DNA from: Squalus acanthias
Lineage: Eukaryota
Direction of reading: 5' to 3'
Length of the DNA: 64,000 nt
Assembly (NCBI GenBank): GCA_030390025.1
Contig: CM059439.1
Location: 62,496,001-62,560,000 of the forward strand
In this document: one piece after another, positions 1 to 64,000 of the stretch
How the letters are laid out: each line of letters begins with the position of its first letter
Position numbering within the stretch: the first letter of the stretch is position 1
Made by a program: the position numbers and the translations under genes
Notes under the pieces: model-generated
Database searches by the model: none
What the model was told of the DNA's origin: nothing
What the model saw: only the letters and a program-made list of their open reading frames with translations

Positions 1-2438
1 GATGGTGGAGACAGGGACAGCAGTGGAGACTCCTCGCCGGAGGGCGCAGGACACTCCCAGCTCTGCTCAGCTGCATTCAGATGCTGAGCCTTGGGGGCCA
101 TCCAGAAAGAGGGCGTTCCTGGAGGTGTAGCAAGAAGTGCAGGAGGCTCTGACAGGTTTTGCAACCGTGATGTCTGTAAATGTGCAGAGAATGGAGGAGT
201 CCATCTCCACCGTGTTGCAGGCGGTGGCGACTGTAGGCTCTTCCATGGAAAGGATGGCCACCTGCATGGAGCAGCTAATGCACCACTCACAGGAGCACAT
301 GCTATCTATAGAGAATAGATGGCAGAGGCTCATAGACCTCCTCTCTAGGAGGGATGTCAACGTAGACGTGGGTCCTCATGGCCCCGCTGATGTGCAGCAA
401 GGTGCTCTCCAGCTCCTTGCTCGCAGGGAAGTGCGGGTTCCTCTCAAAGCGCTCACACTTCTCCCCTGTTGCCCCCCTCCCTCAGTCAGAGCCCCAGATG
501 GCTCCTCGGATCGCGATGGCCGATTCTGCCCCTGCACAGTCGCAGGAGGAGCAGACTTTGGAGGGGCCATCACAGACTCCAAAACCCAGAGGACGTCCAA
601 CAAAAGTGTCTATGCAGTCGCAGCAGGGAAGTTAGCAGGCTGCCTCTACCTCTGCTGAAGCCACCGGGGTAGCACCTCGTAGAAGTACGTGTAAGAGAAA
701 GATGAAACAAGTAGATTCACAAGGGTAGCCACTTGGGTGTTTTAATAAATGTTTCTGTAAAGTTTCCATTACTGTGATGTCACAGATAAAAATATTTATT
801 TTCACCACTTTCACCATGGACAAATTTGTGTGTAACTTTGGAAGTGACTTAGTGAGTTGGAGTGAATGGCAAGACATAACGTTACCTCCAGCAATGGTGG
901 TCAGTATGAAAGGAATGGCTTGGTCATTGTAGGGATCCTTTATGGTGTTGCTGTGGGGTGGTGCCAACCTGGCGCAGCATGTGGCAGCCATATGGGTGTA
1001 ATGCGTGAAGTTAAGTAAATCTGGCCATAATGAGGCCATCCCTGGCCAGCAATGTGCTCGGGTGCTGGTGGGATCTGGACCGCAGGGTCCTCCTGCTCCT
1101 CCTCCTCCTCGTCGTCTTCCAGCTGATGCTCCTCCTCCTCCTCTGAAGAGGCTGTGCGCTCAATGCCTTGCTCCTCATGCAGCGTTAATCCTTACCGTTG
1201 CGCTATTGCGCACACATGCATGATAATCTTCCTGTGGTTGCAGACAAGCTGCACATTGAGAGTGGAAGCCCTTGCGGTTGACAAAGACTCCCGAGTGATG
1301 ATGGGGTGCCCTGATGGCCACATGTGTGCAGTCGATGACGTCCTGCACTCGTGGGAAGCCAGCCAGAGCGGCAAAGCCGATCGCCCACTCAGTAACACTG
1401 GCTTCATCAGTGGAAAAGTTGAGATAATTGGCTGACTTGTCAAAGAGGGCATCGGTGACCTGTGTGATGCATCTGTGGGCGGCTGACTGCGAGATGCCAC
1501 AAATGTCTGCTGCAGATTCCTGGAAGGAGCCTGAGGTGAAGAAGCTGAGGGCGCTGGTGACTTTGACAGTCACTGGTAAGGCGGGTCCACCTGCTCTTCT
1601 GGGCTGCAGGTCTTCCTCCAGTAATGTGCAAATGTCTGCGACGACCTGGCATGATAGCCTGAGCCTCTTTGGCAATGTTGCTCCGTCATGTTGAGGAAGT
1701 TCAACCTCTGCCTGTATACCGTGTTGGGGGTATTGCCTCCGGCACGGTGCAGCCCTGCGCTGATGTCCTCTGTCCTGTGCAGCATCAGGTGGTTGAGGAG
1801 AAGATTGGTGGTGGTGTTGTTGGTGCTGCTGGTGTTGGGGCTCATCATGGTCTGATTCTGAGGACCAAGGTGAGACAGTATAAACGGCACCCATGCTGAT
1901 GGAATAGATGGCAGGTCAAGTAGAGATGACGGAAGCAATCTGTCAATGGTGTGATAGGTGGTACCAATGAGGTGACAGTGAATCCTGACTTCGCTGGAAA
2001 CACTCGCAACTTCTAGAAAGCTAAATCTGTGCTGACAATGCAGTCAGCAACAACATCTGCCCTGGGAAAGTGACCAGGTGTCAGGTGGGAGTATTTATTG
2101 TGCTTTCCAGGCTGTGCACTAATGAGCTGGATCAATGGCCACTCAACTTATGCCTCAGGTTCACAGGCGTGGTTCCCGAGCTGCGTGATTCCCGTGCTCA
2201 TCCAGGGAAATTTGAAAGGTAGGATTAAAAAGATGTTTAAGGGTCTGACAAGTACCTCAATGATCTCAATTACCTCAGCCGCCTCTGCCGTTCGGGTGCC
2301 GCGCTGGCAAACGCGCCCGAGGGAAAGGCGTGTGGGGGGCGGGATGACAGCGGGTTCCCAACCTGTTCCAAAGTTTTTCAAATTTCCCTCCCGACCTGCC
2401 TCCAATCGCACCCGCACAGACGCCAGAAAATTCCAGCC
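1..2438. mobile_element. PIF/Harbinger DNA transposon copy 1 (left part outside the window)
   Basis: HARBI1-like transposase remnant on the - strand ([28 protein letters not shown]), convergent with the last exon of the second gene on +. Right TIR aaaattccagcc ends at 2438. Confidence 0.88.
1010..1894 (-). pseudogene. Harbinger (HARBI1-like) DDE transposase pseudogene, copy 1
   Basis: Frameshifted, with an internal deletion near 1208 relative to copy 2 (HVCA joined directly to IAQR). Confidence 0.85.
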
Positions 2439-2644
2439 AGAGTATTTGTATATGTTAGAACAGCTCGTGATCAAAGATTCCATCCGATTAAGCTCCATAA
2501 GTTTCTTTTCAAGTCATTTTCATCCGATGACACGTAGAGAAATCAAAGATGAAATGTTTGGTATTTCTCTCCTTCATCCCCCAACAAAAATAATTTAATG
2601 GAAAGGGAAGGATTATTCCACTGAATTTCCCATAATTTCCAAAT

Positions 2645-2810
2645 GTTTCAATGGTAACTTTCGAAAGGGAATTGGATATATACTTGAAAAAGATAAAATT
2701 GCAGAGCTATGGAGAAAGAGCAGGCGAGTGGGACTTACTGGATAGCTCTCAGAGAGCCGGCCCAGACACAATGGACCAAATGGTTCTATGTGCTGCATGA
2801 TTCTATGTAA
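2645..2810 (+). mobile_element. CR1 LINE 3' tail fragment
   Basis: gaattggatatatacttg...gattctatg, the typical CR1 end. Confidence 0.65.
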
Positions 2811-4004
2811 CAAACGGAGGTCCCAGCTTCGATTCCCACTTGTTCTGAGTCAGCTGACCTCGGAAGAGGTAGAGGCACTATTTTGGCTACAGTGCCCTGG
2901 ATGAAGGGGAGGGTGGGGGAACAGCCAGGGTCCACGTTCCTAATCGCAATCCAATGACTCCTACTGGAAAGTAAATGTTAGATGAGAGCAGGCTTGTGCA
3001 GAGGTAGGATGAGGTATTTCGACATAAAACTTACCATCTTATAATTCTACTGTGCAAGACGTCAGTGGAGCTGGATAAGAATAAGGGTGATGGGTGTATG
3101 AGAAAGGGTGGAGGCAGCAGTATTCTGGATAAGTTGTAGTTTGTGGAGGGTACAAGCTGCGAGACCAGCAAGAAGTCAAATCTTGAGGAGATGAAGGCTT
3201 GGATTAGGGTATTGGCAGTGCCGGGGTATAGAATAGGATATGGTTGATACTCAGATGTGAATTATAACCTGAAATGTTGTTTAAGTTTATAAAACAATAC
3301 AATAAAATTTAATAGAAGTGTATGTTTTACTCTGTCAGTTTAATTTACGTCTACTGTGGTCTCACCGGACAGTGGATTCATGCACTTTCATCAGGGTCAA
3401 TGCTGCCCCCTGGCAGTCACTCAACTGCATTACAGGAAGGAATTGCTGACTTCAAAATAATGTAAGTTTGACTATCATGCTGTGTTGTGGATTCATTAAT
3501 GTATTAATGGCATATTCATTTATATGCTTTTTAAAATGTAATAATGCAAAGTGACATCTTTGTGTGCAATTAACAAATCGGAAAATGTTACTAACGGTGA
3601 AACAATTATTTGGGTTGAAGTGTGTGAGTGAGACTACGAGTGACTGATCAAATATTCAGGGCTGAGCACTCCTGATGGCATAATTGGTAGGTAAATGCAC
3701 CACCAGGTGGGGTATTCGATTGCACAAACCAAGGTCCTAGAATCAATCACTGGGGCAAACGGAGTTAGCTGATCTCAGCCAGAACAGTAGTTTAGTTGAG
3801 GTACTGGAGGGCAGAATGCAGTTAAACTGACAACACAAAACATACACTTCAACTTAAGTTCATAAAATGAAATGTGATTCATGTTAAAAGTCAATGAAAT
3901 TTCAGGTTATAATTCACATCTGTGTAGATATCATATATCTATACTTCAGCACTGCCAATACCCTAATCCATACTTTCATCACCTTGAGGCTGGACCTCTC
4001 CAAC

Positions 4005-4434
4005 GCTCACCTGTGTGTCAGAAGGTTGTGGGTTCAAGCCCCACTCCAGAGACTTGAACACAAAATCTAGGCTGATACTAAGAGTTCTGAGAGTCCTGCC
4101 TGTTGGAGATGCCGTGTTTTAGATGAGACATTAAACCGAGGCCCTGTCTGCCCTCTCAATTGGGCATAAAAGATCCCATGCGCTATTTCGAAGAGGAGCT
4201 TGGGAGAGCCCCCCCAGTGCCCTGCCCAATGTTTATCCCTCAACCAACATCAACTAAACAGATTATCTGGTCATTATCACATTACTGTTTGTGGGAGCTT
4301 GCTGTGTGCAAATTGGCTGCCACGTTTCCTACATTACAACAGTGACTACACTTCAAAAGTATTTCATTGGCTGTGAAGCGCTTTGAGACATCCTGAGGTC
4401 GTGAAAGGTGCTATATAAATGTAAGTTCTTTCTT
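4005..4434 (+). mobile_element. Deu-domain SINE (SacSINE1/AmnSINE1-like)
   Basis: tRNA-like head (ggttcaagcccc), Deu core aaaagatcccatg...cctcaaccaacatcactaaacagattatctggtcattatc, L2-like tail gctatataaatgtaag. Confidence 0.75.
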
Positions 4435-4459
4435 GCAGGTCTCACAGGCTGCATCCTCC

Positions 4460-5096
4460 ACAAACTGTTATAAAAACATATGGGATCGTTGGCTTTATTA
4501 ATAGAGGACGAAAGTACAAAAGCAAGGACGTTATGCTGAACCTTTATAAAACACTGGTTAGGCCTCAGCTGGAGTATTGTGTTCAATTTTGGGCACCACA
4601 CTTGAAGGATGTCAAGGCCTTCGAGAGGGTGCAGAAAAGATTTACTAGAATGGTACCAGGGTTGAGGGACTTCAGTTATGTGGAGAGATTGGAGAAGCTG
4701 GGATTGTTCTCCTTAGAGCAGAGAAGGTTAAGAGGAGATTTGATAGAGGTGTTCAAAGTCATGATGGGTTTTGATAGAGGGGAGCTGTGTCCAGTTGCAG
4801 AAGGGTTGGTAACCAGAGGACATAGATTTAAGGTGATCAGCAAAAGAACCAGAGGCCACATGAGGGAAACATTTTTTTACACAACGAGTCAGCTGGAATG
4901 CATTGCCTGAAAGGGGGGTGGAAGCAGATTTAATAGTAACATTCAAAAAAGAATTGGATAAATACTTGAAGGAAAAAATTTGCAGGGCTATGGGGAAAGA
5001 GCAGGGGAGTGGGACTAATTGAATAGCTCTACCAAAGTGCCAGCACAGGCACGATGGGCCAAATGGTCTCCTGTGCTGTATCATTCTATGATTCTA
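4460..5096 (+). mobile_element. CR1 LINE, 5'-truncated
   Basis: LYKTLVRPQLEYCVQFWAP..RRLRGDLIEVFK; attctatg tail. Confidence 0.9.
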
Positions 5097-5669
5097 CAAC
5101 TCACACTGAATGCTGCAGTACCCATCCTTTCCCATACTGCCCTCACATCTATCCTTGCTAAGCTCCATTATATGGTCTTCATCCTGGTCTTCTGGCCCTG
5201 TTGATGTAGACCCCAACATCATTCATTGTTTCCAGAAGAATGGGGAGAACATTGAGAAAAAGATACTCAGAACTTTGTTTTCAAAGATTTATTGTTTCAA
5301 TACCAAAACTGTGCACTTTTCATTTTCAAAGATGCAAATGAAATATTTCCAAATGAATTGCTGCAACAGTTTTAAATATGTAGGCCGGAATTTTTACTTC
5401 TGGAGTTGGGTCGGGTGTGTGAGCGCCGCCTAGTGGGTCGGGAACGCGATATCTTGATCAGCCCACTCTTCAGGGCGACTTTAGCGTAATGGCCCCAATT
5501 AAACCAGCCATGCGCATTTCCTGGCCCTATTAAAGGGTGTGGTTATAATGACATCATCGATGACCATTTCCAGAGCCCATATTTAAGGCAGCCTTGCACA
5601 CAACTCATATGAAGATTGGTAAGGGAATGTGGAAGGAGCATTGGAAAGGTTGGCGTTATTGAGCAAAGT

Positions 5670-8360
5670 GAAAAAAATGAAACGCAAAGGGAGAGGGTTG
5701 CACCCCGCTTTACAGATGCCTCGCTGCATATTCTGGTCGAGGCAGTAAGAGCACGCAGGGAGGTCCTCTTCCCAGCAGACGGGCACAAGAGACCTCCCCA
5801 AGAGAGCGAAAGGGCCTGGCTGGATATAGCAGGAGGTCAGCAGTAGGGAGGTCGTGAGGAGGACCTGGATACAATGCAGGAAGAGATTCAATGATCTGAT
5901 GAGGTCAGGAAAGGGGAGTGCAAAGCCACACTCACCTTCATCCTGCTGTGCCTGTCACCACATCCCCATCACTCTGCCTTCCCAAGCCTAATGCTGCACA
6001 TCATTACTCACACCAACATAACTTCCAGGTCCACCATCGCTCTCTCTCTATGTACATACTCAGATACCCATCTGACTAACCACCCCTCACACGCACCCTC
6101 ATCCTAATGGAATCAACAACAACAACTTGCATTTATACAGCGCCTTTAACATAGTAAAACTTCCCAAGGTGCTTCACTGGAGTGTTAGAAGACAAAAAAT
6201 TGACACCGGGCTGAAGGAGATTACAGAGATAGGGAGGGGCGAGGCCATGGAGGGATTTGAAAACAAGGATGAGAATTTTGAAATCAAGGCGTTGCTTAAC
6301 TGGGAGCCAATGTAGGTCAGCGAGGACAGGGGTGATGGTTGAACGGGACTTGGTGCGAGTTAGGACATGGGCAGCAGAGTTTTGGATGACCTCAAGTTTA
6401 CGTAGGGTGGAATGTGGGAGGCCAGCCAGGAGTGCGTTGGAAATACTCGTCTAGAGGTAACAAAGGCATGGATGAGGGTTTCAGCAGCGGATGAGCTGAG
6501 GCAGGGGCGGAGACGGGCAATGTTACGGAGGTGGAAATAGGCGGTCTTAGTTATGCCATGGATGTGGTCGGAAGCTTATTTCAGGGTCAAATATGACACC
6601 AAGGTTGCGAACAGTCTGGTTCAGCCTCAGACAGAAGCTAGGGAGAGGGATGGAGTCAGTGGCTAGGGAATGGAATTTGTGGCTGGGCCCGAAGACAATG
6701 GCTTCAGTCTTCCCAATATTTAATTTGGACAAAATTTCTGCTCATCCAGTACTGGATGTCGGACAAGCGGTGTGTCAATTTAGAGACCGTGAATGGGTCA
6801 GGAGAAGTGGTGCTGAGGTAGAGCTGGATATCATCAACATACATGTGGAAACTGATGCTGTGTTTTCGGATAATGTCGCCAAGGGGCAGCATATAGATGA
6901 GAAATAAGGAGGCCAAGGATAGATCCTTGGGGGACCCCAGAGGTATAGCAAGTACCACCACAGAAGGAGGCCATTTGGCATTGGCACCCCACTCCCTCAG
7001 TCACCCTCTACAGATGTAACCCAGCCATTCCTTACACTCAATCCATCACTCTCACTCAAACTTCTCTTCTTTCCCTCCTTGCAGGAGAAAAGAGCCCAGA
7101 ACAGAGAGAGGGAGAGAACCAGAGGTGGTCCTCCAGTCTTCGTACACCTAACAGCAGCAGAGGAGGGTGCTCTGGAGATCTCGGGAGTTCGAGAGACATT
7201 GGTGGTGGGAGACAGAGAGGGGGACATCCCAACTACTTGGTGACAGAAATCACATCTCATACAGCCACATGGCATACTACAGTCACTCAAATGTTGACTG
7301 ATGCCAGCAGCCAGTGAAATGTCATCATGTAATGGGTAACGGTACCCATTCTTAATATAACACTTCTAATTCATCTCTTTACTCTCCCACAGGTCCATCA
7401 TCTGCCAACCCCCCCCCCACCTACTGTCCAGCCGGAGGAGGAAGACGACTCCTCAGAGGAATCTCCAGCCAATGAGGGCGCACCGTCAGCAGACCCAAGC
7501 GTAGCCAGCACCGATACGCACACCTCGGTGGGTCCTTCGCGCCATAGAGTAGAATTGTCACCTGGTGTCTCACAATTCACAAGTGAGCAAGAGTAGGTGG
7601 TGTTGACAGGGACAGCAGTGGAGACTCCTCGCCGGAGATTGCAGGACGCTCCAAGCTCTGCTGAGCTGCATGCAGACGCTGAGCCTCGGGGGCCAACAAG
7701 AAAAAGGGTGATCTTGGAGGGACAGCAACAATTGCATGAGGCTTTGGCACCTTTTTCAGCCGCAATGTCTGCAAATGTTCAGAGAATGGAGGAGTCCGTC
7801 TCCAACATGAGCGCCACCATGTCGCAGGCGATGGGGACGATGTACTCTTCCATGGAAAGGATGGCCACCTGCATGGAGCAGCAAATGCACCAGTCACATG
7901 AGCACATGCTAGCTGTGGACAACAGATGGCAGGTGCTCATAGACCTCCTCTGAAGGAGGGATGTAAACATAGACTTGGGCCTTCATCACCCACTGCTGTG
8001 CAGCAAGGTGCTCGTCAGCTCCTTGCTAGCAGGGAAGTGCAGGTGGCCCATGAGAGAGATGATGGAGAGAGGGGACATGGAAGTGGGGGCTCTTCTCAAA
8101 GCGCCCACGCTTCTCCCGTTACACCCCCCTCAGTCAGAGCCCCACATGCTTCCTCAGATCCCGATGGCCGAATCTGCCCCTGCACAGTTGCAGGAGGAGC
8201 AGACTTTGGCGGGGCCCTCACAGGCTCCAAAACCCAGGACATCTGCCAAAAGTGTCTATGCAGTCACAGCAGGGAAGTGAGCAGCCTGCCTCTATCTCTG
8301 CTGTAGCCACAGGGGTTGAACCTCATAGAAACACTTGGAAAAGAAAAATGACACAAAAGT
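5670..8360 (+). pseudogene. Harbinger Myb/SANT-like DNA-binding protein gene (about 3 exons, decayed)
   Basis: APRFTDASLHILVEAV..RREVLFP..AWLDIA..RTWIQCRKRFNDL. Next exon follows ccttgcag (EKRAQNRERERTRGGP, from 7085); third exon follows cccacag (from ~7393) and has a Met-rich coiled coil. Confidence 0.75.
6112..6945 (-). mobile_element. L2 LINE 3' fragment nested in an intron of the Harbinger Myb gene
   Basis: RT remnants (HMYVDDIQLY, LNIGKTEAIVFG, VRNLGVIFD) and an L2-type tail ending in (GTT)n on the - strand. Confidence 0.8.
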
Positions 8361-8619
8361 AGATGCACAAGGGTATATCAAAAACTGTTAGTGGTAAGTT
8401 TGTTATTCTGATGACACACAAATGTTTTTCTTTGCACCACTTTTGGGTCTTGTCCATTTTTGCCTCAAACCTGGGAAGTGGCTTTGTCACTTGGAGTGAA
8501 TGGTGAGATATTATTTAACCTCGAGCATTGGGTGAGAGGAATGGATTAGTCGTTGTCGGGATGTTTTATGGTGTTGGGTGGTGGGGAGGGGGAAACTTAG
8601 TACAGCATGTGGCTGCATT

Positions 8620-9811
8620 GAAGCAAGTTAAGTAAATCTGGCCATAATGAGGCCATACTGGGCCTCCCAGGCAGCAATGTGCGCCGCTGCTGATGCCATG
8701 TCCACCTCGGGTTCCTCCTCCTCGTCTTCCACCTGCTCTTCCTTTGAAGAGTCTGTGTGCTCTGCGCCATGCTCCTCCTGCAGCTCCAATCTCGCTGCTG
8801 CGCTATGTTGTGCAGCACGCAGCAGATGACGATGATTCTGGTGACCCTGGCTGGTGCGTACTGAAGGGCTCCTCCAGATCTGTCAAGGCATCTGAAGCAC
8901 ATAATCAGTATGCTTATTGCTTGCTTTATGACACATCTAGTGGAGATGTGGCTCTCATTATAACGCTTCTCGGCCTCAGTACTTAACGTCCTCAGGGGTG
9001 CCACGTCTTCAGTGGATAGCCCTCGTCTCAAGCAGCCAGCCGGTAAGTCTGTTTGGAGGAGCGAAGAGCTGAGGGAAGGTGGACTGGCGCAGCACAAAAA
9101 AGAGTCATGACAGCTGCCAGGGAATCTGGCGCACACATGCATGATCTTTTGATGGTTGCAGACGAACTGCACATTGAGGGAGTGGAAGCCATTGTGGTTC
9201 ATAAATATTCCTGGGTGATGATGGGCTGCCTTCATGGCCACATGTGTGCAGTCGATGACACCCTGCACCTGTGGGAAGTCAGCCAGAGTTGCAAAGTCGT
9301 GCGCCCTGCTCAGAAACACTGGCTTCATCAATGGCAAAGTTTACATAATTGGCTGACTTGTGAAACATGGCATCGGTCATCTGGGTGATGCATCTGTGGG
9401 TGGCCTGAACTGCGAGATCCCACAAATGTCTACTGAAGACCCCTGGAAGGAGCCTGAGGCGAAGAGGTTGAGGGCAGTGGTGACTTTGACAGCCACTGGT
9501 AAGGCGTGTCCACCAGGACCTCTGAACAGCAGGTCTTGTTCCAGCAAGCTACAAATGTCTGCGAGGACCTGGTGCAATAGCCTGAGCCTCCTGAAGCACT
9601 GCTGCTCAGTCATGTTGAGGAAGCTCTGCCAGTATACCGTGTTGGGGGTATCGCCTCCCGCGCGGTGCAGCCCTGTGGTGCCCCCCTCTCTCCTGTGGCG
9701 CATCAGGTCGTTAAGGCTGTTGTTGTGGTTGCTGCTGTTGCTGTCGTTAGTGGTGGGGCTTACCTTGGTACGATTCTGAGGCGAAGGTGAGACAGTATAA
9801 GCATCACCCAT
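8620..9811 (-). pseudogene. Harbinger DDE transposase pseudogene, copy 2
   Basis: [80 protein letters not shown]; several frameshifts. Confidence 0.9.
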
Positions 9812-10539
9812 GCTGATGTAGTAGATGGCAGGTAAAGGACCAGAGGACCAATCCCTCAATGTTGTGATAGTTAGTAGAATGTGGTGGGAGTGACTTCGAG
9901 GTTTCAAAAAAATGACCTGCAAACTGCTGACACCTAAATCTGTGGACAAAATGGAGTGAGCAAGAGCCTTTCCATGTGGCAATTAATGAGATGTAATGTT
10001 GCATTATTTATGTGCTTTTCCCAGCTATCAATGAATGAACTCGTCAATGGCCACTGAGCTTCTGCCTCCCCTTCACACGTGGGGTACCCAAGCTCCATGA
10101 ATCCCATGCTCCTGCAGTAAAACTCAAAAGCGGTCGCTAAAATCACTCAAGGGTCTCTGAACAAGCAGTTAATGATTTCAATGAGGTCGCCCACCTCTGC
10201 CGATCGGGTCCGTGTCACGCCTTCAAAGCCGCCCGAGTTAAATGCGCAAGGGAGCGGGATGACGGCGGGTTCCTGACGCGCTCGATATTTCCAGGATTTT
10301 TACTGCTAACCCACCCCCAAACCCGCACGCTCGGCAACAGGAAAATTCCGGTCGTAATTTTCCATCAAGTTTTTCAATCCAAATTCATCAATTGTATTAT
10401 TTATCTGATACGTGTATATTGAGGATTGTTAAAAATGAGGGGTTTGGATTTGAACATCTCATTTAAAAAATCCTTGTTTTAAATTTATCTCTCAGCATGT
10501 AAATTAACTAAATGGTAAAAGGTTAAAACTAAAAAGTTA

Positions 10540-11715
10540 CACGTTTCAATGAGATCACCTCTCATTCTTCTAAACTCCAGAGCGTATAGGCCCCATCTAC
10601 TCAATCTCTCATCATAGGACAACCCTCTCATTCCAGGAATCAATCTAGTGAACCTTTGTTGCACCACCTCCAAGGCAAGTATATCCTTCCTTAGATAAGG
10701 AGACCAAAACTGTGCACAATACTCCAAGTGTGGTCTCAACAAGGCCCTGTACAATTGTAGCAAGACTTTCTTACTCTTGTACTCCAACCCTTTAGCAATA
10801 AAGGCCAACATACCATTTGCCTTCCTAATTGCTTGCTGTACCTGCATGCTAACTGTGTTTCTTGTACTAGGACACCCAAATCTCTCTGAACACCAACATT
10901 TAATAGTTTCTCACCATTTAAAAAATATTCTGTTTTTCTATTCTTCCTACCAAAGTGAATAACCTCATTTCCCTACATTGTACTCCATCTACCACCTTAT
11001 TGCCCACTCACTTAACCTGTCTATATCCCTTTGCAGGCTCTTTGTGTCCTCCTCACAGCTTACTTTCCCCACTTAGCTTTGTATCATCTGCAAACTTGGA
11101 TACATTACACTTGGTCCCTTCATCTAGGTCATTAATATAGATTGTAAATAGCTGAGACCCAAGCACCGATCCTTGCGGCACCCCACTAGTTACAGCCTGC
11201 CAACCTGAAAATGACCCGTTTATCCCTACTCCGTTTTCTGTCCGTTAACCAATCCTCTATCCATGCTAATGTATTATCCCCAACTCCATGAGCCCTTATC
11301 TTGCGTAGCAAACTTATGTGGCACCTTATCGAATGCTTTTTTTGAAATCCAAATATACTACATCCACTGGTTTCCCTTTATCTACCCTGCTAGTTATGTC
11401 CTCAAAAAACTCTAATAAATTTGTTAAACACGATTATCCTTTCATGAAACCATGTTGACTCTGCCTAATCATATTACTGTATGATTTTCTAAGTGCCCTG
11501 TTACCACTTCCTTAATAATGGATTCCAGCATTTTCACGACGACTGATGTCAGGCGAACTGGCCTGTAGTTCCTGGTTTTCTCTCGTCTTCCTTTCTTAAA
11601 TAGCGGGGTTACATTTGCGACTTTCCAATCTGCTGGGGCCATTCTAGAATCTAGGGAATTTTGGAAGATCACAAATGCATCCACTATCTCTGCAGCCACC
11701 TCTTAGAACCCTAGG
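10540..11715 (-). mobile_element. CR1 LINE RT fragment
   Basis: WKVANVTPLFKKG..NYRPV.LTS; ANGMLAFI..RPHLEYC. Confidence 0.9.
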
Positions 11716-12684
11716 AGATGTTTCACTACATTAAAAGGTGCTATATAAATACAAGTTGTTGTTATCTCTGCAACTAACCCAGAGAGGCAGGCAGATTACT
11801 GACTGTCCCTTTTGTACACACAGCATATTGTTACTTTTCAGAAGTCCATTTTCCACCACTGAGGAGATTATCTCAATAACAGCAGAGGGGAATGTTTAAT
11901 GGGTAATAGACCATAAAATTATAGATCAACAGGTCCTTGCACGCACATTGTCCATGGTTAAAGTGAAAAAGAATGACACCATTTTTCAGCAAAATCCATG
12001 GGCCCAGAAATTTGGGCGCACCCATCTTCGGGCCCGTGGGGGGCAGAGTGCATTTCCTGCACCAGAATGGGGAGGCCCAGGGCTCCCCAGATAATTGGGC
12101 CTCATTAGAATGGAGTCAGCATGGCGCAATAACCAGCTAGTTGCATCGCAGCAGCCCTCAGGTAAGTGGGTTGGGGGGCCGGGTAATGCAGAGCTGGAGA
12201 TTGGCGCGGTGGGGGGGAGCTGCACGGGGGAAATGAGGGACCATGGATCAGGAGTCAGGGGTCGGGTTGGAAGCAGGGGAGAGTTTGGGGGTCAGGCCAG
12301 GAGCAGCAGCAATGGCGGGGGGGCAGGACGGGAGATCGGGGGTTCAGAGCGGAAGAGATGGGAGAAGAGCAGCGGCGATCAGTTGCATTAATGTGGGGTC
12401 AGGAGGAGCACTCTTGCTCTTCCCAGCTCCCAATGTAGGCAAGTTTCCTACCTTCTTTGTTGCAGGCGATTCCTAGGACTGGATTGCCCGAGTGCAGCCC
12501 TCGTTAATGCTGGCTGCCTCAGGGCGAGCCAATCTTGGAGAAGAGATCTCAAACAGGCATTAGGACCCTGATCTGCATATGCAAAGGGCATTACGCCTGT
12601 TTCAGGGTTGGGTAAAGGATGCCTCTTGTTTGTCCATACCCAATATGGCGGGCGGCGCACTTCCGGCTGGAAATGTGCGCCGAC

Positions 12685-12968
12685 TCTTTCGAAGAGCAAT
12701 CCAGTTACTCCCACTCCCCGCTCTTTCCCCATATCCCTGCAAATTTTTCTCCAAGTATTTATCCAATTCCCTTTTGAAGGCTTCTAGAGTCTGCCTCCAC
12801 CACCCTTCAGGCAGTGCATTCCAAATCCTAACCACTCGCTGCATAAAAAAGATTTTCCTCATGTCGCCTCTGGTTCCTTTGCCAATCACCTTAAATCTGT
12901 GCCCTCTGGTTATCGACCCTTCAACCATTGGAAAGAGTTTCTCTTTATTTACTCTATCAAAACTCTTC
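12685..12968 (-). mobile_element. CR1 3' fragment
   Basis: TRGHRFKV..FFMQRVVRIWNALP. Confidence 0.8.
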
Positions 12969-13078
12969 ATATGCTGTTTTATTTTTAGATATTTTAAAAA
13001 GGATTATCCTCCCAAACAAGAGTTCAAAGTGTTACTGTTCTTTCATCGCTTAATACAACTTTACTTGCATTTCCAAAA

Positions 13079-13590
13079 GCAAAATACTGCAGATGCTGGA
13101 AATCTGAAATAAAAAACAGAATATGCTGGAAATACTCAGCAGGTCAGGCAGCATCTGTAGAGAGAGAAACAAAGTTAACGTTTCAGGTCGATGACAGAAC
13201 TGGAAAAAGTTAGAGATGTAACAGATTTTAAGCAAGTGCAGGGGCAGGGAAGGGGGGGGGGGAGGAAAGAACAAAAGGGAAGGTCTGTGATAGGATGGAA
13301 GGCAGGAGAGATTAAAAGACAAAAGGAATGATGGTGCGAGCAAAAGGAGATGGTAATGGGACAAGTAAAGAAACAAAAGATGAGTCTTGAAGAGGTGTAA
13401 ATGGGAATGGCAGATTCATCAACAGCTGCCATGTGAAAAAAAAAAGGGCAGAGGATATGGTCTGAAATTGTTGAACTCGATGTTGAGTCTAGAAGGTTGT
13501 AAAGTGCCTAATCGAAAGATGAGGTGCTGTTCCTTGAGCTTCATTGGAACAATGCAAGAGGCCGAGGTCAGAGTGGGAGTGGAGCAGAGA
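13079..13590 (-). mobile_element. Penelope-like element 3' fragment / pLTR
   Basis: The - strand encodes a GIY-YIG C-terminal remnant (EQHLIFRLGTLQPSRLNIEFNNF). The terminal sequence is shared with 62011-62140. Confidence 0.6.
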
Positions 13591-13594
13591 GTTA

Positions 13595-16500
13595 AAGTTG
13601 TATCAAACCGCTACAAAAGAAGAATAAAACTGGACGAACCACGACCTAGGTGTCGGATTTGGACACGACAAAGGCACACCCAGGCAGTCGACCCTGCAAA
13701 GTCCTCCTCACTAACATCTGGGGACTTGTGCCAATATTGGGAGAGCTGTCCCACAGACTAGTCAAGCAACAATCTGACATAGTCGTACTCACAGAATCAT
13801 ACCTACCAGCTAAAGTCCCAGACTCCTCCATCACCATTCCTGGGTGTATCCTGTCCCACCAGCAGGACTGACCCACCAGAGGTGGTGCCGCAGTGGTATA
13901 CAGTCAAGAGGGAGTGGCCCTGGGAGTCCTCAACATAGGCTCCTGACCTCCTGAAGTCTCGTGGCATCAGGTCAAACATGGGCAAGGAAACCTCCTGCTG
14001 ATTACCACTTACCGCCCTCCCTCAGCTGATGAATCAGTACTCCACCATGTTGAACACCACTTGGAAGGTGCAGAATGTATTCTGTGTGGGGAACTTCAAC
14101 GTCCATCACCAAGAGTGGCTCAGTAAGAACATAAGAATTAGGAACAGGAGACGACCATACGGCCCTTTGAGCCTGCTCCGCCATTCAATAAGATCATGGC
14201 GGATTGGTAGCATCACCACTGACTGAGCTGGCCGAGTATTAAAGGACATAACTCCCATACTGGGCTTGCAGCAGATGGAGAGAACCAACACGAGGGAAAA
14301 ACCTACTTTACCTCTTCCTCACCAATCTACCGGTCACAGAACCATTTGTCCATGACAGTACTGGTAGGAGTTACCGCCACACTGAGGATACCCTCCATTG
14401 TATTGTGTGGCACTACCATCGCGCTAAATGGGATAGATTAAGAACAGATCTAGTAGCTCAAAACTGAGCCATAAGCAGCAGCAGAATTGTATTCCACCAC
14501 AATCTGTAACCTCAAGGCCCAGCATATCCCTCACTCTACCATTACCATCAAGCCAGGAAACCAACCCTGGTTCAATGAGTGTAGAAGAGCATGCCAGGAG
14601 CAGCACCAGGTGTACCTGAAAATAAGGTGCCAACCTGGTGAAACTACAACACAGAACTACATGTATGCTAAACAGCAGAAGCAGCATGCTATAGACAGAA
14701 CTAAGCAATTCCACAATCAATGGATCAGATCAAAGCTCTGCAATCCTGCCACATCCAGTTGTGAATGGTGGTGGTCAATTAAACAACTAACAGAAGGAGG
14801 AGGCTCCATGAACATCCCCATCCTCAATGATGATGGGGCCCATTATGTGAATGCAAAAGACAAGGCTGAAGTGTTCGCAACTATCTTCAGTCAGAAGTGC
14901 CGAGTGGAGGATCCATCTCGGCATCCTCCTGAGGTCTACGCCATCACAGATGCCAGTCTTCAGCCAATTCAATTCACTCCATGTAACATCAAGCAACGGC
15001 TGAGCATACGGGATACAGCAAAGGCTACGGGCCCGACAACATCCTGGCTGTAATGCTGAAGACTTGTGCTCCAAAACTAGCCACACCTCTAGCCAAACTG
15101 CTCCAGTACAGCGACAAAACTGGCATCTACCCGACAAAGTGGAAAATTGCCCAGGTATGTCCTGTCCACAAAAAGCAGGGCAGATCCAATCCAGGCAATT
15201 TCCACCCCACCAGCCTACTCTCAACCTTCAGCAAAGTGATAGAAGGTGTCATCGACAGTGCTATCAAGTGGCACTTACTCACCAATAACTTGCTCACCGG
15301 TGCTCAGTTTGGGTTCTGCCAGGACCATTCAGCTCCAGATCTCATTATAGCCTTGGTGCAAACATGAACAAAAGAGCTGAATTCCAGAGGTGAGGTGAGT
15401 GACTGCCCTTGGCATCAAGGCAACATTTGACCAAGTGTAGCACTAAGGAACCCTAGTAAAACTAAAATCAATGAGGATCAGGGGGAAAACTCCCTGGCTA
15501 GAGTCATACAGAGCACAAAAGGAAGGTGGTTGTGGTTATTGGAGGCAAATCATCTCAACCCTGGGATATTGCTACAGGAGTTCCTTAGAGCAGTGTCCTC
15601 GACCCAACCATCTTCAGCTGCTTCATCTACGACCTTCCTTCTATCATAAGGTCAGAAGGTGGGGGGGGGGTGATGTTCACTGATGATTGCACAGTGTTCA
15701 GTTCCGTTACCAATTTTTCAGATAATGAAGCAGTCTGTGCCAGCATGCAGCAAGACCTGAATAATATCCAGGCTTGGGCTGATAAGTGGCAAGTAACATT
15801 TGTGCCACACAAGTGCCAGGCAATGAGTATCTCCAGCAAGAGAGTCTAGCCACCTCCCATTGACATTCAACGGCATTATCATTCTTGAATCCCCCACCAT
15901 CACTATCCAGGGGTCACCTTTGACCAGAAACTTAACTGGACCAGCCACAAATACTGTGGCTACAAGAGCAGGTCAGAGGCTGGGTATTCTGCAGCGAGTG
16001 ACTCACCTCGGCTTCCAAAGCCTTTCCACCATCTACAAGGCACAAGTCAGGAGTGTGAAGGAATACTCTCCACTTGCCTGGATGAGTGCAGCTCCAACAA
16101 CACTCAAGAAGCTCGACACCATCCAGGACAAAGCAGCCCGCTTGATTGGCACCCCATCCACCACCTTAAACATTCACTCCCTCCACACCATGGCTGCAGT
16201 GTGTACCATCTACAAGATGCACTGCAGCAACTCACCAATGTTTCTTCAACAGCACCTCCTAAACCCACAACCTCTACCACCTAGAACAAGGGCAGCAAGC
16301 GCATGGGAACACCATCACCTGCAAGTTCCCCTCCAAGTCACACACCATCCTGACTTGGAAATATATAGTCGTTCCTTCATCGTCGCTGGGTCAAAATCCT
16401 GGAACTTCCTACCTAACAGCACTGTGGAAATATCTTCACCACATGGACTGCAACGGTTCAAGAAGGCAGCTCACCACCACCTTCTCAAGGGCAAGTGCTA

Positions 16501-17575
16501 AATGGGATAGATTCAGAACAGATCTAGTAGCTCAAAGCTGGGCATCCATGAGGCGCTGTGGGCCATCAGCAGCAGCAGAATTGTATTCCAACACAATCTG
16601 TAACCTCATGGCCTGGCATATCCCTCACTCTACCATTACCATCAAGCTAGGGGGATCAACCCTGGTTCAATAAGGAGTGTAGAAGAGCATGCCAGGAGCA
16701 GCACCAGGCATACATAAAAATGAGGTGCCAACCTGGGGAAGCTGCAACACAGGACTACATGCATGCTAAAAGGCAGAAGCAGCATGCTATAAACAGGGCT
16801 AAGCGATCCCACAATCAACAGATCAGATCAAAGCTCTGCAGTCCTGCCACATCCAGTCGTGAATGGTGGTGGACCATTAAACAACTAACAGGAGGCTCCA
16901 TGAATATCCCCATCCTTAATGATGGTGGAGCCCAGCACATGAGTGCAAAAGACAAGGCTGAAGCGTTTGCAACCATCTTCAGCCAGAAGTGCTGAGTGGA
17001 TGATCCATATCGGTCTCCTCCTGAGGTCCCCACCATCACAGAAGCCAGTCTTCAGCCAATTCGATTCACTCCATGTGACATCAAGAAACGGCTGAGCGCA
17101 CAGGATACAGCAAAGGCTATGGGCCCTGACAACATCCCGACTATCGTGCTGAAGACTTGTGCTCCAGAACTAGCTGCGCCTCTAGCCAAGCTGTTCCAGT
17201 ACAGCTACAACACTGGCATTTATCCGACAATGTGGTAAACTGCCCAGATATGTCCTGTCCACAATAGGAAGAACAAATCCAATCTGGCCAACTACCGCCC
17301 CATCAGTCTACTCTCAATCATCAGCAAAGTGATGGAAGGTGTCATCGACAGTGCTATCAAGCGGCACTTACTCACCAATAACCTGCTCACTGATGCCCAG
17401 TTTGGGTTCTGCCAAGACCACTCAGCTACCGACCTCATTACAGCCTTGGTCCAAACATGGACAAAGGAGCTGAATTCCAGAGGAGAAGCGAGTGACTGCC
17501 CTTGACATCAAGGCAGCATTTGACTGAGTGTGGCATGAAGGAGCCCTAGTAAAACTGAAATCAATGGGAATCGGA
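13595..17575 (+). mobile_element. Non-LTR LINE (APE+RT, CR1/L2/Jockey group, distinct from the vertebrate CR1 family here) followed by a tandem partial second copy from ~16495
   Basis: APE LLTNIWGL..DIVVLTESYL; RT TCAPELAAPLAKLFQ..NYRPISLLS..QFGF..ALDIKAAFD; many stops and frameshifts. Confidence 0.85.
14125..14200 (-). mobile_element. Short CR1 3' tail inserted in the LINE
   Basis: aagaacataagaattagg..gagcctgctccgccattcaataagatcatggc, matching the CR1 tails at 27115 and 56682. Confidence 0.7.
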
Positions 17576-17854
17576 GGAGCGAGATTGTGCGCTAGGGAAG
17601 GGAATCTCACAATTTGAGGGCTCAAAGATTTAAAATGGAGATTCATTTGTCTGCTGACTGTGTCTTGAGGTGAAGAGATTAGTTATTTTGCCCACATAAC
17701 AGCAGTTGCTGCACTGCATAAAGAAATAGATTGTTTCAACGGGAGATGCTACTATACAAAAATGAAACGGTTTTTATTTAAGGTTTCAATTAATTATCAT
17801 TAGCAAACTAAACATAACTTTGAATTATTTCCTTAAATAGAAAAATAGCCCATA

Positions 17855-18112
17855 AGTCATAGAGTCAGAGTAATAATGGCACAGAAGGAGGCAATTCGGC
17901 CCATCGAGTCAGTGCCGGCTCTCTGTAAAGCAATCCAGTCAGTCCCATTCCCCCGCTCTATCCCCGTAGCCCTGCAAGTTTATTTCCCTCACGTGCCTAT
18001 CCAGTCTCCCCTTGAAAACATTGAGTGTCTCCACTTCCACCACTTCCATCGGCAGCGGGTTCCAGGTCATCACCACTCGCTGCGTAAAAAAGTTTTTCCT
18101 CACATCCCCCCT
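17855..18112 (-). mobile_element. CR1 3' tail fragment
   Basis: catagagtc...ccactcgctgcgtaaaaaagttttt, the reverse of a CR1 end. Confidence 0.7.
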
Positions 18113-19907
18113 GTAGATTGCGACATCTTGAAGGAAAAAGAATCCATAGTCACAACAGCAGTGTTTGTATTTACGCTGGGAAGGAATCTAGAGTAAATTC
18201 ACCAAGAAAACATCAAAACTGCCAGTATTCTGTTAAGGCTACTAAGATAGCAGCAACCTGGACTGTAGCTTGGGGCACCTTGCAGATTAAAGCATGCTGG
18301 GAGCTGCAAGGGCAGATTTCCCTGACCCCTGTCTCTCCACACTCGGTCCCATCCCTGCACAGGAGCGCTCTACCTAAAATTTATATGGGCCGGGGGGCAC
18401 CCTGGCACAGGCCCGTTACCTGGCAAGGTCAGAGTTGCCAACTCTGGTTGGGCGTATTCCTGGAGGTTTGATCACATGACATTTGCTGCAGTTTGCAAAT
18501 GTTACTGCATTTACCTTATAAAGGTCGTATCCCCTGCCATCTTCACAGATTTACCCTCCTCCCTTCTTCCACAAATTTACTCTCCATTCAATTTATCAAA
18601 TCCATAATGTTGATAGCAAGCCCAAGCATGGCCATTAAATCATGATCACTCTGTTCTAAAATTATAACAATTTCAGTAACGCACTCATTGTATTTCAACT
18701 GTAACCAAAAGTGCAATTAAAAAACAAACTTGACAAAACCTAAATCACAAGATGTCAGGAACCATGATTTAATGTGACCATGAAAGAAGACTTAATCCTT
18801 CTACATTGCTGGCATTTTTTTTAAATTACAAAGAGCACCACTATATTTGAAATATCTGCAGACTATATTGTGAGTTACAGAAGGTACAGCATCAGCAAAT
18901 GTGCAGTACTAACAAAATGTGAACACAAATCAGGAGGATTTCTTTGGCTTCTGTCACCTCAGAGGGTACAATTTACTGAGGCCTACCACTAGCTGAAGGG
19001 GCATGAAATATAAATTTAGCTACAGGCCTTTCAGCCATGTGTTAGGCCTCCGAGATCAGGGCCTACTGGCTTCTGATGGAGATCAAAAAAAACCTCGATT
19101 GCATCCAAAAGTGCTAGGGGAGGGGAGGAGAAAGTATAAGCCACCACTCACCTGGCTCACTTCAGCCTTCCCCCGGACCCCCGCAGACCCTCTGTTGTGC
19201 GGATTTCCAAGGACAGGGCAATATGCCACATTTCACTGGGTGCCCATGAGTTGGGGGTCCCAGCCATCAATGTCCCACTAAAATGAGGTAGGTGGCTGCC
19301 AACGCCTTCTCCTGCCTCACTTTACAGCCGCCTATGCCCAGCTCCATGCCCCATCCCCTAGAGAAGCACTAGTGAGCCCAGGACAATGCAAAAAGGAGTG
19401 GAGACCTGGCAAAATAGATCTCTGTCCCTTTTCACGATCTGTATGCCCAGGGAATTGGGTGTTCCGCAGGGTAAAAGGTCAGGAAAATCCACCCTGTAGT
19501 CTCCAGCAGCGAGTATTTCTACAAAACTAATACTGTCGCTTGCCTTTGTAACAAGTAAAAGTATGGGGGCGGAAAGAGTTGCGATTTATTTCCTACATTG
19601 CATAGTACTCTAAATATGCTCATTCCAAAATAAACTTTCGGCAATAACGAAGATAAATTGTAGGGCTGAGTTTCCCATTATTGGGCCTAGATGTATTGGA
19701 TCACCTACATTGAGGAAAACTGGGTGGGGAGGATTGCAGGCCTGTAAGAGAACCTGCTTGATTTTTTGCCCATTCATTTAAATGGACCGAAATTGGGTGG
19801 GCTCCGTGTTATCGAAATGCGACCCTTCCTGCTCAGTTTTCCTCCATGTGTTGCGCCAATTCTGCACCTAAATATTTTCAACATTCAAATTCTGCTAAAG
19901 TTAATAA

Positions 19908-19990
19908 TGGGGTTTGGGAGTCAGTGGGTTCGTGTACTGCCTTTCACCTCTAGGACCTGGATTTAAATCCAGTCCAGACTGATGGATGGG
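19908..19990 (+). mobile_element. LF-SINE-like tRNA-derived head fragment
   Basis: gcctttcacctctagg..tggatttaaatccagtccag resembles the LF-SINE 5' region as recalled. Confidence 0.35.
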
Positions 19991-21059
19991 ATGGAAACTA
20001 CCTCTCAGCTACCCCAAGCGCTCAGAGGATTTATCCAGTGAGTAACTGAGTCATACAGACTGCGAAGGTTCCAGGTTGGATCCTATCTCCAACCAGCCAT
20101 TCTAAAACATAAAGCAGAATAATTAGGGTGACGGAGACACTTTAAGTGTACAGGTATTTGCAATCCTGTATATAATACACTCCAGCATGTGTGCGATCCT
20201 GTATGGAACATGCTCCAGTCTGTATACTATGCTGTAATAGACACCAGCTTGTGTGCACACAGGAGTGTGCTACATACAGGATTGCACAGAGGCTGAAGGG
20301 TGGCTAGCAGAGTGAGTTGATCTCCACACTGAACCTTCTCTCTCCAGCACCCAGGGCCACATTAGCACAGGGGCCTACGGGTAGCACAGGGGCCTACGGG
20401 GCCTATGCCAACAGGTCGCGGTTAAATATGGGGTCCCCACTTAAGGCCCCGTGATCACAGCTCACCATCAGTAAACCAGCAATTCCGGCCGGTTGCATGA
20501 ATTGCAAGGCACGGCAGGCAATGACTGGGGCAGAGTTTAGTTTGCAGACTGTGGCGTTGACTGCGCCGTGCGGCCCGCTTGTGGTTCCACATGGCAGGAA
20601 GACGTGGTGGAAGACTTTGAGTAGCCTCTACAGCGTCTCGCAGGGTTGGATATTTAACCTTTTAGGCATTTTTCCACATCTGTGTTTTAATGGATCTCTG
20701 CAGATCTCAGGTGTAAACTCAGACTGCTGCAGTTTGGGCCCCATAGGGCAAAGTTTAGCTGGACCAACAAGAAAAATATATTAAATTGCCAAGAACGAAT
20801 TACCAGGCACTCCTCTCTCATGGAATAAAGTGACAAATAATTTTTAAAATCAAAAGGAAATTAACCAAATTCTTTGATGTACTGTCTGGTGATGTCCCAA
20901 CATCACCACTGAAGGATTCAGCACAGCGGAGGTCAGGTCTCAGAGGTGTCCATGTGAACCACTGAACAAGCTCCAGTGATGGAGGGTGAAAGCTCCCTAA
21001 ATCCAAAGTTAAGGATCTGCCCAGCTCCAAGAGAGCCTCACTCCATTTCAATCTGGAAC

Positions 21060-23070
21060 CAGGTCGGGCTCGGACTTTAGATCTAGACTGCCTTTACATT
21101 AATACATGTTTTAGGCTATTCGTTTATCCTTCAATATCAAAGACAGCCAGACCATCATCTCATGTTTTGCAGTGAGTGCTTTGGTGACTGCCGAGACCTA
21201 GTTTTGCTCGAAACGAGTGTCGGCAGATTGAACAGTAGATCCTGGATACGCCAGGTTGGGAATCTTGATTTTTCAGACAAGAGGAGACTTCCTCAGCTGG
21301 CCTTTACATTCAGCATCAGCAACGCGATGGGGCCTCATTGTAGGAGCTGCCTTCATGGTTGGTTTTTCCCTATGCTTCCTTAACTTGAGCAAGTTGTTCC
21401 CATTTATGGACATCTATTTGGCACTGTTTCCAGAGTCACTTTTAGGATGTCTTTACATCACTTTTGCTGTCCACCACAACAAAATAATCGCTTCCCAGTT
21501 GTCAATGAGCATCTTCAGGATTCATTCCTCAGACATTCGCACCACATGGCCTGACCACCAGAGCCGCACGCTCATGATCAGGGCATCGATGCTTGGCATG
21601 TCACCTTGAAGAACTTCAGTGTTGAAGAGATCGGAAAGTCTCGGTTTGAAGAATGGACTCAGTCGAGAATATTTTGTGGACTTTATGGGATTTTTCTGAG
21701 GGTATTTTCCCTGTGATGGGATCGCCCTGTGCAGATACGTGAAAAACTGGTTTGTTAAAACTCAGAGAACGCACGGCAGTTGGCTGTGACAAAAGAACTG
21801 TCAGTCATCCAGAATGTATGGGTTCGCCCGACAGTCCTGGAAAAAGGAAGGGGGGGGGCCATTGACGAAGGGGCTGAGGACCTGAGGCACCCGTTAACTT
21901 GAACCTATTAGAAAGCCACTCTAATATGCAAAAGCACTTCTCACCTCCATCTCAGAAGAGAAGCAGAACAATGAACCCACTAGCCTAGCCAGCCGAAGAG
22001 GAGCCAGTTTTTCCCAACACAAAGACCGAGATATGTCCCAGACTTCGGGCCATTAGTCCAATCACGGAATACTCATGGGTCTGATGATGGCCCATCACTG
22101 GCTAAGCACTGGAGTGCTTAGAAACAAAAGGATTTTAAAGATTGGCGGGAAAGATAGGGGTAGCAAGACTCCTATAAAGATAGATCCTTTTCCACCATTC
22201 GCTCTCTCGCTCCACCAAGATCGCCCTAACAAGAAGTAGTACCAGAGGAAGAAGCCACTGAGACCGAGAACCACATACCCCTCACAGGGAACGGCCTCCA
22301 GGCAGTGACTTCCCACAGCTGAGCGAAGCGATCGAGACCGACTGTGTGTGGTGGGAAGCATGGTCTCGAGTGTCCCAAGCCGGTAACCAGATACTGTATG
22401 TATGTTGTTTGTAACCTGGATCTTATTCTCCACAGAGACAGTGATTTTGTTTAGTAGTGCATGTTTTAGCCAATGTATGTTAGACCAAATAAATATAAGT
22501 ATGATTTTTCACTGAAGCATTCCTGTCCGTGACTTATTCCATTTACACTCTGAATAATAATTCCCGGGTATAGAACTTTCGTAACTGGGGGAGATTCGAA
22601 CCGTCCGTCTAGCGATTGGGCTAGGACCAAACCCGCTTAGTGTTAGGGATCTTGTCTTGCCATCTGACGTTCAATAGGCATCCCAGGCAGCTTAGGTGAA
22701 AGTGATTCAGTTTCTTAATTTGATGTGAATATGTTGTCCAAGTTACAACAGCAACCCTGCAGACTGAGAGTTTGGTCTGCAGGCTGATGCCTCTCTTGTA
22801 CGAGGTGCTCACGGAGTTTGCCAAAAGCTAAGCTGCCTTTGGTGATTCTGCAGAATGCTTCGGTCTGGATATGGACCTCTCTAGACAGGGTGCTATCCGG
22901 ATAGGTGAATCTGTCCACAGCTTGGAGCGCGCAATCATCTATAGGGACGGTTGGTGGAGATTAATCCTTGCCTGGGGCTGGTTGGAAGAGTACCACCATC
23001 TTTTAAAGGCTGATAGTTGTGCTAAATTGCAGGCAAACTATCGCAAGGTGGTTCATGTCAGGTTGTAAAT
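21060..23070 (-). mobile_element. RTE (BovB-like) LINE remnant split by a solo LTR
   Basis: GISLQTKLSV..TWTTYSHQIKKLNHFHLSCL..LNVRWQDKIPNT, continuing as ..EVL..MPSIDALI..LWWSGHVVRM on the other side of the 21623-22639 insert. Confidence 0.75.
21623..22639 (+). mobile_element. Solo LTR (ERV- or Gypsy-like), 1017 bp
   Basis: Interrupts the RTE precisely with 4-bp TSD GTGT (21619-21622 and 22640-22643). Termini TGAAG...GCTTA (imperfect TG..CA); CCAAT 22058, ATTGG 22141, TATAAA 22173, AATAAA 22488. Confidence 0.72.
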
Positions 23071-23379
23071 GCAGCTGAAAACATGTTTAAATATTTGTCA
23101 TTCCTTATTCTCCCATTTAGACAGCTCTCTGAAATACTCTAACTGTGAAATCCCAGTCTTTTATTCAATTAGCTGGGGCTAGAGGGATCTCATGCGCGTT
23201 AAGGGCTGTACTTTGGTTCCTGTGAGTTTAAGGACTTGGGTGGAATATATCAATTTTGGGACGATCTGGGGAAAGTTATAAATAATATAAAATGTATACA
23301 ATTTGTAACTTTTTTCCTGCCGGCAGGTGCAGCTCTGGGTTTCTGTCTCTTGGCGCCTGTCTCCAACTCAAACCCTTCT

Positions 23380-23870
23380 GTGAAAAGGAGAAGGATGCCC
23401 GGGGGCTCGAAAGCGGAGAGAGGTGCTGGGGCGGGGGTCAAGTCTCCCCGAACCCCCAAGTGCTCTCGCTGCAGGAACCATGGCTTCGATGTCCGGCTAA
23501 AGGGGCACGGGGCGTGCAGCTGGCGGCGCTGCCAGTGCCCCAAGTGCTACTTGATCGCCGAGCGCCAGCGCATCATGGCAGCGCAGAAAGCGCTCCGCAA
23601 ACAGCAGCAGCGGGAGGAGGAGCTGGGGCTGGCCGGCCCCTCGCTCGGGGCAGACGGCAGCAATACCAGCGTCAGCCCGCCTCCTGTCCCGGAGCAGCCT
23701 CCAGCCCCGGCTCCGGCTCCAGCTCCAGCCGCGGCCACCGCCCCCCAGCCCGAGGGAGACGCCTCTGTCTCGGACAGGCGCGGTCCCTCACTGGGCGTGG
23801 AGTCTAGACAGGGCGGCGGGGAGAGGAAGGAGAGTCCCTACACGGTCCATACCTCCGCCCCCTTCGGTAA
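23380..23870. promoter_or_regulatory. CpG island over dmrtb1 exon 1
   Basis: Visibly GC- and CpG-rich compared with the AT-rich flanks. Confidence 0.7.
23395..23866 (+). CDS. dmrtb1: DMRTB1/Dmrt6 coding exon 1 (DM zinc-binding DNA-binding domain plus Pro/Ala-rich linker)
   Basis: ATG at 23395. [36 protein letters not shown] matches the DMRTB1-type DM domain (CYLI.ERQ.IMAAQK). Donor G|gtaaga at 23866/23867, phase 1. The exon is CpG-rich. Confidence 0.93.
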
Positions 23871-24874
23871 GAAAAACCAATACAAATTATAAATCAGTTA
23901 AGATAATTTTTCAACATTTATTTAGACTGCAACTAATAACACAAGTGTTGAGAAGGAATAGTTATTTTATTTGTTTATACCCGAAGTGAACTATTTTAAC
24001 TTTTAAAGTTAATCCTATTATTGAAGCCATCAAAATCGAATTAGACGAACAAATTGTTACAAAGTACATGCAGAAGTGGGTCATATAGTGACCCAAAAAG
24101 GCCCTAGGGATTTTCATGTTTAAATTTTAATAGACTGGTTGGACTTTGAGTGAACACGTTTTTAAATCCCTTTCTTTGAAGTCTGGTACAGCACTTCAAT
24201 TATCCGTCCCTGCTTACTGGAGAGGCTTCGAACCTCCTATACATGAAGGACTCATTGAGGTTTTGCCTTTGAAACACCAGCTGATATAAAGTAAAAGCGT
24301 TTCATTCTCCACATTTCCCGGAGTGTGTTACAGAGCTGGATTTTCATTTCCGAGCAGTAAGAGTTATTTGTAATTGTTGCTAATTACAGCCAGTTCTCCT
24401 TCGTTATTTCGTCTCCCAGTGAGTGATCCTGCAGTAAATGTTCTCGGTACTGAATCTGTTTAATTCCAACTCCTGGCTGCGAGTTTCAGGTGGTTAGTTT
24501 CAACTCTGGGTCTGTTGCCTCTGCACAGTTTGTTCCAGACCGGGTGGTGTTCCCGCTATCTTGTAACAACATTTTTATCGATTTTAATCTGCAAAAAAAA
24601 AACTGTCGCACTTAGAGAGAAGGCTGGAGTTCTGGGGAAAAAAAGGTTGTGAACAAACAAGAAATTGCAATATTTGTGTCCTTTCTCCAAAGTAATATAA
24701 CGGTCAAAAAAGATGATCAACATTGAATACGTATTGGTGTCAGGCAGCACTATATTCTCAAAGTCGCAAATATTAGGGCGCATTGTATATTTATTGAAGG
24801 TTTTGCCTAACACTGGGACATAATGACAACCTTCCCCCCCCCCCCCCCCACACACCCTACCCCACCCCACCCCA

Positions 24875-25360
24875 CTCCGAGCTTCCTTGAAGGTGTGGAT
24901 TCCTTCTTGGTTACGGTGCCATGGGCGCTCTCTGGTGTTTCACCCAAGTGGACATTCTTTAGGTGTGAGCCTGCATCTGTTGCCAGGAACTGCATCTTGA
25001 CGTGGTGGGAAGGCTTACATGCGCCTAGAACTCCTGGTAGGGCCACCCGAGCCGGACAGGTCAAAAGGTAGGAGCCAGGCTAAAAGTAGTCTACAAGTCT
25101 TCTTGATAGGGAGTTGAGTCAGGCTAATAACCTGTCCGGGTAAAAATGCCTTTTTAATCATGGAAACAATGCAGAGACAAGATAAGTTTTTTTTTTAAAA
25201 CAGACTTGCAAATGTAATCATCAACTATGGAAAACCACGACCTGCTGGATGCAAGGCAAGAGGACACTCCGATGGAGACAAATATCTTGCTCTGGACAGA
25301 TAGCAGTAGAATAAATTGGTTACCTCCTATGCCACAAAGAGACTATAACTAACTAACGGC
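24875..25360 (+). mobile_element. RTE-related non-autonomous element (tentative)
   Basis: ccggacaggtcaaaaggtaggagccaggctaa 5'-like motif and a (CTAA)n tail. Confidence 0.35.
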
Positions 25361-25534
25361 ATCTAGCCCTATGACCACTAAGGAAGCTGCTCAGTAACAT
25401 CATGTGCTGAAAGGTGTCATTTCATCCCAAAAATATTCTCCTTCTGCAGCAACCATGGCAATCACATCACAGAACCTCCGTTGTTCTGATGCATATTACA
25501 TTAGTCTAACCAGAAGCCTTTAGGTTTGAGAAAC

Positions 25535-25885
25535 GGAGAAAACAACTTGCATCTATACAGTGCCTTTAATGTAGAAAAAAAAAATCAAGGCGTTTCACAA
25601 AGGTGTAATCAAAAATATGGATGCCGAGCCAAAGAAGTGGTGACCAAAAGTTTGGCCAAAGAGGTGGCTTTTAAGGAGGGTCTTAAAAGGTGGGGAGGAA
25701 GGTGGTGAGGCAGAGGGGTTTAGAGGGAATTCCAGATCATGGGGCCTAGGTGGCTGAAGGCACAGCTGGAAATGGTAGGGAGGAGACCTGCACAAGAGAC
25801 CAGAGTCATATTAACAGAGAGTTTGGGGGGAGCAGAGAGAGGAGGTTAAGAGATAGAGAGGGGGAGGCTATGAAGGGATTTAAGA
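25535..25885 (-). mobile_element. L2 3' tail fragment
   Basis: aacaacttgcatctatacagtgcctttaa...agggaattccagatcatggggcctagg, similar to the 6112 copy. Confidence 0.6.
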
Positions 25886-26357
25886 AGCAACTCGGAGAAG
25901 GAAGGTGGAGCCTTTTATTACAGTGTTAACACTTATTAAGCATTCACACAGTAATGTGCCTGGGATTCCTGGAATCATCTCTTTCTTCACCCCCTCCCCA
26001 TAAGCCTTCACTTGTACCTGGGCACAGCTGCCTTCCAATACCACTGAATTGGCCATTCTTCATGTGTGAACCTAGACAGGAGCTTCAGCAGGCTGTTCAA
26101 CCATCACAGGCAAGCTTGCTCTGGTTTCCTCCGATGTCCATTCATGTGGCTTCCAGCCAGACTCACCGAGAAGGGACGAGGAGCAGGAATCCTGGCTGAT
26201 TTTGCCTCCTATATAGCCAGGGTCACTACGACTGAGATGGCTGTACACTGAGCCATCAGGGCTTCCTGCCTTTTAGTTTTACAGTTTAGTTTATTTGCCT
26301 TGTAATAATTTGTTTGTTTTGGATTGCTTTGTTGAGGGAGCTTTTTTCCACCTTTAG

Positions 26358-26632
26358 ATCATGCTGCTTTATACCAGGAAGTTGCCACCACCAATAAAGA
26401 GCAAGCGGAGAGAAATTCCGTGAGCGGTGGTTTTTACCGGAACATCTTGCCGCCGAAGCTGTATACAGGATATTGCAGCAGTGTGTACAGTTATCACCCC
26501 TTCTCTATGGGCTTTCCAATGAATCAGCCAGGCTACAAGGGAGCTCCTATGCCAGCCGGAATATGCGCCTCAAGAGGCAGCTTCAGACCAGTACAAGGAA
26601 GCCTTGGAGCATTCCATCCAAACCCCATGTTG
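26358..26632 (+). CDS. dmrtb1: DMRTB1 coding exon 2
   Basis: Acceptor ttttttccacctttag|AT and donor TTG|gtaaga; phase 1 in, phase 0 out; frame open. YSYHPFSMGF...GSFRPV resembles the HPYCPFPLGY...GFRHV segment I recall from mammalian DMRTB1. Confidence 0.85.
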
Positions 26633-27307
26633 GTAAGACACTAAAGGAATAAAAATGGTTCATTCATGATGCTTCTGTCAGTCAAATGACAGAAATTTAA
26701 ATCATATTCTAAATATGGAAAATGTGGGTGGAACATTTCAATTTTAGGATTTAATATTGTGCATTTCTTTTTAATAATTTCCTGATGGTATGAAATCCAG
26801 CTGTACTTTTCTTCTCCACGCACTGGTCCCCCTACACCATAGAACGATACAGCACAGAAGGAGGTAATTCAGCCCATCGTGCCGATGTTGGCTCTTTGGA
26901 AAAAGCTATCCAATGAGTCCCATTCCCCTGCCTATTCCCCCCAACCATGCAAAATTTCCCCCTTCAAGTATTTATCCAATTCCCTTTTGAAAGTTGTTAT
27001 TGAATCGGCTATCACCACCCTTTCAGGCAGTGCATTCCAAATCATAACTCGCTGCGCAAAAAAAAAAACTCATCTCGCCTCTGGTTCTTTTGCCAGTTGC
27101 CTTAAATCTGTGTCATAAGAACATAAGAAATAGGAGCAGGAGTAGGCCAATTGGCCCTTCGAGCCTGCTCCGCCATTCAATAAGATCATGGCTGATCTGA
27201 TCCTCACCTCAAATCTAAAGAACACAAGAAGTAGGAGCAGGACTCGGCCACTCAGCCCCTGGGCCCGCTATGCCACCCACAGGGCCTCGACCGATCCGAA
27301 CTCAGCC

Positions 27308-30110
27308 TCATGTCCAATTTCCTGCCCGCTCCCCGTAACCCCTAATTCCCTTTACTTCTAGGAAACTGTCTATTTCTGTTTTAAATTTATTTAATGATGT
27401 AGCTTCCACAGCTTCCTGGGGCAGCAAATTCCACAGACCTACTACCCTCTGAGTGAAGAAGTTTCTCCTCATCTCAGTTTTGAAAGAGCAGCCCCTTATT
27501 CTAAGATTATGCCCCCTAGTTCTAGTTTCACCCATCCTTGGGAACATCCTTACCGCATCCACCCGATCAAGCCCCTTCACAATCTTATATGTTTCAATAA
27601 GATCGCCTCTCATTCTTCTGAACTCCAATGAGTAGAGTCCCAATCTACTCAACCTCTCCTCGTATGTCCACCCCCTCATCCCGGGGATTAACCGAGTGAA
27701 CCTTCTTTGTACTGCCTCGAGAGCAAGTATGTCTTTTCTTAAGTATGGACACCAAAACTGTATGCAGTATTCCAGATGCGGTCTCACCAATACCTTATAT
27801 AACTGCAGCAATACCTCCCTGTTTTTATAATCTATCCCCCTAGCAATAAAAGCCAACATTCCGTTGGCCTTCTTGATCACCTGCTGCACCTGCATACTAA
27901 CTTTGATTTTCTTGCACTAGGACCCCCAGATCCCTTTGTACTGCAGTACTTTCCAGTTTCTCGCCATTAAGATAGTAACTTGCTCTCTGATTTTTCCTGC
28001 CAAAGTGCATAACCTCACATTTTCCAATATTGTATTGCATCTGCCAAATCTCTGCCCACTCACCCAGCTTGTCTATATCCCCTTGTAGGTTTTTGATGTC
28101 CTCCTCACTTTCTACTTTCCCTCCCATCTTTGTATCATCTGCAAACTTTGATATGTTACACTCGGTCCCCTCCTCCAAATCGTTAATATAGATTGTAAAG
28201 AGTTGGAGACCCAGCACCGACCCCTGCGGAACACCACTGGCTACCAGTCCGAGAATGAACCATTTATCCCAACTCTCTGCTTCCTGTTAGATAACCAATC
28301 CTCCACCCATGCCAGAATATTCCCCCCAATCCAGTGATTTTTTATCTTGAGCAATAATCTTATGTGGCACCTTGTCGAATGCCTTCTGGAAGTCTAAATA
28401 CACTACGTCCATTGGTTCCCCTTTATCCACCCTGTACGTTATGTCCTCAAAGAACTCAAGCAAATTTGTCAGACATGATTTCCCCTTCATAAAGCCATGC
28501 TGACTTTGTCCTATCAAATTAGGTTTATCTAAATGTTCCGTTACTGTCTCCTTAATAATAGACTCCAAAATTTTACCCACCACAGATGTTAGACTAACTG
28601 GTCTATAATTTCCAGCCTTCTGCCTACTACCCTTTTTAAATAAGGGTGTTACATTAGCAGTTTTCCAATCTGCCGGGACCTTTGCTGAGTCCAGGGAATT
28701 TTGGAAAATTATTACCAAAGCATCCACAATCCCCATTGCCACTTCCCTCAAGACCCTAGGATGTAAGCCATCAGGTCCAGGGGAATTATCCACCTTGAGT
28801 CCCATTATTTTACTGAGTACCAATTCCTTAGTGATTTTAATCGTATTTAGCTCCTCCCCCCCTAGAGCCCCCTGTTTGTCCAGTGTTGGGATATTCTTAG
28901 TGTCCTCTACCGTAAAGACTGAAACAAAATATTTGTTCAGCATTTTTGCCATCTCCATGTTTCCCACCATTAATTTCCCGGTCTCATCCTCTAAGGGACC
29001 TACGTTTGCCTTAGCCACCCTTTTTCTTTTTATATAACTATAGAAACTCTTGCTATCTGTTTTTATATTTTTTGCTAATTTATTTTCATAATCTATCTTC
29101 CCTTTCTTAATCAATCCTTTAGTTACTTTTTGCTGTCTTTTGAAGCCTTCCCAATCTTCTATCCTCCCACTAAGTTTGGCTACCTTATATGTCCTTGTTT
29201 TTAGTTGGATACTATCCTTGATTTCTTTACTTAGCCACGGATGGCTGTCATTTCTTTTACACCCTTTTTTCCTCAGTGGAATATATATTTTTTGAAAGTT
29301 GTAAAATAACTCCTTAAATGAACACCACTGCTCATGTACCGTCTTACCCTTTAATCTATTTTCCCAGTCCACTTTAATCAATTCCGCTCTCATACCATCA
29401 CAGTCTCCTTTATTCAAGCTCAGTACGCTTGTCTGAGAACCAACCTTCTCACCCTCTAATTGGATATGGAATTCAACCATGTTATGGTCACTCATTCCAA
29501 GGGGATCCTTAACTAGGACATTATTAATTAATCCTGACTCATTACACAGGACCAGGTCCAAGGTTGCTTGCCCCCTTGTAGGATCAGTTACATACTGCTC
29601 AAGAAATCCATCCCTAATACACTCAATAAACTCTTCAAGGCTGCCCTGCCCAATTTGATTTGTCCAGTTAATATGATAGTTAAAATCCCCCATAATTATA
29701 GCTGTTCCCTTATTACATGCCCCAACTATTTCCTGATTAATACTTCTTCCAGCAGAGTTGCAACTATTAGGAGGCCTATATACTACTCCCACTAGTGTTT
29801 TTTTCCCTTTATTATTCCTTATCTCCACCCAAACTGTTTCATTATCCTGATCCTTTGACCCAATATCATTTCTCTGTAATAGTGATTCCTTCCTTTATTA
29901 ACATAGCTACCCCACCTCCTCTTCCTTCCTGTCTGTCCTTCCTGATTGTTAAATACCCTGGCATATTTAATTCCCAGTCGTTGTCACCCTGCAGCCATGT
30001 TTCTGTAATGGCCACAAGATCATACCCATACGTAGTTATTTGTACCGTCAATTCGTCTATTTTGTTACGAATGCTGCGTGCATTCAGATAAAGAACTTTT
30101 AAATATGTTT
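27308..30110 (-). pseudogene. CR1 ORF2 (APE endonuclease + reverse transcriptase), frameshifted
   Basis: AITETWL, GVVYRPP, MGDFN, SDHN, NYRPVSLTS, YLDFQKAFDKVPH, FADD, spread over four ORF segments. Confidence 0.9.
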
Positions 30111-30273
30111 TGTGACAATTTATTCCTGCTTTTACCCCCTTTACCTTTATCTTTATATATTCTGTCCCTTCCTGACACGCTCTGGTTTTTAATTACCCCA
30201 CTGCTACTTTGCTCTATTGCCTTCTCCGCTGACATTTTTATTTTTTGCTCTCTTGAAACCTCCCCCCCACTAA

Positions 30274-31230
30274 TTAGTTTAAAGCCCTTTCTACAGCCCT
30301 AGTTATTCGATTCGCCAGGACTCTAGACCCAGCACTGGCCAAGTGAAGTCCGTCCCAACGGAACAGCTCTCTCTGGCACCAGTACTGGTGCCAGTGTCCC
30401 AGGTAGCAAAACCCATTTCTCCCACACCAGTCTTTGAGCCACGCATTTAACCCTCTGATTTTATTTACCCTAGCCAAATTTGTTCGTGGCTCAGGTAGTA
30501 ATCCAGAGATTACTACCCTAGAGGTTGTGTTTTTTAATTTGGCCCCTAGCTGCTCATACTCCCTCAGCAGAACCTCATTCCTTGTCCTATCTATGTCATT
30601 GGTACCAACATGGACCACGACAACTGGATCTTCCCCCTCCCACTCCAAGTTTCTCTCCAGCCCAGAGGAGATGTCCTTAACCCTGGCACCGGGCAGGCAA
30701 CATAGCCTTCGGGACTCTCGCTCTCGGCTGCAAAGAACCCTATCTATCCCCTTAATGATACTATCCCCTACCACTACAACATTTCTTTTTACTCCCCCCA
30801 CTTGAATGGCTCCCCGTACCACAGTGCTGTGGCCAGGTTGCTCATCCTCCCTGCAGTCCCTGCTCCCGTCCTCACAGGGAGTAAGAGCCTCGAACCTGTT
30901 GGACAAGAGCAAGGGCTGCGGCTCCTCCAACACTACCTCCTGGATCCCCGTACCTGCCTCACTCGTAGTCACACCCTCCTGTCCCTGATCATGGGCTACA
31001 TCTGAATTAGTTAATCTAATTGGTGTGGCTACCTCCTGGAACACAGAGTCCAGGTAACTCTCCCCCTCCCTGATGTGTCGCAGTGTTTGAAGCTCGGACT
31101 CCAGCTCATCAACACGGAGCCGGAGTTCCTCGAGCAGCCAACACCTACTGCAAATGTGATCACCGTGAACATCAATGGTGTCCTCCAGCTCCCACATATT
31201 GCAGCAGTAACACATCACCTGCTCTCCCAT
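30274..31230 (-). CDS. CR1 ORF1p: zinc finger + leucine zipper + SGNH esterase (318 aa, open)
   Basis: CxxC..CxxC; LxxxVxxLxxxLxxL; SGNH blocks VGDS, PGA, VGTND, DGLH. Confidence 0.88.
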   Translation of the reverse strand: MGEQVMCYCCNMWELEDTIDVHGDHICSRCWLLEELRLRVDELESELQTLRHIREGESYLDSVFQEVATPIRLTNSDVAHDQGQEGVTTSEAGTGIQEVVLEEPQPLLLSNRFEALTPCEDGSRDCREDEQPGHSTVVRGAIQVGGVKRNVVVVGDSIIKGIDRVLCSRERESRRLCCLPGARVKDISSGLERNLEWEGEDPVVVVHVGTNDIDRTRNEVLLREYEQLGAKLKNTTSRVVISGLLPEPRTNLARVNKIRGLNAWLKDWCGRNGFCYLGHWHQYWCQRELFRWDGLHLASAGSRVLANRITRAVERALN

Positions 31231-31292
31231 TCTATGTAATTAATTAAATTTATTATTTACCCTTTAATTAATTTAAATTAAAACAATACACT

Positions 31293-31590
31293 TCTGTGAC
31301 AGTTTGTTCTGAGTCTCTTCACTCTCTGTCCTGTGGCAGTTTGTTCCGAGTCTCCTCACTCTGTCCTGTGGCAGTTTGTTCGGAGTCTCCTCACTCTCCG
31401 TCCTGTGGCAGTTTGTTCCGAGTCTCCTCACTCTCCGTCCTGTGGCAGTTTGTTCTGAGTCTCCTCACTCTCTGTCCTGTGGCAGTTTGTTCTGAGTCTC
31501 TTCACTCCGTCCTGTGGCAGTTTGTTCTGAGTCTCCTCACTCTCTGTCCTGTGGCAGTTTGTTCTGAGTCTCCTCACTCTCTGTCCTGTG
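31293..31590. repeat. Tandem repeat, 8 units of 35-37 bp (tcctgtggcagtttgttctgagtctcctcactctctg)
   Basis: Directly visible; lies inside the TSD-bounded CR1 at its 5' end. Confidence 0.92.
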
Positions 31591-34288
31591 TCCTCTGGTT
31601 ACTGACCCTTCTGCAGCTGGAAACTGTTTCTCCTTATTTACTCCATCAAACCCTTCAAGATTTTGAATACATCTATTAAATCTCCCCTTAAATTTCTCTG
31701 CTGTAAGGAGAATAATCCCAGCTTCTCCACATAACTGAAGTCTTGTATTCCTGGTACCAGTAAATCTCTTCTGCACCCTCTCCAAGGCCTTGACATCTTT
31801 CCTAAAGTGTGGTGCCCAGAATTGGCCACAGTACTCCAGCTGGGGTGTAACCAGTGATTTATACAGGTTTAGCATAACTTCCTTGCTTTTGTACTCTTAT
31901 GGCTCTATTTATAAAGCCAAGGATCCCGTTTTTTCTTTGTTTTTTTTTTTTAAGTTCAACCTTCTCAACCTTTCCTGCCACTTTCAAATACTTCTATACA
32001 TACACCCCCAAGTCTCTGTTCCTGCACCCCCTTCAAAATGGTAGCATTGAGTTTATATTGCCTCTCCTCATTCTTCCTACCAAAATGCATCACTTCACAC
32101 CTCTGCATTAAATTGGATCTGCCATGTGTCTGCACATTCTACCAGTCTGTTTGTCCTGAAGACTGTTACTATCCTCCTCACTATTTACTGCATTTCCAAG
32201 TTTCATGTCATCTGCAAATTTTGAAATTATGCCCTGTATACTCAAGTGCAGGTCATTATCAAAAAGAGCAATGGTCCCAATACCAACTCCTGGGGGTGGG
32301 GGAGGGAGAGGAGACGGACCACCACTGTACACTTCCCTCCAGTTGAACTACTACGTCTCTTAGCCAATTTTGCGTCAATGATGCCTCTGCCCTTTAACCC
32401 CATGGGCTTCAATTTTGCTAACAAGTCTATTATGTGGTACTTTACCAAACACCTTTTGAAAGTCCATATACACAATATTAACCGCATCACCTTCATCAAC
32501 CCGCTGTTACTTCGTCAAACAACTCAATCAAGCTAGTCAAACATGATTTGCCTTTAACAAATCTCATTTATTAACCCATATTTTTCCATGTGACAATAAT
32601 TTTGTCTTGGATTATGGTTTCTAAAAGTTTCCCCACCACAGACATTAGACTAGCCTTTAGTTGCTGGGTTTATCCCCCTCCTTTTTTGAACTGGGGTGTA
32701 ACATTTGCAATCCTCCAGTCCTCTGGCACCGCTCCCATATCTAAAAGGAGGATTGGAAGATTGTGGTCAGAGCCTCTGCTATCTCCACCCTTACTACCCT
32801 CAGCAACCCAAGATGCATCCCATTCGGACTGGGTGACTTTTCTACTTGGAGTGCTGCCAACCTTTTAAGTGCCTCCTCTTTATCTATTCTTATTCTATTC
32901 AATTTTACTACTATCTCTTCCTTTACTGTGACATTGGCAGCATCTTTAGTGAAGGGAGATGCAAAATACTCATTTAATACCTCAGCTATGCCCTCTGTCT
33001 CCACAAGATCTCCTTTTTGGTCCTTAATCAGCCCCACTTTGACTACCTTTTTACTATTTATAAAAGACCAGTATTTTTGTTACTAACCTTCTACTAGGGT
33101 TATTTTTTAATAATTATTTTAAGTGAGAAGCCATCAGCATGGGTTCATGGAGACAAATTACCTGGCACTGATTTTGTTATCTTAAGACCAATACTCCTAC
33201 AATTTAGTAACCATGATTTTACTATATTTTATGAGGAACATTCACTTATTTTTAAAATCGGCACTAATAATGTAGTACACACAGCGGGAGATTTTCTGTG
33301 CATCCGCTGGAGATGTTGGGGTAGATCTTGACTTTGTGCGATAGGGTAAAACAGGTGATAGCGAGTCAGCAACCCATTTTACATTGCAAGATGCTACAGT
33401 GCCACCACTGGCAGGAGGATGGAATTAGTGTGACAAGTTGACAGGCAATTTCCATTGTCAATGTGGACATATGAACTTATAATGGAAATGTAAAAATAAG
33501 GATGGAATGCATGACTTTAAAATAGAGACTGAATTACACCTATATTCAATGGTCCAATGATCCTTTCCCTTATAACCTCACTTCGCCTGAAGACTCCCGA
33601 TGCGCAACTCCACAGAAGATTGACTAGTATATTGTTAAAAATCTTATGTACAAACTTCCTTTCCAGGTTAATGCTGTCACAATTATTAATCACACTTATG
33701 TCAACATTTAACATTGAAACTGCCTATATAAACATTTAGAATGGAAATCCTTAAAAATCATAGTTGCCTGTAACAATGTAGTTGCAAGCTGTGGCCAGTG
33801 GGTGGCACTGCAGAGAAAGTTTCTGAACTCTCCCAACTATGTTGCAATCTGGTATATAAAAAAATATTCATCAGCTGATCGTAGGCAACACCATGGGCAA
33901 TTTTCTAGCATCTGCATACTTTGAGTGTCTCAGGTTTAATTCTTTGTCATTAAGGATATCTCAAGAGGGCAAGCACAAAAAAGGACAAAACTACTATAAT
34001 TGTATTTCAATATGGCTCGTGCATCTGCTCTATAGAAGCTGGAATAACTAACCCTCCTTGTTGCATTCTTTTAGTTTCTTTGACTTTGTCATGGAGAAAA
34101 AAAAAGTAGCAATAGCGGAGTCACTGCTCAGTTAACATCCCGCATGTGGCCAGGCTATGACTGGAAACTGAGGCAAAAGGAACAGCGAGCCTGCCAAGGG
34201 CCTCAGGTGAATGGGAGGTGGGCTGCAAGTGCTCGTTTGGCAATGTTAGGAGTATCAATGCGTTCAAAACCATACTATACTATACTTC

Positions 34289-35300
34289 GGAAAGTAGAAA
34301 GTGAGGAGGACATAAAAAACCTACAAGGGTATATAGACAAGCTGGGTGAGTGGGCAGAGATTTGGCAGATGCAATACAATATTGGAAAATGTGAGGTTAT
34401 GCACTTTGGCAGGAAAAATCAGAGAGCAAGTTATTATCTTAATGGCGAGAAACTGGAAAGTACTGCAGTACAAAGGGATCTGGGGGTCCTAGTGCAAGAA
34501 AATCAAAAAGTTAGTATACAGGTGCAGCAGGTGATCAAGAAGGCCAACGGAATGTTGGCTTTTATTGCTAGGGGGATAGATTATAAAAACAGGGAGGTAT
34601 TGCTGCAGTTATATAAGGTATTGGTGAGACCGCATCTGGAATACTGCATACAGTTTTGGTGTCCATACTTAAGAAAAGACATACTTGCTCTCGAGGCAGT
34701 ACAAAGGAGGTTCACTCGGTTAATCCCCGGGATGAGGGGGTGGACATACGAGGAGAGGTTGAGTAGATTGGGACTCTACTCATTGGAGTTCAGAAGAATG
34801 AGAGGCGATCTTATTGAAACATATAAGATTGTGAAGGGGCTTGATCGGGTGGATGTGGTAAAGATGTTCCCAAGGATGGGTGAAACTAGAACTAGGGGGC
34901 ATAATCTTAGAATAAGGGGCTGCTCTTTCAAAACTGAGATGAGGAGAAACTTCTTCACTCAGAGGGTAGTAGGTCTGTGGAATTTGCTGCCCCAGGAAGC
35001 TGTGGAAGCTACATCATTAAATAAATTTAAAACAGAAATAGATAGTTTCCTAGAAGTAAAGGGAATTAGGGGTTACGGGGAGCGGGCAGGAAATTGGACA
35101 TGAGGCCGAGTTCGGATCGGTCGAGGCCCTGTGGGTGGCATAGCGGGCCCAGGGGCTGAGTGGCCGGGTCCTGCTCCTACTTCTTGTGTTCTTTAGATTT
35201 GAGGTGAGGATCAGATCAGCCATGATCTTATTGAATGGCGGAGCAGGCTCGAAGGGCCGATTGGCCTACTCCTGCTCCTATTTCTTATGTTCTTATGTTC
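34289..35300 (+). mobile_element. 5'-truncated copy of the same young CR1
   Basis: Near-identical reverse complement of ~27115-28120; the RT C-terminal frame is open. Confidence 0.93.
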
Positions 35301-35714
35301 TTTCACATTGAACAGCACTGAATTCCAACTCTAGCCACATTCCACATCATGCTGTTTTTTGCAGCATTCCTGAGAATGTCCCTCGAGCAAAACTTGGAGT
35401 GGGATTGTGACCGCCAACAAAAAGTTGGTGAATAACATTGGTTGCATTTTATGAATATTTTGTGGGGGGAAAATTCTCAGCTTAGAATTGTCAGAAATGT
35501 TGAATCACTGCATTTCTTTGCCAGCATCAATTGCCCTGTATCTAAGCAGTTGTCCATTATATGGTGTTACGATTCACGCTCTCTTCAGATAGCTTATCTT
35601 GTGTAAAGGTGCCCTTCCACAGGAAAACCTATGCTTTAAAATGAACCAAAATAGGACCTTATGCACAAGTTAATCTTAGAGGTAGCATGCCCATGGTGAA
35701 CAATGCACCCCTTC

Positions 35715-36075
35715 AAACCCACTCCAGAACCTCGACAGATAATCTAAAATGACATTCCAGTGCAGTGGTGTTGTTGGAGGTGCCGTCTTTCAGATTAGAC
35801 ATTAAACGGAGGCCTGTTTAAGTGGACATAAAATAAATCCCATGATGCTATTCGGACTGGTGCATGGAATTTATTTTTTTCAGTGTCCTGGCCAACATTC
35901 CTCCGCAACCAACACTACCAAAAACAGATTAACTGGCGAGATAATTTCCTGTTATGGTACCTTGCAGTGATAATTTATCAGCTGTGTTTGCCTACATAAT
36001 AGTGACTGCACTTAAAAAAAAAAATAATCCACAGTTGTCCTGGGGATGTAATAATTAGCTATGTAAATAGAAGTT
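35715..36075 (+). mobile_element. Degraded Deu-domain SINE
   Basis: Diverged match to 4005-4434. Confidence 0.55.
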
Positions 36076-37522
36076 AATTCCTTATATTGCTGGTAAACTC
36101 ACTGAATACAGCACAAACCACCTTACATTCTGATTCTCTAATAAAAATACAAACACTGACAAAACTATACTTCTTGGGTTATAAACCATGAATCAGGTTT
36201 ATTAATTATAAAATTAGCACAAACAGTTAAATAACAGCAGAAAGATAAATCATAGTGATAGTTATCTTAGAAAATCTCTTCCAAAAAATATCAAAATGCC
36301 TCAAGCCTTCAGTAATTGCTCCTAACTTATAAGCTTTACCTCAGAATGCATGTATTCTATGTACACTCGGCGATTCACAGAGTGGTTCACCAGCCGCAGT
36401 TCATTAAACAGCTTGGCAAGTGGAGGTGGACTGCAGAGCTTAGTCATGGAGTTATACTCACTCCTTTACTTTGACAAAATAAGAAAGTAATCTAAATGAT
36501 GGTGTCTTTCACCATTGAATACAACTATTACTTGCATTCGGGTTCTCAGAAACCATTTTTCAGCTTTCCTCCTCCTTAAAGACAAGGCTAGGCTTTGAGG
36601 GTCTTGCTTACAGGATCCCCTGATTGGACAAAAAAAAAAATCACAACTGACTAGGTTTATCTGCTGCAGTCTGGTAAACAACATTAAGTGATTGTCACCC
36701 AAGAGTAATACAGCTATGTAGAGCGGATTCTCCCCCATCCACCTCTGAAGTGGCATTAACACATTTGATAAAGCCAGGCTGTTTCCAGCACGCAGAAAAC
36801 AAGTTAAAGTGACCATAGCCACAGCTGTCAAGGAAGTAATAAAAGGTCTTTTGTGAAGCGAGACAAGACAGATCTCGGATTCATCCCATAAGGCTACTTT
36901 TGTACGTGCCACTAAATAATACCCGCAATGTGCTTCTTTTCCCCCAACCATTTTAGATATGGTTATGGCCACGTTTGAAACCTACTGTATAATTTACATA
37001 GTATCTCAGAAAACATGAGTTACACTTTTTATTTATACTGATCAGATGAGGGATGCAAGTGCTAGGGAATGGAATATATTTCCACTTTGGGGACACAGTG
37101 TCAACATTAAACACGTTAGCTACAGCACCAGGTTAGATACAAATTAAAGCTGCTTGTACAGTGTCCCGACAATACACCAACATCAGACAAGCACCCCTTA
37201 CTATGCCAGTGTGATATATTCCAGTTCCCATGCCAGCAATCACTGAATAACATTGACAATTAAGTGCCAGATTAGGGGCAGTTTTGTACTATGCTGGATT
37301 TGAACTCGTTCCAGATGTGAAAGAATATTTTGCTAATTATTTGCACCACCCAGTCCCTATTTAGGATGGGAGAGGAGAAGGAAGAGGCGTGTTTAATTGC
37401 AGTAATTGCAATAAATTTGCAATTCTGGTGGATGAAGAGCGAGCTCCACTTCCCATTCATTCTATTGGCTTTCCCACAGGCAGCTGCTTCTATTAACACA
37501 GATTTCTTTGCCTTTCTGATAG

Positions 37523-37670
37523 ATGCGGGATAATGGTTGCGGTCTACACTCATCTTATTACTCACCACCTCCGTTTCTTGGTTCAAGATTGTTCTCCGGG
37601 CCCCCTTACATCCCCCCACTCATGGCACCAAGGGCCAGTGAGACTGCTGGTGAAATAGAGGTAACTGCAG
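37523..37670 (+). CDS. dmrtb1: DMRTB1 coding exon 3
   Basis: Acceptor tttctttgcctttctgatag|ATG and donor GCAG|gtaaga; phase 0 in, phase 1 out. SSYYSPPPFLG..LFSGPPYIPP resembles DMRTB1 PSYYLPP..FLP..YLS.LHFLPP. Confidence 0.82.
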
Positions 37671-38699
37671 GTAAGAATGTGGGAAATATAAATCAGCAAT
37701 TTAACAAATATACATACACGTTACTTTTTGTTTCTGCCAATCCTCCCTCCCTCCCATTTTTTCTTGAAGATGTTGAGACATTAGCTCTTGGGCACAGTGA
37801 CAAGGATGTCAGTTGCCCAAATGGTCCTGATTCATGTGTGAACCTAGACTGGGAGCACTGGCTTGGTATTTGACACAGGAAACAGAAATCAGCCAAATTC
37901 GATCCTGCTCTCACCTGACTCCCATACAGACACTTCCAACTGGACAGTGAACAGGAACACTGTCCAATTTGCCTGTTGCTGACCAAGAGGTACTGCGACC
38001 AATTGTAGAGCTACCTACCATTGTCTAATCTGAACTCATTTCAGCACCGGATTGAACGAGGGACCTTCCAGGTCTGTATGTTGAGAGCATTTTAATTTAC
38101 ATATTTAAAGTTTCAAAAAGCAAAGCAGAATCTGTATTGACCACTGAAATATGTAAAGGCATCTATAAAACAGGAAGAATTGCCTTTATTTTGACATCCA
38201 TATGAAGAGTGATTTAATTTTCCTCCAATGTTCTACCTTTTGCTCAAGACAAAAGGCGAATCCAGGGCGTGTATCCCTGATGTCAGGTGCTACATGGTCT
38301 CAACCAAGTGATCATTCTTCACTTTTGAGCCTAGTCAATGAGTGTGAGCAGACTATTCAAGTTTGAGGGGATCACAGCTAACTGCAATACAATTGGTTGC
38401 TGGATAGAAATCAGGAACAAGAAACTGACTGATTTTTCCCTTCCCTAGCCCGGAGCCACTGAGGCCAATTTTAGCCTTCCCCTTTTAAGATCAGCTAACT
38501 CAGCACAGACCAGAGATCAAACCTGGAATCTTCCTGGCCTTTATGTCTCAGTTCCAGACTCTGGTGCATTTATCCACTTCTTAAGGGAATATTCCAGCTA
38601 TGTGAAAAAGACATCCTCAAAAAAGGACTTGGAAGTTAAAATGTTCTTAAAAATCTTCATGGCTCTTGATCCTTGCACACACTCCATTGTTTATTTTCA

Positions 38700-38945
38700 G
38701 AGGTTAGGCTTTTGGTGCCACTCGGCCAAATATCAGCCAGGGTTCCCACTCCTGGTTACTATCAAGTGATTCTGCTGGAAAATGCACGTGTGTGGATGTT
38801 GGCGGAGGAGAGGATCAGGGTCAGCTGTGATTCAGCCCTGCAGTTTACTATTCTGTCAGGACTCTCTGTCTAGGGTCACCTTGAGCATGGTATCAAACCC
38901 CAGACAGTGTCTGTGGAACTGTACCCCATCAAGAGTAAATGCACT
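38700..38945 (+). mobile_element. SINE family copy (other copies near 2815, 25990, 37780, 38270, 42245, 54620, 60262)
   Basis: Recurrent motif cagccagggttcc..ctgctggaaa..tgtctagg(c/g)tcac. Confidence 0.6.
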
Positions 38946-40029
38946 CTTTATAAATGGGTTTACAATTTCACTATAGCTAGTGCAAGAGAAAAATCACAAC
39001 CCATACATTTTTTTCCTCTCAACAACTTCTAACATCCTGTACAGTCAGGGTGTTATAGATAGGATATTTTACATGGGCACTGCAACAACTTCCATTTATA
39101 TAGTGCTTTTAACTTAGCAAAATGTCCCAAGGCACTTTACAAAAAGGGAGGAGGTGGGGTAGTGGGAGGGGGAAAGAGAAGGGAAGAAGCATTAGGAAAG
39201 GTTGAAGAGGTAGGTTTTGTGGAGCCTCAAAAAGAGATGTAGCAAGGCTGAGGGGCTGAGTGAGGGAGTTGCAGAGCGTAGGGTTGTGAAGGCTGAAGAT
39301 TCTGCCCTCGATTGGGACGGGGGGGGAACAATATACCAGAGATGGAAGAGTGGAGGATGTGAGTGGGTGCATAGGACTGGATTAGAAAGGCAGACATACC
39401 ATATATCAAATAATATACTGTATAAGAGCATGATAGTCAGAGACTCTATGAAGAAAAGTTTGCATTTTCATTTAATAGTAGATTGTATTTCATTCTATAG
39501 GTATTTTTGAAGTGACTGTTTTAAACAAAAATAAAAATAGCTTCTGTGGATAAATAATTCTTGGTGATTTTTCACCTCCCTAAAGTCAAGACAGATCATA
39601 TATAAAAAAAGGTAAAGTCGGTTTGCTAGTGACCTATAGAAACAATGAATTTCCCCAAGTATGAAAACATAACGAGATTTATGTGAGAAATAAATATGAT
39701 GTCAGCCTGTATTGATGGTATGTTTCCTTCAAGCATGCCCTGATTTTGAAAGGTTTGTTAAATCAGGCAGTGTATAAAATCAGGTGGATAAAGTTCAAGG
39801 TCAGCCATAGATGAGATTATTAAAAAAAAACCTAAGGAGTTAGAAAAAGATCAACAGTGTGATTGGAGGAAGCTTGTTTTTATTTGCACATTGCCGAGAG
39901 TGCCAGCCGGATTGACTGATCTGCGCTCCTGACAGTTGGAGCTCAGTTTGTTGCATAAAGACCGTGGGATTTCTCTTATAGAAGAGATTTTCGCTCCTTT
40001 TGCTCTCCCCTCATCTCCTGAAGGCACGG

Positions 40030-40320
40030 ACTCTTGACGTGGTACAGTTCCAGACACTGTCTGGGGTTTGATACCATGCTCAAGGTGACCCTAGACAGCG
40101 AGTCCAGACAGGATAGTAAACTGCAGGGCTGAATCACAGCTGACCTTGATCCTCTCCTCCGCCAACATCCACACACGTGCATGTTCCAGCAGAATCACTT
40201 GATATCAGCCAGGGTTCCCGCTCCTGGTTACTATTTGTCCGACCCAAGCTGAAGGGCACCAAGGCCAATTGTACCAGCCCCAAAAAACATCAATGAACTC
40301 AGCACAGCTCAGACCCATGG
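40030..40320 (-). mobile_element. Inverted copy of the same SINE
   Basis: Reverse complement of 38760-38937 with few mismatches. Confidence 0.65.
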
Positions 40321-40753
40321 GCCAATGTTTTTGGGCATGTGTACCAGGTGCAGCGCCCATTTCCCAAAGTGATTTGTTTAGGTACTCTCAAAGATATGTA
40401 GCTGTGTGACTAACAGTCTAAAGGTTTATGCATACCTGGCAATTATATTTTCAGAGATAGGTAAGTAGTTAGCCTTTCAGGTGCTGAATTTCTTTTGCAT
40501 CTTGCAAGTCATGAGTTTCCCAGTTAAGTAAAGCAATGATACTAGACTGATCTTTACAAGCACGTTTACTTAGGACAGAGAAGTAGCTGTTTAGATTGCT
40601 TGTATTTCTAATCTCTACACTGCTCTTTGCGGAGATTAGACTGGTTTTCCAGGCTGGGGATTGTAAAAGTTACCATTCCTCCCTCCCCACCCCAAACCAC
40701 TTTACACTGTCCCTTCAGGATCTTGCTCAATGTCAAACGCCTTCTGAAAATCC

Positions 40754-41920
40754 AAAGTACCACATAGAAGACTGGTTAACAAAATTGAGGCTCATGGAAT
40801 AGGTGGGTCAGTGGCAGCTTGGATAAGGAAATGGCTTAAGCACAGAAAACAGCGAGTTGTGGTAAATGGCTGTTTTTCCAAATGGAGGATGGTAGACAGT
40901 GGTGTTCCCCAAGGGTCAGTGCTGGGGCCACTGCTTATTTTGAAATATATAAATAAATGAATGACCTGGATATTGGAATACAGAGTAAAATTTCTAAATT
41001 TGCTGATGACACCAAACTTGAGGTGTGGCAAACAGTGAGGATGAAACCAATCAACTGCAACAGGACATAGAAAGGCTAGCAGAATGGGCAGACAAGTGGC
41101 AGATGGAATTTAATACAGAGAAGTGTGAGGTGATGCATTTTGGCAGAAGGAACAGGGAGAGGCAATATACACTTAACGGCACAGTTTTAAAGAGTGTGCA
41201 GGAACAGAGGGACCTGGGAGTTAATGTGCATAGGTCCCTCAAGGTGGCAGGACATATTGAGAGAGTGGTTAACAAAGCATATGGGATCTTGGGTTTCATT
41301 AATAGAGGTATTGAGTACAAAAGTAGAGAAGTTATGCTGAACCTTTATAAAGCGCTGGTTAGGCCACAACTGGAGTATTGCGCCCAGTTCTGGTCACCAC
41401 ACTTTAGGAAGGACCTTGAGAGGGTGCAGAGGAGATTTACCAGAATGGTTCCGGGGATGGGGGATCTTAGCTACAAGGACAGGTTGGAGAAGCTGGATTT
41501 GTTTTCGTTGGAGCAAAGGAGGTTGAGGGGTGATTTGATAGAGGTGTACAAGATTATGACGGGTTTGGATAGGCTAGACGGGGAAAGGCTGTTCCCACTA
41601 GTTGATGGTACAAGGACTAGGGGACACAGATTTAAGGTTTTGGGCAAGAGATACGGCGGGGGGGCGGGGAATGATGAGGAACATTTTTTTTTTTTAATAA
41701 CGCAGCGAGTGGTGATGACCTGGAACCCGCTGCCGATGAAAGTGGTGGAAGCGGAGACGCTCAATGTTTTCAAGGGGAGACTGGAAAGGCACTTGAGGGA
41801 AATAAACTTTCAGGGCTCCGGGGATAGAGCAGGGGAATCAGACTGACTGGATTGCTCTACAGAGAGCCGGCACGGACTCGATGGGCCGAATGGCCTCCTT
41901 CTGTGCAGTTATGACTCTAT
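40754..41920 (+). mobile_element. CR1, 5'-truncated, in intron 3
   Basis: [34 protein letters not shown]; tail gactctatga. Confidence 0.9.
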
Positions 41921-42540
41921 GAAGGGGACAGCAGGGATTCTACAATATGTCCTGGGAAACAAATCACTAGGGGCAGGGATATAGAGAAGCACAACGACAA
42001 AGCAAAAAAATCAGGAGGGATTTTGGAATCCGAGATTGGAGGCAATAGTGAACACATGTGACCAACAGTTTGAAGATTTATGCATTTCTGGGGGCAGTCT
42101 GAAGAACTAAGCACAAGATAGTTTTGAAAACTGGTTTCGCTGTACACAAGACCCAGTGGGATACAATGATTATACTGTCAGAGACTCTTAAAGTGCATGC
42201 ACAATTGAAAACCAACTCGCCTTCCATCCAGTTAATCAAGTAGAGGATACCACAGCGTAGTGCTGAAAAGTGCATGTGTGAAAGTGGGCAAGGACAGAAT
42301 CAGTCAAAGCTGTAATGTACCCCACAGTCAAATATCCTGTTGACACACTGTCTAGGCTCATAAGGAATGGCCATTTGGGTGAGGCACTGGATAACAGTCA
42401 CCATCGGAGATGGCTTGATGGACATTTTCTTATTCCAAGTTTTGTGCTCTTAATGAAATTCATTAAATCATAGCAGGTTTGAGGTGTAAAACTACCTCAA
42501 TGATAGATATCCTTATAAAGAAATATGTGCATTTATATAG

Positions 42541-42792
42541 CAGAGTGACTGCTGCCAACAACCGGAAGCTGCGCAGAAGCGTACTGTGCATTAATTAGGA
42601 AGCGGATATCGATGAGGTTTCAGCTTCCCCCCTCAACCCCCACAGAGCCCGCTCCCTTCCCGGCTTCCCCCCCCAGAGCCCGCTCCCTTCCCGGCTTTCC
42701 CCCCAGCCAGTGAGTCGCGATGCGAACAACCAAAAAAACACTTGGACTGCACACGCGCAACTACTTCAACTTCATTGGCAGCAGTTGCTGCC
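42541..42792. mobile_element. MITE inserted in a SINE tail
   Basis: 11-bp perfect inverted repeat actgctgccaa/ttggcagcagt near the ends; flanking duplication TTTATATAG; internal ~31-bp tandem duplication. Confidence 0.6.
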
Positions 42793-43160
42793 TTTATATA
42801 GCACCTTTCACAACCACTGGACGTCCCAAAACTTTTTGAAGTGTAGTCGCTGTTGTAATGTAAACACAGCAAGCTCCCACAAACAGCTTGTAATAATGAC
42901 CAGATAATCTGTTTTAGTGATGTTGATTGAGGGATCAATATTGGCTAGGGAATAGCTCCCCTGCTCTTCTTCGAAATAGTACCATAGGATCTTATGTCCA
43001 CCTGAGGGGGCAGTCGGAGCCTTGGTTTAACGTCTCATCCGACAGTGCATCACTCCCTCAGTACTACACTGGAGTGTCAGCCTTGATTTTTGTGCTCAAG
43101 TGTCTGGAGTGGGACTTGAACCCACAACCTTCTGCCTCAGAGGCGAGGGTGCTACCAACT
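42793..43160 (-). mobile_element. Deu-domain SINE
   Basis: Reverse complement of the 4005-4434 family. Confidence 0.75.
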
Positions 43161-43906
43161 GAGCCACGGCTGACTACTATGATCAAGAAAATACCAGGAG
43201 ATATGTTTTACTCGTGTAAAATTCTCCTACGAAACTGGGGACATTTAGAAGGAAAAACATTTGATAACTTCCCACACAGAGCAAAATATAACCACAAAAA
43301 GCTACACAACAAAGATTAAGGCTTGCTATTCTTCATCGTTAACAAAGAAAGAAGTCACCACTTACCCTCAGTGTAGTTACTGTTTGTGATAATTTGTTAC
43401 CCCAATTATATTATAGTGCTGCCTTGAAGTTGGTTTCATTCCTTACCTCAGGGGGTAAAACACCACCAGCAAAGGCCCTTCAGATTATTGTGGATGGCAA
43501 GAGGAGAGGGTCCCAGACCCTCTATAGAGAAGGGCAACCAACCACAAAACAGAGGATCTAGGAGCTGTGGGCAGCAATCAGTTGGGAAGTCAGTGAAGTC
43601 ATTTTGCTCTGGCTGCATTTCTATTTTGCGTGGACCTTCACATAATTCCCGAGGCTTAGATTGGCAATGTGGCATTTGTGAACGTTGAGCCGCTGTGCAA
43701 GCTGCCAATCTTACAAGTCTTGGAATCGGTCCTGCACTGCAAATGGGACCAAATTTGGATTACCCAGAATTGGATATAAATGTGGTATTAAATTGCCAAC
43801 CCAGTAATGGATCACTTGAAGTGTGGACTGCAATTATATCTGGAAAGCACAAAGCCCCCGTAATATAGATAAGGAACAAGACGTTATCATAAAAACCCAA
43901 CAGGCT

Positions 43907-46900
43907 CACTAATCTTCTTTAGGGAAGGAAACCTGCCGTCCTGACTCCAGACCCACAGCAATGTGGTTGACTCTTAACTGCCCTCTGAAATGGCCTAGCA
44001 ATCCACTCAGTTGTATCAAACCACTACAAAGAAGTATAATAAGAACAAAACTGGATAGACCACCCAGCATCGACCTCAGCATTGGATTTGAACACGACAA
44101 AGGCACACTCAACCCAGTCAACCCTGCAAAGTCCTCCTCACTAATATGGGAGTCCTCAACATTTACTCAGGATCCATGAAGTCTCATGGCATCAGGTCAA
44201 ACATGGGCAAGGAAACCTCCTGCTGATTACCACCTACCGCCCACCCTCATACTGATGAATCAGTACTCCTCCATGTTGAACAACACTTGGAAGAAGCACT
44301 GAGGGTAGCAAGGGCACATAATGTACTCTGGGTGGGGGACTTTAACATCCATCACCAAGAGTGGTTCGATAGTACCACCACTGGCCAAGTCCTGAAGGAC
44401 ATATCAGCCAGACTGGGCTGGTGATGAGAACCAACACGAGAGAAAAACTGACTTGACCTCATCCTCTCCAATCCACCTGTAGCAGATGCATCTATCCATG
44501 ACAGTATTGGTAGGAGTGACCACCACACAGTCTTTGTGGATACGAAGTCCTGTCTTCACACGGACGGCACCCTCCATCGTGTTGTGTGGCACTACCACCG
44601 GGCTAAATGGGATAGATTCAGAACAGATCTCGCAGCTCAAAAAATGGGCATCCATGAGGCACTGTGAGCCATCAGCAGCAGCAGAATTGTATTCCACTAT
44701 GATGTGTAACCTCATGGCCCGGCATATCCCTCACTACCATTACCATCAAGCCAGGGAACCAACCCTGATTCAATAAGGAGTGTAGAAGAGCATGCCGGGA
44801 GCAGCACCAGGCGTTCCTGAAAACGAGGTGCCAACCTGGGGAAGCTACAGAGTCATACAGCACAGAAAGAGGCCCTTCAGCCTATCGTGTCCACGCCAGC
44901 CATCAAGCCCCGTCTATTCTAATCCCATTTTCCAGCACTTGGTCCGTAGCCTTGTATGCTATGGTGTTTCAAGTGCTCATCTAAATGCTTCTTGAATGTT
45001 GAGGGTTCCTACCTCTACCACCCTTTCAGGCAGTGAGTTCCAGATTCCAACCACCTGCTGGGTAAAAAAGCTTTTCCTCAAATCCCCTCTAAATCTCCTG
45101 CCCCTTACCTTGAAACTATGCCCCCTGGTTATTGACCCCTCTACCAAGGGGAGAAGTTCCTTTCTATCTACCCTATCTATGCCCCTCATAATTTTGTACA
45201 CCTCAATCAGGTCCCCCCTGCTCTAAGGAAAACAACCCCAGCCTGTCCAGTCTCTCTTCATAGCTGAAGCGCTCCAGCCCAGGTAACATCCTGGTGAATC
45301 TCCTCTGCACCCTCTCCAATGCAATCACATCCTTCCTATATAGTGTGGCGACCAGAACTGCACACAGTATTCCAGCTGTGGCCTAACTAGCGTTTTGTAC
45401 AGCTCCATCATAACCTCCCTGCTCTTATATTCTATGCCTCGGCTAATGAAGGCACGTATCCCATATGCCTTTTTAATCACCTTATCTACTCGTCCTGCTG
45501 CCTTCAGGGATCTATGTATATGCACACCAAGGTCCCTCTGAGCCTCTGTCCTTCCTAGGGTCCTACCATTCATTGTGTATTCCCTTGCCTTGTTAGTCCT
45601 CCCAAAATGCATCACCTCACACTTTTCAGGGTTAAATTCCATTTGCCACTATTCTGCCCATCTAACCATCCCGTCTATATCGTCCTGTAGCCTGAGGCTT
45701 CTCTCCTCGCTATTTACCACTCCACCAATTTTCATGTCATCTGCGAACTTACTGATCATACCTCCTACATTCATATCTAAATCATTAATGTACACTACAA
45801 ACAGCAAAGGACCCAGCACCGATCCCTGCGATACACCACTGGACACAGGCTTCCAATCACAAAAATAACCTTCGACCATCACCCTCTGCCTCCTGCCACT
45901 AAGCCAATTTTGGATCCAATGTGCCAAGTTGCCCTGGATTCCATGGGCTCTTACCTTCTTGACCAGTCTCCCATGCGGGACTTTGTCAAAAGCCTTACTG
46001 AAGTCCATGTAGACCACATCAACTGCACTACCCTCATCCATACACCTAGTCACCCCCTCGAAAAATTCAATCAAATTGGTCAGACATGATCTCCCCCTGA
46101 CAAAGCTATGCTGACTATCCTTGATTAATCCCTGCCTCTCCAAGTGGAGACTAATTCTGTCCCTAAATTTTTTTCCAATAATTTCCCTACCATGGACATT
46201 AGGCTCACTGGCCTGTAATTCCCTGGTTTACCCCTACTACCCTTGAACAATGGTACTAAGTTAGCTGTTCTCCAGTCCTCTGGCACCTCCCCTGTGGCCA
46301 GAGAGGTTCTGAAAATTTGTGTCAGAGCCCCTGCAATCTCCTCCCTTGCCTCACAGCAGCCTGGGATACATCCAGTCTGGGCCTGAGGATTTATCCACTT
46401 TTAAGCCTGCTAAAACTGCTAGTACCTACTCCCTCTCAATACTAATTTGTTCAAGTATATCACAATCCCCCTGCCTGATTTCTATGCCTACATCGTCCTT
46501 CTCCATAGTGAACACAGATGCAAAATATTCATTTAAAACCTCACTTACATCTTCTGGCTCTACACAGATTGCCACTTTGGTCCCTAATGGGCCCTACCCT
46601 TTCCCTGGTTATCCTCTTGCCCTTAATATACTTATAAAACACCTTGGGATTTTCCTTTATTTTGCCCGCCAGTGTTATTTCATGCCCCCTCTTCGCTCTC
46701 CTAATTTCTTCTTTAAGTACCCCCCTGCACTTTCTGTACTCCTCCAGGGCTTCCACTGTTTAGTCCTTTGTATCTGCCAAAAGCCTCCCTTTTTCCCCCC
46801 CCTAATCCATTCTTGTATATCCCTTGACATCCAGGGTTCCCTGGGTTTGTTGGTCCCACCCTTGACCTTTATGGGAACATGTTGGCATTGTACTCTCTAT

Positions 46901-49490
46901 TTCCTTTCTGAAAGACTCCCAGTGCTCCGATGTGGATTTTCAAACAGGTAGCTGATCCCAGTCCACTTTGGCCAGATCCTGCCTTATCATATTAAAATCC
47001 CAGCAAAGTGCTTGCCCCCTTTTTGTTTAAGTTCTACCCATATGGCCTCATTAGAGGAACCCGCTAAGATATCATCCCTCCTTACAGCAGTAATTGACTC
47101 CTTGATTAATATTGCGACACCCCCTCCTCTTTTACACCCCCCCTGTCTCGCCTGAAGATTCTATACCCTGGAATATTGAGCTGCTAGTCCTGCCCTTCCT
47201 TCAACTATGTCTCGGTGATAGCAACAAAAGCATACTCCCATGTGTTCATCAACACCTTCAATTCATTTGCCTTACTCAAGACTCCTTGCATTAAAATAAA
47301 TGCCATCCAGCCTTGCCATACTCCCTTGTGATGTTACATATTTGCTCTGCCTTCCAGGCTGACTTGTTTTTTCCTCTATATTTGGCGGTGCCTCACCCCC
47401 TACTATAGCTCCACTCCGTATCCCATCCCCCTGCCAAGTTAGTTTAAACCACCCCCAACAGCACTAGCAAACCTCCCCGCAAGGATGTTGATCCTGTTCC
47501 GGTTCAGGTGCAACCCGTCCGACTTGTACAGGTCCCACCTTCCCCAGAAGCAGACCCAGTGATCCAGGAAACTAAAGCCCTCCCTCCTGCACCAACTCTC
47601 TAGCCACGCATTCATCTGCTCTATCCTCCTATTCCTATACTCACTAGCACGTGAGTAATCCAGAGATTACAACCTTTGAGGTCCTGCTTTTTAATCTGCT
47701 ACCTAGCTCCCTAAATTCTTGTTGCAGGACCTCATCCCTCTTTCTCACATGTCGTTAGTACCAATGTGAACCACGACCTCTAACTGGTCGCCCTCCCCCT
47801 TCAGAATGCCCTGCAGCCGTTCAGTGACATCCTTGACCCTGGCACCAGGGAGGCAACATACCATCCTGGAGTCACGTCTGCGGCCACAGAAACGTCTATC
47901 TGTTCCCCTTACGATAGAATCCCCTATCACTATTGCTCTCCCACTCTTTTTCCTCCCCTCTGTGCAGCCGAGCCACTTGTCGTGCCATGGACTTGGCTCT
48001 TGCTGCATTCCCCTGAGAAACCATCTCCCCAATCAGTATCCAAAATGGAAAATCTGTTGGAGGGGGTGATGGACCCAGGGGACTCCTGCACTTCCTTCCT
48101 AGTTCTTTTACTCTGTCTGGCAGTCACCCATTTCCTGTCTGCTTGTGCACTCTACCTGCGGTGTGACCACCTCGTTAAACGTGCTATCCACGAAGATCTC
48201 AGCTTCGTGGATGCTGCACAGTGACTCCAGCCGCAGCTCCAGCTCCGAAATACAGAACTACATGCATGCTAAACAGTGGAAGCAGCACGCTATAGACAGA
48301 GCTAAGCGATCCCACAACCAACAGATCAAAGCTCAGTGGTCCTGCCACATCGTCATAATGGTGGTGGACCATTAAACAACGAGGAGGAAGCTCCATGAAC
48401 ATCCCCATCCTCAACGATGGCGAAGTCCAGCACGTGAGTGCAAAAGACAAGGCTGAAGCCAGAAGTGCCGAGTGGATGATCCATCTCTGCCTCCTCCTGC
48501 GATCCCCAGCATCATAGATGTCAGTCTTCAGCCAATTCGATTCACTCCATGTAGTATCAAGAAACAGCTGAGCACACGACACAGCAAAGGCTACGGGCCC
48601 CAACAACATTCCTGCTGTAGTGCTGAAGACCTGTGCTCCAGAACTAGCCGCGCCTCTAGCCAAACTGTTCCAGTACAGCTATAACACTGGCATCTACTTC
48701 AGATAATGAAGCAGTCCATGCTCGCATGCAGCAAGACCTCCACAACATTCAGGCTTGGGCTGATAAGTAGCAAGAGAGTGTCTAACCACCTCCACTTGAC
48801 ATTCAATGACATTACCAACGTCAAATCCCCCACCATCAACATCCTGGGGGTCACCAGTGACCAGAAACTTAACTGGACCAGCCACAAATACTGTGGCTAC
48901 CAGAGCACATCAGAGGCTGGGTATTCTGCAGCGAGTGACTCACCTCCTGACTCCCCAAGGCCTTTCCCACCACCTACAAGGCACAAGTAAGGAGTGTGAT
49001 GGAATACGTTCCACTTGCTTGGATGAGTGCAGCTCCAACACTCAAGAAGCTAGACACCATCTGAACAAAGCAGTCCATTGACCCCTTTAAACCTTCACTC
49101 CCTCCACCACCAGCACACTGTGGCTGCAGTGGGTATCATCTACAAAATGCACTGCAGCAAGTCACCAAGGCGACTTTGACAGCACCTCCCAAACCCACGA
49201 CCTCTACCACCTAAAAGGACAAGAGCACCAGGTGGATGGGAACACCACCACCTCCAAGTTCCCCTCCAAGTCACACACCATCCTGATAGACATATATTGC
49301 TGTTCCTTCATGGTCATTGTGTCAAAATCCTGAAACTCCCTACCTAACAGCACTGTGGGAGCACCTTCATCACACAGACTGCAGCTACTCAAGGCAGCGG
49401 CTCACCACCACCTTCTCAAGGGCAAATAGGGATGGGCAATAAATGCTGGCCTTGTCAGTGATGCCACATCCAGTGAATGAATAAATAGAA
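43907..49490 (+). mobile_element. Second copy of the APE-RT LINE family (internally deleted), interrupted by a CR1
   Basis: Matches 13595-16495; both arms join at gaagctaca|...|tacagaactac; 3' end gggcaataaatgctggcc..gaatgaataaa. Confidence 0.82.
44849..48250 (-). mobile_element. Near full-length decayed CR1 (ORF1 esterase remnant + ORF2)
   Basis: VIGDSIVRG..CCLPGARV..HIGTND; YMDFSKAFDKVPH; FADD. Confidence 0.88.
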
Positions 49491-49669
49491 AAAAAACCTG
49501 TGCAAAAACAATGCAATTAAACAAATGAAAAATCTGAGAAACAGTCAGTCTGCTGCTTGGCTACAGTAATTCAAATTGGGTACCAGATTACATTAGCAGA
49601 GGGATAGGATCTAAATCAGAAGAAATTAAATACTGTTGGTGTAGAAGGCATTGGTCAAATCCTATCTAA

Positions 49670-51450
49670 GGGGGTCATTTTCTCTTAGTGCCCTGATTGT
49701 GTTCTAAATGACAGTATCTGAGCTTAAAGAAAAACTGTCATTTGAACTAAGGTGTGAGAAGGCCTCCTTTAATGATGAGGCCTTTCAGATTATTGTGATG
49801 GCATGAGGAGATGATACCCATACCCTGTACAGGTCAGAAAGGTAACCCATCACTAAATAAAGGATCCCAGTGGTATACGGGGTAATCACTTGAGAGGTCA
49901 ATAACTCTCACTCACTGAAGGAGGGCTGGTTGTCGTGCTGAGTTTTAGCATCACTTGGTTAGTCACTTTGTGATTCCAACTTCACAGGTATTGCTGATGA
50001 AACAAAGAATCCTTTACGAACTAGTGAGCTAGTCACTTGCCTCAATACACAAGTTGAGATGGATACAGTGACTTATTCTGCCACCCAATTTCACAGTGTT
50101 ATGTAGCAAGAGCCTGCTGCTCATCAGGCTGCCACTGAGCAGTATACAGCATTGGTAGCATAGTCAGCAAAATCACAAACAGGTCCTCGATACCTCAGGA
50201 ATTCCACAAACCTTTCAATGGATCATCACTTGGGAGTAGCACCTGAGGGAGAACATGGCACACAAGTTCAGGAAGCACAAAGGGGCAGCATAGCCGTGCA
50301 TCATGTTACACATACTACACACTTACATTAATAAAAGCAAACCTTGAACTTAAAGTTTGCAGTCAATACTTTTTAATGTAAAATGATTGTGAAAAAGCAC
50401 TTAATATTGCATATGCACCCCCCCCCCCCGCCCACCCACCCAAATAAACTAAACAGTTTTAGTTGAAGTGTGCCGAGAACATTCTGCATTTTGCCCTTCT
50501 GTTTGTATAAAGGACCATGTGCTGGCCTCCAAGGAAAAACAGTGCCTGTTGTAACCGTGAGGCACTGGCTCGTGTGCTTCAGGGACATTCATATTCCCCC
50601 TCATTCTCTTCCTGCAATCTGCCTTATTGGCACTCTTCTTTTGCAAGAATGTGTAGCTCTCTTTCAAAGCAATATTGTGCAGCACGCTAAATACTACAAT
50701 TATTTTGCCAACTCCGACTGGATCATACGGCAGGCAGAGCAATCCAAACAAACATCGGAAATATTTTCAGTAGCCAATGATTCCTTCTATTACATTTATG
50801 CTTCACAAGTGTGTGTTGTCATAGGCCCTTTCTTGCAGGATCCAAGGAGACAGCCATGTTTGGAATGGGTTAACCGATGTCGCCCAGGACCCAATCTTGC
50901 ATTCTGTCTTCTCCCTCAAACAGTTCTGGAATGCACGACTTCCCTCAAAATGTGTGCATCATGTGCATTCCCTGGAAAACAAGCATTAACTTGCTTCTTA
51001 TTTTTTGCCACTGGTCACATACCATCTGAACATTGGGGGAGCAGTAACCTTCCCTGTTGATAAGGGGGGGATGATACCATCTGCGGGTGGATGAGCAGAA
51101 TCAGTGGCGCCTTGTATTCGGGGAATGCCACACTGGTAAAACTGGGTTGGCCTCTCCAATTGGTGCATGTTGAGACATGGTGGAAGAGGCGGTCTGTCAC
51201 CTAAGTGATGAACTGTATACTGATTCAAGTGATGTCTCCTGGTAGCACCCAGTGGTGTGGAGGTTGAGCATGGTGGCTACTTTGTGTTCTATTAGGAGAG
51301 CTGTCTGGTTTTAGGAACTAACAAGGCTGAGATTGCACCCTTGTTGAGGTGCAGCCTCTTCACATACTTCCTCGGTGAGGATCAGGAGGTAAGTGGCACA
51401 TCAGCAATATTCACACTACATAGAGTAGTAATGAATCCTGAAAGATCATG
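49670..51450. mobile_element. Old, highly decayed Harbinger in intron 3 (related fragment at ~43450-43790)
   Basis: The - strand has remnants GIPRIQGATDSAH and LPYDP..KIIVVFSVLHNIAL; the + strand has a Myb-like remnant near 49760. Confidence 0.6.
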
Positions 51451-52190
51451 GCCTCACATCTCATACATTGTCTCATGGTGTTACTCAACAGTTCCTCAAA
51501 CTCCCAAGTATCTAGCATTTGATGGACCACGCATACAGCAGTTGTCACCATCATTTTTCAGGCTGTATGGGCTCAGCACTATTGCTCACTGAAATTAATG
51601 CAATGTAAAAATGAAGATAATTTCAAAATAAAATTGTACATTCTGCATTAATTTCTGCTTACCAACAACCACCAACACATTAAAGGATATACACACACTC
51701 TTGAAATATTTACTGAGGTGCTCAGCACCTACCGGAATCTCACAGCAGGGATGTGGTAGAGTATTCCCACAGCAGGGATGTGGAAGATTATTCCCACCTT
51801 GGATATTAGTTAGCCGGCGGCACACAGTGAAACCTGCTGATGGGAATACCTCTGGGAAAAAGCAAACCGTGTCCTTGATCCGCTAATTCCTATTAGGCAA
51901 ATATTGTAGGGAGTATGGAGAATTAATCCAGTGGCTAAACAAATGTGCTGTGTAAACGAGGACTCTCCTGAACAGGGTACCCATTGAAGTGTGTACTCCA
52001 TAGAACAGAGACGGGATATCCTTCCAGAATTAGCATTACAAAAGGTGCCAACACAAAAACTAAACAAACACATAGCATAGCGTTGGCTGAAACATTTGAT
52101 GTGCAAATGTGGCTAGAATTTGTGAAATGGTGTGGAAATAAGACAAGAATGCTTGCCACATACTTTCATTCTGCTGTGTTTTTATTCCAG

Positions 52191-52264
52191 AGTCGGCCGC
52201 TGACAGCCAGGACTCGGGGCTGATCTGTCTTGGAAGTCAGAGTTCTTCCCAGGAGAGCAATTGA
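52191..52264 (+). CDS. dmrtb1: DMRTB1 terminal coding exon 4
   Basis: Strong acceptor ctttcattctgctgtgtttttattccag|. Phase-1 join gives ESAADSQDSGLICLGSQSSSQESN-stop (TGA 52262-52264), resembling the recalled human DMRTB1 end ..DDQDAEVLSGEPSQPSSQEQSD. Confidence 0.8.
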
Positions 52265-53030
52265 TTCTCAGCATACAAGTAAACTGGGGAACAAATCTCC
52301 CTTCTGGTTTGACTTCAGTTTCCCTGTTATCTATGCATGTTAAAAATATTAACTTGTGGAGGCACTTTCTGCCCCTACAATGAATGCCTTGCAGCTACTG
52401 TTCCCCCTTCCCCCGCAAACAAGTTTACTAAAGAATATTATCACTTTGTGTTTCACATGACAAGACATGCAATCTGTTGAATATTTTGTAGCTCTGGAGT
52501 TTTGTAGATGTACAGTTAAAGCCTGACCGGGGTTTTCCCCCCCATCCCATCCCAAAGTTCTGCTTTAAAAATCTTCACTGATAACTTTGTGTTGTGTGGA
52601 ATCCTGTTACTTGACATTACTCAAAAGTAACCCTTCATACAACAAGGAAGCTGCTGGCACCATCCGATTGCTTTTGTCAAAAGAACAAAATGATTGCGGC
52701 CCCTAATCAATAATTTGGTCATCACTCATGGTGAAGCCAAACCTAGCAATTTCACACTTGGCTGAGTTTTACCGAACTTATGTAGCCTTGTAGTATTACA
52801 GTTATGATGTATTGTTTTATACAAAGAATCCTGGATGATCTAAATGGATATATCAAAGAAATTTACAACCAGTTTCTCTACACCAACACGCAGTTCGTCA
52901 AGTACAGACTGAATTGAATTTTCCACAGGATTGATTTTATTTCTTTCTGGTTCACTCTGCAGTTTGCTTGGAACGAATCTAGTGGTTGTGATTTGTGGCA
53001 TATTGTGCCATAATCAGTAATTAATATGTC

Positions 53031-53036
53031 AATAAA
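53031..53036 (+). terminator. Candidate polyadenylation signal of dmrtb1 (AATAAA; a second at 53361)
   Basis: AATAAA about 770 nt after the stop codon, in repeat-poor AT-rich sequence. Confidence 0.4.
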
Positions 53037-53509
53037 CAGTAAGTGTTTTGAAACGCTTGACCAGTGACTGACACAAGCTCTGGGAGTAGCCAAGAAAATT
53101 GCATTATTTTATCTTAATGTGAAAAATGTTTCTGTCCAACATTAGCACCGGTCCCTGTATCGCAAGCTCTTTTATTATTTCTCTACAGTAATACCAGCCA
53201 CTCATCACCGAAAAGGAAGAAAACCGAATGTTATTCCTGCCAATATTTGAACTTTTAATAATAGCCTTGTCCTTTGGGGAGTGAGCACTGTGTGAACACT
53301 TATGATTTAAAAAAGGCAAAAACATTTTAATATTCCTGATTTTTTTTTTCTTGGAAGAAAAATAAATAAATCACAGTTTCAAATCTTCACTGATCTATAG
53401 CGATTCTGTGGAAGTGCTCTATAGATTTGGACTGTTAGTTATGAACAGTGACCCTACAATGAAACTCCCAAGGTGCAGTATGTGACAGTCAGTACAGTGG
53501 TCAATAATA

Positions 53510-54060
53510 AAAATAGAAAATGCTAGAGACACCCAACAGGTCCATCAGCACGGGAAAGGGAAGGGATAGGGTAATGCTTTGGGTTTTGTTCGACAGGGGA
53601 GCCCTTTATAGAATTGACCAAAATAAGGGTGGGGGGGGGGGGGGGGCAGGTGGCAAAGAGGTCAAAACTACTATGGCAATTACTTTCACACAGACAGCTA
53701 CTATGTTTAATAGCTTGTAAACAGATTTTAAGATGCTGGATGGAGGTGTACCAAGCTGGGTGATATACAAAAGGTCATCTCAGGTCAGACTGTAAAAGGC
53801 ACTAGAAAGACTTAAAATGGGAGTTAAGGAGCTCCAAAATGAAAGGGAATGCAGTGGAATGGGAGGTTCAAGCAGGAATGTCGGGGAGACGGCCAGGGTC
53901 TGATGTTGGTAAAGTCAATGCTCAAACTAGAAGGCTGAAGAGTCTAAGGAAAAGTCAAGATACAGTTCATGAATTTAGCATTGGGCTTCATTGGAACAAT
54001 ATAGGAGGAAAAAGATAGAAAAATCAGAGAGAATGGGTTGAAGTAGCGAGCAGAGATCAG
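53510..54060 (-). mobile_element. Degraded Penelope-like 3' fragment
   Basis: Diverged similarity to 13079-13590. Confidence 0.4.
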
Positions 54061-55173
54061 GATTATGTTAGCAGATAGAAGTAGGAATTCAGCAGTGCAT
54101 TCTGTATTGGTAGCCTTGTACAACTCTCATGCTCATGCATCTGCAGCAGCAGCTATGCAATTTACACAGTACTTTACATCCCTCCCTTGAGGCCATGTAT
54201 AAACTGGGCCCCAGCCTTACATCTTCCATACCTCACTACAAAATATGTAGTGAGGTATGGTATAGTCACACTACTTCAAAGAACTAGATTCCACAATGAT
54301 CCTGAATTTCTACCCTCAACACTGCCCGAGATATGCCATCATACTGCAAAATTTAAAATTCAATTAAAGTGTTGAAAAATGAATAGTTCCATATTAATTG
54401 CACTTGAATTACCATGGTTTTAGCATACAACATACGATTTTTTTTTTTTTGGGGAACAGAAAAGAAGTCATTAGCCCTATCAAGCCTAATGCTTTTTGAT
54501 ACTCGCAATCCCACCTTTTCTTCCTATCCCTCAGTTCCTAGTTCATTGTCCCTTTATACTGTCACCTTCATGGGTTTCTCTTTGGCAACTTATTCTACAA
54601 ATCTAATACTTTAAAATTTTATTCTTTCCTCTTGGCTGATGTTGGATGGTTCTGCAGGTGCCAAGTGTCCTCTGTAAATTTGCCCAAGTGTGAGCCTAGA
54701 TAATAATGGTAGTCTATTCAACCATGGAGGCATAGCAGCCAAACTGTTCTTACTCAAAGTTCACATGCTCACGTTTCAGCAGGAATCATATGAACAGGTG
54801 ATGGCTATTCAGCCCCTTGAGCCTGTTCCACCATTCAATTAGATCATGCGTGATCTGTATCTTAACTCCCATCTGCCTGCCTTGGTTCTGTAAGCCTCAA
54901 TACCCTTGCCGAACAAAAATCTATCAATCTCAGATTTTAAATTGACCTAGCCTCAACAGCTTTTTGGGGGACAGCTTTCCAGATTTACACTACTCCTCAT
55001 GTAAAGAAGTGATTTCTAACATCACCCCTGAATGGCCTGGCTCTAATTTTAAGGTTGTGGCCCCTTGTTCTGAACTCTCCCACTGGAGGAAATAGTTTCT
55101 CTCTATCTACCCTATCAAATCCTTTAATCATCTTAAGCACTTCAATTAGATCACCCCTTAATCTTCTATATTC

Positions 55174-55455
55174 AAAAATGAGAAGTCGCACAACACCAGG
55201 TTATAGTCCAACAGATTTATTTAATTTTACAAGCTTTCGGAGCTGTTCGCTCCTTCCTCAGGTAGAGTAGCAGTGAGAGAATCTCCCAGAATTCACAATA
55301 TAAACACAGAAAAAATCTATTCAAATCTTTCCCTACATCAAAGACACACTAAGAGCACAGCCAAGACAATGAGATGTGTCCCAGGGGGTCCAACGTGTCA
55401 AAACACCTGCTGGCTGCATATCCTGTCAATTTGTGTTGGTTCTTGTGTTAGTCTT
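55174..55455 (-). mobile_element. Solo Penelope pLTR fragment
   Basis: Near-identical start to 58084 (aaaatgagaagtcgcacaacaccaggttatagtccaacag). Confidence 0.8.
55226..55266 (-). ncRNA. Minimal hammerhead ribozyme in the solo pLTR
   Basis: UAC-CUGAGGA-A-GGAGC(GAACA)GCUCC-GAAA-GCUU-GUA. Confidence 0.65.
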
Positions 55456-55741
55456 TTTCAAGGGGACACAAGCCTAGTCTATGCAACCTGTCCTCATACT
55501 TTAACCCTTTTAACCCCAGTATCATTCTGGTGAACCCCCTCCAAGGCCAATAAATGCTTCCGGAGGTGCGGTGTCCAGAACCAAATGCAGTACTCCAGAT
55601 GAGGTCTAACCAGAGCTCTGTACAGCCGTAACATAACTTCCACCCCTTTGTATTCCAGTCTCCTTGAGATAAATATTCCATTAGTCTTTTAAATTATTTT
55701 TTGTACCTGTACTAGCCTTTAGTGATTTTTGTACTTGGACC

Positions 55742-55888
55742 CAATGTTCCCTGTAATTTTTTTGGGTGAGTGCGGCCCCTTTAAGGGGCTGCATGGCCCA
55801 TTCATAGTTTTGCATATGCACGAACTTGAACATTGCAAAAGCCGGTCCCGGGCTGCAAGGGACCGGCAGAGAGCCGCACGGTCACGCA
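55742..55888. mobile_element. Truncated hAT-like MITE
   Basis: caatgttccctgtaa end; 8-bp duplication CTTGGACC flanks the insert inside CR1. Confidence 0.5.
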
Positions 55889-56681
55889 GCTTGGACCCCT
55901 AAATCTCTCTGCTCCTCCACAGTTCCTAGCTTCTCACCATTTTCTTCTGTAGGTCCAAAGTGGATGACCTCACACTTTCCCACATTGAACTCCAACTGCC
56001 ACAGTTTTGCCCACTCTTGGTACATACCCATTATCCCTATTCTCTGGAAAGTGATCACCTATGGGACACCTGGTTGATTTCCCCCCCCCCCCCCCCCCCC
56101 CTTCCCTAGCACAAAAGACATTGATGTTGGTTGTATCACCCTAACTGAAACCCTAGCCTTCATGGAACACAGTGCTTAAGTGTCTTGGGATGTTCCATGG
56201 GGAAAAAATCCTCAAGTCCCACTGCCGATTGTGTCAGATGCTTTTTCTGAATTTCATGCAGGTTGACTTCTCGTGCTACAGTCTGCCTGTCAATCACTCA
56301 GATGTAGCACAAAGAAAGCAAATTGGCATTGCTTTGTTCGGATTGCTAAAGCCTGGATCTTCAGCTACTCAGTTAAATTCCATTATGAATTTTGAAAGGC
56401 TACAAGAGCACCCAGCTCCTCTCCTTTTTAGCTGCCTGTATATTGACCGCCAGCCAGCATAAGCAGCACACTTAGGACTCAGCCTTAACTCAGTCATAGT
56501 CCTCTCACCTCAGAGTCAGAAGGTTGAGAGTGTGAAGCACTTTGGGACGTCCAGAGGTCATGAAAGGCACTATAAAGCCAAGTCCTTTCTCTTACATACA
56601 CGTGGAGGAGGAACAACAGTTTTGAATTTGAAGAGGCAACTTGTTTGGCACAGAGACAGATGATCAGGTAGTGTACCTTTC

Positions 56682-57210
56682 ATAACATAAGAATTAGGAG
56701 CAGGAGTAGGCCATACGGCCCCTCGAGCCTGCTCCGCCATTCAATAAGATCTTGGCTGATCATCGACCTCAGCTCCACTTTCCTGCCCTATCCCCATATC
56801 CCTTGATTCCCCTAGAGTCCCAAAATCTATCTATCTCAGCCTTGAATATACTCAATGATTCAGCATCCACAGCCCTTTGGGGTAGAGAATTCCAAAGATT
56901 CACAACCCTCTGAGTAAAGAAATTCCACCTAATCTCAAGTCGTAAATGGCCGACCCCTTATCCTGAGACTATGCCCCCTAGTTCTAGACACTCCAGCCAG
57001 GGGAAACAACCTCTCAGCATCTACCCTGTCAATCCCCCTCAGGATCTTATATGTTTCAATTAGATCACCTCTCATTCTTCTAAACTCCAGAGTATAGGCC
57101 CAATCTACTCAATCTCTCCTCGCAGGGATCAATCTAGTGAACCTTTGTTGCACGGTCTCCAAGGCAAGTATGTCCTTCCTCAGGTAATGAGACCAAAACT
57201 GTACACAGTT
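56682..57210 (-). mobile_element. CR1 3' fragment
   Basis: cataagaattaggagcagg tail plus RT C-terminal remnant. Confidence 0.8.
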
Positions 57211-57509
57211 CGGTGCTTTATTGTGTATTTTTAGGGGGAGTAGATCTTCAGATTCAGTATGCTATATTTGTTTTTTTATTTTTAAAAGTTGGTTGTCAGG
57301 TTATGAAAAACTATAAAAATCTGAATTTAAAGTTGTGTGTACATTTTTAGGAATGTTTCCTCTCTAAATCATGCTGTTTCACACTAGCTATCAATTGAAG
57401 ACCTGTGCTTGCTTTCCAATATTGCTAAACAAAGAAGAGAGAATGTGTATCTGAAATAACAAAGTTCTCTTAATGGTTCTGTGGGTAAATGCAATGACTA
57501 GTGTGGTAG

Positions 57510-58048
57510 AAATTATAGAAATTTATGGCACAGAAGGACGACATCCAGCTCATCGTGTTTGTGCTGGCCAATAAAGAGCTATCCAGCCTAATTCCACAGT
57601 CCTGTAGGTTACGACTCTTCCAAGTGCATATCCAAGTACTTTTGAAATGCGGTGAAGGTTTCTGCCTCTACCACCTTTTCAGGCAGTGAGGTCCAGACAC
57701 CCACCACTCTCTGGGTGAAAATAAATCTCCTCAACTCCCCTCTAATCCTTAACAATTACTTTATATCTATGCTCCCTGATTATTGACCTCTTTGCGAAGG
57801 GAAATAGGTCCTTCTAATCCACTCTATCTAGGTCCCTCATAATTTTAATACACCTCAATTAAATCGCCCCTCAGCATCCTGTTCCAAAGAAAACAACCCC
57901 AGCCTATCCAATCTTTGCTCAGATAAAATTCTCCAGTCCTGGCAACATCCTCAAATCTCTATACCCTCTCTAGTGCAATCACATCTTTCCTGCAACGTGA
58001 CCAGAACTGTTCGCAGTACTCTAGCTGTGGCCTAACTAGTTTTATACA
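57510..58048 (-). mobile_element. CR1 3' fragment (target of the Penelope insertion; continues at 60213-60260)
   Basis: CR1 tail and C-terminal remnant. Confidence 0.75.
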
Positions 58049-60212
58049 TGATGCGGAGAAGCCGTGTTGGACTGGGGTGGACAAAAATGAGAAGTCGCAC
58101 AACACCAGGTTATAGTCCAACAGATTTATTTAAAATTACAAGCTTTCGGAGCTGTCGCCCCTTCGTCAGGTAAAGGTACAGTGAGTGAATCTACAATATT
58201 ACACAGTATATAAACACAGAAACTGCAGAGATACAATCTTTCAGGGAAGGTGTCCTTACATCAAAGACACACCAGAGCACAGCCCAAGACAATGAGATGT
58301 GTCACAGGGGGTCCAACGTGTCAAATCCTGCTGTCTGCAGTTGAGCTTTCTTTTTGGGTTTTTTTTGTGTTTTTTTTAAAACTGGAAAGACAGACAACGA
58401 TGTCGAGTCACGTTCTGTAGCGTGACATGAACCCGATATCCCTATTGAGGCCGTCCTCATGGGTGTGGAACTTGGCTATCAGTTTCTGCTCGATGATTTT
58501 GCGTTGTCGTGTGTCTCGAAGAACGCTAACCCGCAGATCCGAGGCTGAATGTCCTTGACTGCTGAAGTGTTCCCCGACTGGGAGGTAACAATCCTGCCTG
58601 GCGATTGTTGCGCAGTGTCCGTTCATACGTTGTCTCAGTGTCTGCATGGTCTCGCCGATGTACCATGCTCTGGGGCATCCTTTCCTGCAACGTATCAGGT
58701 AGACAACGTTGGCCGAGTCACATGAGTATGTACCATGTACCTGGTGGGTAGTGTCCTCACGTGTGATGATGGTATCTGTGTTCATGATCTGACATGTCTT
58801 GCAGAGGTTGCCGTGGCAGGGTTGTGTGGTGTCGTGGTCGCTGTTCTCCTGACAGCTGGGTAATTTGCTGTGAACGATGGTACTTTTGAGGTTAGGCGGC
58901 TGCTTGAAGGCGAGTAGTGGAGGCATGGGGATGGCTTTAGCAAGGTGTTCGTCTTCATCGATGACATGTTGAAGGCTGCGAAGAACATGGCGTAGTTTCT
59001 CCGCTCTGAGGAAGTACTGGATGACGTAGGGTACTCTGTTGGTTGTGTCCCGTGTTCGCCTTCTGAGGAGGTCTATGCAGTTTTTCGCTGTGGCCCGTCG
59101 GAATTGTCGATCGACGAGTCGAGCGTCATATCCCGTTCTTACGAGGGCGTCTTTCAGTGTCCGTAGGTGTCCATCGCGTTCCTCCTCGTCTGAGCAGATC
59201 CTGTGTATTCGCAGGGCTTGTCCATAGGGGATAGCTTCTTTAACGTGGTTAGGGTGGAAGCTGGAGAAGTGGAGCACTACACGATAACATCAACAGGTTC
59301 CATCCCACCATCAAACTCACCATGGACTACTCCTCAGAATCGGTCTCATTCTTGGACACACGAATCTCCATCAAAGACGGACGCCTCAGCACTTCACTCT
59401 ACCGCAAGCCCACGGACAACCTCACGATGCTCCACTTCTCCAGCTAAATTACCCAGCTGTCAGGAGAACAGCGACCACGACACCACACAACCCTGCCACG
59501 GCAACCTCTGCAAGACATGCCAGATCATGAACACAGATACCGTCATCACACGTGAGGACACTACCCACCAGGTACATGGTACATGCTCATCTGACTCGGC
59601 CAACGTTGTCTACCTGATATGTTGCAGGAAAGGAAGCCCCAGAGCATGGTACATCGGCGAGACCATGCAGACACTGAGACAACTTATGAACGGACACCGC
59701 GCAACAATCGCCAGGCAGGATTGTTACCTCCCAGTCGGGGAACACTTCAGCAGTCAAGGACATTCAGCCTCGGATCTGCGGGTTAGCGTTCTTCGAGACA
59801 CACGACAACGCAAAATCATCGAGCAGAAACGGATAGCCAAGTTCCACACCCATGAGGACGGCCTCAATAGGGATATCAGGTTCATGTCACGCTACAGAAC
59901 GTGACTCGACATCGTTGTCTGTCTTTCCAGTTTAAAAAAAAACACTAAAAAACCCCCCCCAAAAAAAGCTCAACTGCAGACAGCAGGATTTGACACGTTG
60001 GACCCCCTGTGACACATCTCATTGTCTTGGCTGTGGTCTGGTGTGTCTTTGGTGTAAGGACACCTTCCCTGAAAGATTGTATCTCTGCAGTTTCTGTGTT
60101 CATATACTGTGTAATATTGTAGATTCACTCACTGTACCTTTACCGGACGAAGGGGCGACAGCTCCGAAAGCTTGTAATTTTAAATAACCTGGTGTTGTGC
60201 GACTTCTCATTT
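58049..60212 (-). mobile_element. Penelope-like retroelement, 5'-truncated, with inverted pLTR arrangement
   Basis: RT thumb (AIPYGQALRIHRICS) plus GIY-YIG endonuclease (NVVYLIRC..C..AWYIGET..LRQRMNGH) in ORF 58408-59277; 12-bp TSD TAGTTTTATACA. Confidence 0.92.
58136..58174 (-). ncRNA. Minimal type I hammerhead ribozyme in the Penelope pLTR
   Basis: UUAC-CUGACGA-A-GGGGC(GACA)GCUCC-GAAA-GCUU-GUAA: both core boxes, stems I and II, palindromic stem III. Confidence 0.75.
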
Positions 60213-62010
60213 TAGTTTTATACAGTTCAAGGATAACCTCCCTGTGCTTATATTCTCTGGTACTGAGCCACTCAGACCAGAGATCTGAGGTTTTAATCCC
60301 AGTCTGTGCAGAATTAACAGATCTCAATTAGAGTCACTGCTGTTGGCCTTTGTGCTAATGGACAACAAAGAGGCGGTAATCAGAGAAGGTACATACTTCT
60401 GATTACTATCTAGTAACCCCTGCTGCAAAATGCAAGAGTGCGAAGACAAGATTGTGTTTAGATGTGACACCCTCACACCCACTGCATGCATTATACATGA
60501 AGAATGACCTCTTTGGCAAGGCACTAGATGGTCTGAACACAAGTCACTTCCTTTGAGAGAGGAGGGTAGCAAATTGGCAGGGAGGGGTGAATAAAAGATA
60601 ATATAGGGAAGAAGAAAATACTGTATTCCTCAGGAGAGATAGAAGTAATGGTATTAAGTGATCATTTTTGAATTTCTAAAACTGTAGATTATTACTGTAA
60701 CAAAACTACAGACAAGTGGCAATATTATTGTATTGTGGGATTCTTATATATTTACTTTTAAAGTGGCCAGCCCACAAAATACAGAATTCTCAGTCTAAGG
60801 AATAAAAAGGTGTTCCATTCTCCAGTTCTAACATCCCTCACCTTTTGATTAATAAAAAAAAACCACCAAAAGAAAAACTTGGTGCAGCAGAATGTACAGA
60901 TGTCTCCTGTAAATAAGTTTTGTACACTAAAAAAATTAGTGAATATATATCGAAGTTGCACTGGTTTCAGAAATCAATTTAAATTTTGGAATTGCATTTT
61001 TCTAATTTGAAATAAAAATTGCATAATTTTGAAATCTCATGAACCTGGCAAATCTTGATCCCAAAAATGTGAGCAAAGTTTTACTTTGTATGTCAAACTC
61101 GTGATTAGAGATTTATTTCTGTAGAGATAAAACAATAAATACTTTGAATTTAAAAAATGGAATGATTTGTTCAACTGATGCAAGGAGGTAAGTACCTGGT
61201 GGCATACATCATGTGCAGATTATCCATTATCAAACTCTTAGAAATCTAACCCGGTTAATACAAACCACGAAATGATAGTCTGGGCCAGACTAAGTGGGGT
61301 TGTGGTCTGTAAAATGTTCGGCCAGATCGTTTTAAAGTTGGTTCCTTAACTCCTTCACATAAGTAGTATTGTGTCAAGTAAGGAACTTAAATTACTGCAG
61401 AGTTTAAAATGCATGCCAACGCTACAAAACTGGATCCCCCCCCCCCCCCCCACCCCCCCAGGTGAGTGAAAAGGGATAAACGTTATGATAAAAAAAAAGC
61501 TTTGTAAAACAACAGGCCGCTTTAAAGAGAACTGCAGAATTCGAGAGGCGTTCTTCAGAATATGGCATTTGCAAATCTGTCTCTTCAGTCATTTTAAATG
61601 GATGAGGGCAGGATCCTGGACTGCTATTAAAAAAAATCTATTACCTTTCTCAGCTAGTTGGCTACCCTGTCCTTCGAAGCTTGGAGCAGATCGCGGAGTC
61701 CACTCTCGGGTCTCCGATCTCTTCAGGGCAGCTGTCAATCTAGTTGACTCCCTTAGTGTCTGCTGCCGGTGGGTTTTCGGTGTTCGTTATGGCTATAAAG
61801 CTCGCAGTGAGGATTTATACACAGCTGTCGGAAAATACTGCAAATGAGCTGAGACACCACGGGTCAACTGTCCGTGGACCTAACCACTCTGCTGTCATGG
61901 GAAAATTAGGTCAAAGTCCAGATTCTTGATTTACAATCTCCACTTCAACCTGCAATTAGAGCAGCTTAACCGGTTTACTGGACAACAGCTTTAATCATGT
62001 ATACAAAAGA

Positions 62011-62219
62011 CAAAATACTGCGGATGCTGGAAATGTGAAATACAAACAGAAAATGCTGGAAACACTCAGCAGGTCACGCAGCATCTGTGGTGAGAGAGAA
62101 ACAGAGTTAACGTTTCAGGTCGATGACCCTTCGTCAGAAGGCGAACATTTTCCAGTTCAGACGAAACTGTTTCTCTCGCCACACCTGCTGAGTATTTCCA
62201 GCATTTTGTTTATATTTTA
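62011..62219. mobile_element. Short fold-back Penelope-pLTR-derived element with a hammerhead motif
   Basis: The left arm matches 13079-13195; the right arm is its partial inverse. The - strand at 62104-62140 reads CUGACGA-A-GGGUC(AUC)GACCU-GAAACGUU. Confidence 0.6.
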
Positions 62220-64000
62220 GTTTTAATCATATGTAGTGTATGTGTTCATTCAGTTGGGAGTAAAGTGACGGATATTGAACGTGCTTTCTGTTCTGAAAGT
62301 CTGCAACTAAATTGGACTCTCGACTCTGAACCAGAAGACGAACCTTAGCAGCTGTTACAGCTATTGGGTACCTGGCCAAACACGTCACTCCCGGGGCCAA
62401 ACACATCCCCTCCGATCCCAGTGACCCGCACCCGTGTCACGATTACTGAGCAACCATCCCGATCTCATGCACACTCTCTTTTGCACCTTTTATATTTGAA
62501 GCCAAAATATTTGGAGCCATATGAAAACTTAAATAATCTCGCTAGTAAAGTGTAATGCTCGCCTTTATTATGGACAACTTCACCCAAAATTCCATGTCGA
62601 AATTCTGATTCTGACCCGTTACGTCTCTTTCAATTGAAACCCTTAAGGAGACACTGGGTTTCCCCAGTGACATCAACAACAAAAATTTAACAAAAGTGCG
62701 CCCTTTTCAGAGGGACTCAACTAATAAACTTCCAAATCAGAGAAAAAAGAAACCGTATTATTTTCTGCATCGACTATGCACTCCAGTCCCTGCGGTCTGA
62801 CCCATTAGGACTTTTAAAAGCAATTGATAACGTTTCTCTCTCTGCTAAAGCCCAGTGTCACATTTAAAAGTAACAGCTTGTGTCAGTAGCAAAGGCTGTG
62901 ACTGACGGCCAAAGACAATTGTTAGCGGCAGTAGAAGCGATTTTATTCTGGGAAATCCTCCAGTATGCACCATGGAGCTGGAGCAATCCGAACTGAAGTA
63001 ATTTTGTGCCTCCAATTATTAGAACGAATATTTTTATTTAAAATTAAGAAACCAAAGTGAAAGACCCAAGCAAGACACAGCCAAGATTGAAAGGAATAAT
63101 TGGCTAGGCGACACCAAGCTTGGTTTTTAAAAACCCTGAAGATTGCAGGAGGAAGGAACGACTGATAAGTGCGAGAAGTTGTACAGTTGAGATCCCGAGG
63201 TAGAAGGAGTTAAAGTAAGAGGCAGTGTAATGAACCTGATTTCAACAATGAGGATGGAGAGAGGAGGTAAAAGGTGGAAGAGGACATCGTCAGATCTTAG
63301 TAGGAACCAGGGAGCAAAGACCAAAGTAATAGGACAAGAAAGGTTGCCAGGGAGAGAGGTTTGAGGTTTCCTATGTAGGAGTGCTTAATACACTTTTATC
63401 ATTAATGCTTTCAAACCTCATCCATATGCCCCCGGATAGAATAAAACGTCATTTTGTTTGGATTGACTCAAATCACAGACGATGGCTTGGTTCCCAGGGG
63501 AGCACTTTCTCACGGGTTTCAGGTGTGTGGTTTCCATGAATGTGAAATCAAGCGGCATAAATTCTGCCACTTCGAATCAGCGTTGTTTCCTATGTATTAA
63601 CTAAATGTTGCAGAAGGAGGTGATTGTACGCAATGTCCAGTGCATCGACTGCCCAGAGTGTACTGCTGCAAGGTGAATTATTGTGGGACAAAACCAAAAA
63701 AAATGTTTATAATGCATGCACAAATTTAAACAATGCTTGGTTCGCTCTCAGCTCCATCTGAATAGGAAATAAATAACTAGCCCCTTGTTCCCTATAAAGT
63801 TTTAAACTATATTTCTAGATTTACAATAAAGACAATTAATTATCGTGCACAATTTAACTTTCAGTTAGTGTAGAATGGGAGTTCATTCCTCCCATCGTTA
63901 TTCCCAGTTTAGTTTTATATGAAATATAAAGTGAAAATAGGCAATTAACACAATGTATTTTGAAAATTTAACGCAATCTGCTTTTAAAAAGCGGGATATT

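Follow-up and report, generated by a model that had tools for sequence, protein, structure and literature searches.

In mouse oocytes, long terminal repeats (LTRs) of the MaLR/MTA and RLTR10 groups give rise to chimeric transcripts whose starts and junctions were mapped in RNA; MaLR LTRs provide both promoter and splice donor there, while RLTR10 solo LTRs seldom start spliced transcripts (available text of PMC13408016). In medaka, dmrt1bY is preceded by Izanagi, a P-like DNA transposon split by the LINE Rex1, which carries a Dmrt1 binding site at least 69 bp upstream of the start site and whose function was demonstrated (PMC2820524, in its accessible part). It was also reported that a donor in the R region of the foamy-virus LTR lies upstream of the poly(A) signal, which it can suppress (PMC3694450, accessible text), and that sharks contain foamy-like endogenous retroviruses (PMC5512871, accessible text). 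Dmrt6 is expressed in the testis of lungfish and coelacanth and acts in mouse at the spermatogonia-to-spermatocyte step (available part of PMC6007259). A literature search over the main texts of papers outside subscription returned nothing on the shark Dmrt6 promoter or on shark LTR promoters.

The locus considered here is a 64,000-nucleotide stretch of Squalus acanthias DNA (the window), in which a solo-LTR-like insert lies in the sense of Dmrt6 (dmrtb1), 755 bp ahead of its ATG, as the rechecked coordinates confirm. A sequence-only reading had proposed that this insert was exapted as a promoter or first exon of Dmrt6. Such exaptation is not favoured by the present analysis. It is rather probable, with a good share of doubt, that the LTR is a bystander copy lodged in a dead LINE, and that Dmrt6 keeps an older promoter of non-transposon origin. 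The features of the locus are collected in Table 1.

Table 1. Features of the Dmrt6 locus (window coordinates).
Feature	Position	Strand	Basis or detail
Decayed LINE, presumably RTE-type, 3' part	21150..21618 (left end approximate)	-	tblastn 21623-21504; CCHH-like motif
Left target-site duplication (TSD) copy, GTGT	21619..21622	+	4-6 bp possible
Solo-LTR-like insert	21623..22639	+	1017 bp, from a dispersed high-copy family
U3-like core promoter	22058..22205	+	CCAAT 22058, inverted CCAAT (ATTGG) 22141, TATAAA 22173
R-like region	22348..22504	+	five weak donor-like sites, ATG 22360, AATAAA 22488
Right TSD copy	22640..22643	+	GTGT at 22640
Same decayed LINE, 5'-ward part, truncated	22644..23077	-	EN-RT protein similarity
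Single-copy non-TE segment, candidate native promoter/first exon	23078..23221	+	donor-like 23221|23222
Candidate 105-nt 5' UTR intron	23222..23326	+	sequence only; ends at the acceptor of the sequence-only reading
Dmrt6 (dmrtb1) first coding exon, DM domain	23395..23866	+	PF00751, E 5.5e-20; CpG-rich stretch
Putative final exon, spliced antisense non-coding transcript, intron 1	23900..24588	-	two runs guessed to be RNA
Dmrt6 coding exon 2	26358..26632	+	protein matches
Dmrt6 coding exon 3	37523..37670	+	protein matches
Dmrt6 last coding exon	52191..52264	+	protein matches

The gene is intact, and its four coding exons match shark and ray proteins, the nearest named one being that of Pristiophorus japonicus (87% over exon 1). 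It encodes a DM domain without a Dmrt1 or DMA domain, its exon 2 matches caecilian DMRTB1 and not fish DMRT1, and a tree of 20 rows joins the clade of sharks and rays to tetrapod DMRTB1, not to DMRT1 (SH-aLRT 93, not starred); the tree query had exon 4 off by one base, with its last 25 residues out of frame. On these sequence comparisons, Dmrt6 appears the best name for the gene, in agreement with the earlier identification. Most orthologues in sharks and rays go under dmrt1-like or a comparable name. In Leucoraja erinacea, a full-length orthologue of 316 aa with an intact DM domain is annotated, in contrast to the pseudogenisation of dmrt6 reported for the little skate (PMC6737965, available text). 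The Pristiophorus japonicus model (741 aa), in which Dmrt6 exons 1-3 run on into a second protein with DM and DMA domains, probably results from the fusion of a tandem Dmrt gene in annotation; within the 64-kb window no second DM exon was found, and no neighbouring gene was recognised among the long ORFs.

The Dmrt6 ATG (23395-23397) aligns with the starts of all five full-length shark and ray proteins of the alignment that carry it and with that of a coelacanth protein. Ray, bamboo-shark and coelacanth starts are among those aligned, and two Narcine models add five residues ahead. Since this start codon is shared with these proteins, the gene long predates the insert.

For the insert itself, the claimed length and both GTGT copies were confirmed, but the claimed 4-bp duplication is ambiguous, because the two junctions have the 6-bp word AGTGTT in common, and the duplication is 4 bp long only if the insert ends in TG...TA. 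Under that assumption the usual terminal CA is replaced by TA and the terminal inverted match is 5/12, both of which could be due to decay. A short duplication flanks a discrete insert across which the LINE protein is collinear, and promoter, TATA box and poly(A) signal follow one another on one strand in U3-R-U5 order. The insert is best read as a solo LTR, likely the remnant of a recombination. In a DNA run of organism A (X3; available, like the other runs, as contigs only), one contig (record 20, 21293-21673, depth 13.1) spans the left junction with 0 differences, so the insert is real in that organism. An Rfam search gave nothing near threshold, Pfam gave no match for the alternative ORF or for the ORF on the LTR minus strand, and scanning viral and metagenome contigs for exact patterns gave no hit and no parent element. 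A scan for motifs yielded nothing distinctive, and a DMRT motif was not found.

Dispersed LTR-like copies, whose absence would have refuted the sequence-only reading, were found as high summed depth in four bins of the insert, with the two edge bins scaling with the share of the bin that the insert occupies. The summed contig depth, which is not a copy number, is ~750-1100x that of single-copy bins in X3 and ~3800-5700x in a DNA run of a relative, B (X6). This copy differs by 3.2-3.8% from the displayed family contigs, and no exact family ends occur among the 24 loose-end rows listed out of 1829. Within the 64-kb window the insert has no second copy. Other repeats of the window include young CR1-like LINE pieces in intron 2 (27114-30192 and 34289-35297), whose inverted arms of 791 and 219 nt are 99% complementary and whose region includes a long EN-RT ORF; beside them lie an SGNH-like ORF (30274-31239) and a 37-bp tandem array (31294-31590). 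Two inverted copies of a GIY-YIG ORF (58126-60187), 97% complementary, are presumably Penelope-like, and two decayed transposase remnants (1175-1915 and 8597-9982) are taken by us to be Harbinger-like. A short, very abundant repeat (18434-18480), a small hairpin repeat (20177-20301) and a 163-nt inverted pair (38751-40213) were also observed.

The LINE around the insert is antisense to Dmrt6. Both flanks are collinear with one EN-RT protein (residues 841-902 with 22797-22636, and 900-932 with 21623-21528), which bears out the claim that the insert splits a LINE remnant. The 5'-ward part has 59-61% identity to EN-RT proteins with PF00078, and a C-terminal CCHH-like motif is found at 21163-21303. 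The alignment gives only an EN-RT protein, and the assignment to the RTE clade is our assumption; a Pfam search of the LINE pieces gave a sub-threshold match only.

In relative B, the insert flanks are covered by single-copy X6 contigs that are 4.4% diverged from the window and form a chain of records 28 (19389-21557), 29 (22640-22990) and 30 (from 22963). The alignment of record 29 begins at 22990 and stops exactly on the right TSD, at 22640, which leaves 89 letters unaligned; at the opposite end it shares 28 bases with record 30. This remainder matches the span of 89-91 bases between the expected start of the overlap with record 28 (21528-21530) and the left TSD. With the LTR in place, these letters should have matched its 3' end; on this ground the LTR appears to be absent from the site. 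The contig geometry thus appears to fit an empty site in a relative in which the LTR family is abundant, the joint itself being absent from the 15 joint rows listed out of 191. Another X6 joint, 21603-to-22645 (depth 17.6, 11 letters between), was rejected as an empty allele and possibly belongs to another LINE copy. Presence of the LTR at the orthologous locus, which the sequence-only reading had put up for checking, therefore appears not to hold in this one relative, on contig geometry; such a lack of conservation is compatible with recent exaptation. Since the LINE is common to the window and relative B, the order of events is gene, LINE and then LTR. Under the shark rate assumed in PMC4422223 (available text), itself the author's guess, the divergences would amount to tens of millions of years. 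With the site apparently empty in a relative and the start codon shared with rays, an older promoter must exist. Both points argue for the LTR as a bystander.

Against that reading stands the promoter layout, intact, in sense and less than 1 kb from the ATG. Both CCAAT boxes and the TATA box lie exactly where they had been placed, and from their spacing transcription is predicted to start at 22198-22205. In addition, AATAAA lies on the LTR plus strand, 106 bp past the proposed donor 22382, a signal absent from the earlier account; the LTR minus strand holds neither TATAAA nor AATAAA. In dinucleotide shuffles, TATAAA alone recurred in 328 of 2000, TATA plus two CCAAT in 16/2000, and the same with a downstream AATAAA, a pattern chosen post hoc, in 0/2000. 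CpG o/e is 0.62 in the LTR vs 0.39-0.41 in the LINE flanks, and this too weighs against a bystander.

Donor scores were obtained with a frequency table. The donor at 22382|22383 and the acceptor AG ending at 23326 were verified in position, and the donor-like sites of the LTR (22350, 22382, 22399, 22474 and 22498) score 0.13-2.49. The proposed donor 22382 reaches 0.71 vs 3.42, 3.77 and 7.41 for the three donors of Dmrt6; it ranks 14th among 134 GT sites in 20900-23330 and 4th among 31 in the LTR past the TATA box, and sites as strong occur 4.2 times per kb. The acceptor, with the same pyrimidine content as that of exon 2 (12/16), is good and suggests an upstream non-coding exon, but it does not imply one as had been stated, given that 202 of the 2170 YAG sites in the window are equally pyrimidine-rich.

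The ATG at 22360 has the strong context ascribed to it (A at -3, G at +4), and a splice from 22382 to 23327 does yield an out-of-frame ORF, of 167 codons, ending at 23807. Its stop lies 59 nt ahead of the exon 1 donor, a distance that is borderline for nonsense-mediated decay. Four of the five LTR donors tried carry an out-of-frame AUG overlapping the Dmrt6 ORF, which, with the low score of 22382, argues for a bystander. The caveat of the sequence-only reading about this AUG is true for donor 22382 and hinges on the donor: 22350 escapes it with an AUG-free leader of 219 nt, and with 22474 or 22498 the leader gains a weak in-frame AUG as well, points that count the other way. The unspliced path from the LTR holds 17 AUGs.

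The earlier statement that nearly all upstream DNA is TE-derived was overstated, since the LINE match ends at ~23077 and ~320 bp of single-copy DNA follow before the ATG. The donor at 23221 in this DNA scores 2.08 (sites this strong occur 2.1 times per kb), and a splice from there to 23327 would leave a single uORF of 28 codons whose stop precedes the main ATG; a non-TE donor that could serve the same acceptor with only a short uORF favours a bystander LTR, although the exon 23078-23221 is a candidate predicted from sequence and the empty site is read from geometry. Within 23078-23326 the reading frame is open for 64 codons before the ATG, and what we take to be an NRF1-like half motif lies at 23191. 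TATAAA at 23277 and 23286 was rejected as promoter evidence, as it lies in AT-rich DNA inside the candidate intron.

The strongest version of the sequence-only reading, in which the LTR took over from the ancestral promoter and serves today as the principal Dmrt6 first exon, is highly improbable. The position, orientation and intact core promoter of the insert agree with it, and so does an acceptor as pyrimidine-rich as that of exon 2; it has to contend with the apparent absence of the LTR from a relative 4.4% diverged, with a weak donor that brings in a strong-context out-of-frame AUG, and with a non-TE donor that is closer and better.

A native first exon may also lie far upstream, with LINE and LTR both inside a 5' UTR intron and the sense LTR acting mainly as a partial terminator through its AATAAA; this is very unlikely, and it overlaps the reading of the LTR as a bystander in that the promoter is non-LTR in both. 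Of 466 GT sites in 11700-21620, 12161 has the highest donor score (8.93) and lies in a GC-rich stretch, and single-copy, CpG-richer DNA at 20400-20700 and the antisense orientation of the LINE likewise accord with such an exon, which is a prediction from the letters. Site 12161 may lie in a repeat, and a sense poly(A) signal in a first intron would probably be costly. The stretch 12000-12700 is GC-rich and holds the strongest donor-like site upstream of Dmrt6.

Two further runs from different studies (X13 and X17) were guessed to be RNA; their contigs drop rare variants and cannot show starts. With X3 and X6 they make up the four runs analysed, out of 22 of which six were guessed to be RNA. 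No joint from the LTR to 23327 occurs among the 15 joints listed out of 191, in runs whose coverage leaves out 22819-23432 and whose depth over Dmrt6 is ~3-4. One X17 contig (record 16) begins at 26357 with 60 unplaced letters (60 x 3 / 307 = 0.59, the depth of the exon 1 end bin), which fits an exon 1-exon 2 splice and supports Dmrt6 expression. One X13 contig (record 6, 22509-22722, depth 3.5) runs unspliced from the LTR 3' end into the LINE flank, with locus-specific letters at 22669 and 22674 and 5 mismatches over its 214 letters. The LTR locus may therefore be transcribed, though read-through from the LTR, upstream pre-mRNA, antisense RNA, DNA or a chimeric contig could each account for this record. 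LTR family sequences occur in both putative RNA runs. Of 22 displayed positions in the LTR, 17 carry nothing but a different letter in X13, so the abundant X13 signal comes from other loci; X3, though it holds this copy, also hides its letter at 12/22 positions, so the X13 pattern cannot prove the copy silent.

Intron 1 shows a separate signal. Contigs of X13 (record 7, depth 9.7) and X17 (record 15, 5.4) end at 24590-24591 with 92 and 39 unplaced letters, unlike the DNA run X3, which continues past this point. There the minus strand carries a strong T-rich acceptor whose end is at 24589, together with AATAAA at 23966 and at 23917, and lacks an ORF. The segment 23900-24588 is likely the final exon of an antisense non-coding RNA that is spliced and stops shortly before Dmrt6 exon 1.

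Record 6 of X13, which spans the 3' end of this copy into the flank, and the family signal in both runs speak against a mere bystander and for the LTR as a minor, lineage-specific alternative promoter or enhancer, which we consider possible but somewhat unlikely. Some germline transcripts would then start at ~22200 and be spliced to 23327 from a weak R donor, or else read through; which donor is used would decide between more DMRT6, an N-terminally extended form, and a native promoter damped via a poorly translated isoform. The intact sense promoter (0/2000 shuffles), the clean leader from donor 22350 and the ability of the foamy-virus donor to suppress the poly(A) signal downstream of it (PMC3694450, accessible text) fit this idea. 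All five donors are weak and the unspliced path carries 17 AUGs, and record 6, which departs from the window at 5 of 214 letters, may derive from DNA or antisense RNA or be chimeric.

If the LTR is a bystander, as seems rather probable, the element would have integrated after the split from relative B, or was sorted differently between the lineages, and its two LTRs would then have recombined to leave a solo LTR. The CCAAT, TATA, donor-like and AATAAA signals would be the element's own equipment. Dmrt6 would start in 23078-23221, with a short exon and the 105-nt intron to 23326, or in the region of the CpG-rich first coding exon, and transcripts initiated within the LTR would for the most part terminate at the LTR's AATAAA or continue unspliced at a low level.

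As it stands, the case is ordinary, as a repeat-rich genome puts some solo LTRs near genes; what it yields is a fixed set of four Dmrt6 coding exons and a named non-TE candidate first exon. The boldest conjecture, distinctly unlikely, is that a lineage-specific retroviral LTR works as a germline Dmrt6 promoter whose output, a leader free of AUGs, an N-terminally extended DMRT6 or a decoy isoform that cannot be translated, depends on the R donor chosen. If true, cartilaginous fishes would offer an LTR-derived promoter of a developmental gene, of which the literature search showed no published case, the apparently empty site in a relative would serve as a natural control, and transposon rewiring of Dmrt and germline genes would extend to sharks. 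Filled and empty sites in related species would make any LTR effect directly testable.

With regard to the known systems, the shark locus resembles the mouse oocyte cases in having, ahead of the acceptor of a germline gene, a sense solo LTR that carries a promoter and donor-like sites, but it offers sequence signals alone and weak donors where starts and junctions were mapped in mouse RNA; the MaLR LTRs count against a bystander here and the RLTR10 solo LTRs for one (PMC13408016, available text). Medaka dmrt1bY shares nested lineage-specific TEs just upstream of a Dmrt gene. As a precedent it stands for TE rewiring, but its DNA transposon gave binding sites, not a start site; a LINE splits the transposon there, whereas in the shark an LTR splits a LINE, and the shark gene is the non-duplicated Dmrt6, with a predicted role of the LTR only (PMC2820524, accessible part). 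In foamy virus, R measures 193 nt with the poly(A) signal at +168, as against a predicted R of ~310 nt and AATAAA at +289 in the shark LTR (PMC3694450, accessible text). The likeness to that LTR lies in donor-like sites, weak but present, in R upstream of the poly(A) signal at 22488.
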